From Okamejei kenojei (Eukaryota), in the NCBI GenBank assembly GCA_035221665.1, contig CM069155.1:10292001-10356000 (forward strand): a stretch of DNA of 64,000 bases. Direction: 5' to 3'. Under the pieces are notes generated by a model. That model was not told the DNA's origin. It did not search any database and saw nothing but the letters and a program-made list of their open reading frames with translations. The translations under genes were made by a program, and so were the position numbers. Below, piece after piece: positions 1 through 64,000 of this stretch (its first letter is position 1; every line of letters starts with the position of its first letter).

Positions 1-160
1 CTCCACTTGGAGTGCTGTGAGGATGGACTTGCTGCCTGCACTCTGCTTCCAGTGCTGTGAGGTTGCACCTGCTGCCTGCACTCTGCTTGGAGTGCTGTGA
101 GGTGGGACTTGTGGCCTGCACGCCACTTCAAGTGCTGTGTGATTGGATTTGCAGGACTGC
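1..160. repeat. 40-bp minisatellite, about 4 copies visible (runs off the window start)
   Basis: Unit ~ctc(ca/tg)ctt(gg/cc)agtgctgtgagg..gga/cacttgctgcctgca at 1, 41, 81, 121. Confidence 0.85.
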
Positions 161-570
161 ACTGAATGATGAATTTTGAGGTAAATGCTCAGATTTCCTT
201 TGTTAAACTTTGACCACTCAATCTCTCTGTATTAAAATTGTCTTTTTTTAAATATCAACAGCAAAGAGCCATCAAGAGGCAGCAAGCAGAACACCACAAG
301 AGACACAACACGAAATAACTTAATAAATCTCATCTTTAACATTTAAATTGTTGTTACATTTTAAGAGTCCTTCACATTTTAAACTTTAATAAATCCTATT
401 TCCAATTGCCATGCCTGCGTGTTCTTTATCACAAAGGGAACCTAATAGGCAGGAATGGCTGCGCTGTCGGAGAGCCACTAAGAGTGTATGGGGAGTAGGT
501 TGAGGGGAGATGGACTGAATGCATGGGGGGAGGGAAATGGCAAGTAGCAGAGTGGGGTGAAGGGAGTAGA

Positions 571-740
571 GGTGACTGAGTGAACTTCCACCACATAAGC
601 CATGAGTGACTGGACTGCCAGCCCATCAGCCATGAGTAAGTGAACTGCCAGCCCATCAGCAGTAAGTAACTGAAGTGCCAGCCCACCAGCCATGATTTAG
701 TGAACTGCCAGCCCACCAGCCATGACTCACTGAACTGCAA
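571..740. repeat. 30-bp minisatellite, about 6 copies (related units again at ~975-1070)
   Basis: Unit catgagt.a.tgaactgccagccca.cagc with 30-nt period; explains the repetitive ORF 429..746. Confidence 0.85.
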
Positions 741-1289
741 ATCCAAGAATCCATTCGGTCCACAATATCCATACTAGCCCTCTGGAAACCAGTCCCTTCC
801 ATGCACAACACCCATACTCGCGCTCCAGAGATCCACACAAGGATAGACTTTCCTCCTTCATTGCTGTGATCTATAAAAAGAGATGAAAATGTCTAAAATT
901 GATTGTCCACACTCTCCCCTTCTCTCTCTCTCACAGTCTGTCACCTGTTTTCGGCAGAATTTATGGCAGTTTCTCAGCTGCCAGCCCGCCAGGCCTGAAT
1001 TACTGAGCTGCCAGCCCGCCATGCCTGAGTTACTGAACTGCTAGGCTTGAGTGACTGAGATTCCAGCACAAGAATCCATTTGGCCCACAACCCTCTGGAA
1101 ACCAGTCCCTTCGGCCCACACTAGCGCTAGAGGACCCCCCCCCACTGGCCACCAATATTGGAAATGGTGGAGAGGTGGAATATTACGTTGGGGGACCAGC
1201 CCTCCCATGTGATGCTGGGACCAAACGGGTCCCACTTGGTCTTGTGTAATACTATACACAAGTACAATCAAGTCAAACTCAAGTGCAAT

Positions 1290-1722
1290 GGCATGGCATG
1301 GTGGCACAATGGTAGAGTTGCTGCATTACAGCGCCAGAGACCCAGGTTCAATCCTGACTATGGGTGCTGACTGTACGGAATTGATATGTTCTTCACGTGA
1401 CCACATGGTTTTTCCCCGGGTGCTCCAGTTTCCTCCCACATTCCAAAGACGTACATTTGTAGATCTTAAGAAATCTGAAGAAGGGTCTCATCCCGAAATG
1501 TCACCCATTCCTTCTCTCTAGAGATGCTGCCTGTCGCACTGAGTTACTCCAGAATGTTGTGTCTATTTTCAGGTTTGTATGTTAATTGACTTCAGTAAAG
1601 ATGGTAAATTGTCCCTAGTGTGTAGGATAGTGCTAGTGTCTGGGGATCGTCAGTCGGCACGGACTTGGTGGGCCAAAGGGCCTGTTTCCATGCTGTATCT
1701 TTAAACTAAACTGAACTAAACT
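1290..1722 (+). mobile_element. tRNA-derived V-SINE (HE1-like), interrupted by a Penelope-like fragment at ~1460-1570
   Basis: A/B-box head (tggcacaatggtagag...ggttcaatcc), V-domain core (tccccgggtgctccagtttcctcccac), CR1-type tail (gggccaaagggcctgtttcc), (CTAAA)n end. Confidence 0.85.
1475..1570 (+). mobile_element. Penelope-like pLTR fragment (decayed hammerhead motif)
   Basis: ctgaagaagggtctcatcccgaaatgtcacccattcc...gagatgctgcc...gagttactccag. Confidence 0.7.
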
Positions 1723-3094
1723 ACAATCCTTGGCCAGGGTGAGATTTATTAATTTACTGAAGAGCAGAAATAAGGCTGTGATAGACTGTGAGGTCTAGCA
1801 TGACATCTGTCAGGTATTGTACAATACCATTGAACACATATGAAGGAGAAATAAGCTTTAAAACCAATTCATATTAAAATCACTGTTCCTTTCATAGAAT
1901 AAATCTGATCCTTGTAGGTCTCATTAGAATGGGTTACAATTCATGTTTCATCACCAATGTATTTAACAAATAGAGCTGATCTTATTACCCATAAAAAGCT
2001 ATTAGGGGATTAATGGTCAACAGTCTGGAAAAAAGATCAAAGTGCAATTATGACCATGTTTATCAGGGCTGTCATCTGGTGCCTTACTGCAGCAAGAGTG
2101 CAATGTACAGTAAAATACATTTAACAGAATGCAAACAACATTATATAACCAGATAACATTATGTCTCAGCTTTCTTACATTTGAACCAATAATTATTTTC
2201 ATACTGGCACAAAGGAAGCATTTCTTCATTACAACAGATCTTAATAGAACATTTTGGGCAAAATGAAAGAAACAAAAAACATAAAAAGGAAAGTTCACAG
2301 TTTGAGCAGAGGGCTGATTACACTTCAGTGGTCTCATTCATATTTCACCCGAAAATTAAAAGAAAGTATTTCTAAATGAAAGAGATCATGGAAAATATTT
2401 ACCTTTGGATTGAATACTCTTCACGATTTTGTTATCTGCTCAACAAAACACCCACTCATCGCTAGTCTGAATAGCATCATGTGCTGATGATTCGCTCTTT
2501 ATCAATAATTTCCAAATCTTGAAGCAAAGGCGAGACATAAGTGCACTTTGTCACTCCCTGGGTCTTCAGGCAACCCTGAACCCCTCGTGATTCCATGTGC
2601 TTGCTCCATTTCCAACTCCCTGCACTAGAGAAATACATTGTGCTTTCTCTCCCATGAATGAAGCACATCATGACATCCATGTACTGCGACCAGCAGCAAG
2701 CTTACTGGCATTGATTACATGGTGTGCCTACAATGGACAGAGACTAAACAGTTCTGAGTAACTTTGATCTGCCTCCAGGCAACCCAGACTAGCCCACACA
2801 CGTTTATGCTGGAACACTGTCTAGAATAACTTATAGATTTGTGTACCCTCTTACCTTAGCCTTCAGATATTCTGCTTCTTGGAGAACTGGCAGTGGGATC
2901 TATAACTCTTGGTGGTGGGGGTCTATGAATATGAACTCTTTCTCCCCATTTTCTGGATCCCAAACATGTCTGTTCATGTGTCAAGATATTGTAAGACAGA
3001 AATTCACACGACAAAGACAAGAAATGACAGTCACAATAACATGAATAAAACATATCATGATATCCATATCCTGCACCCTGCAGGAAGCTTAATG

Positions 3095-3360
3095 GAAGAT
3101 AGATGTAAAAAGCTGGAGTAACTCAGCGGGTCGGACGCCTGAAGAAATGGAATAAGTGACCTTTCAGGTCAAGACCCCTCCTCAGACCGAGAGTCAGGGG
3201 AAAGGGAAACAAGAGATATAGACAGTGTTATAGAGAGATATAGAACAAATGGATGAAAGATATGCAAAGAAGTAATGGCAATAAAGGAAACAGGCCATTG
3301 TTAGCTGTGGGCTAGGCGAAAGCGAGTTACAGACAATGGGGCGTAATATGACAACAAGCT
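3095..3360 (-). mobile_element. Penelope-like pLTR fragment, longer copy
   Basis: Reverse complement of the same family, plus upstream pLTR sequence shared with 34486-34570. Confidence 0.7.
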
Positions 3361-3389
3361 TAATGGTGTTGATTACTTGGCACTGCCAA

Positions 3390-3667
3390 GGGGTGCATGG
3401 TGGTGCAGCGGTAGAGTTGTTGCTTTACCATACCCAAGACCCAGATTCGATCCTGACTCTGGGTGCTGTTTGTATTGAGTTTGTATGTTCCCCATGTGAC
3501 CACATGGCTTTCTGCCAGGTGCTCCAGTTTCCTCCTGCACTCCAAAGACATACAGGTTTGAAGGTCAATTGGCTTGTGATGACAGCTGGTTGGCGTGGAC
3601 TCAGCGGGCCGAAGGACCTGTTTCCACATTGTATCGCTAAACTAAACTAAACTAAACTAAACTAAAC
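3390..3667 (+). mobile_element. HE1-like V-SINE, internally deleted
   Basis: tRNA head, V core, (CTAAA)n tail. Confidence 0.85.
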
Positions 3668-4021
3668 AAACATGGTCGTGGCTTCAAAACACACCTTGTG
3701 GTGCCATGGGATCTCCAATCACAGTGCAAAAGAACTTTGTGGAAAGTGTTTGAATAAGTGTATTTCAACCATAAGCATATTTGGAACTAAAAATTCTTCT
3801 CTGTAGTGCCAAAAGTTCAGTTGTTACGAGGCAAGACTTGTACAATGAATATTGTTAATTCGCTCTTATGTGCCCCACATGTCAAAGTTGTACATTTGCT
3901 GTCAAGAACTACACACACAAGTGCCAAGTCCAATTTCTCAGTTTGCACAATTTGAATGGAAGACTATATTTCTTTCAGGGATGCATAAAACCATCAAAGT
4001 TCACCACTGCAGCACCAAACA

Positions 4022-4214
4022 TTCTCCGGGAGTTCTCGTTTCTTTCCACACTCCAAAGACGTATGGGTATGTCGGCTAATTGGCTTGGTAAAATTGTAAA
4101 TTGTCCCGATTGTGTGTCGGCTGGTGTTAGTGTGCAGAGATCGCTGGTTGGCGTGAACTCGGTGGGCCAAAGGGCCTGTTTCCGTGCTGTATCTCTAAAC
4201 TAAACTATACTAAA
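4022..4214 (+). mobile_element. HE1-like V-SINE, 5'-truncated
   Basis: Part of the V core plus gggccaaagggcctgtttccgtgctgtatctctaaactaaac tail. Confidence 0.8.
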
Positions 4215-4516
4215 CATTCTGCATGCTATTCATGTTCTGATTTTTTTTTTAAATTATGCATATATTTATTCATGCAATTGTGGTTTTTTAGGCATGTGTT
4301 TAACTAGTTTCATTGGTTAATAAAAACATATTTTCCTGAAACCAATCCAAAAATAACTACCATCACTGTAAGGCTCCGCTTCCAAAATGTTTTGTGGGAA
4401 TGATTTCTTAAAGTATGAGCCAAGGATATCCGCAAATTCTTGGCATGATGTGTAAAAAAATCTTCAAAGTAAACAAATGAATGTTAAAGATTAAAATAAA
4501 CGTTTTCCACTATATA

Positions 4517-5125
4517 CAGTGCCCTCCATAATGTTTGGGACAAAGACCCATCATTTATTTATTTGCCTCTGTACTCCACAATTTGAGATTTGTAATTAAA
4601 AAAAATCACACGTGGTTAAAGTGCACATTGTCAGATTTTATTAAAAGTGTTTTAATACATTTTGGTTTCACCATGTACAAATTACAGCTGTGTTTATACA
4701 TAGTCCCCCCATTTCAGGGCACCATAATGTTTGGGACATGTGGCTTCACAGGCATTTGTAATTGCTCAGGTGTGTTTAATTGCCTCCTTAATGCAGGTAT
4801 AAGAGAGCTCTCAGCATCCAGTCTTTCCTCTAGTCTTTCTATCAACATTAGAATCTTGTATTGCTGTTTATCAATTATCAACATGAAGACCAAAGTTGTG
4901 CCAATGAAAGTCAAAGAAGTCATTATGAGATTGAGAAACAAGAATAAAATCATTAGAGACATCAGCCAAACCTTAGGCGTACCAAAATCAACTGTTTGGA
5001 ATATAATTAAGATGAAAGAGAGCACTGGTGAGCTTACTAATCACAAAGGGACTGGCAGGCCAAGGAAGACCTGCACAGCTGATGACAGAAGAATTCTCTC
5101 TATAATAAAGAAAAATCCCCAACAA
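4517..5125 (+). mobile_element. Tc1 element A, left TIR plus transposase N-terminus
   Basis: TA|CAGTG start, ~220-bp IR/DR-type TIR (cataatgtttgggaca twice); ATG 4883 MKTKVVPMKVKEVIMRL...KSTVWNIIK...GRPRKT (paired-like HTH plus GRPR). Confidence 0.9.
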
Positions 5126-5176
5126 CTCTATAATAAAGAAAAATCCCCAAAGCCCCAAAATGTTTTCGAATATATA

Positions 5177-5715
5177 CAGTGACATCTAGAATGTTTGGGA
5201 CAAAGACCCATCATTTATTTATTTGCCTCTGTACTCCACAATTTGAGGTTTGTAATTAAAAAACACATGTGGTTAAAGTGCACATTGTCAGATTTTAATA
5301 TGTGACAATTTTATACATTTTGGTTTCACTGTGTAGAAATTACAGCAGTGGTTATACATAGTCCCCCCATTTCAGGGCATCATAATGTTTGGGACACAGC
5401 AATGTAATGTTAATGAAAGTTGTCATGTTTAGTATTTTGTTACATATCCTTTGCATGCAATGGCTGCTTGAAGTCTGCGATTCATGGACATCACCAATTG
5501 CTGGGAGTCTTCTCTGGGGATGCTCTGCCAGACGTGCATTACAAGCTTATGCTTGTTTTGGGGACAAGTCCCCTTCAGTTTTCTCTTCAGCATATAAAAG
5601 GCATGCTCAATTGGGTTCAAATTGGCTAACTGACTTGGCCACTCATGAATTAACAATTTTTTAGCTTCGAAAAACTCCTTTATTGCTTTAGCAGTATGTT
5701 TGGGATCATTGTCTT
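5177..5715 (-). mobile_element. Tc1 element A, right TIR plus transposase C-terminus, inverted
   Basis: Second TA|CAGTG TIR copy in direct orientation; minus-strand WPSQLANLNPIEH...LVMSMNRRLQAAIACKGYVTKY*. Confidence 0.88.
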
Positions 5716-5719
5716 ACTT

Positions 5720-6929
5720 TGACCCTCAAAATTGAGCTTAAGTTCATTCTGTTTCCATTGATTATCCTTGAGATGTTTCTACTCCTTGATTTGAGTCCAC
5801 CAGAGGTATATTAACTTGATTGGACATGATTTGGAAAGGCACAGATCTGGGGAAGGGTATAAAACAATTTCTGCAGCATTGCAGGTCCCGAAGAGCACAG
5901 TGGCCTCTGTCCTTCTAAAATGGAAGAACTGTGGAACCACCAGGACTCTTCATAGAGCTGGTCACCCGGGCAAACTGAGCAATCGGGGAGAAAGGCTTTG
6001 GTCAGGGAGGTGACCAAGAACCCGATGGTCACTCTGACAGTGCTCCAGACTTCCTCTGTGGAGATGGGAGAACCTTCCCACTCCTCAGTAAAAGGCACAT
6101 GTCAGCCCGCTTGGAGTTTGCCAAAAGGGTTATTTTCTCTGGTGCTCTGGTCTGACGAAACCAAGATTGAACTCTTTGGCCTGAATGCCAAGCATCACAT
6201 CTGGATGAAACCAGGCACCGCTCATCACCTGGCCAATACAATACCTATGGTGAAGCATGGTGGTGGCAGCATCATGCTGTGGGGATGTTTTTCAGCTGCA
6301 GGAACTGGTAGACTAGTGAGGATCGAGGGAAAGATGAATGGAGTAAAGTACAGAGAGATCATTGATGAAAACCTGCTCCAGATTGTTCTGGACTTCAGAC
6401 TGGGGTAGACGATCACCTTCCAACAGGACAATGACCCTAAGCACACAGCCAAGACAATACAGGAGTGGCTTTGTGACAGGTCTGTGAATGTCCTTGAGTG
6501 GCCCATCCAGAGCCTGGACTTGAACCTGATCGAACTTCTCTGGAGGGACCTGAAAATAGCTGTGCATCGACACTCTCCATCCAACCTGACAGAGCTTGAG
6601 AGGATCTGCATGGAAGAATGGGAGAAATTACCCAAATACAGGTGTGCCAAGCTTGTACCATCATACCCAAGAAGACTTGAGGCTGTAATGGCTTCAGCAG
6701 GTGGCTCAACAAAGTACTGAGTAAAGCGTCTGAATACTTATGTAAATGTGATATTTCAGATTTCTTTTTAATTACTTTGCAAAAATTTCTAAACAACATT
6801 TCGCTTCTTAATTCTGGGGTATTATGTGTAGATTGATGATTTAAAAAAATGAATCAATTTTAAAATAAGTCTGTAACATAACAAAATGTGCAAAAAGTGA
6901 AGGGGTCTGAATACTTTCTGAATGCACTG
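5720..6929 (+). mobile_element. Tc1 element B (DD34E transposase pseudogene with right TIR)
   Basis: [45 protein letters not shown] (34 residues between the second D and E); in-frame TAG 6406-6408, frameshifts and deletions; ends gtctgaatactttctgaatgCACTG|TA. Confidence 0.92.
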
Positions 6930-7279
6930 TATTTTTGCACTCACTCCCACATATTTACTGTGAATGGTCCCATCAATTTACCATCAAGTGACTGTCCCTA
7001 GTTTATATTTATGAAAATACATTTTTTTTTTTAATCGGTTTTACCCCAACTCTATTTTTGTCCTTTGTGGAAATGTTGTTCAATGTAGCGCACTTAATAC
7101 TGCTGCCTCAAATGCTCTTCCACTGCCATCGTATCCATTTACCCAGGACCACTCTCTAAAACTAAATACATTTCCATCCCATCTACTCTTAGTTTTGATA
7201 AATGCTGCATAAAAATGTTCTCTTAAATGCTTTCCAAGAGCTTAACACCTTTTATACCTTTTAATCCTGTTGCTCTTCC

Positions 7280-7780
7280 AGTCAATTGTCTGGAAACACT
7301 CATATGAATCAGTAACAGGAGTAACCGGCTCAGCTCTCTGAACCTGCTCCCAATTGCCGATATCCCCCAATAGTCGTCTTATTTCTATTGAACTTCTCGG
7401 GAACTTGCTTGCTTATTTGCTCTTCTCTGCCTCCGATTATCTGCCAACCAATGAAACACTCAAAGCAATGTAATTGTTCTGTCTTTAGTCTGGAGTTGTT
7501 GATCCTTCTATATTATTATGATGTTGATCTTTCTACATTATCCGTTGTCACAGCTGTAATTGGTTGCTTCACCAATATTGCTGCACACACACCATCCCTC
7601 TTCTCCATCTCATGTAATAACTGTGTAACCACAAATGTTGAGCTCCCACTCCTACTCATTTTCAAGCCATGTTTCAGTAACAACTATAACTTGCTGCTTT
7701 CACATTCAACTTCATACTTCCTGTGCTCCTTCAGTTCACCGCCTTTATTTCTGAGATTCATTGCTTTAAAGAATATACCA
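7280..7780 (-). mobile_element. degraded CR1-clade LINE, endonuclease region
   Basis: Minus strand reads VIVVTETWLENE*EWELNICGY, similar to the CR1 APE motif ITETWL...WELNIPGY. Confidence 0.55.
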
Positions 7781-7785
7781 TCAAA

Positions 7786-8097
7786 GCACAGTAGCACAGC
7801 TGGTAGAGCTGACGTCTCATAGTGCCAGAGACCTAGGGTCGATCCTGACCTCGGGTGTTGTCTGTGTGGAGTTTGCACGTTCTCCCTGTGACTCCATGGA
7901 TTTCCTCCGGGTGCTCCGGTTTCCTCTCATCCCAAAGATGTGCAGGTTTCTAGGTAAGTTGGCTTCTACAAAATTGCTCATAATGTTTAGGGAGTGTATG
8001 TGAAAGTGGGATAACATAGAACAAGTGGGCAGGGGTGATCGATGGTCATCGTGGACTCGGTAGGGCCCATGCTGGATCTCTAAAATACACTAAACTG
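7786..8097 (+). mobile_element. HE1-like V-SINE
   Basis: tRNA head, tgtgtggagtttgcacgttctccc V core, decayed (CTAAA)n tail. Confidence 0.85.
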
Positions 8098-8344
8098 ACT
8101 CCTTGCTGAAGAAGTCTTGAATCTGGGGGAAGGAAAACAGACACTGATTGGATCTGTTAATGGATATGGCTGCAAGCAGTTGTAACTGAGGTGATAGATC
8201 AGCCTGTACTTGGGCAGGACATGTTGACTGGACTAATGTGCTCAAAACAATGATTGTTGTAGGGACTCTGAAAATCTGTTTAATTCAAACTACCACGCAT
8301 CTCCTTAGAGTTAGTTTAGATCATTCATTGGGTGCAGAAAATTA

Positions 8345-9106
8345 TGCCCCTGTCCCACTTAGGAACCCTGAACAGAAATTAGTGGTGACCCAAGGTTGCC
8401 ATGAGTCGCCAGAGGTTTTGGTCACTCGCCTGGAAAGCCTCAACCAAAGCGTGAGCTGCATCTACCGACCAAAGATCCTACAGGATCTGTGCTACCGACC
8501 GCACACACACACAAACACATCGCGAAGGTGGGGGCCAGGGACAGCGGAGGCGCGCTGTCTGTGTGATGAAGAGGAAGGTAAACAGCTGCCACAGAGCACG
8601 GTAAGTCCTTTAGAGAGCGCGGGGGGAGGGGAGAGAAGAGGAGTGAAGGGGAGAGAGAAGGGGAGAGAGAAGGGAGAGAAGGGGGGTGAAGGGGGAGGGA
8701 AGGGGGAGAAGGGGAGAGAAGGGGGGGGGAGAAGGAGTGGAGACAGTTTTAAGAAGTTTAATAAAGTTAGTGGACATTTTACCTTCCGGTGGGTCCTTCT
8801 AGGCCATGAAACTCCAATGAGCCAATCAAAATGGCCGGTCAACGAAGGAGATTGCCTTCGACTGCCTGTAAGTAAATAGCGATCCCACTCCACTGGCTTT
8901 GACCAAATGGCAACCTATTTTTAGTCAAGGCCGGTTTTGATTTTGTCGAAATAATCGAAGGAGCATAGAAGAAGCCTCGGCCACGCGGAAACCACTTTCG
9001 ACCATTAGGGAGTGTGACCAAAACCTCCGGGAACCTCATGGAACCTTGGGAGGGGCGCAAGGTCACCAGAGGATTCCTTTCAGGTTTCCTATGTGGGACA
9101 GGGGCA
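8345..9106. mobile_element. non-autonomous DNA transposon / MITE (PIF-Harbinger-like)
   Basis: TIRs TGCCCCTGTCCCACTTAGGAACCCTGAA ... TTCAGGTTTCCTATGTGGGACAGGGGCA, flanked by TTA/TAA; purine-rich central tract; no transposase. Confidence 0.75.
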
Positions 9107-9159
9107 TAACCGTGACAATGTTAAATCTGAGAAGGAAGAACAGTATGATGTCATGTAAA

Positions 9160-10852
9160 ATCAGCCAGCTTCCCCGTCAGGTCTAGAGTCAGGCAGGGTT
9201 GCCCGCTCTCCCCTGTCTTGTCCGTCTATTGTATTGAACCTTTTGCCGGGTCCATCAGGAAGAACGCGAGCATAAGAACATTGCCAGGCAGTGGGGGCAC
9301 TCAGGTCAAAACCTCCCTGTACATGGACGATGTCGCTGTCTTCTGCTCGGATCCAGGGTCAGTCCGCAGACTGGATTAGTATCTGCGACCAGTTTGAGTC
9401 GGCAACAGGAGCCAGGGTGAACCGCAGGAAGAGTGAGGCCATGCTCTTTGGCAACTGGCCCGACCGATCTTCCGTCCCCTTCACCATCACGCATGACTTC
9501 TTGAGGGTGCTGGGGATCAGGTTCGGGGGAACGGAGGTGTGTGACAAGAATTGGCTGGAGCGGATAGCCAAGGTGGGGAAGAAACTTTGGCTATGGAAGC
9601 AACGCTCCCTCTCTATAACGAGAAAATATTTGGTCATCAGGTGTGAGGTACTCTTGGGGCTACTGTACATGGTGCAAGTGTGGTCTGTCCCTCCCTCCTA
9701 CGCCACCGAGATCTCCCGGGCCATGTTCCAGTTCATCTGGGAGTCGAGGATGGACCGGGTGCGACGGGCCACAATGCACAAGTCGGCAGACAACGGGGGT
9801 AAAAGTGTGCCCAACGTCGCCCTCACCCTGATGGCCACCTTCGTGTGTGGCTGCATCAGGCGGAGTGTAGAGCCAAGGCACGTGGGCACCAAGTGTCACT
9901 ACCTGCTGAGGTTCTACCTGTCCCCGGTGTTGCGAAGGATGGGCCTGGCGCAGATGCCACGCAATGTGCCAGTCAGCTGGACATTGCTGCCCCATCTGTC
10001 GTTCATGGAAAGGTTCTTCCGGACCAACACCTTTGACCACATGCCCTTCGGTCAGTGGTCAGCACAGAACGTCCTGCAGGCACTGTAATGACTCCATGGA
10101 TCCTGTGGCGTGGTTCCCAGAGCAGACTGCCCTGCGTGTCTGGCAAAATGCCTCTTCGGCAGAATTCACCAACAGGAACCAAGACCTGGCTTGGCTGACT
10201 GTGAGGGGAGCCCTCCCAGTCAGATCCTTCCTGCACTGTCGGAACATCACTACCAGTGCATGCTGCCCTCGGGACAGCTGCTATGGAGAGGAGACAGTTG
10301 CCCACCTCTTCGCAGGGTGTGGATTTGCAAAGCGGGTCTGGAGAGGTTTACAAGTGTCCCTGTCACGATTTATGCTGAACGGCTCTGTCACAGGGTCACA
10401 CTCTGAGACTGACATCGAGTGCTGCTGGAAGGTCATCAACTCGGTGAACGATGCTCTTTGGTCTGCACGAGCTTTGTTGATCTCCCAGCAGAGCGAGATG
10501 TACGTCCGGGAATGTTGCTGACTGGCCCGCTGCAGACTGCAGGAGTACGTGCTGAGGGACACACTGAAGCTCGGTGCAGCCAACGCCAAGGCTCGTTGAG
10601 GGAGGACCACAGTCTAAGGTCCTTCCGCTGCTGGACATGGGGGAGCTGGGTGTGATGGAGACGCCCGTCAAAACTAAGGGAAGGGATTCCATGCTAGTGG
10701 GCCACATGAGTGACAAGGGTGGGGGATTAATTTGTGTAAACAGTATTGAATGTTTGTATAGCCTCCGAGAATGCTGGATGAATTTTTGGCACGGTTCCTG
10801 TATTGTATATATTTACTACTTGAATAAAGTCAATTTTGAAATTTAAAAAAAA
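9160..10852 (+). mobile_element. 5'-truncated Tx1-clade LINE ORF2 (RT C-half plus CCHC finger), pseudogenised
   Basis: VRQGCPLSP, LYMDDV, FESATGARVNRRKSE, GGKSVPNV, CPRDSCYGEETVAHLFAGC; AATAAA and A-tail at 10823-10852; stops and frameshifts. Confidence 0.9.
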
Positions 10853-12931
10853 TGCATCTCCTGCAGATCAACAAACATTTGTCTATTGGGTTCCTCGTCC
10901 TTTCTTCCAACTTCAGACAGTTTGATGTAGTCACAAGTTCTGTGCCCTGATTGATTAGAACAGATGTCAACATGAAACATGTTGCAAATTAACGAGCTCC
11001 GTAACTGTATTCATCCAGACAAAATGGAAAACGTAACATCTGATTAAATGACTGCACATTCCTTTGTTTATTGTCTAAAATGTTTTTTTCTAGCATGATT
11101 GGAAAAGTGAAGTGCACATTTTAAAAGTAACTAACATTTTCAGGAAGGAAGAATACATAATGACACTTTTGGCATGAATTAATATCTAATATCTGTTCAT
11201 GGCTGAGTCTGTCAGCTGTCTGATTTTCTAAAATGTCCTTATTTACTTGAAATGGAATACCTTCAATGATCTTTCGAGTACAATAATGCATGAATTTAAA
11301 TGCATGAATAAATTTACTTGACACATTTATAGAATAACAGAGAACACCTAAAAAAAATAAAGTCAAAGAACAAATATAAAACTACAAGCATTGTAAAATT
11401 TTATAATCTGCCTTCAATGAGAAGTAAAATTGAGCAGAGTATAAAACACGTGCTTATTTTGATCCTATCAACTTCCGAACATGTGGGTTACATTAAAATT
11501 ATTCCTATATTGTAGCAAGATAACCTTTTCATATTACAAAGTACTTTCTTGGGATTATACATGGCACGTGATATAAATCAGTAAAGCAGTGCACAGCCTA
11601 AAACAATATCATAAATTGAAATATCTATGCATACATTTATCATTTTGCACATGGGGTTTGATGGTAAATAACAATGAGCGTGATTTTAAGTTCAGACAAC
11701 TGCATTAAAAAGACTTGGTAACACAGTTTAAATTTCTCTCATACATTGAACTGAATGCATACATGGAAGAACTAAGACAATGTTCTGAGGAAGCTTTTAC
11801 TGATTAACATGTTTTTTGATGGATCAACAAAATAACCCCCTTCAGTTCGATTCAAATCAAACACCTCATCTAATGGGTTGTAGATAATACAAGGTTCAAG
11901 TAAATTTATTCATGCATGTAAATTCATGTATTATTGTACTCAAAAGATCATTGAAGGTATTCCATCTATAATTTGGACAACAAGAACATTTCATTAACTA
12001 ATGGAACAATTGTAAATGAAGTGCCAAGATAGAGAGACCCTAGATATATGCACACATTTGTTTAGGTGGCAGGACATATGGGGAGCTTATTCAAATAGTC
12101 AATAGAGGCTTTCGTTGCACAGATAGAAACAGGATTTAAAAGCATTAAAGTTTTTCAATCCTCACAAAATAACGGTAATTTATGAAGTAGCCAAAGTCTT
12201 AGAATGGGAGCAAAGGAGGTTTAATAGAAATCATTTGAGTTTGAAAAAAACTTATATTACATTGAGAAACTACAGAAAGAGTCATTCTTTTTGGAATGGA
12301 AAGAAAAGGGGAAAGTTTGAAAGAAGTGTTCAAACCCCATGACGGTTTTAATAAATAAAAAATATATATTATCAATGGCAGAAAGGTAACCGAGGGACAC
12401 ACATTGAATGTGACAAGCAAAAAAAAGAGGCTTATGTTGAATTTTGTTTTATTTAGAGACATTATTTCGACAGGAATTATTAATCCTTAGTGATGATAAA
12501 GATAAATCTGACATCTATACAATATGTATCAAGAACCAGACAGGTCACCCAGTCCCTTTCACCTGACAACTAGTTGCATAATTATAATCCCGAAGGTTTG
12601 TGTCTGCTGAGAAATCTGCACATATTTTAATTATAACTGCGAGTTATACATTGCGTGATGTGCATGATGTGAAGGGCTGGTGGTGGAAGTTTTTTTTTAT
12701 CAGCATCCAAATCTTTTGAGTTCAACTTAGCTCAATGCAACTGTTATTGCATTCCTTGACCTTCTAAATGATTATTTCTCAGGTCAATTTGCTCATTTAT
12801 TCTGGAAACCACTAAACTGCACATCGAGCTGTTGAGTTATGAACTTGTTCATTTTTTTTTTCATTTCAAATATTTGAAATCTATTTAATATTAGTATATG
12901 AATACTAATTTGTTTGAAAACATAATAAAAG

Positions 12932-13230
12932 TTGGCAAGGTGGCTCGGCGGTAGAGTTGCCAGAGACTCGGGTTCTATCCTGATACAGATGCTGTCTGAA
13001 TGGAGTTTGTACATTCTTCCCGTGACCGGCGTATGTTTTCTTTGTGTGCTCCGGTTTCTCCCACACTTCAAAGGCGTACAGGTTTGTAGGCTAATTTGCT
13101 TCGTTAAAATTGTAAATTGTTCCTGGTGAGAGCAGGATAGTGTCAATGTGCGGGGTTGGCTGGTCGGTGTGGACTGTGGACCGAAAGGCTGTTTCTGCAC
13201 TCTATCTCTAAACTAAACTATACCAAACTA
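12932..13230 (+). mobile_element. HE1-like V-SINE
   Basis: tRNA head, V core, ctaaactaaac tail. Confidence 0.85.
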
Positions 13231-14828
13231 TTGTTTCTGAAGATTGGTGATATTAGCTCAAATCATTATTCCAAATGCTGTTGATTCTCTAACAGTTTTC
13301 GCTTTGTTCAAATGACACACCAAAATGTGCCTGAAGAACTAAAAATAAAAACTTATCCTTTCTGCTGCCAAAGTTTCTTCATGTGTAATTGCATAGATTC
13401 TCTCTTGGGTAGCAATCAACAATTCTAGCTTAAATTGTGCCCAAAATTGCATCTATTAATAATGTTTTATCCCAAATTGCCACTCAAAAGCATCTTGTTG
13501 AACGCAAAGTCTGCTTTTAACCAGCTTAATCAAGAAGTAAGTCCAGGCCGTAAGCTGTGTGTAAATGATGAGTGAAATATACTGAAATATTTGGGGGAAA
13601 TGAAACATGTATACCATACAATGCATACAATATTTCTTAAACTCATCAACTTAAAAGGGCAAAGATAAACATATTTTGTTTCTTGAGTAGTTTTCCATTG
13701 ATTGATTGGAACCTGAATATTTGAAATTTATATCATTGGAGTGTTGGTTATACATATTACATCTCATCTTTCACTATAAAGAGTTTTTTGAAACATGCCA
13801 AATTGATGTCAGCCAGAACCAGGAAACGAACAAGTGATCCATGAAAAATCTGACTAGAGAAAAGCCCATCTGCTCCATATATTTATATCCTTAGTCCCAC
13901 AGAGACTCTTGGAACATTATTGTGATCTGTTTTCAGTCCTACTGCCAAACATTACTTTGTATTCATACAGAATGCTTCAACATCGAGCTTTGGAGAAAAC
14001 ATCAGAATGTCAAGTCAGGGAAGTATCTTGGCAATCTAATTAATATTGACATTAATGTTTAAGTATTTTGTTCCATTAAACTGCTGGAGCAAGAATTTCA
14101 ATTTTACCTACTCCCAAAAGGCTGCACTGAGTTAGTTCTAGTTTGGAAATTTTCACCATTATATTAAGCTTAAAATCAAGTTTTAGATTTTTTTATTCAA
14201 AAATTAAACTGTACACATGTGAATTTTTAAGATATATTTGTCAACTTAAAGTGTGTCATACCAGGGGTTCACAGATAGGCAATAAATTAATTACTTTAAA
14301 TAGTATGAATTTCAAGATTAATTCTAAATAAGTTATTACTACAACCTACTAATATAATATACTGTACACATGCAGTAGTAAACAGAAAAGACCCCACAAA
14401 GTTTGTCAGATTTAAATCATAATGAAAGGTATCATTGCCCCACAATAGGATACAGATCCATTAATTTACTTTCTGCATGGACTTCATATACAACTCAGTC
14501 TGTGGAATTAACATCTCATGACTTCGGTATCAATCTGATTTATGCATCACTTGAACAATTAAAACAGTTATGAAAGCTCCCGTGTCAATGAAGTAGTTGT
14601 AGATCTGAAACATTAACTCTCCACAGATGTTGCCTGACCTGCTGAGTATTTCCAACTTTTTCTGGGGTTTTTTTTACTTCAGATTTCTAGGAAGCGCAGT
14701 TTTTTTCTTGTTTAGCTAGCTGCAAGAACATTTATTTATCAGGTTCTGGGGTAGCATTTTATTTTAAAACATTGTTTTAGGAATGTGGACATTACCTGAA
14801 GACTAATATTTATTGCCACTCTCTAAGT

Positions 14829-15195
14829 CATCATCATTAACATCATCGTTAAAAACATTAGCGGTTTCCGACAGGAGCGATGACGGACGCACCACGCATC
14901 TCTGTCCTCCAGTTTCTGCGGACCTTCCGCCGCTGGATGTATAGGATTTTGGTGTGTGTGCGTTATCACCATGCATTACAATGCTGTGTACGACAGTAAT
15001 CGCAACTTCTACTGAAGTGTGGATGGCCGTTGGCTCGCTAGAAGCTCATCTGCCCTTTGACAGGTCTTGTTTTTGGTCCTGCTGGGGGTCCACAAACCAG
15101 GTGGGGAAGACGGTTTAGTCGCCGACTATCCGACCACAGAGCACGTAGCACAGGATTACATGGTACCCGTGGCTGGGGGGACCCCCCCCCCCCCT
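14829..15195 (-). mobile_element. short CpG-retaining retroposon, probably RTE-derived
   Basis: (GAT)n-like tail on the minus strand at 14829-14848; GC-rich body unlike its flanks; appears inserted in an older LINE fragment. Confidence 0.45.
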
Positions 15196-15689
15196 GACCT
15201 GCTCAAAATGGTTAGGTTTGGGATCATTGATGAGTGAACAGCAATGCAGTTCCAAAGCTTGTTGGTGGGTAACTTGCAGCCAAGTTTGGAAGTTCTGTTG
15301 GACACATGTACCCATTGCTTTACTACTTCTGGGTGCTTGAAGCCCTGCGTTTTAGAAATGTTGTGAAACCTTTGGCACGTTGCTGCAATGCACCATGCCT
15401 CCCATGGTATAATAATTGGGCAGGACATACTCATTAAGGAGATAAGCAGGTTGCCAAACATACGGGATGCTCAGAACTGGACGCATTAACTTCTTAAATA
15501 ACAATAGTTGCAATCATACAGGTATTCCACAACTTTCCATACTTCTGCTCCATAGCTACAAACAATTTGGGAAGTCAAGTGGCAAAAACCTCACCTCAAA
15601 ATATTTTACTTCAGACTTAACCTTAGGGCCAAAAAAATTGATTTGGTTAATTGATATCGACTCCCCAAATATTGACAATGAAATGTCGA

Positions 15690-15965
15690 AGACAGGAAGG
15701 CATAACTTTAAGGTAAAAGGTTCAAAGTTTAAAGGAGATATGCAGGACAATTATTTTAATACAGAGAGTGGAGGATTCCTGAAACATGCTGCATTTGTTG
15801 GTGGTGCAGGCATGATAGTGACGTGTTTGAGACTTTTAGATAAGACACATGGAATGGATGGATATTGATCATGTGGAGGCAGTAAAGATTAGTTTATCTT
15901 GGCATCGTGTTCAGCACAGATATTGTGGACCATAAGGCCTGTTCCTGTGCTGTACTTTTCTATAC
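15690..15965 (+). mobile_element. CR1-clade LINE 3' end
   Basis: RHNFKVKGSKFKGDM...FNTE C-terminal remnant and a 3' tail (ggcctgttcctgtgctgtac) shared with the SINEs. Confidence 0.75.
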
Positions 15966-16349
15966 TATAATAGGGAACTTAGCAATATTAATTGTCATGG
16001 GTAGGTGGATAGATTTCTCCTTATTATTGGTGGCCCTTTCCTGGCATATGTGCCAGTTATCAGTGCACTGCTTCATTACTTGCTCAGATACAGAGACATG
16101 CAAGCACTGTGTAATCACCTTGAAATATGCTTCTGCCTACATTGCGGACGTACGTTCTTTGATGAAGTAAATGAAAATCTTGGTTCCAGGACTCTGTTCC
16201 AAAGATCTCCTGCAGCTTCATCCTGGGATTGAAGTAACTTGCCGACAAGCGCAGCAACATCATTTCGCAAATTAATATTCCCATCAGTAAAGTGTTTTCC
16301 TCTTGATTTCTATTGACATTAATCTTGTGAGGATTCCATGGTGCTACAC

Positions 16350-16590
16350 TCGCACATAAACGCACACACACACATACGTACACACACACACACACACACA
16401 CATACACACACACACATACGTACACACACGCACACGGGCACATCCTCCCACACACACAAACACGCATACACTCTCTCACACACACGTGCCACATACATGC
16501 ACACCCATGTGCACGTATGTTTGCGCGCGCGTGAGTGTGCATGAGAGCATATCTGTATACACACACACACATGCACACACGCACACACCA
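16350..16590. repeat. imperfect (CA)n microsatellite
   Basis: Direct reading. Confidence 0.95.
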
Positions 16591-16624
16591 GGATAATTTC
16601 CTTCAAACCTTTCGCTTTATAGTC

Positions 16625-16940
16625 TCCTGCACTGAGGTACAGGTAAAAGTATTGTTTTGCATGCAATCCAAACAGCTCAGATATACCATATAGATACAGT
16701 GTAAAAACTCAAGTAGAATAGAGCAAAGGAGAATTGGGGATGTTCTTTAATGTTTAGGTTTTTTTTACTGTCATGTGTACAAAGGTACAGTGATAAGCTA
16801 TGTTTTGCATGCTATCTAATCATATCAGATAATACTATACATAAATACAATTGTCAAACTCAAGTACAATAGATAAAGTGGAAGATACAGAATGCAGAAT
16901 TTGGTTCTCAGCACTGCAATACACCAGTTCCATACATCAT
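16625..16940 (-). mobile_element. two adjacent LINE 3'-end fragments (Rex1/Babar-like)
   Basis: Duplicated aggtacag...tgttttgcatgc...cagata...aaactcaagta.aataga block. Confidence 0.45.
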
Positions 16941-17332
16941 GTCAGTTAGAATATGTAATCCTGACAATATGTTAGGAGTGTTGGCCTGCAAAATTTCTAC
17001 ATAATTAGGAAGCATTTTGATACACTGTTTGTTCAGTCCATTACAAGGAGATGACAGAATTCTGGACATGTGCACATGCAAACGTATCAGTCAAAAAGCA
17101 GATGCTACAAATCTGGAACCAAAACAATTCAGAAGTGGTCCCTTCATCAAAACTGGAACTGATTTTCTAGAGAAGGATCCACTCCCAAGATGTTAACTGA
17201 TCCTTTCTTGTCTAACTCACTCAGTGCTTCCGAAGTTTCTGACTTTGGTTCAAGTCTTCTACAATATCCATTATTTTGGGAAAGAAAACTTGCAACAACG
17301 TCAATTCTTTCCAATCAGTGCCAAAAATAATA

Positions 17333-17538
17333 TGTAACAGGGAACTGCAGATGCTGGTTTAAACCGAGGAGAGATACAAAAAGCTGGAGTAACTCAGTGG
17401 GTCAGACATCTCTGGAGAAAAGGAATAGGTGGTGTTTTGGGTCTGAAGAAGGGTCTCGACCCGAAACGTCACCTATTCCTTTTCTCCAGAGATGCTGTCT
17501 GACCCATTGAGTTATTCCTGCATCCTGTGTCTATCTTC
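17333..17538. mobile_element. Penelope-like inverted pLTR pair
   Basis: Antisense arm 17333-17443, sense arm 17443-17538; flanking repeat AAAAATAATATG / AAAAATAAAATG. Confidence 0.75.
17438..17475 (+). ncRNA. minimal type-I hammerhead ribozyme motif
   Basis: TGGGT-CTGAAGA-A-GGGT(CTCG)ACCC-GAAACGTC-ACCTA: stem I 5 bp, intact core, palindromic ACGT in place of stem III. Confidence 0.7.
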
Positions 17539-17820
17539 AAAAAATAAAATGATTACCTGTACTAATATTTTTGGTGAAGTTGAAATCAAGCAGATTTAAC
17601 AGGCGTCAGTCATTCTACTTTTAAGGATAAGGCCTGGTTAAGAGAAAAGACTACACCTACAATACGCAACAATATTTTTTCGCAAGTGAATCCGAAGCTG
17701 GATTATATTTGGAATAAACAGTATAATAAAGAAGGCTCTAATTATTTAAGAAGTACTTCCTTCTTATTCAAACAACGCTATTTATCTGTATTTTCGTGAA
17801 CTCAAGAAAGTGAACACATT

Positions 17821-17949
17821 TGTAGGAAGGAACTGCAGATGCTGGTTTACACCGAAAGACACCAAATTCTGGAGTAACTCAGCGGGACAGGCAGCATCTC
17901 TGGAGAAAAGGAATAGGTGCCGTTTCGTGTTGAGATCCTTCTTCAGACT
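17821..17949 (-). mobile_element. Penelope-like pLTR fragment with 3' tail
   Basis: tgtaggaaggaactgcagatgctgg...ccttcttcagac. Confidence 0.72.
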
Positions 17950-18717
17950 ACATGGTGTACATCATTAATTCTGCTTACATCATTAATTCTGTTTCTGCCT
18001 GCATACATGTGGCCAGAGTAGCTGACTGTTTCTATTTTTTTTTAATTTATGACTATCAGCATTCACACAATTTTATTTTTGATATTATAATTTTGTGGGT
18101 TACCTGCGGTACCTCAGATTTGAGAGAAAACTATGTTTGTTACACGTGAATGTGAATGCAAAGTTAGTGTCATAAATAATGCACTGTGGGTTCAGAACTG
18201 AACACAAACCTCAACAAAGGTTCACCATGTTCCTGTCACATAGAGAATCAATGACATTTGTTAGGTTCTCTATCATATTGTATATAAATTACCACTTAAC
18301 ATTTATTTCTGATGCAAGACCATTCTACAGATGATTCATTGCATTTAGAGATAATTAGTAATAACATACATTGACAATTTCAATGGTTTCTTTGCTCCTG
18401 GTATCTTTTCAATGCTAGTACTTTAGGTGCCATTCTTATTATGAAAATAATGCCGGCAAACATACAGAAAATGCAAAGTGCAAAATAACTTACACTCCTC
18501 AAACCGTTGACCTTCCAAAGAGATTGTGACCCAGAAATCATGACTTTGATTTTTGTTTAATGCAAAGCATTTGGGAATGAGTAGTGTTAGCATAGTAGTT
18601 AAGTTAAAGGATTATCCATCCTAACGCCTGTACTATTGATCCAGATGCAAGTGTTTGAATCCCACCAAGGCCTTGGGGAATTTATTAAATATATCTAAAT
18701 TAAAAACACAACCTTAG

Positions 18718-18960
18718 TAAACATAGAAATAACATAGAGAATAGCTGCAGGAGTAGGCCGTTCGGCCCATCAAGCAGTACCGCCATTCAATATGATCATG
18801 GTTGATCATTCTCCAGTTTAACTTCCATTTGGAATATTTTGGAGGACCAAGAAACCAAGAAACCAATCCAATATCAGTACCCCGTTCCTGCTTTCTCACC
18901 ATATCCCTTGATTCTATTAGCCCTAAGAGCTCCATCTAACTCTCTCTTGAATACATACTT
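18718..18960 (-). mobile_element. CR1-clade LINE 3' end
   Basis: aacataga tail, gcaggagtaggccgttcggcc, atgatcatggttgatc; same family as 25253-25407. Confidence 0.75.
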
Positions 18961-20177
18961 GAAAACTTTTAATTGTATGACTGACCTGGCCAGTGAAATT
19001 CCTCGTATGTTACAAAACATACTTGGCAAATAAAATCTGATTCTGATTCCGATTCCAAAACATAACTAGGAAAGTGCTAGATTGTTGAGCAAACCCATTA
19101 GGTTAATCAAGACACCTTCGGGGAGAGGAAAGCAACTGTTATTCCATCGACAAAACCATTTATTGAATGTTGCCCCCTTCATAAAGATAACAGATTAATG
19201 TCAAAACAGGACACCACTAAGGTAGGAGGTATATGAGGTATGGCTTGTAACAACGGTAAAAGTGAAACTTGCACACAAGCTCAAAAATATTTGTACAGCA
19301 GGGCATTTACAGAAACATTAACTTGTTTTTAAATCTTCTTTAAAACAACAAGGTGAAGAAGATAAATGAATTAACAATTTGTTTGCTAATAACATTTGTT
19401 ACTTGAATACTTTTGATGATGCCTTTGGTGTTTCTTTAGGTTGATTTATAATCTTCATAAGAAAGCCAGGTTCTGGTATTAATTTTGTTCTTTTTATTTA
19501 TATTTGTACTCTCCGTGTGTGAAGCTTTGGAAGAACGCCTTCTGTAAACCAGAAGCCAATCACATTATGTCACGAAGCATTCATGAAACATGATACTTAA
19601 AAGGAAGAACACACAAATTTCTAAAGACATAAAGTGAAAAGTATAAGGATTTGTTTGCATTCAGAGATTATGGTATTAACTGTGGTCACTTATAAGCATA
19701 TACCACTCAATGTGTGCATGAATTTTAATTTCTGCTCTATATTTTGATGCATTTACTATCTGTAGGAAAGTTCAAGGGAAATAGTACATGCAGGAATTTG
19801 GGAATTTAGGTATGCATATAATACATATGAAATTACAGAAGTCATTCATTCTGTGGCAATAACATGATGTATCTTCTTTAAAGAAGGAATGCTCGAAGAG
19901 GCAGATATTTAAAATTTACTTTTTGGACTGTTTCAATGAAAGATTCTATTTGACTTCATGAGCTGAGTTTCAAGTGATGTGATACTAATTAAACTTTTTC
20001 CCTTTTTTATTTAATCCTTATCATTCAAACATCTCTATTGTAAAATGCAATGGACCCTTTTAGTATTCCCAATAGCAGACCCATTAAAAAAAAATGCTTC
20101 ACCTTTCAAAGATTCTGGTGCCTATTACGGCAGAGTGCACACCCCATGACCGAAGCAAAAATAAGCCACTTGTGCTA

Positions 20178-20512
20178 ATTCTACGTGACACACTGGTCAA
20201 CCTAAGGAGTACCTTCAGCAACAGACTGGTTCCACCAAGGTGCTGGACAGAGCGCCACAGGAGATCCTTCTTCCCTGTGGCTATCAAACTTTACAAATCC
20301 TCCATCTTCTGTCATGGAGACTGAGACTGAGACTTATTGAACCCCCCCCCCCTCCTCCCACACCCCAAATATTTGCACAACCCCCAAGACTTTCAACTCG
20401 TCACTTTAATTTCATCAATTGTATTTTGTGTCTTGTGTATTTTGTGTTTTTATGAATGTTGGCGGATCAATATCCCTCCTGGGATAAATAAAGTTCTATC
20501 ATATAGTATCAT
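20178..20512 (+). mobile_element. Rex1/Babar LINE 3' end
   Basis: LRSTFSNRLVPPRCWTERHRRSFFPVAIKLY; terminal cctgggataaataaagtt plus short-repeat tail. Confidence 0.8.
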
Positions 20513-21407
20513 AATTCATATGACACGTGACACTTTTTTATTTTGAGGGTGACAGATCTTTGACAGGATAACATAAAATTATCATGGTGACGTAGAAGGA
20601 ATTATGTTGTTTAAATCTGGGCATGTATACTTAAGCTTCCCATTTTTCCCATATGTTGTTCACACTAATCCATGCTGGGGACTACTGTGATGGACATGTA
20701 TGTTGTAAATTTATATAAGTCCGCATTAAAAATTCCTGTTATTCCAATTGAATTTGAAAGTACAATGAAAAATAGGAACAAAGAAAATTCTTTACCTTTA
20801 TGTAATACATGTATAATTATATCTTGATAATAAATATAAACTTGCAAACTCTGGCTTGACAGGTAGAATAGTGCTTCATGTTTTCAATTTATCTTTAAAG
20901 GGATTGGGCATGCTGGTGCGCAATACTTAAATCCTACTTTCTATTTTTCTTGCTCTTACTCTTTGTTTGTTCATGCTTCTCCATGTGTTTTCTGCCTGTT
21001 ATTTCCACATTCCTGATCATCATTTTATTGTCTGTTTCTGCAAAACAAGGGATTTGATCCTTTGGAACAAGTATGAAATTATATGACTTTGATCTGGTGA
21101 AGAAGTCACAATGGCAGTGGTCACGTTTTACCGTGAGGTTCTTTTTGGAGCCAAAGCTTCGCATAAATCTAGAGGTGGTGCATTAAACCCAGTCTAAACC
21201 TGAGCTGTTTTCTGCAGGATTTACTGGAGGATCAAGTAAAACATCCCTGAAGCTCTTCTGTGTGAAACTAATGTCCTGCAGCATTAGCTGCTGGTCTATG
21301 TGTGTATATATCACTGCACCCAATACTTCAGTCCCGGGCATCTTTCGATCACTTGTCAGACCGCATGGTATTTTATCTGTTCGTTGCTTCTTACAGTATT
21401 CATTTGA

Positions 21408-21530
21408 AGGTCTGAAAAAGGTTCTTGACCCAAAACGTCACCTATTCCTTTTCTCCAGAGATGCTGTCTGAGTCCAGATTTTTGTGTCTCTCTTCGGTTT
21501 AAACCAGCATCTGCAGTTCCTTTCCCACAC
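21408..21530 (+). mobile_element. Penelope-like pLTR fragment with 3' tail
   Basis: ggtctgaaaaaggttcttgacccaaaacgtcacctattcc...gcatctgcagttcctttcccacac. Confidence 0.7.
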
Positions 21531-21654
21531 AGCATTAATTTCTGTTTCTACTTTCCATTTATCAGATGTGTTGAAATATCTTAATTGTTTCCCAAGAGCA
21601 CTAAATGTTGCCACCCATTTAAGAAGAATCCCTAGAGAACACTGATATGCAACC

Positions 21655-21842
21655 TTTTTCAGGTCGGGACCCTTGTTCTGTCTGATTGTAATGGGGGTGT
21701 ATACCACAATCAGTCTGAAGAAGAGCCCAATCCTAGACATCAGTTATTCATTTTCTCCAGAGATGCTGCCTGTCTGATTGAGTTAATCCAGCACTTTGTG
21801 TCTTTTATTTTGCAAACCAGCATCTGCAGTTGCTTGTGCCTA
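21655..21842 (+). mobile_element. Penelope-like pLTR fragment, older copy with short inverted arm
   Basis: ctgattgt...acaatcagtctgaagaag...gagatgctgcc...gcatctgcagtt. Confidence 0.6.
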
Positions 21843-24800
21843 CCAGATGATCACCATCCTTCTTCTTGTGTGCAGACTGGCAGCACAAAATTACTACTAC
21901 TGTGATTTCTTGATGGCAAAATAAATATTTTACTGTAAAAGGGAATATTGTCTGTCAAAAAAATAGTATTCAATTAATGTTTAAGGATCAAACAAAAAGG
22001 AAATTGATTTTTTTTTCTGAACTGAGAAAGTAATGATGTGCCGCTGGATTATATGAGCTAATACACATCATTAGAAAATAAGATTTGTTTTATTTGCCTT
22101 AGGAAAATAAATAAAATCAATCTTACATTGCATATTAGTTATTAGCTGAACTATGTTGAGAGATGGTAAGTTTTGCCTTAACTGCTCAGGACACCATCAT
22201 TTATCTTGTTTTGCTAGATTATATTACCTGGCTCGTAGTATTCATCATCTAACAGGGGCTCAAATGTTCAGAAGGTTGCCCTTGATTTTAAGGGGTTGGA
22301 AATTTCAACTTTGCTTCATATTCTGCAGCTTTGTAGCTGGAACAAAAATAGCATAATCAACTTGGGAAAGCATAACGTTACTTTAATGTACATTTCCTGT
22401 AATTATGATTTTCGTTTTTAATTATTCACATCAGCAAATAAATACGCAGGATTTCTCCCCTAAACGTCATTATTTAAAAAGTCACATTTTTTATTGTGAA
22501 CGGTGTGCTGGCAGTTCATCCCTGGTAAGTGACTTAAGATAGGGGGTGCAAATTACAAGTAGGCTGCATGTTGTAGAGTAAGAATGTAATGTTTATGTTT
22601 TATTTTGGAAACATCATGCTTGTGTATTTACTTAATCAAAAAGTTTTGATTAAACCAACTCTTATCCAGGCATGTGGTATCATGTGCTATTACTTCTGAT
22701 AAAAGAGTACTGTTCATGATTCCTTTATGAGGTTGGTGAATTGTTAAGTGGCTCTGGGCTTAAAGGTTATCATATCAAACATATATACACACCAACCTAT
22801 ATTTGAACTATCGACAGAGAGAGAAGTGTATGCATATAATTATGGATTTGACGTGTGTGTTCATTATTCTTGTAACTTATATAATAGTGAAAATGCATAT
22901 GCGCGGTCCCATTGATTGTACAGCCCCGAGTAGTCCGGTGATTTGTTACAACTGATATATTTGGAATGGCCACGAAATCTTAGGCTTGATGTCCAATTGT
23001 CCGGGTCGGATAGTTGCCTTTAAGTTCTACAATGTTGCTGAAAATAACCTGCCATATAAAAACGATCTACCAAAAAAGCGGTGTTATGAATGTATAAAAC
23101 ATATAGTGACAAGGGCCATAGACTTAGCCATGCGGGTTTGAACAGCATTATGCGGTGCCAAAGAGATGTTACCTCGGGAAAAATTCGAAAAGCAAAAAAA
23201 AAAATTCTTGTCACTGCCCTTGGAAAAGGAGGATTTATGGTCCGCTCGGCACATACTTGGAGAACTTGACTGAGAACGCACAGTCTATGTCTCAGCTAAA
23301 TTGGGTTACGGTATCTCATTAACAGTTTCGCATCGGTTACCAAAAGCCATGAAGGATAGGTCATGTTGCTTCTGGTATTTGCCCATTAGCAATGCTGGCA
23401 CCTGAAACTAGACAGATATGTGAAAATGACTATAAATGATTTGCAGACCAGGCGTTCTGCAGAAGCCCAAATTAATAAATACAGGTCGTGCCAGAGGAAG
23501 GAGGTGCAAGAAGCCGTGGTCGGTCACTTGGCAGGGTGCGTGGTGGGTTTGGAAGAATGGAGTAAGATAGATGCAGAGGGATTTAGTGATGAATTCTTAA
23601 ACGTGGAAACTCACGTGACTAAAACCAAGCCAGCCCTTCCAACGAAAGTGTAGTCCGAGCAAGGAGACATTATAGCTTGTGGGTTAGTGCACTAGTAAAG
23701 TTCATACACACTGGCAGGCAAGAGTCAGTAAAGTAAGGTGATTCATTCATGAAATATACACCGGCGCAAAGAGCCTTGTTTTGCTTCCCATTGATTCTGT
23801 ACAGCTGGTTATTTTCCACCGTGTACCTTTGAGCTCAGTCTTAACATTTATTTTTTTTGCCAAGATCGCCACACTTGTTCATGGGATTATCACTTTTAAC
23901 ACAATGTTAGATCAGCAGAATAAAAAGCAGAGTGTTGTTTTAAAACACCCGCATATCTGAACCTGCAAACGGGCTGGACACTTATTAAAGATGTGGAGCT
24001 TCTGATGACTATTCTGTTTATTACATACCTGGACTCGAACATGTTTGTTACCTTCGGTGCAATCTTGTGACTACCTCCATCCAGCCTTGGGGCCGGGCCG
24101 GGGCGGGGGAGGGGAGGGGGTTGGTTCAGTTTGAATGACCTTTGTGAGAGTTTATTGATGACACTTAAATCAGCTCGAAAACGTCTGCATTTTTTAACTG
24201 TCAGGGCCGGGTACAGATATGGTTGCGATCAAAGGCTACGCTACGGCGTGTAAATTTATAGCAGTCCAGGCGAACAATACTAAACATTATCCCGAGGAAA
24301 TATATGTCCCAGAAAGAAACGACGCGTCGGAAGCTATTTCTGTTTGAAGAATATTATTTTTTTTTAATCGAATTACAACCTTCCCTCCCCCCTATAAGAA
24401 AATGGGTGGAAAAAGCTTTCAGCGTTAACGAAGAATGGTATTAGACGCAAATTAAAATTTCCGCCTGCGCCAGGACCAGTTTCACGAATCGGAAGAAACG
24501 TCTTTCAATTTAATTATCAGAAATCGGGGACGTGAATCCTTACGGTAGATTAAAGAGGCTTGGATGTTGCCTGATAAATTCGGTGGAAGGTGGTTTATGG
24601 GCAGAAGCGATCCGCTCGACTGTCCAAGTCGCTCTCTGCTGCGGTGCAAAGTACCATTTGCATGAGCAGGGGTTATCAATTAAATGTGCAGAACCGCATT
24701 TCATTTTCTACTGTAGCCCGATACTCGATGTGACTTGTTCATCGTCAGAGGGCAAAACTTTTGTTTTGTTTGTTTTAACTACATTATCAGCCCAGCTATC

Positions 24801-25252
24801 AGCGTTGGTTTTAAAATACTCGTAGATGAGTGTAAAATAAAATCTCTTCTAATCATCGACGCGGCAAGTCCAATTTATCTCAGCGCCCCGGTTGAAGTGA
24901 TTATTTTGCAAATAGAAAGTGTGTTTTTTTGTGCGTTTTATTCCTGATTCTGGGTCCAGGGATTGCTGGAAGAGCAAACAGCTTGCAGATATCGGAAGCA
25001 GAGTGCGGGATATATAATTTCAAATCGCACACGATGAATCTAGCAAGCCAATAACCGGACTTAGCAAGTTGCAGAAGGTCGTCCATTGGGTAATAGGTTC
25101 AGAAGAATAATGCCTTTAACAACCCATTAATGTCCCTTCACTCATGTAAACTGCGACTCAACTGAAATAATTACAATCATTCTCTCTTTCAGATACCGGC
25201 CGACTTGCTGTAAAATTAAGACTGCGTTCCATCCCATTCATTTAATTCCACT

Positions 25253-25407
25253 TAAGGATAGCTCTTAAAAATAGCGGAGTCAGGGGATATGGGGAGAAGG
25301 CAGGAACGGGGTACAGATTGGGGATGATCTGCCATGATCACATCGAATGGCGGTGCTGGCTCGAAGGGCCGAATGGCCTCCTCCTGCACCTATTGTCTAT
25401 TGTCTAT
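25253..25407 (+). mobile_element. CR1-clade LINE 3' end, young
   Basis: gggatatggggagaaggcagg...gaagggccgaatggcctcctcctgcacctattgtctattgtctat. Confidence 0.8.
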
Positions 25408-27694
25408 AAAGACTTGGTCCTTAACCTCCTCGGTACTTTGGCGCGTTGGCTTATGTACCATGAGCGATGCGTGTACGAGGTTTGAAATGAAAGTAATCGC
25501 ATCTTAATTTTGCGCAAGATTCGCCATATCTTTCCCCACCCCACAATTAGTGCGGGGATCGTGGAAACAAAGTATTGCCAGGGTTGGGGTTTTTTTTAAT
25601 TGGACTTATTTCCAATCCATCGACAGATTATTGAAATTAAAACATATATAATTTGGATAATATTTTGCAGGCGTTGTTACCATTTACCAGTGAGAAGATG
25701 GATTGTGATTGATGTGGAAAAAGAAAAGAAAATACACCACATCCGTGTAAATTCGAGTTGCTGTTTGATATTTGTTATATTTGTTAGTAAAGCAACCCCA
25801 TCTAGCTTGGCATAAACCATATCCCGCTGTGCGTGTGATAAACATTCTCTCCACACTACTCCGCTGGCAGGGGTTGACAAAATAAGATTGAGAAGAATTC
25901 GTACTTTGATAGAGACCTGACATGCAAAACTACTGAGGCGCAAGTGTGTGGGGTCGCCGGGGCAAGATCTCCTCCACCCCCCCCCCCCCCCCCCCCCCCC
26001 CCCGCCATCCTCTGCCGGGTGCTTGAGGTATTGACAGCCGAGGCCTGGCCTATGTTGAAAATGTACCAGGATGGCAGAAGGCCGAGAAAAATTGCGAGTT
26101 CTAGAGAAAACATTGGCTTGTTCAACCCCGACCAGTTCCAACATTTTTTTCCAAACATTAAACAAACCTTCTAATTTCCCTTTTGTCCTTGTGGGATGTC
26201 AAAGATCCTCTCTGCCTTCTGGGGTGATGGTAAAAGGTTGATGCACACTCGGCTGAAGCAGAACAGGAGAGTTGTCTGTGGGCAAGGGAGTGCTCTGGCC
26301 AATGTTCAGCACTCGACGAACACGGCTCAGCATGTGTCACATTGCCGTCAGTGGGAGCTTGTGTGTAAAATGGCTAACATGCTCGTGTATCGCAAACACC
26401 TAAAGCCGCTGAGTTGAACACGGAGCGCTTTGGAATGAAAAAAACCAGCAAAGCTCGCTTCACAATGGCTGTCTACAACAATATTGTTCATGGTACTACC
26501 AACATACCCCAAACATATCATCCATGCTCACATTTGACATTGTTCCTTCCATCCTAACAGTACCCAAAGTGAACACCACCGTGGCTATTTACAATTGTCC
26601 ACCTTCCTCCGTGTGCCAATATTCAAGGGAACCGTGGCCTGACTGTAAGCAAGAAAGAGCGGGACTGCTGCGCTTGCACATCAGAGTCGCTTCTGCGGCT
26701 AATTACATGATCTTAATGTACGAAAACACGATCGAACCATTGCAATTCTTAATTGTACCCGCTAGATGCTGCTCCGAGACCCTGTCTCTTCAAGGGGAGG
26801 ACAGGGCGGCATTACTCACATGCAGCCAATCGAAGTGTCCATCAAAGTGTCGAACGGAGAGCGTGAAAACACAACCGGAACGAGTTTAAGGCAGAGCAGA
26901 ATATGTTATGGCAGACAAAAACATTACAAATACCAAGAGGGCGAAAGAATTTTACAGGAAATACCTGCGATTATAGTTACAACTAAAACATAGAAACTTA
27001 TTTATATTATATAACTGAAGAAGTCTGGTATTTAGAAGTAGGTGGTGTTAAGTGCGTTGCTGGCACCGGGAAAACATTAAAGCTGTATACACATGTAATG
27101 ATGGGGGCAAGGCAGCGTCCCTCTGGAAAATAAGTCTCGAAACTACTGAAATGTATTTACCACAACAGTACATATGGGATAGCTGAAATATAGAGGGGGG
27201 TGGGGGTATTCATTGTATTAAATTGATCATACAATTAACTAAATAGCTTCCATATATCCAGATACCTTAAAACTAACTTCGATCTGTATTCCCAACTAGT
27301 GTGTGTGCTAATGGCCACAGCAATGCTCTTGAGAAACTGTTTTCTTTATAACGCAATGCAGGAGTGTACTGCGCAATATTGAATTATTTATGATTTCGAA
27401 TGTTAAGATACATTTGCAAACGTATGTAATACCTTGAGACCGTTCTTTCAAATCTTTCTGATTGGATGTAATGATCAACCGACCTTATTGTTGTAAATAC
27501 ATCCATTCGGGATATAACTAATTACCTTTGGTGCCAAAGGGAACTACTTCAATATTGGTTACCAATAACAGCACCTGGCAATTTACTTAAGTATTCAAGT
27601 TCTTGCGTTTTCTACTCTATCATCTTGTTTATAAATTCCATTAAACCAGCGACCACCGGAATGAATACATCCGTATATATGAATATATAAAGAA

Positions 27695-28028
27695 NNNNNN
27701 NNNNNNNNNNNNNNNNNNNNNNNNNNNNNNNNNNNNNNNNNNNNNNNNNNNNNNNNNNNNNNNNNNNNNNNNNNNNNNNNNNNNNNNNNNNNNNNNNNNN
27801 NNNNNNNNNNNNNNNNNNNNNNNNNNNNNNNNNNNNNNNNNNNNNNNNNNNNNNNNNNNNNNNNNNNNNNNNNNNNNNNNNNNNNNNNNNNNNNNNNNNN
27901 NNNNNNNNNNNNNNNNNNNNNNNNNNNNNNNNNNNNNNNNNNNNNNNNNNNNNNNNNNNNNNNNNNNNNNNNNNNNNNNNNNNNNNNNNNNNNNNNNNNN
28001 NNNNNNNNNNNNNNNNNNNNNNNNNNNN
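27695..28028. other. assembly gap
   Basis: N run. Confidence 1.
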
Positions 28029-28227
28029 ATAAAATGCTGGAGTAACTCAGCAGGACAGGCAGCATCTCTGGAGTGAAGGAATGAGCGACGTTTCGGGTCG
28101 AGACCCTTCTTCAGACTGAAGGTCTGACTGAGTTATTCTTCAGGATGAAGAAGGGTCTCGACCCGAAACGTCGCCCATTCCTTCTCTCCAGAGATGCTGT
28201 CTGTCCCGCTGAGTTACTCCAGCATTT
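28029..28227. mobile_element. Penelope-like inverted pLTR pair
   Basis: Arms 28029-28114 and 28145-28227 are near-perfect reverse complements. Confidence 0.78.
28084..28117 (-). ncRNA. minimal type-I hammerhead ribozyme motif
   Basis: Minus strand AGT-CTGAAGA-A-GGGTCTCGACCC-GAAACGTC-GCT. Confidence 0.65.
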
Positions 28228-28250
28228 ATATATATATATATATATATATA

Positions 28251-28489
28251 TTCTTCAAACTTCCGACATAGCACATTAATCGTGTATTTGTCGTGTCCAT
28301 AGCTCATAAACCCCTATACTAATCGTATATTCCATGCGGCAGGTGGCTTATATTTACCGCATCAATTACACTACTGGCATACAAAGGAGTAGGATACAAC
28401 ATTCCGCATAGGATGGTGGAAGGAGAATTTGGAATGAGAGCTGTGTTTAAAAATATGGCAAGAGAATATAAAAGTTTCGTGTTGACAAT

Positions 28490-28547
<58 letters not shown>

Positions 28548-28631
28548 GGTGTAAATCAACATCTGCAGTTCCTTCCTACACACACACAGACACACACGCG
28601 CGCATAGTATATATATATATACTGTGCGCGC

Positions 28632-28668
<37 letters not shown>

Positions 28669-28925
28669 GCATATAGTTTCATTGTCAACACAAAACTTTA
28701 ATATTCTCTCGCCAAATTTTCAAACCTAGCTCTCATTCCAAATTCACTTTCCACCACCCTATGCAGTATTTTGAATCCTACTCCTTTGTATCATGTGCTT
28801 CCAACAATGTAATTGATGCGGTAAATATAAGTCACCTGCCGCACGGAAACAAGATCAACATAAGGGGTTCATGAGCTATGAACCCGACAAATGCACGATT
28901 AATGTGCGGTCCGAAGTTTGATGAA
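28251..28925. repeat. ~240-bp diverged inverted repeat (28251-28489 / 28681-28925) with (TA)n tracts and an inner palindrome
   Basis: Arms align as reverse complements, e.g. tatatttaccgcatcaattaca / tgtaattgatgcggtaaatata; inner hairpin 28588-28641. Confidence 0.9.
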
Positions 28926-30228
28926 TATATGATTTTTCCAAAATAAATACATGGAAATAGCGTTGACAAACAAACGGTGAAGAATTAATGTCACTGGCGG
29001 GTGCAGAATCTATCATTTATTCCTTCATTGCATGTAAAATACTGGAAACGATTCCTCCCAACATTTCTGAGAAAATATCGGTGGATTTGATTCATGTTTG
29101 AGACAGGCTAGTTTAAGATGTTCAATCACACCACAGACTAACAGCTTCAGAAGTATTCTGAGGTTGACAGTTTTCCCCGGGATATATAGAAAGCGATGAG
29201 CTTATCCAGAGGCAGAGCGCAGGACAAACTGGCGAACAGCAATTTCCAGGTGCACCTTCTAAAACTTGCCGTTTCTAGTCCCTTATTTAGAATTTGTGTC
29301 TCATGTCAGTTCTAAAGGTTTAAAACATCCACTCTACCATATTGATTTTGGGGACTTGGCTTTTGATTGAGATTGTATCGATGATCGGTAGCGACCAAAC
29401 CTGCAATATTCGTCAAATGTCAAGTTCAAAGATGCGTGCGGGGAAATGTGCTTTACTTTCTTGCTCCTTTGAACAACGACTTTCAGTGAATGATGTGCCT
29501 CGCCGAGAGATAAGAAAAAACACCAGATGAAAGTATTTGTTATATACTTCACACGACATTTACTTTTATGCTTCAAGTAATACAGAAGGGAAAGAGTGAG
29601 ACGTTGGCGTTTTAAACCAAGATTCCTATACACGCGGGTAAACATATGAACCGATTTCAACTTCTGACGCCAATGTTATTCCAGTAAAAAATGTGAACTT
29701 TTGACCCCCAACCTCCCACGCGTACACCTGAAATATTTCATTTTTGTTTCGCGTTCAGTGATCCTTTACTTGTTTGCAGAGGTAAACATTATTGCAGAGT
29801 TTACTTCAGGCACGCTTAGGGGGCAAGTTTGTACCGCTGAGTACATGAACTTCGGTTGCGTTTAGAGATCATCAGGGCGGATGACTTCTGAGGTTGGCCT
29901 GTGTGTTATCCCGAGGACACCTTTCCGGTAAATATCCCTCTGCTTTGCTTCTGGCGAAACAACTAACACACACACTTAAAATTTCGTTCGTAGTTACGGA
30001 CAAATGAATGCCACGTCAACGCATGTTTCACATACTACACATCATGCCAATGGAATCCCTTTCCTTAACAAAACTCCACTTTTCCTTCCTCCTTCCTCCA
30101 AGTCAAGATTTTTACATTAATTCATATTACTGGCAGCGGTAAATCACCGACGGGCCAATTTTTCTAATGCACACTAACACAGGGGGACATTATACTGTCA
30201 CTAGGTTTGCAAAACAAAAAGAAGAAAA

Positions 30229-30348
30229 CCGAAGAAGGGTCTCGACCCAAAATGTCACCCATTCCTTCACTCCAGAGATGCTGCCTGTCCCGCTGAGTTA
30301 CTCCAGCTTTTTGTGTCTATTTTCGGTTCGAACCAGTACCTGCAGTTC
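30229..30348 (+). mobile_element. Penelope-like pLTR fragment
   Basis: ccgaagaagggtctcgacccaaaatgtcacccattcc...ctgcagttc. Confidence 0.72.
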
Positions 30349-32417
30349 GAAAACAATGATAGCTTCATGAGACAGTATGCTCATAGCATAGCAATATGAC
30401 CACGACTCACACAGAACGATATTCACAGTGTATTATTATTTTAAGGTTGGTACATGGGATTTTAGTTACAATAATCTGAAATGTTCTCCAAAGTGGAAAG
30501 GCTAAGGGAAGATAACACATGTGGGAAGATCCAACTCGGAATTGCTTCCAAAGGACTTGCTTGTACTCTCTATGTTGTAGAGACCTTATCAGGCATAACA
30601 CAATGAACTATTACAACAAAAACATGTTTGGGCCATTGACGACTATTGCACTGGGCCATGCACCATCCTTTCTCAAAGCGATGCTGTCGAGTCCGGTGGC
30701 TGTAGGCAAGACGGTTGTTTGCGGGGCAGACAGTCAAACACGCATCAGTCATATTGCCAACGCATGACAGACACAGGGGAGGCGATCGTGGCAGTGAAGA
30801 ACGCAGGAGGCGAGAAGGGGGGTATTGTATGTCTCCACCAGTTGCTGTTGTCGACCACAACTCATTCGCTATGCGAATGTGTGACCTCTGTTTCACATCC
30901 CGGGCGTGGACGATCAAACGAGGTTGATGCGACCCGCGTACACGTTTCCCCAAACTTTCCCAGTGGTATCCTTCCTCTTGAGCCCAGGACTGCTTGGGGC
31001 AGTGGTCGGGTTAATAACAACAGACCGTTGCTCTGGGCGGATGACAGCCAACTTTCTGCAAAACTGATTTTAGTCTGCAAGCGTTTAAAAGTTAAAGGGT
31101 GATAAGGGATGCAACGATGTTGTGATGTAAGTCTGAAAAAAAAAGCCTGCACGTCGCTATGATTATTAGCCGAAACTGCATTCGCAACAAATTGTGTATC
31201 AAAGGCGCAACTAGAAACGACTGGGACTCTAACATCCCTGATCAAGGTCTTACTAGTGAGTGAATGGCATATGTCATTTAACGGTCGGCTCCTGTTTACA
31301 AACTAGATGAGAACCAATGAATCAATGAAATCGGGACCCAGTAAACCATTAGTGCAAACCCAGAGGGTCCACATTTTTATGCGACATCGCCAGTTGTTAG
31401 AGAAACAAATCATAAAATCGTGACTAGGAGATCAATTTGCAGACACGATTATAAAGCCTTTATTTCGCTATTATGGCAATGTAATCTACAACTGGTTCAG
31501 GATATCTGTGATGTAATGTGATTCTGTCTTGCACAGGTCGTCCTCCAAATACTTGCATGAAAAGACAACGAATGCCCAGTGCAAAACCCATGGCAAGCAC
31601 GTTTCCATCTTTGAACCGTGCTAATGCAATAATAATTTCTAATTCATCAGTTCTTGAATTACAGCAACGACGCCATCTAATAGCTTCAACAAAATTCGTG
31701 GCGTTATGAAGTTTAACCGACCGTGGGTAAAAAGGCAACCCTTTAATAAAAATCTAGTTTTCATTCTTATGGAATGAAATTTTATACCGAGGTGAGGAAT
31801 ATATGAATGTGATGTTTCAGTGGCCCAAGACTTCTGCCATAGAAATCTATCGAGGGATCGCATAAATTGGACACTGGAGCCAGTTTGCCAGTTAATAATT
31901 GATTGGACAGTATATTAGTTCGGAGCCAGGAACTGCTGCCCGACGACGTCTTCACTGCGTCTAAACTGGTCAACCCTCTCTCTTCCTATGTGTCTCTGTT
32001 TATCCCTCTGTCTGACACCCTGTCTCCCAGTCTGCCCCTCTCTCTTTCGCTCTCCGTCTTATGAGAGCACGGGGGAAGGGACGCCGGCGGGAGGGTCCCA
32101 AAGGTCAGCCAAATTATGTTTTCTCCGCTGAGACCATTAAATCTGTGTATGGTTTAATAATGATTTGAATGGTTAGTGGAACCCTTAAGTGCCAGTTCCA
32201 ACATCCGATGACTTGAACGACGTGCATTAAAATATCACAGAATTACATGTACAAACCAGACAGCTCAGAGGGTACTTTATGTTTCTGGTACATAAAACAT
32301 ATTCGGCAAGCTTCTGCGATAGCTTCTCGTTTGACACGAAACCTTTTAAAGCTTGATATAATTGAACCCCCCGCCCCCCAAATTAACTACATATTAAGGA
32401 CGAAGTACTGTTTCTTT

Positions 32418-32600
32418 GATATACACAAAATGCTGGAGTAACTCGGCGGTTCAGGCAATATCTCTGGAGAAAAGGAATATGTGACATTTTCAGACCCGAA
32501 ATGTCACCTATTCTTTTTCTTCCGAGATGCCGCCTGACCCGTTGAGTTACGCTGTCGTGTTCTATCTTCATTGTAAACCAGCATCTGCAGTTCCTCCCTG
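32418..32600. mobile_element. Penelope-like inverted pLTR pair
   Basis: Antisense arm joined to sense arm at gacatttt|cagacccgaaatgtc; degenerate flanking repeat gtactgtttctttga / gtactaattccttga. Confidence 0.72.
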
Positions 32601-34388
32601 TACTAATTCCTTGAGTTGAGTAGGGGTTTGAAACCTTTAATTCCATCCAATTTGAACGTGTAATATATATCCCAACGAGTCATACTTTACATGCCATTTT
32701 CTCAACAACTTATTTCAGCGAGATTCCTGGCTGCTGAGTGGAAGAAATTGGGCCTGAAATTGAAATATGTTAAAGTAAACATGGCGAGTAATGGGATAGC
32801 AGCGCGTCGCAAAAGCCAAATGCGAATTAGGATGGGGTCACTGCCAACCAACGGAGTGCAGGGCACCAAGGACGGAAACTCACCCGTCAAAGCTATGTAT
32901 CTTATATCAACTCGAAATATGATGTTAAGTGTAGAATCCGAATGGCGGTTCTGGTTAGTTTCAATTGGAAGCAATGTTTATGGGGATTTCACTCAAAACA
33001 GACCCCAGAGTTATCCCTTCACGTTCCAGGGCTACCTGCTAGTATCCTCTAAGCTGCAGGGCACCCACCCACGTGCGTTGAAGGGACGGGCCGCCAAATA
33101 GAGAGAAGCCGCACAGAATCTGGTATAGATTTCTCTCGTAGCCAAGATTCACATCAATTCAAATTTGATGATCTCCCTTCCTGCTGGACTGTTTCGCCTT
33201 CAGTAACTCGTTTCACATTATCAGATTCCCTTTCCCTCTACCATCAACTATGTCCAGTTGCATTCTCTATATATATATATCTTATTTTAAAAAGGGTTTA
33301 GTCCCTGTTCTAATTATCATCGATTAACTAGTGTATCGACACCGTGAGGTTTGCTGTAGTCACATGCATAGCTTCAAAGTTACCGGTCCGCCCTACTTTA
33401 GGCGTCCAAATAGGGCGCCTAAAGTAGGGCGAACTACTGAATGCGCCTTTGTAACTTTGAACTGCGCGTCCAAGACACCGATCCTCATGCCTCCACTGTC
33501 AATTTCAAAATCAGGAGGTTAAACCCTGATAAATACAAGAAACAAAACAAATACAAGAAACAAAGTCGAAAAATAAAACGTGTCTCACAATCTGCCCCCG
33601 GAGTGAGTTTTTTTTAAACCATTTTAGTGAAAACTTAGAGTGTGGCTGTTTTAGGATTTAAAAAAGCCACGAAACATATGTGTAAAGATTTAATAATGCC
33701 ATGATTTTGAAAATGTTTACTCCCCGCCAAGCATAAAACATCAAACGTTCGCTCTAACAATGTCCACTCACAATAACGTGAAGGATTTATTCACTTTCTT
33801 GTGCTTCTTTGCAGATTTGAGTTATTTATGCACAAAAATAAAACCGTGGCCCTCGACGTTGGTCTTCAAATAAGGGCGTTGAATAGATTGTACTAGTTAA
33901 TAAGTTTTGGATTAAACGGCGGGATTTTAATTTGTTCTGTTGAAATTGCCTTATCATGTTCCACTCTGTCGAGACTCGTGTGCTTGCTGGTCCCTCCCAC
34001 ATATTCGCCAACACAAAAGTCACTTTATCTGGTGGGATGGTGTGAAGCGTGCGTGTTGCGTTTCTCTTATCTTCGCGACGTGTTTCTCTTCAGTTCCCCG
34101 CAGTGGGGGAGGGGAATGGGTGGAGTGGGGTGGCAAGGTGTGGAGGTGCCTTGCAGCAGACTGGAAGGGCGGAGTTCGCTACGACTAGACAGCAGCACAA
34201 ATGTAGCAACATATCCGCAGTTGTCTGTTTTGTGTGACCAATATTACAAGCATTTGAAATGACCATCCCCAAATAAAGATTTGTTACTGAATAAAGAACC
34301 CCCCGGTATTTCTTTGTACACAAATGCCCAGAACTTCCCCCCAGGATACTTAACATTAAAAAAAAAACCCTACAGTAAGCATTAGCGG

Positions 34389-34683
34389 CGAAAATAGACA
34401 CAAAACGCTGGAGTAACTCAGCGGGACAGACAGCATCTCTGGAAGGGTGCAATGAGCGACGTTTCGGGTCAAGACCCTTCTTCAGACTGAGAGTCAGGGG
34501 AAAGAACCGAGAGATATAGAGAGAGATATAGACGAAACGAATTAATGATATGCAAATAAAGTAACGATGTGACCCGAAACGTCACCCATTCCTTCTCTCC
34601 AGAGATGCTGCCTGTCCCGCTGAGTTACTCCAGCGTTTTGTGTCTCTCTATAAACCAGCATCTGTGGTTCCTTCCTACACTCC
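34389..34683. mobile_element. Penelope-like inverted pLTR pair with 17-bp target-site duplication
   Basis: TAAGCATTAGCGGCGAA 34376-34392 / TAAGCATTAGCGACGAA 34684-34700. Confidence 0.82.
34455..34488 (-). ncRNA. minimal type-I hammerhead ribozyme motif
   Basis: Minus strand AGT-CTGAAGA-A-GGGTCTTGACCC-GAAACGTC-GCT. Confidence 0.65.
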
Positions 34684-35182
34684 TAAGCATTAGCGACGAA
34701 TGAGGATAACGCTCTGATGTTACTTGGAACATCAAACACTTAAGCAAATAAGTTGCATTTGACGTTAAAAATATAGCAGTTGATTTGCATGTGTTTCAAT
34801 TTATTAACATGAGTTAGAACTGAGAGGTGCAAGAAATGCAGATTCCTTTCGGATTTAACTATGTAATTTCAACAAAGACCAAAACGAGGTCTGTATTCCC
34901 GATTGGAACGTGATATTCTTAATTATTTAGCGGAAAATCCACCCATCGCTTTTTGATAGCTATACCATTCTAAAAGTTAAAAAATTTGGAATAATTTTAC
35001 AAATAAGACATGTCCTTCTAATTGCGCTGGAGATGGAGGCATGGGGCAGGGAAGACAGTGGGGTACACAAAATATTGCACTTGCAAATATATAAAACTGA
35101 CGGCTGGTCACTTATATCATTGATATTCTCAAGGAGCACAGCAACTAGCTGCATATCAGTGAAGAAGCCATGAATGTGACTA

Positions 35183-35527
35183 NNNNNNNNNNNNNNNNNN
35201 NNNNNNNNNNNNNNNNNNNNNNNNNNNNNNNNNNNNNNNNNNNNNNNNNNNNNNNNNNNNNNNNNNNNNNNNNNNNNNNNNNNNNNNNNNNNNNNNNNNN
35301 NNNNNNNNNNNNNNNNNNNNNNNNNNNNNNNNNNNNNNNNNNNNNNNNNNNNNNNNNNNNNNNNNNNNNNNNNNNNNNNNNNNNNNNNNNNNNNNNNNNN
35401 NNNNNNNNNNNNNNNNNNNNNNNNNNNNNNNNNNNNNNNNNNNNNNNNNNNNNNNNNNNNNNNNNNNNNNNNNNNNNNNNNNNNNNNNNNNNNNNNNNNN
35501 NNNNNNNNNNNNNNNNNNNNNNNNNNN
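35183..35527. other. assembly gap
   Basis: N run. Confidence 1.
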
Positions 35528-35561
35528 TGTATGTGTGTGTGTGCGTGTGTTTGCGTGTGCG

Positions 35562-35613
<52 letters not shown>
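35528..35613. repeat. (TG)n microsatellite
   Basis: Direct reading. Confidence 0.95.
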
Positions 35614-35617
<4 letters not shown>

Positions 35618-38600
35618 AGATCTTGATTGCGGGAGTGATACAATTACATCCATTAATGCCAGAGGAGGTTTACCGGACTGCAACTTTAGTGTTTCTCTTT
35701 ATAACTCCTTTTAATGCAATTTCTGCAGAACTAAAAACATGTTAAAAGTGAACGTTTTGCTGTCAAAATGGTACTAAGAAGTTAATATCAATAAATGAAC
35801 TCTGCGGTTGATCAGTAGGTCGAAACGTGTTCATCTTTTTGAAATCAAAGCAACACCACAACAAGGATCTGGGTTTCTTTAGATCAGTTAATAAAGTGGC
35901 AATTTAGTAATGGCTTATTTCTACTTTTTAGGAATCTATTATCAACACTTCGCTTAAAATTCCACAAGCTTGAAAGTTGCGAATACTTGGTCGATTTTGC
36001 CAAGGTTTGTCCACATTACATATTTATGCCTTTAATGTGGCTTGGTCACGACATAGTGCGCAATACAATCTAAGCTCTGCCACTGATATTTGCCACATCC
36101 AATCTTGGCATTGGAGTATTCTCTATTATTATTTTCAAAAGCTGGCTTAGTAGCACATTCAACAGTTATGGAAACATTGGTAACTGTTCCATCGATTTGC
36201 AATATGCTGAAAACACTATTTTCTCCATTGTAACAGCATTAATATTTCAACCCAAAGCTAAATAATAACTGGAGAAGATTGATTTTTTTTTCTCTATTGG
36301 AGAGAAACAAATTAGAAATAAAACCGTCGAAATTCCCGATCAAAATATCTATTAATTATAGATTACGTTTCCTCTGGTTTTCTCGCGATAAACTTTACCG
36401 CAGTTTTTGTGGGCATGTTTGTTACAAAAATATATGTGGCTGGTCAGTTTGTTTATAGCAGTCGCCTCTTTTCCGCTCGCCCCCATTCACACATACACAC
36501 GCATATATATATATATACAATTTATGCAAGCGGCGTGATTTATAAACCTTCCATTCGTTTCTCTGTCCACAGAACCTCTAAAGGTAATTTGTTTTAAGTT
36601 GAATTCATCAATAACACATTGTAGTCTGATTTTTATTAATTAATCTATAACATAAAAATAAATTATAAATTAAGCCTATTTTCATGAACAAAGTAAAATA
36701 CGCGTTTGTTTTTTTTTAAACTGAGCTATCAGTCGTTAAAAGCTGAATCACGTGTATTTACTGGTTTACCATCAGCCGGTAGATTGCTGGTTGTTCTGTT
36801 TAAGCGGCCTTTAATTTAGAGATAAAACAGTGAAGTCGTGTGAGTATAAATTTTCATTTGTATTAAATATATAGGTGGATCAGCAAAGGACATTACCAGA
36901 AAAATAGACCAGACTTTACTAGGATTACAGGAACGATATCTTTATCGCTGCAAAATTCCAAAGCGAATAGCTTTCTTTGGTGAAAGTGGTGAGCAGAGAG
37001 TTTGGCCGGAATGGGATCGGCCGAAGGTAAGACTTGGAAATGGGTTTCGGGGAACACATTTCGCAAACGATCAGATATTTACGAGGACATATCATTTATT
37101 GAAAAATAGCTTGATAATAAATCATTTGGCGTGTTCTCGTGGAAAAGCAAGCTGACTTCGAATTTGAGTGCCTTGGTAAATATTTGAAGGGAACGTTTCA
37201 AAAGGTGTAAAGCAGGTAAATAAATATAAAGCGTTTTATGAGATTATGGCTACTCGCGCTGGTCAAAAGAAAAGTCCAGAATGTTTGGTGAAGACTTATG
37301 GTGTAATGTCGGGTGTTGTTCTCTTGGAATTCTTAAACGACGGTGACAGTGGCACATTAGTTTCTCTAGCCTCTCATGCGCTCACTGATCCGGAACGGTC
37401 TTGTCTCGCCTAATGGAATCATTAGGCTACCTGTGTGTGAATACGGTGGCTGAGTGGCCTGGCTCCACTTTGACCAATATGATGAATGTTTTCAGCAGCC
37501 TTACGGCATGGTAATAGCCCTTGCGAAATGGGAATGTGTGCACTGCGCACAACAGATGCGACCCTTTGGATCTGCAGTTGAACAGGATTCCTTTGGCGTC
37601 TGGTTAATATCTGTCACTGAACTGTCCAATGATCTGAGCTTTGGGGTGATTGTGTACGAGTTATTTGTTTGGGGTAGCTTTAACATAGATCACTATTGAT
37701 GCTGTCGAAACAAACGCCCTCTTGCTGGTAATCGTGATTTAGCTACATCCCTTAGCATTCACGAACTATGGCAAAATAACACAATTGTGGCACGCATTTA
37801 AACATAAATATTAGTTTCTTTCGTTGCTCGAGTTTCTGGTGATAAAACGATACGCGTGTCATTAGGTTGTTTTGATCATCTCGTCTATTTAAACTTAAAA
37901 AGTAAGGCTGATGAGTCCCAGACAGACTGGCACCAGTGGTCATCTCTGTAGGCAATAGTGCTGTCAATTCGAGCCATGGGACAGGTGTAAATCTAGCTGA
38001 CATTCCACATTTCCACCCTGGGTCCTTACCTGAAGCTAATCTCATTTATTACTGGTAGCGAAACGACTACATTTTTAACACGTTAATCACGAGACTCACC
38101 CCGAATTGTGATAATAAAGGCGCTGCCTATATGCGAAAGGCAGCGTTGCTGAATGCGGCCCGGCTGTACCTAGGACCAGTTACCTGTGCAACCGATCACC
38201 CGCTTTAACCTGGAATGACACATTAACAACCACTAGTAAAACTCATTGTTTTCCTTCTTGCTAATATAGCGTTGGATAGATTTTTGTTAGACATGGAATT
38301 CATAAGAGTGTGGTTTTTTTTTTTTGCAGAATTAAGAGGAAATAACATTTCGAGGAATTCAAGTACTCAAGTACAGAATCCACATGTTAACTTTTTTTTA
38401 TTTGGGGTTTATGCGCCTTTTCAGGCCGCCATCCAAAATGATTTCCTTTTTTTTCATGTGTACACAATTTCCCAAGTAGAAAAACTGAAGTGTTTAATGT
38501 TTTCTGATGCCTTTTATGTGATTATTTTGCTTGAATGAAAAAAAAGTGGCTTTAAAAGTAATGATTTTCCAAGATAAATCATTGTTTTATTGTTGTTATT

Positions 38601-38946
38601 TTTAACTTTAATTTCTGTCTTCTTTTGGTTTTTGACATCTGAGATAGTTCAGTATTGGACCAGTTAGTTATACAAAGCAACGCTCATAATAATGTCCCGT
38701 GGTAAAGCCAGTTTAACGTTCTGTCGTTAAGACAACGTTTATTATATAAAGTTATATGTCTCTAACACTTATCACACTCGTTATTAGATTCTCAACTATC
38801 ATTGTTATCGTATGTGTCGACTTAATTGTTAAGTAATCAGATATTTTAAACGTAAGATTACTGCGGACTAATAGTTGCATTTTACTAACTTCTAAATCCT
38901 ATGCATATTCAATTAAGCGGCTGTGCATGCAAGACTGGTGTCCATT

Positions 38947-39045
38947 AGTCTGAAGAAGGGTCTCGACCCGAAACGTCACCCATTCCTTCTATCCAGTTAT
39001 GTTGCCTGTCCTGCTGAGTTACTCCAGCATTTTTTCTATCTTCCT
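38947..39045 (+). mobile_element. Penelope-like pLTR fragment with intact hammerhead core (38950-38977)
   Basis: agtCTGAAGAAGGGTCTCGACCCGAAACGTCacccattcc...gagttactccagcatttt. Confidence 0.75.
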
Positions 39046-39154
39046 TCTGATTTCTCCCTCACAATCTTCATCGACTCACCCTTCCTCCCTCACCCACCCT
39101 CAAACACGCCACCCTTCCCCAAATTATGCACCCACCCATCCCTCCCGGTGGAAC

Positions 39155-39186
<32 letters not shown>

Positions 39187-42100
39187 CACGTGCATTTATC
39201 TGAAATTGATCACACCTTAACCATATATATTGTGATAAGCAAAGCATGAAACGTTGCACCTTGGCTAGCGTTGTATTACAAACAAGAATCTAATTACATC
39301 TCCGACACAAACACCGCACGTATCAGGGCACAAGGTCCCTAACTATGGTACAAGTCCACTACGTAAAACCGTTGGGGATAATATATACTTTTACGCTCTA
39401 GAAATGAGTAGTTGGCGAAAAAAGAGGTTAACAGAAATGCAACATTCTTCTTGCAGTTAAACTGCAATGTCTTTATTTGAATCATGTGACTTTGCGTTGA
39501 AAGAAAACTATAAGCGTTGTGAGTGCCGATGGTGATTATGAATCGTTCTCAAAGATGTGCTCAGGCATGAGATAATGAGGGCCGTGATCGCCCAGATCCC
39601 TTTACCTTTTCCCAGGATTGAAGCTGTCGCCAATGTACAAAACGACAGTGTAACAGTGCACCACGCTACTCACATCCAATTTGTTCTGTACAAAAGCTGA
39701 TCCCCAAATCCGCACTAACAAAGCGGTACTCGGAGACAAATCATATAATGTTCAATGTTATTCATTTTCTACTAATTAACTGGAATCCCACCTTTTCTCA
39801 TATAGTCTCCAATTAATGTGCAATGTATGTCAGAGGTCGTTAGACTTCCAGTAAACCTTTGTTGAGATTTTGGCTCCGTCTCTATATTGATCTTATTAGG
39901 GCATTTCTTCTTCGCGCAAAAGGCCGTGAAGAGATTTCCCCCCCCCCCCCCCCCACTGCCTCGGTCTTTAACTTGAAGCGTTGATAATAGGATTCGTGTC
40001 TGGGCTCAAAGTTTAAAGCAATGTCGTGGTTGTTTGCTGGGTAGGTCAAAACACAACACAGCAGAGTAATTTGCCATTCGGATAATATCCGGTACAGCCA
40101 AACAATTTTCAGTTGAAGCAAATCTAATTAACACGGAGATAATTTAGATTCGACCATACGAATATAAAGTGTAATTTATGTTACATATGCCTTATGAGCC
40201 ACAATACTAATGCATTTAATTCGCGCAAACTATGAGTCGAACACTTTTCAAATCAGCTTTGCCTTGAATGTCGCATGTTCTAATTAACAGGAGGCTGGCA
40301 GCTTATCTGCATGTAGGAGGCATGAAACAGAATGTGTTTCAAAAGATCATTTCTCGTGGCGAGGTTACAGTGATAGAAAGGCGCCATTGGGGAAACTGAG
40401 AACAAAAAAAAAATGTTTTTTTTCTCTATTTTACCCTTTCAGCTATCGGGCCAGTCTAACGTTATAAAATAGATTTTCCAGACTGCCCTGACGTTAGATT
40501 GAGAGCGCGCGACCTTTGAATTGATTAAGGCTAACCCGTCGAAAATGACATTACGTAGGCCATTCAATTCGATCAGTTTTGCTTCTAATGCACAAGAAAC
40601 CTACCAAAGAAAACAAGCACGTCAGGACTAAATAAATGGCCGTGTCGTCGCAGCCTGACTACACTAATAGTGGGATTTAAAACTTTTCTTTGAAACTGCT
40701 GCTGGTCAGAATTCCAAACTATGAAAACCATGGAAGGTTTAATAATAATGTTATAATTTGAGGTGTTGAAGCCGCCAGCCTCTACTTTAAACATTTCAAT
40801 TGAAACGGTTACAACAATATAATTAATCAGTTTGATTGACGCTCATATATCATCGGTGCAACTAAATAGTCCCATGGAAATTATTGTCACACTGGCGAAA
40901 GGCGAACCTACAACACAGAAAGTGAACTTCGGGTGAACTTTTTTTTGTATAGAATGAGCCCTTGCATTAAAGTAGAACCCGTAGGTAGAACACGTTTGAC
41001 ACAAACAGTGTACACTGGGCAGTAGCTAGATGAGAGTGCTTATTTGTTTTTTGGGGTATTTTTTTCTCGCTTCTGTTTAATTGACAATTAGGTAAAAAGA
41101 AAACAAAAAATGAATATTTTGCAAAGATTGAAAAAAATCCATTATTATACTGATCGGATATAAATTTTTTTTTTCAGACTAATGGCAGGAATGGTTGTTT
41201 AAGCGTAGAAGTAAATCTACCTTTCGCCTGTGAAATTCTGGGTTGAGAAAACAGGAAACTTCAAGACAGCGCCATCAAGCGATAGGCGGCTGTTCTTTCT
41301 CAAGGGAGCAATTTGACTAGAAAGGCATCACAGGATATTTTAGAGCAGTTATTTGCATCAGGAGATTTAAAGCGACCCCCCCCCCCCCCCCCCCCCCCCA
41401 CCCCCCCGATTTACCCAAGCAAACATACTCCCGTTTACCAATAATTTGTACCTGAGATATTATTTTAATATATGATGTAAAATCACCGAATCAGTGGATA
41501 TAGTTCTAATGTCATTTTAGGACTTCCCGGGTAATATTTGCATTCCTTTCAACTAGAAAAAAACCCCATTATTAACCTTTCACTAATATGACGGTGACAA
41601 GCTTTTGTTCTCACTGGCTACAACTATTTTAGTCGTGTAAACTCGAAGCGAGGTGTTTCTTTTCAGCAACACACCCGCGACCTGGTGCACTTAAGAAGTG
41701 TGCAGTTATATATGTCACACATCTAAACGACCTATATTTACACCTGCCGAGTGATGATGGACCTAAGTGCATTGCAATTATGTGAATTGTAAATCTTTTC
41801 CGTATGTTTAAAAAAACAGGAGGATCATCTGTGTTTAATAAATCCTATCAACACGCCGTGCTGCAAACAATGCGGCGCGCCGCACCGATCACCTTGTTTT
41901 AGACAATTTACATAAATAAATATATTGATGGTCAGTGCTGTAAAGGGAAGCACAACGGGCATTCTGCGTGTGTTATGGGCGTGTGAATTCCGGCAAAGAC
42001 CTCGTTAAACATGTCCAGTCTTCCTGGTTTCTACAAAGTTATCTATGATAGCAGGTAGATTAATCCTAACCTAATCAGTCTCTCATTTTCCCTCTCCCCC

Positions 42101-43631
42101 ACTGCATCTAACACTTTAACATTATGCACAATACTTGTGCTTCAGTAGGTCACTGTTAAAGTTAGCACCGTCTTTTAATGGTGTTAATATATTCAGCACG
42201 CGCGCTAATTCGTTCTGGGAATTAGTAGTTAATGGTCACTAAAGGTATACATACAATCGTCCCCTTCCCTTGCTTACGCGAGGCACCCTCTTGCTTACTT
42301 GCATTGTGAGCGTGAAATTGTAGTTAAAGGTTCGTTTAGATCATATTCGCATGTTTACTTAAAGCACATGAATTACCGTCCTATTTGTGTTCTGCCTTTT
42401 TGTTCATGGTTGGAGGTTGCATCGGGTACACGGGCAAATCATATCATGTTGGCAGTATATTTCATTTATATTTGTGGTAACTGACTATCGGCATTTAAGT
42501 AGCAACTGATAATGTTGTGATACACTCTGTTCTCGCTCGGTTCAAGCGCTGCAATATACTTCTAACGTCAGTACTTATGATATGAACAGAGATAGGCGGT
42601 GTCAAAGTGTAAACAATCAGGAATTAACTGTACTGGTCCTGGCTGTTTAGTCATTTTTTTACTTTTTAATCTTTGCAATCATCTGATTATATTATTGAAA
42701 TTGGCGAATGTAGGCTTACTCGGTAAACTCGGCGTAATAGTGCAAAACGGAACAAAATGCCTATCAGGTGCAAAGAAAAAAATGGCATCAATTATCCAGG
42801 CAGCTCAAGTCACTCAGGGTAGACCCAGATATCACCTCTGGTCACAACTGGTTAAAATGCATCTTAAATCTCTGTGCAAGACAATTGAACATTTCACAAG
42901 TTGTTCAAATATTCCCAAGTATTTTGTTATTTTAATATACCATATTTATGAAACCTGATATATTATTTGAGGATTTCTCAAAATGCATGTTATTTCCCTA
43001 CTTGTTGATATTTAAAGGCACAATAATAAGATTAATGTTTAAATACTCAGATTAAGAAAGAAATGCTCCCAATTTGCTGATTAGTATGTTTACTTGCTTA
43101 TTCACTCCATTTATAAAAAAACAAAGATTGGGTAATATTTATCCAAACAAATTAAACAAACCAGCACTATTTGATGCTATCCACTTATTCAGTCTTATTT
43201 TCCTTCAAATTATGGTAGACAAAAGCAAATCCCGCACTTTGTGTCTGTCTTCTGTATTTATTCTATATCACTTCAATAAACTGTTCTGAATTAATTAAGT
43301 CAACGGGTATTTTCAGTTTGAACTTGTTTGATATGTGCTGCATATTCTTAGCCATTGATTGTAACACATACAATAATTATTAATTGATGATGTGCAGAGG
43401 ATTAATAAAGGATGCAGCAAAAATCTTTTACATAAAAATATCAGAAGCACATTTTCAGTTTGTTGGATTTGCCTTTAATTAATTATCATTAATTCTACCT
43501 CAGCTGTGCCAATGGGCAATGCAACAATTACAGCAATGTCAAATTATGTCACGCTGGTAGAAGCAGTTTATTCCCATATGTGCTTGCAACACATAAAGGA
43601 CCAACACATATCACAGCATTGTAAATAAATG

Positions 43632-43763
43632 NNNNNNNNNNNNNNNNNNNNNNNNNNNNNNNNNNNNNNNNNNNNNNNNNNNNNNNNNNNNNNNNNNNNN
43701 NNNNNNNNNNNNNNNNNNNNNNNNNNNNNNNNNNNNNNNNNNNNNNNNNNNNNNNNNNNNNNN
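43632..43763. other. assembly gap
   Basis: N run. Confidence 1.
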
Positions 43764-46700
43764 TTTCACTGTTCATATATAGATATCATCCAACTAAATA
43801 CAGTTAGAAAATTGCCTTACATGAGGCTAAAGTAAATTAGTGGTTTCACCTTTCATTGTAATGTCTATACATTTTTTAAATAAATGTCAGACTTTTTGCA
43901 ACAAAGCTTCCTACAAAGAATACCAGTGGCAATGCAGTGTTGCCACAGATGTCAAAATAGTGAACAATGCTACCTGTCTCGAGCAAGCATTTGAATGAGA
44001 CATGTAACAAGTCCCATTGCAAGCTTTTTTGGTGCCTGGATATGTTCATCAATATCTGAATAGCATTCTTCATCATGCTGTTGACAAATGATTCCAATAT
44101 GATATTGGATTTACATTATATGTCATCTTACATATTTACATTATATGTAAGATGAACTTACTTCCTCGAAGAAGGACATTAATACTGGTGGGGAGCCAAT
44201 GGTTCATTCTTTAATTAAACTCATATTCTATTGTATAAGAAGATTACACAGATACGAGGCATTTGCAAGATGAGCTTGCCTCAATAAATTTACTTGAGCA
44301 ATTATTCCTTACATTTTTAGGATAAATAATATTTATCAGTGTTGATACCATGTTACTAATTCTTCACCAGTTAGAGCACAGAGGGTGGGTTTGATTAAGG
44401 TATCATTCTTGGAATGAAATAGATTTGATTTTTTTCTTACACAGGCTAAGATCCAGACATTTCGGATATGGGGCTCCTTGCTTTTGCTTCAACTCAATTA
44501 GATCGGTTGCTTACATTTCCAGACATGCAATAGTCAGAAGGAGATTAATATTTCAACATTGCCGAAGCTTCTGTGAGAAGCTGCTGAAAACGGTTGCAAG
44601 TGTCAGGCAGGCTGATTCAGTGAGCAGGCAAAAATGTAAAGTGTTTGGTGGAACTGAAATCAGAGGCAAACTTCACCAAGTGATATGCAATTACAAAGCG
44701 TTGCTATCTGAAAACAAAATTGCAAATACATTTGGCAAAGCACTTTACTAAGGTAACAAATGAAAAAAACAAGTTAGCTATTTAAAAATCACACAAATTA
44801 TTGCTAGTAAACCCACACCAAACACCAGTCACTCTTTCTGCACTTATTACGCCCTTTTGTTGTAAGATGATTCGGGTCACCCCCGTCGAAAAAAAAAGAC
44901 ATCTATTGATCCCTATGGCATGTAAAACATCTGCTTAAAATTTGCTTAGTTAAAAACAATCACCAATAATTGCTGTCAGTTCCAAAAGAGCGAATGCCTA
45001 CAAGGCCATGTGTACCTCTGCGCTGCCCCGTGCAAGTAACTATGTTACGAAATACGTATCAGAGAAGGTTTGTTTCAATCTCTACCGCATCAAGAAAACA
45101 CCGCAAAAGATTACTTTATAAGTTCGCGGCTTCTGTGTGCTTGTGTGAGTTCTGTCACCACTTACCTTCGAAAAATCAATCTAAGAATTTCAACACAAGC
45201 TGATTGGTGCGACTATAAAACACAATTTGATGGTAAAATGAGATAAAAAGTCACCTTGCCGTTTAAAGTGGTAGGTCTTGTCATACTCGATCTACGAGAA
45301 ACGCATCAGCAATAATGTTGCCGGCAGTTCTTAATGTATCAGCCCTTTCTTTGCACAGCGGTTCTGTAGCAAAAAGCACACAAAGAAAGCATTGATACAG
45401 TAGTTAGTTACCTTAAATAAGTTACGCACGGAAACTCCACTTAGTTAAATTTCCACAAGCAAGAAAATATATATTCGACTGTCATCTCATCGCATTGTCC
45501 AAATCATTATTTGGTTTAAAACGTAATTAGGACTGTTATGCTTAGAAATTGTTGATCATTATCCAAAGGCTACTTGGATATTTCGCCAGAAAACATGTTC
45601 CTAAATGAAAATTGACAAACGGATGATCACACGTAACGTACGGCGGTTTGTGAAAGGCTTACACCAGCTGGCGCCAACATCCGTCTATAGCCCAAAAATA
45701 ATGCAGCAGGCTCTTCCAGAGAACGTGAGACAACTGTTGACAATTGGGACAAAATTCGTGCCTTGCACGATCGATAATCGTGATCGATAATTGAAGTGGC
45801 TGTCAAGAGAACAGCGAGCTCGGTTCGAGCGTTGTTTCAATTTAATGACGATCCCGAAGGAGAGCACTGCTCGCAGAAGTTAGAAATTAAGTTCATGAAC
45901 TTTATCATAACTGTGAAGTTTTTTACAGCGTTGGAAAGAATCAGGAAGCCACGGCGGTACGTTTAGTTGTCGGGGGGAAGGACACACACGAGTTCAACGA
46001 TTAGCAGGCGTGTAGCAGGGGGAGAAGATATGTGGTCACTTGCACAATGAACGGGGCTGTTTTGATAAGGGGAAGGGGGAAAGTGCAGTAAATGGCGAGA
46101 AGGGCAGTGGGAGTCTGAAAACGACAACAAGATTAACAGACTGAAGACAGAAAGGGAGATCGCACTGGGAGTCGGCAACAATCACGATGGCCAACTCCGC
46201 GTTGCATGCAAACTGCCATTTATTATGCAATATGGCAGATGCCGCTCCAATGCGCTGTAACAGCCATTACTGCTGCCTTCAGTTAAAAGCAGAGCATGAA
46301 AAATAGTTATTTCAAAGGACAACCGGTGGAGAATATCTACGATAAATTATTATTGACAGACGTCCCAATGTAGTATCAACAAATGTGCTGATTATATCTG
46401 TTTTGCTGCCTTGCAACACAGTTTCTCAGGCGTCCAGCGTACATGGCGCACATATACACGTTGATTACAAATACATCTATAATTTGGCGGGTTATCGGTT
46501 TTATGTGAACTTTGCAATAATTACGCGGGTGCTAAAAGTAAGTTATTTTTACTGGTGTGAATTCACGTTTATTTTAATATTTGGGCTCCCGCCACACGCT
46601 CGAGTATTCTCGCACCTGCATTGATATAGGATTACAATAGCGGTCAGTTCATTACAACTGGCCGTCAGCAGAATAACAAAAGGCGCCGCAGTGTAAACTT

Positions 46701-47686
46701 ATTTAGTAACACGTTCGGTTCGCTTGGAATGGCTCGCGAATGGACAGAAAAGCTTCGGAAGGAATAGGCATGTCATCGGCACTGGTTGGACCTCACACAT
46801 ACCAACAGAATATTTACAAGAAAGTTGCCAATGAAAACGTGACCGCTCTCTCAGATAAACAGTAATCAACAAACCTCTGTATAATTTCGAGCTATAGCTC
46901 TGTCTGCATATAGTTAATGAAGTGAGGTGTCTGGTTGCCCAGCCACTTCAGAGCCGTTTGGTGCTGGCGTAAATGCTTTCAAAGCCCATTTTAATTTTCA
47001 CATCAGTGCACTTACTACAGTTAAAGCTCTGACGGCTAACAAGTAGCTTGCGGTATTGGCGAATGTTTAACTAAGATGGCTAGCCATCAATTCCCTTTTG
47101 TTTGCTCGCAAATTAATCATCCTATACGGAGTTGGCGCCAGTGTAGATTTATCACACACGGGAGGGTGAATGAGTCGGGCGAGGAGAGACAAAGGGAGTT
47201 CGCACCTTCCTGCTTTTGATCCTAGATTAGTCCACCCTAACGCTTCATAATATGAGTCTCCAGAGTGCTTAGTCTGGGAGGTCAGCCATAATTGGCGGAA
47301 GTTAAAGCAAACGTTTTAAAACGTTACATTATATCGCATATTTCATAGATATTTATAACTTCGACTGACTCACTTCCAACACAATATTCTAGAAATAATA
47401 ATCAATTTGTAAAGACTACATCCCAACACAATCCGATCTCTTTTTTTGGCAATGATACTGTTATATGGAATGTTTAAAATGGTGATTATAAGTTAAAGAA
47501 AGCAGAGATCCGAGCAGGACCTCTCTTTGTCAAGATGTCAAACAAAAATGCGCACGCATAGGTTCAGGGGAACTCGCCTTGAACAGACCCTGACGCATCC
47601 AATTCTCCACAGGTCAGACAAGTGCTGTGCGTTAGACATCCGCGGCAGAAGGAAGGAGCCAAAGGGCTCACAACACCACAGAAGCG

Positions 47687-47719
<33 letters not shown>

Positions 47720-47731
47720 AGAGACAGAGAG
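47687..47731. repeat. (GA)n microsatellite upstream of tbx3
   Basis: Direct reading; a second (GA)n plus G-run at 48066-48126. Confidence 0.9.
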
Positions 47732-48599
47732 CAAAACAAAAACCGGGATACAAATAAAACGACGTTAGATCGTTGGCTACAACCGCGGAGGATGGTGTTG
47801 GTCAGAGCGAGCTATTCGTCAGGGTTATACTCACAGATCAGGGAGGCGATATTTTGGGGGGGTTTTAAGCGAAAAGTGATACGCGGCGGTAGTTACAACT
47901 CGACGTCAGCGAGCTGGCGCCGAGCGCCCTTAAACATGTGCGTCCAAAATGCAATGTTACAAGAGCTAATCACTTTAGATGTTCCGCTCCTATCTCCGTG
48001 CGTTTAGCCGATGGGATTGCTTAGCAGTTACAAATCTTTTTGCAGCAGCACTCCGATAGAGCGAAAGAGAGAGAGAGAGAGAGAGTGAGAGGGTGGGGGG
48101 GGGGGGGGGGGGGAGAGAGGAGAGAGCCCTTGGTCTTTTAGCAAGTGAGCCCATTAGGCGCCATGTCCTGATAATTAAATCACCTCGTTAAATGAGGCTA
48201 TTCGTTGTTGTTTGAAAGCGTGGCCAATAAATAAATAAAATCTAAGCACTGCGGCCTTGCTTGCTTTTGTGAAAACGCACTAATCGCTCTCTGCCGCAGA
48301 GGCCCGGGGAAGAGGGCAAAGCAGCACAAAATGAATATATATATATATTACCAAAAAAAAAAACCCCTAATATTGAATATAAATAAAATGGTAATGGCCC
48401 AAGCTGGCGTTTGTAGGCGGCAGATTGTTGAGGAGGGAGCAGTGATGTTTCGGAAGCGAAAGCACGTAACGTAAGAGCAGGGATGGGGCAAGTGGGGCCG
48501 GTTGACCCGCTGATTTACTCCAGCTTTTTGGAGTCCGTCTCCGAGCCGGGCTTGCCTGCGAACAGAGATGATTTCTTGTCGATTTCCTGGTACTCGGTG

Positions 48600-48900
48600 G
48601 CGTAAAGGGCACCTGAGGCGGCGCAAGGCACTCCCATTGGTTATCGCCCACTCCATTACCCCCCCCCCCCCCCCCCTCCCCCTCCCTCCCTTCCCCCCCC
48701 CCCCCCCCCCCCCCCTCACCCCCACCCTCCCATAATGATGTTGACATATTCACACGGCTGAAGTAGTGATGCTCGCTGTACGTTACAGTTTCCGACACCT
48801 TCTTTTTATAACTCATCTATCCCCGGCTTTAGTTGTCAAAACCACGCCTATGGAGCCACACAATTGGTCCGAAAGCGTCAAATAGCCAATCAACAGGGCT
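48600..48900 (+). promoter_or_regulatory. tbx3 proximal promoter candidate (CCAAT boxes, GC/GT box, C-rich tract)
   Basis: ATTGG 48636-48640 and 48863-48867, AGCCAATCA 48884-48892, CCACGCC 48842-48848, CpG-rich context 200-500 bp upstream of the ATG. NF-Y/Sp1 control is known for the mammalian TBX3 promoter. TSS not determinable from sequence. Confidence 0.65.
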
Positions 48901-49095
48901 CAGCTATTCGCAACACGCACACATACACACACACACATAGAGAAAGATCAGAGTGGACTGTTTGGAGAGATGCGTCTCGGCTCTGCCACCGCCAACCAGT
49001 CTTACTTTCTGTTAATGTGAGGAAGAGAAACAATAATATTATCAACAAAAATGCCCCGCTTATAAGTGATCGTGCCACAGAGATCTGGAGAGTGG

Positions 49096-56669
<7,574 letters not shown>

Positions 56670-57338
56670 TAGGATGGTGATGGCCGAAAGCCACGAGGCT
56701 TTGCATGTCACACACGTATTATCTGGTTTCTTTTTTTAATGTTATCGTAGAGCCTTGATCATATCGAGTTTCGCAGATTAGCGACAAAAAGTAGCCGAGA
56801 AGTGGAAGATGGGAGTTTCAGGACACCATTGGTAGCCGGGTTGTAGATGTCAATCTGCTTTTCATATATATGCAATAACAGAAGGAAACTGAGACTATTA
56901 TAAAGTATTTATGTAATTATTTGATAACGTGTAAATATACTGAAATTAGAATACTCAAAATTATTCTTTAATTTATTGTTGTTGTACATACATCTGTATA
57001 TAAGGCTGCAAGCCTTTATTTGTTAGTCATACCCATTTCAGTACAACTCCCTATTAATCAGAATGCCGGCATTGTTACCACTATTTTACCTAGTAATGTG
57101 TTACCTTCCAACATTAAAAACAAAACCTTTGTAGAGTACAAGATGTGCCATTTTTAGCTTTTATCATTGTTTCAGTGTTAAAGTGCTATTGTCTTTACAG
57201 TTTAGAGTAACAAAAAAATACACAAGCTCACCTGTTGCTTGAAAAGTAATGAAGATGCTTTTGGGGGAGGGTGGGGTACTTGGTGTGTCGAAAGGAATGG
57301 AAATTTTATGCTTACAGCTTGAAAGTGCCGAGAGTTAA

Positions 57339-57442
57339 AATAAATAAATGAAGGTATATTTTGTGTTATAAAATATTGAATTTTCTTGGTTTTCTTGTAC
57401 TATTTGTTTTGCTTTGAAGTTCTCATAAAATGTTTCAATAAA
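57339..57442 (+). terminator. candidate tbx3 polyadenylation signals
   Basis: AATAAA at 57339-57344, 57343-57348 and 57437-57442, about 0.7 kb after the stop, followed by T/GT-rich sequence. Confidence 0.55.
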
Positions 57443-59088
57443 TTTTTATCCAAGTCTCTTGTACCTGTTATTGCAATCAAACTTCCATTCAATCATACAG
57501 CCCCCCCCCCCCCCCCCCCCCCCCCCGCAGATGAATTTAGTGAGATCATTATTTTACTTGACAATTAATCCTCAAATTTAAATGGCGTTTGTTCATCCTT
57601 GCTGTTAAGATATGCAATTTCTTAGAAGTGGTTCTGTGGATTTCAGGTTACTGATCAGAAATATATCCTTTCGCAGGGTTGCCCATCATCCTTCCTACAT
57701 TCTCCCACTTAATTATCTGGCCTTAGTTACTTCACTCGCCATTAAACTTTATCCCTTGCCACCGCACCACACAACGTCCCTTTTCAACTGTAAATGTATC
57801 CTACCCACTGTCTCATTTAAACCTACTTTGCAGTTTGTTAAATAGTCCCCTAATATATTCCATGTTTGCAATGTATGATATCGCCTCCACACTATGTTCC
57901 ATAAACTTATTCCCAATCTTAAATACGATCTCATTCTCTGTACCACACAGAGGATGCTTATGTATCCTCTCCCAACATAAAATATTCTTCCCACTGTACT
58001 GTGTAAACTGCATTCACACTTTGCCATGTAACCTTCCAATTTTATTGTGCTACCTCAATGTGCTTCTGCATTACTCCTGCTAAACAGCTTTGAGTATCAT
58101 TTAACCAAACTCTGCACATATCTATTTCCCACTTTTAAACACCGCCCACCATTCCCATTGTAAAGGCCATAGAGTATTTGCCACAGTAACTTTCTACCAT
58201 CCCAGAGGAATATGTTGATGGCATAATCATCCTCATTTGTAGTGAAGACTCAATTTGTTTCACTAAAGCATCAGTGGACATTAAACAACGCTGTATTTCT
58301 CCGCTGAAGAATGCAGTGTTTTATTTAAAGGAATAGGGTAAGATTCTTGTTCAAAATTACATAACCCCCCTCTGATATCACGATTTCAGATCTGAGATCT
58401 CGAGGTTAGAATTTGTAAGCCACCAGACCACATGATACATTCACGAGGGCTCATTTAATGTCGCCTAACAGACACAGACAGTGGAATCTACATATTTTTT
58501 TCCCCCAAAAGAGCAGGAACCTTGCGGCATTCTCAATACCACGTTTCTGGAAATACAAGTGTGTTTTTTACCTTAATGAACGAGGGGACTAATCAAAATG
58601 TTGTGGTCACGTAAAGAAACATATGTAATGTCAGTTTCATGGAGAGAAGGCAAATCCCCAGAGCGAAAGGGCAGCCGGGTTGCAGACTGCGTTGACTGTT
58701 TTCTTATTTATGATGTATGCAACTCACGCCCTAACTTGTTTAATTTTAAATCCAATTGGGGCTAGTAACCTGCGAATGTCTAAGCAACTTTTTTAACGCA
58801 ATTTATTTAGATTAACGTCACCTTTTTCAAAGCGCCATCCCTTGAAAACGTATGAAACGTCCATAAAGTACTATTTTATTTTAAAAGTTAACTTTTCAAG
58901 CCGAAGATGACGCGGGAACAATGTCCGCTGACCTGTTGACGGTGATGTTAATAAATAACCTCAGCGGCGCTCCTGTATCAAGGCAAACAATGCGCACTCT
59001 GCTCGTTTTATCAGTGTATCAACTCACCTGGCGCCTCCGCTGATCTGATGTGTGATTTCAACAGCTTGGGACTTTACCCTGGTCACTG

Positions 59089-59106
59089 AGCGCCATCTAG
59101 GGGTTA
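59089..59106 (-). promoter_or_regulatory. CTCF motif
   Basis: Minus strand CCCCTAGATGGCGCT versus consensus CCASYAGRKGGCRS. Confidence 0.65.
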
Positions 59107-59915
59107 GCGCTCTCAATAATCCCACTGACCCGAGCAGAGTGGAAAGGTCACTCCATGGCCAGTCTGCGTAAAAAAAATAATCATCGCAGGCTCGCCTGTC
59201 TAGATACAGAATTGAATATCGTTTCATTACCCCTTTTTTTTTGGGGGGGGGGGGGGGGAAGTTGGGATAGAACGTGCAGCATAATTAGTGTATTGTTCCC
59301 GTAGCCAATACCTCCAACAAATTGGCCTGAAGCTGAGATGAGTTATTTTATAAAGTTACATTTAAAAATGTACCATTTCCTTCATAAGTCCGGTAGCTGT
59401 AATATTAAAAAAAAACGAAGAATGATTGAAAATATATTTCAAAATAACTGCGCCTATTTGAAAATTAATTATTTGAGGGGAAAGCGCGATGGATTCATTA
59501 TTTAGAATGACTACAATATATTTTCAAACCTTCTGTGGTCTGGAGAAGATCAAATTAATACGGTGGTGTGGTTTGATGGCTCAATATAAAGGCCCTGCAC
59601 GTCACAGAGGAGGTATTTTATGAATGAGGCATTTAATTTCCCGTAGGACTCTTTTTATTTAATTATTGAGCCGCGCACTGCCAAGCTTCAACCATTTGTA
59701 GCTTTACTTTTACAACCGTTTAAATAACAGTAAACGCCGGAAATGTACGTTTTATTTATTCACAAAACTGTTCTTTATCCGCTGAGAAAACCTTATTTTT
59801 GTATATCTCACATCAGGCACGATAATTTTACTTTTCAATTATATCCTACCGCAACTATACAGGTTGGATTCTTAGCCAGACGTCGAGATCAAGAGAAAGC
59901 CCGCGTTCAAATTAC

Positions 59916-59998
59916 ACAGAAACATGGAAAATAGGTGCAGGAGGAGGCCATTCGGCCCTTCGAACCAGCACCGCCATTCATTGTGATCATGGCTGATC
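59916..59998 (-). mobile_element. CR1-clade LINE extreme 3' end
   Basis: ataggtgcaggaggaggccattcggcccttcg...gatcatggctgatc, reverse complement of 25330-25395. Confidence 0.78.
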
Positions 59999-60419
59999 TA
60001 ATTAATGTGATGTGTCACTTTGATGTGAAGTTGGGCAAGACGTACAGGTGAAGATTCTAACCTGTAGATTTGCAGGAAAAAAAAACAAAATACAAATTAA
60101 AAAAAAAATATCAGCAAGTCAGCAAGGGAAACGATTCTGAAATAATTTCCTCCTAAAATTTAAATTGATAGGAAATTTGCCAAACAAGATAAACAAACTG
60201 TGTAACTCAAGTGCAAACTGAAGCAATACGACGCGATGTTACAAAGTCTACTAAGTAGGTCGACAGCCGACTGGTAAGTACATACGGCGATAATGATCAA
60301 TTCAGAGGACCACGCGTAGTTAATAAATGTCGATGAGGTGTGTGTTCTCCTCAGCTTCATTCTATTACTCAGCCGGGTCAGAACCGGCCGGCAGATTTAC
60401 TGCAGCCGATGAAGCGTGA

Positions 60420-60435
60420 GGCGCCATCTATAGGG
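60420..60435 (-). promoter_or_regulatory. CTCF motif
   Basis: Minus strand CCTATAGATGGCGCC. Confidence 0.55.
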
Positions 60436-61248
60436 AGGTGTCAATTAGTTTGTTTCAGCCGGAGCGACAAGCCTTTCCTTTTGGCAACCGGTTCGCTTGA
60501 CAGACGACTGACGCCGGGGTGTCCAGCCGCGCTGACCCTTTCCACACCTCGGAACAATGGCTAGGGGGGGGGGGGGGGGGGGGGGGGGGCACTTGGGCTT
60601 GCCTGCGGGCTTGAATGTGCACAGACTGGGCGCACCCACCAAACGCAGCTCCGGGGCACAGCTTCACGGAGGCCAGCCGGGGCACGGTGGAGCGCTCTCC
60701 AAATTGCCTCTGACTCGCGTCGAGGTCATAACAAAGGCTGCCCGATCACTCTGTGCATTTGGCCCCGGCGAAGGCAATGCTCTCGCATACATTCCACTTG
60801 GCGGAGCTCCAGTACCAGATAACCTCCATAGCGGGTCTGCAAAAGCGTTCAAGGCGCTGCAGAAGGGAGGGAGGGATGGGAGGGGGATCCTGTAGGGGTC
60901 TATCCCGTTGGCACCGCCCGAAAGAAAATAATAAACCGGCCCGCAGTTGGAAACATCATGAAAAGACGGCAGAATATTAAACGTCCGCTAACATATCTTT
61001 CAACATCGCTCAGACGCCTTTCATTTTGTAAACAGCTGTATTCAGATTGCTCGATAAATGAGAAGTTGGTTTCAAGTACAGGATGGCACTTCACAATTTA
61101 ATTATCTGATGCATCTCTCTTCCGTTGACGGGATGTTGACTTTAAAAAAAAATATGATTTTGAAAAATAACAGCAACTTATTGAAGGGCTAAGTACAAGA
61201 GAAGCGAATGGCATTTTCCGACAGATCAAATCTGACACCCCCCTCCCT

Positions 61249-61346
61249 GTCTGAAGAAGGGTTCCCACCGAAGTGTTACTCGTTCCTTCTCTCCAGAGAT
61301 GCTGCCTGTCCCGCTGGGTTACTCCGGCACTTTGTGTCAATCTTCA
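61249..61346 (+). mobile_element. Penelope-like pLTR fragment
   Basis: gtctgaagaagggttcccaccgaagtg...gagatgctgcctgtcccgctg; an older copy follows at ~61452-61540. Confidence 0.68.
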
Positions 61347-62449
61347 GAGCAAATCTCAAGTTCGACGTACGTTTAAATTGTTTTGATTTTTGTTTTAGTT
61401 CGTAAAATGCCCTTTGGAGAGATGGGGGCGCACAAAGGACCGCAGATGTGGGACTGAAGACGGGTTCTCAATCCTTAAAGTTATTTGTCGATTGGGTTTT
61501 GCAGATGCTGCCTGGCCTGTTGAATTCATCAAGACTGTTTCTTGCTCTGTATACAGTGAGTTTTTTTTTGTTTAATACATTAGCACCTGAGGCTTTGTTC
61601 AGCAGGTCGTGCAGACGCTGGGAGTTTCTAGTGCACTTGCCCCCAAGTGTATTGACCAGCATCTGCGAGGAGCTGTCTCCAAAGCGCTGACGTGTCTCCT
61701 GGTGGCGAATTTAGATCAAACGCCACCCTCGGGTTAACGCGCACCAACCTGCATATCTGCAGCGCTTTGACTGCAGTGATACCGCCCAAGATAATCAACA
61801 GGCGAAAGGAACTTCACAGGGCCTTACTTACCAAGATCATTCGTGCAGATGGTTAATTAAACCGCGATTTAAAAAAAAAAATACATATCGCGTAGATTGC
61901 CGGAAATCAGAAATAAAAACAGAAAATGTGCTGGAAACACAAAGTACACCTGGAGGCATTTGTGGGAAACGAGAGTGGAGTGGAGCGTGTGGAATTGTCA
62001 ATCTGAATGGGGGGGAAAACTAATAGATTTTAAATTGTAGAGAGGGAGGCGGATGAATGGAAAGGAGAAGGGGAAGAATCGACCTGGATCAAAGTATTGG
62101 TTGGGTTGTTGAGTGAGTCATGGATACTGGCAGCGAGGATTCGGCGTGTTAAGGACGAGGTAGTGAGATGGCAATATTCCTGAACTTTGTGACGTTGTAA
62201 AGTGATGAGGAATGGACCGACACCAGGATGCTGGGATATCAGTGGGGTTTCAGTCTGGAGAAAGTACAGAGATGGAGGACAGAAACCGGGTAAGTTTAAT
62301 GCATTGCATTCGTCAAAAATATTGAATATTTAAGTTAAGCAAATGTCTGAGTTATTGTCAAATGTTGCACCTTTTTATCGTCCACTTGGATTGTTTAAGG
62401 CGTGTGCGACCTTCCACTTCTTAGGCCGTCCTGTAACTTGGAGGATGAG

Positions 62450-62890
62450 TTATTCTCATTCAGTCTTTTTGGATGCTCAGGTGCCTGATGAGGTTATTGT
62501 AGGAACCACAGATTCTTCCTGGGACTGACGGTGGCCAACAGGGTGGAGGGTGTTTGGTGTCTGAGGTGGACATCTCCTTCTGTTGCTCACACAAGACTTT
62601 GTTGTGCTCCTGATGCATGATGTCACTGTTCTCAATACCATCCTGACTCTTTCTTCTCCACTTTGAATGGTTATGAACCTGAGATTCACAGAGGTTAGTG
62701 GGGAATGTTGCCTTTCCTCATCTTTGAATCTTTTCTTCTGTCTGCCTGGTAATCTGTTCCCATGACAGAGCTTGGCGTGGAGTTTAGGGAGCCTGGCGTC
62801 AGGAAACCTACACAGCCAACTTCGTATAACTAGGGCCTCATAACAGGGAACAGTGGCCTGGAAGAGGATTCACTTTGGTTCACTTGTCCT
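62450..62890 (-). mobile_element. degraded RTE-clade LINE 3' part
   Basis: Minus strand PDARLPKLHAKLCHGNRLPGRQKKRFKD, similar to the RTE motif RLPKQLLY.EL..GKR..GGQKKRFKD. Confidence 0.7.
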
Positions 62891-62992
62891 TTCAGTGAGC
62901 AACTGCTAATGGTCCATGCAAGGACAGCATCAGCTGTTGCCCTCTGTTAGGCAACACTGATCCCTTACATGATACATATCCCAATACAGTAA

Positions 62993-63207
62993 TGTGTTTA
63001 AGAAGGAACTGTAGATGCTGGAAAATCGAAGGTAGACAAAAGTGCTGGAGAAATTCAGCGGGTGCAGCGAAGGAAATAAGCAACATTTTATACCAAAACC
63101 CTTCTTCAGCCATTCTGAAGGAGGGTTTCTGCCCGAAACGTTGCCTATTTCCATCGCTCCGTAAATGCTGCTGCACCCGCTGAGTTTCTCCAGCACTTTT
63201 GTCCACC
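62993..63207. mobile_element. Penelope-like inverted pLTR pair (distinct subfamily) with 14-bp target-site duplication
   Basis: TCCCAATACAGTAA 62979-62992 / TCCCATAACAGTAA 63208-63221; sense arm ctgaaggagggtttctgcccgaaacgttgcc. Confidence 0.78.
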
Positions 63208-63479
63208 TCCCATAACAGTAAGTTAGGTTCTGCAATGTATTTATCGGGTAATGTGAGCATGGTTGTTTATATGAAAAAAAAAAAAAATTGTTGTGCCCAC
63301 GATGGTAAAATTATTATCGGAGACTGTACGTTCAACTTATCCTTTGTGTTGTGCCCAATGCTGTTCCCCTGTGTGAATACTCTTATGGTGGTGCAACAAA
63401 TGCATGGAAACACTAAGGTGGCCACATACTCACAAAGTGTATTGGAGTACAATAGATTTTAGTAGCATGTAGGTAACAC

Positions 63480-64000
63480 ACCATACTTGTCACATACATT
63501 CTTAATATTATTAATATTAACAGTTATGTCTTATTTGCATTTCTATACATTTTTTTGTTTTATTGCAGATAGGAAAAAATAGAGAAAAATAAAGAAAAAT
63601 AGAAAAAAAATTTTAAAAAAATGAGTGGAGTGTTAAACAGGTTATCCATCGTTGGAGATATATCCATGATTTGTTATGTAAGATTCTTCATCTATTCCTT
63701 TATTCAGGCTTCAGTCAGGCTCTCGCACCGAGCCATTTTGACCCTTTATTCAATAAATGGAGACCATATCCCTCTGAAAAGATCCAACTTGTCCAGTAGG
63801 ACAAGCCTTAATCTTTCCAGATGAAGTGGCTCCGACATTCCTGTAATCCACATTTTGGTTGTGGGCGATGTAGGACCTTTCCAGAATTTCAATATTAATT
63901 TGTTCCCAATTATTAAACTGTAATCAATAAAACAATCTTTGATTCGTTGTTATTAATTGATCTGTTTCTAATATTCCCAATATTATTAATTTTGAGTCAG
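63480..64000 (-). mobile_element. L1-clade LINE 3' end (continues beyond the window)
   Basis: Minus strand SLIIGNKLILKFWKGPTSPTTKMWITGMSEPLHLERL...FRGIWSPFIE*, a fish-type L1 ORF2 C-terminus. Confidence 0.75.

Follow-up and report, generated by a model that had tools for sequence, protein, structure and literature searches.

A minimal hammerhead ribozyme, a probable passenger in a skate repeat that is very probably the 3′ end of a Penelope-like element

In a 64,000-nucleotide stretch of the Okamejei kenojei genome (contig CM069155.1 of GCA_035221665.1, positions 10,292,001 to 10,356,000, hereafter the window), the most common short repeat bears a real hammerhead motif. We hold it very probable that this repeat is the 3′ end, a piece of the pseudo-LTR, of an endonuclease-bearing Penelope-like element (PLE) of skates and rays, in which the ribozyme is a passenger. 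The repeat is a new batoid family of a known kind, minimal hammerheads in Penelope ends being already known from cnidarians to reptiles. The batoid family had no earlier description in the literature searched, and Repbase or Dfam may list it.

All 13 repeat loci listed in a first-pass annotation of the window were real and together contained 18 arms. Their spacing, annotated as one locus per 4-5 kb, was measured at one per 4.9 kb. As also annotated, the repeat was the deepest in a self-BLAST of the window, with a depth of up to 16, the tRNA-headed SINE mostly showing a depth of 1-3. An extra 28-nt scrap of the repeat was found at 48503-48530. The unit is ~100 nt long, or ~135 nt when it carries an optional tail of ~34 nt. 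A tRNA scan of the window gave 0 hits, and the hammerhead repeat has no tRNA head. The exact 28-nt core had 0 matches in bacterial and archaeal genomes. An open frame runs through the unit, but it is short and without ATG, and we do not treat it as coding.

The four cores described as intact were present, at 17443-17470 (+), 28087-28114 (−), 34458-34485 (−) and 38950-38977 (+), the one at 34458 differing by one loop-II change only. They are made up of a CUGAAGA box, an extra A, a 4-bp stem II with a 4-nt loop, a GAAA box, an ACGU palindrome and a GUC triplet. Searching with the core pattern returned 8 matches at up to 3 mismatches, whereas 100 shuffles gave none. A descriptor built after the consensus of Cervera and de la Pena found 5 matches in the window, all within the repeat family: the four cores and the copy at 1475, whose stem II has 3 bp and stem I 1 bp. 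In 150 simulated windows it found 4, or 0.027 per window by chance. In architecture the repeat agrees with the consensus published for minimal hammerheads, with boxes CUGANGA and GAAA, an NUH triplet, an extra nucleotide after A9, a G10.1-C11.1 pair and a palindromic 15.1-16.1 stretch replacing helix III, this being ACGU in the four intact cores. The minimal type-I reading was supported.

The 5-bp stem I (UGGGU/ACCUA) proposed at 17438-17475 did not hold. The UGGGU strand forms the end of the inverted arm (it is stem II in antisense), and just 2 of its nucleotides agree with the native upstream sequence of two long arms. Native stem I has 2-3 bp, at or above the 2 bp at which a helix I is counted, and its third pair is kept in 6 of 14 arms. 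Stem II was 88.9% paired across 14 related arms. Covariation in stems I and II was matched by 408 of 500 shuffles, and the consensus fold of the alignment was a 3-bp hairpin only. Rfam gave no hammerhead family at gathering level in the 64 kb, and only chance matches at E ≤ 10 around two cores.

Three PLE hallmarks had been missed at first reading: the optional tail, head-to-head pairs and target-site duplications. Nine arms carry the tail, eight end without it and one is unreadable. Single arms occupy 8 of the 13 loci. Those with the short end are found at 1475-1571 (+), where stem II is degenerate and the arm sits inside a tRNA-headed SINE; at 3095-3290 (−), with a broken core and native upstream sequence, rich in pyrimidines, over at least 105 nt; at 38947-39044 (+), the sole solo arm in which the core is fully intact and stem II has 4 bp (38950-38977), stem I having 2 bp; and at 61249-61346 (+), with a broken core and a 12-bp target-site duplication. 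Tailed solo arms, all with broken cores, lie at 17822-17949 (−; cleavage triplet and stem II affected), 21409-21527 (+; 13-bp duplication), 21710-21845 (+) and 30229-30349 (+; 7-bp duplication). No poly(A) or microsatellite tail was common to the arms.

Head-to-head pairs were found at 5 of the 13 loci. In the first, a tailed inverted arm at 17335-17442 (−) has its start in loop II, and its end is what looked like a strand of stem I (17438-17442); this arm meets a sense arm with the short 3′ end and no tail at 17441-17538 (+), and a 12-bp duplication flanks the whole (left copy 17323-17334, right copy 17540-17551, one mismatch). The pair at 28030-28227 unites the intact core 28087-28114 (−) and a C3-mutated core at 28145 (+); its left end meets an assembly gap, and the tail of the 28145 (+) arm was split off, to 28545-28583 (+), by a (TA)n-flanked insertion. 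At 32418-32597 neither core is whole, the tail is on the right arm only and the 15-bp duplication is degenerate. At 34390-34681 the left arm has the intact core 34458-34485 (−) and ~85 nt of native upstream sequence, the right arm, which is tailed, has its start in loop II, and a 16-bp duplication is seen at 34376-34391 and 34684-34699. The last pair, at 63000-63208, belongs to a diverged subfamily, with broken cores, a tail on the left arm only and a 14-bp duplication.

In all 4 pairs with both ends readable the tail was confined to one arm, and all 4 readable pairs lay within a single target-site duplication. Partner arms were nearest neighbours in sequence in just 3 of 10 comparisons, a mixed result. 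With one locus excluded for its assembly gap, duplications of 7-16 bp (score of at least 7) were present at 7 of 12 loci, compared with 9 of 132 mismatched flank pairs, and 0 of 20,000 permutations were as high; the other 5 loci had no clear duplication.

The statement that the window holds no RT or GIY-YIG ORF was right for GIY-YIG (0 of 324 N-free stop-to-stop ORFs of at least 60 aa), but RT remnants do exist, from an unrelated LINE (RVT_1, 9149-9376; zf-RVT, 9910-10518). No PLE ORF was seen in the window, the best motif score in six frames being 6 of 9. A search for the parent ORF via the open frame of the repeat gave 1 match among longer proteins and 11 among cluster representatives. Ten of these carry no Pfam domain and were discarded as frames that happen to run open across copies of the repeat, and P0011, a bacterial hydrolase, was dropped as a chance match. 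In the outside record P0005, the tail adjoins a frame-shifted Neptune-type GIY-YIG end. Its +2 frame fits 13 of 14 Neptune/Naiad endonuclease motif positions, the catalytic Asn position not being among those fitted, for a motif fixed after the shifted-frame sets had been viewed; 1 of 1500 shuffles reached 13, and nine other records scored 9-10. In this single protein record the endonuclease end lies downstream of the tail, which is adjacency and not continuity from ORF to ribozyme. When used as a query, the C-terminal part of P0005 matched itself only, and the protein searches yielded no full parent. Of the anticipated Penelope-like ORF, the records yielded one adjacent endonuclease fragment and no complete element. 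This one record suggests that the parent is probably of the Neptune clade, as judged from the endonuclease-end motif, the clade being defined by RT phylogeny and a CX2-5CxxC linker finger; neither RT nor linker sequence was recovered. Collectively, the tail, the inverted pairs, the duplications and the endonuclease fragment support the annotated identity of the repeat: a chondrichthyan Penelope-like remnant present in high copy.

The 5′ ends of the arms bear on how the copies were made. Among the 14 arms that retain the first box, 12 start 0-5 nt upstream of it, and a 9-nt palindrome overlaps this box. Altogether, 12 of 18 starts fall in one 7-nt bin (P about 1e-11 if breakpoints were uniform; they were read by eye), and none of the 18 arms begins at the cleavage site. 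In outside records, 5 of 10 have inverted arms, and most start at the same point as the window arms. This sharp boundary would fit equally well if most copies came from a short, non-autonomous, SINE-like unit driven by a PLE and starting at the palindrome before the hammerhead, rather than from truncation of the parent; PLE ends can act in trans. We regard this as possible but doubtful: common upstream sequence survives in two arms, over 85 to at least 105 nt, starts are ragged (0-5 nt, with three arms starting in loop II), a tRNA head is lacking, and a strong reverse-transcriptase stop would give the same pattern.

On the favoured reading, in which the repeat is the truncated end of a PLE, the GIY-YIG endonuclease of the parent would nick the target, and, by analogy with the PLE literature, RT would start on element RNA at either of two internal sites ~34 nt apart, leaving the short or the tailed end. 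RT would mostly halt 0-5 nt upstream of the first box, at the palindrome, and ~40% of events would also add an inverted copy head-to-head inside the same target-site duplication. The parent itself probably used the hammerhead in dimeric form, from the two pseudo-LTR motifs of a tandem transcript, likely with the aid of protein, as dimer cleavage in PLEs would suggest.

The label "retrozyme-like" was not retained. A non-LTR retrozyme, that is, tandem hammerhead repeats spreading via circular RNA, would share the type-I hammerhead; retrozymes derive from PLE ends, the one chondrichthyan sampled has them (mean unit 363 bp), and arrays could sit elsewhere in the genome. We nevertheless judge it improbable because there are no head-to-tail arrays: the hammerhead unit occurs in 0 of 25 tandem-repeat rows of the window and all doublets are head-to-head. 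Besides, the canonical 6-bp helix I is lacking, and tails and duplications indicate PLE-type integration.

Next to be considered is whether the dispersed copies can cleave. Three of the four intact cores, those in paired copies, lie in predicted inverted-repeat hairpins, the solo copy at 38950 being the exception. At 17438 the stem I strand comes from the inverted junction, and the RNA is predicted to fold there into a long hairpin, which would bury the core. By nearest-neighbour folding, with no positive control, the hammerhead fold was 25-55 kcal/mol above the ensemble in the three paired copies and 7-9 in 38950, and for the shortest fragments free cofolding was favoured over a swapped-strand dimer by 12-15 kcal/mol. 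The nearest intact partners on the same strand are 6.4 and 21.5 kb apart. Published minimal monomers were inactive in vitro and dimers weak (PMC4209133); cleavage failed in 8 of 9 Xenopus dimers. An "anti-ribozyme" hairpin, between the first box and the pyrimidine run after GUC, was predicted in most copies, but it was no stronger than 13-nt shuffles (fractions 0.06-0.79), so we take it as compositional and do not claim a switch.

Catalytic positions were intact in 6 of 14 arms against 5.05 expected from neutral decay, that is, no excess. The comparison of core and flank conservation came out in part as anticipated, with fewer non-CpG differences in the core (10/154 vs 96/726, p=0.02), but the contrast was weak and fell to p=0.17 after removal of nine shared-variant columns. 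We conclude that in the dispersed copies the hammerhead rides as a passenger, that its decay is neutral and that cutting of host RNA is not to be expected.

The neighbouring gene, whose coding exons span 49096-56669 (+), is tbx3: the best named matches were sawfish (95%), skate (94%) and stingray (93%), and the TBX3 T-box structure was the best. For the intact cores, annotated as 10-30 kb upstream, the distance to the ATG at 49096 is 10.1-31.7 kb. That they were kept for cleaving tbx3 enhancer RNAs or lncRNAs, as had been proposed, we find very unlikely, even with four intact cores so placed and, before correction, about half as many differences in the core as in the flank. The intact count equals the neutral expectation, the cores are predicted to be buried in hairpins or, at 38950, to have a 2-bp stem I, partners are distant, the modelled dimer is unfavourable and published activities are low. 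Moreover, the 22 kb from 39045 to 61249, within which the gene lies, hold no full arm (P=0.05 for such a gap). Regulation of tbx3 by the repeat copies is unsupported, and the family gives no evidence on tbx3 control. It is likewise very hard to credit that transcripts running across solo intact copies such as 38950 would pair in trans with abundant family RNA, an element protein opening the competing fold, and be cut; if true, host RNAs, including those upstream of tbx3, would be subject throughout the genome to a layer of cleavage switched by a transposon.

A chance hammerhead in a palindromic MITE or an ordinary SINE/LINE end, to which the lack of covariation beyond shuffles, the absence of an Rfam match and the long inverted repeats at 5 loci could lend colour, is scarcely tenable given the specificity of the descriptor, the single arms at 8 of 13 loci, duplications varying from 7 to 16 bp, the optional tail and the absence of a common poly(A) or microsatellite tail.

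Among known systems, the repeat most resembles the minimal hammerheads in PLE pseudo-LTRs (PMC4209133). It shares with them the boxes, the extra nucleotide after A9, the G-C closing pair, a 4-bp stem II with a 4-nt loop, a CG palindrome for stem III, a short helix I and mostly dispersed single copies. The nearest listed motifs are from Acropora digitifera Neptune (closest) and Nematostella (2). The 56 listed motifs include no cartilaginous fish; by our own count 29 of them have a helix I of 2-3 bp. That of the repeat (2-3 bp) is at the short end. A further difference is its density, ~18 arms per 64 kb in the window. If this density holds genome-wide, the minimal hammerheads of skates and rays would number of order 10^5 or more and have one palindrome in common. 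The repeat is unlike the fish Poseidon/Xena type, which has a 7-bp stem II.

With endonuclease-bearing PLEs of the Neptune clade (PMC8557442, PMC3846280), the repeat has in common 5′ truncation, a head-to-head inverted copy, a 30-40 nt tail on one end, a variable target-site duplication, a palindrome at the inverted junction and, in one record, an endonuclease-end motif by the tail. It differs in its short copies (100-135 nt), in its very sharp 5′ boundary and in the absence from the window of an RT plus GIY-YIG ORF or a partial tandem. Animal non-LTR retrozymes (bioRxiv 10.64898/2026.07.22.740005) are likewise type-I, non-coding and PLE-related, but they are defined as head-to-tail arrays with the motif in each unit, of which the window has none.

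Finally, the green anole Poseidon element PAc (PMC11167929) belongs to another clade, with another hammerhead shape, and its ATG-led ORF start in stem II has no evident counterpart in the repeat. Yet it too ends at either of two 3′ positions, which lie downstream of a pseudo-LTR hammerhead and differ by the length of a tail. Its genomic copies are made from uncleaved RNA (PMC11167929), and, as in PAc, no skate arm starts at the cleavage site. The value of the family lies in the dataset that it offers: a genome-wide map of the start points of short copies would test whether hammerhead cleavage ever defines the template of PLE transposition, and would also show how inverted arms arise at palindromes.

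The hammerhead motif is real and was rightly recognised in the first-pass annotation, whose four intact cores were all borne out, at 17443-17470(+), 28087-28114(-), 34458-34485(-) and 38950-38977(+). The core pattern matched 8 times in the window at ≤3 mismatches, versus 0 in 100 shuffles. A descriptor built on the published minimal-hammerhead consensus (PMC4209133) agreed, returning 5 sites, every one within the family, as against 4 in 150 simulated windows. Rfam held no matching model, either for the 64-kb window at gathering level or for two of the cores at E≤10. With a single locus as query, a BLAST search of the window recovered all 13 loci previously listed, with 18 repeat copies (arms) in total, besides a 28-nt scrap of the repeat at 48503. 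Native stem I is 2-3 bp long, which is inside the published range: by our own count, helix I has 2-3 bp in 29 of the 56 motifs listed in PMC4209133. The 5-bp stem I proposed at 17438 is not native. Its UGGGU strand is supplied by the antisense arm of a head-to-head pair (17335-17539), being the end of that arm, and just 2 nt agree with the upstream sequence retained in two long arms, 3095-3290(-) and the left arm of the 34390-34681 pair. The 17335-17539 region is predicted to fold into a single long hairpin (-124.1 kcal/mol, z -14.8) with both catalytic boxes paired.

The unit begins just upstream of the first box and has two alternative 3' ends, one ~100 nt in and the other after a further ~34-nt tail, which is present in 9 arms and absent in 8, one arm entering an assembly gap. 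Head-to-head pairs occur at 5 of the 13 loci, and in all four pairs whose two ends could be read, only one arm carries the tail. With arm boundaries set by eye and one gap-adjoining locus omitted, target-site duplications of 7-16 bp were found at 7/12 loci, compared with 9/132 mismatched flank pairs and 5% of random pairs. Since each readable pair lies within one duplication, each is a single insertion. Similarity between partner arms was mixed: they were nearest in sequence in 3 of 10 comparisons, and ranked 11 and 16 for one pair.

Start points were clustered. Twelve of the 14 arms keeping the first box start 0-5 nt upstream of it, the other two extending 85 to at least 105 nt upstream; three more, each belonging to a pair, start in loop II, and one arm is best explained by an internal deletion. 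A 9-nt palindrome, TCAG-T-CTGA, which overlaps the first box, contains the principal start point, and the pairs at 17443 and 32491 share an identical junction via 3-nt microhomology with stem II. None of the 18 arms in the window starts at the cleavage site. In P0006 and P0007, outside protein records matching the repeat's open frame, the sense arm apparently starts near it, at the protein level only, which could reflect loss of the palindrome centre or copies of cleaved RNA. The native upstream sequence (3186-3290(-) and 34486-34570(-)) is pyrimidine-rich, with an AG end one base before the first box, and looks like a splice acceptor; an intron of Drosophila Penelope is described as ending at helix I (PMC4209133). 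Within 28226-28930, the 28145 arm is interrupted by a ~250-bp element with (TA)n flanks, which recurs inverted at ~28670-28930, a short palindrome (28586-28641) lying between the two copies; the left arm of this locus also becomes TA just ahead of the assembly gap.

Non-CpG differences were rarer in the core (10/154) than downstream (96/726, p=0.02). This contrast fell once nine shared-variant columns were removed (7/140 versus 52/601, p=0.17), and the comparison therefore leans towards constraint on the source elements only. No covariation was detectable among the arms. When folded within 120 nt of context, the three paired cores were predicted to have a hammerhead fold lying above the ensemble by 25-55 kcal/mol, as against 7-9 kcal/mol for the 38950 core, and the swapped-strand dimer of the shortest fragments at 12-15 kcal/mol worse than free cofolding, all in energies that ignore tertiary contacts and protein and have no active control. 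Intact same-strand partner cores are 6.4 and 21.5 kb apart.

The gene downstream of the cores is indeed tbx3, its best named relatives being from batoids. Nothing we found supports the suggested role of the copies there: all 11 catalytic positions are kept in 6/14 arms against 5.05 expected under neutral decay at an assumed threefold CpG rate, the predicted folds are unfavourable, and no full arm occurs from 39045 to 61249, around the gene (gap P=0.05). Self-BLAST found no other repeat at 39045-59921 (~21 kb around tbx3); as expected, this repeat-poor stretch fits a constrained developmental locus.

The window had been said to hold no RT or GIY-YIG ORF. The second half stood, with no GIY-YIG match in any of the 324 ORFs of at least 60 aa, and the first gave way to RT remnants of a LINE. 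This remnant, 9149-10521(+), is 5'-truncated and frameshifted (RVT_1 at 9149-9376, zf-RVT at 9910-10518); we take it to be Tx1/L1-like, and it is unrelated to the hammerhead repeat. A separate stretch, 62477-62869(-), resembles an RTE-type LINE protein end but has no Pfam match. Broken Tc1/Sleeping-Beauty-like transposase pieces (HTH_SB, DDE_3) lie on both strands at 4532-6853. A second repeat (1294-1723, 3395-3657, 7791-7965, 12933-13230) resembles a tRNA-headed SINE, presumably of the elasmobranch HE1 type, and its tail is of the CTAAA type. The hammerhead arm at 1475 sits within a SINE-like copy, so that insertion is the younger. A 30-bp minisatellite occupies two neighbouring blocks (581-738 and 976-1041), and a 40-bp array lies at 11-152.

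The parent protein was sought with the open frame through the repeat as query. Ten of the 11 matches were accidental frames across repeat copies in other records, 5 of these 10 having inverted arms. In one outside protein record, P0005, the tail is followed by a stretch that may be a Neptune/Naiad endonuclease end. Read in the +2 frame, it could satisfy 13 of the 14 positions in a motif for that end taken from the alignment in PMC8557442, and the Asn position fails; 1/1500 shuffles reached 13/14 and nine other records scored 9-10, for a motif picked after the possible residues had been viewed and a single record known at the protein level. As the fragment sits downstream of the tail, the record establishes adjacency rather than continuity.

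We propose that the endonuclease of a parent Penelope-like element (PLE) would nick the target, and that reverse transcription, primed at either of two internal sites, would mostly end at the palindrome ahead of the hammerhead; in ~40% of events, fold-back or template switch at a palindrome would add the inverted copy. In the parent's tandem transcript, two pseudo-LTR hammerheads would pair via ACGU and cleave behind GUC, a reaction that is probably slow and protein-assisted (PMC4209133, PMC11167929, PMC6765202). A short non-autonomous master as the source of the sharp 5' boundary is a live alternative. The label "retrozyme-like" did not hold, the retrozyme test having failed within the 64-kb window.

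Among the 56 motifs of the 2014 list of minimal hammerheads there is no cartilaginous fish (PMC4209133). A 2026 preprint describes tandem retrozymes in one chondrichthyan, and its supplementary data may bear on this repeat (bioRxiv 10.64898/2026.07.22.740005). Listings of papers on Penelope or hammerheads in skates, sharks, elasmobranchs or cartilaginous fish yielded no description of the family.

In the anole element, as outlined in PMC11167929, the tail lies between two internal reverse-transcription start sites, the ribozyme cleaves with protein only, and the substrate is uncleaved RNA. Here, tail and body ~20 nt past the cleavage site are predicted to form an 8-bp helix enclosing the short 3' end, as at 34570-34681(+) and 17818-17949(-) (z of -2.99, -1.04 and -0.08 in three copies), which may resemble the anole initiation stem-loop. 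Endonuclease-bearing PLEs are described as 5'-truncated, their 5' end adjoining a truncated copy in inverse orientation, and as having a 30-40 bp tail, often at one end only (PMC8557442); in Adineta the duplications measure 8-10 bp, copies lie head-to-head and the inverted junction contains palindromes (PMC3846280). The truncation, inverted copy, one-end tail and duplications of our repeat are the signature described for endonuclease-bearing PLEs. Judged on its sequence, and in keeping with the Penelope assignment of the first-pass annotation, the repeat behaves like a PLE end carrying a minimal type-I hammerhead, and three of four structural tests identify it as one.
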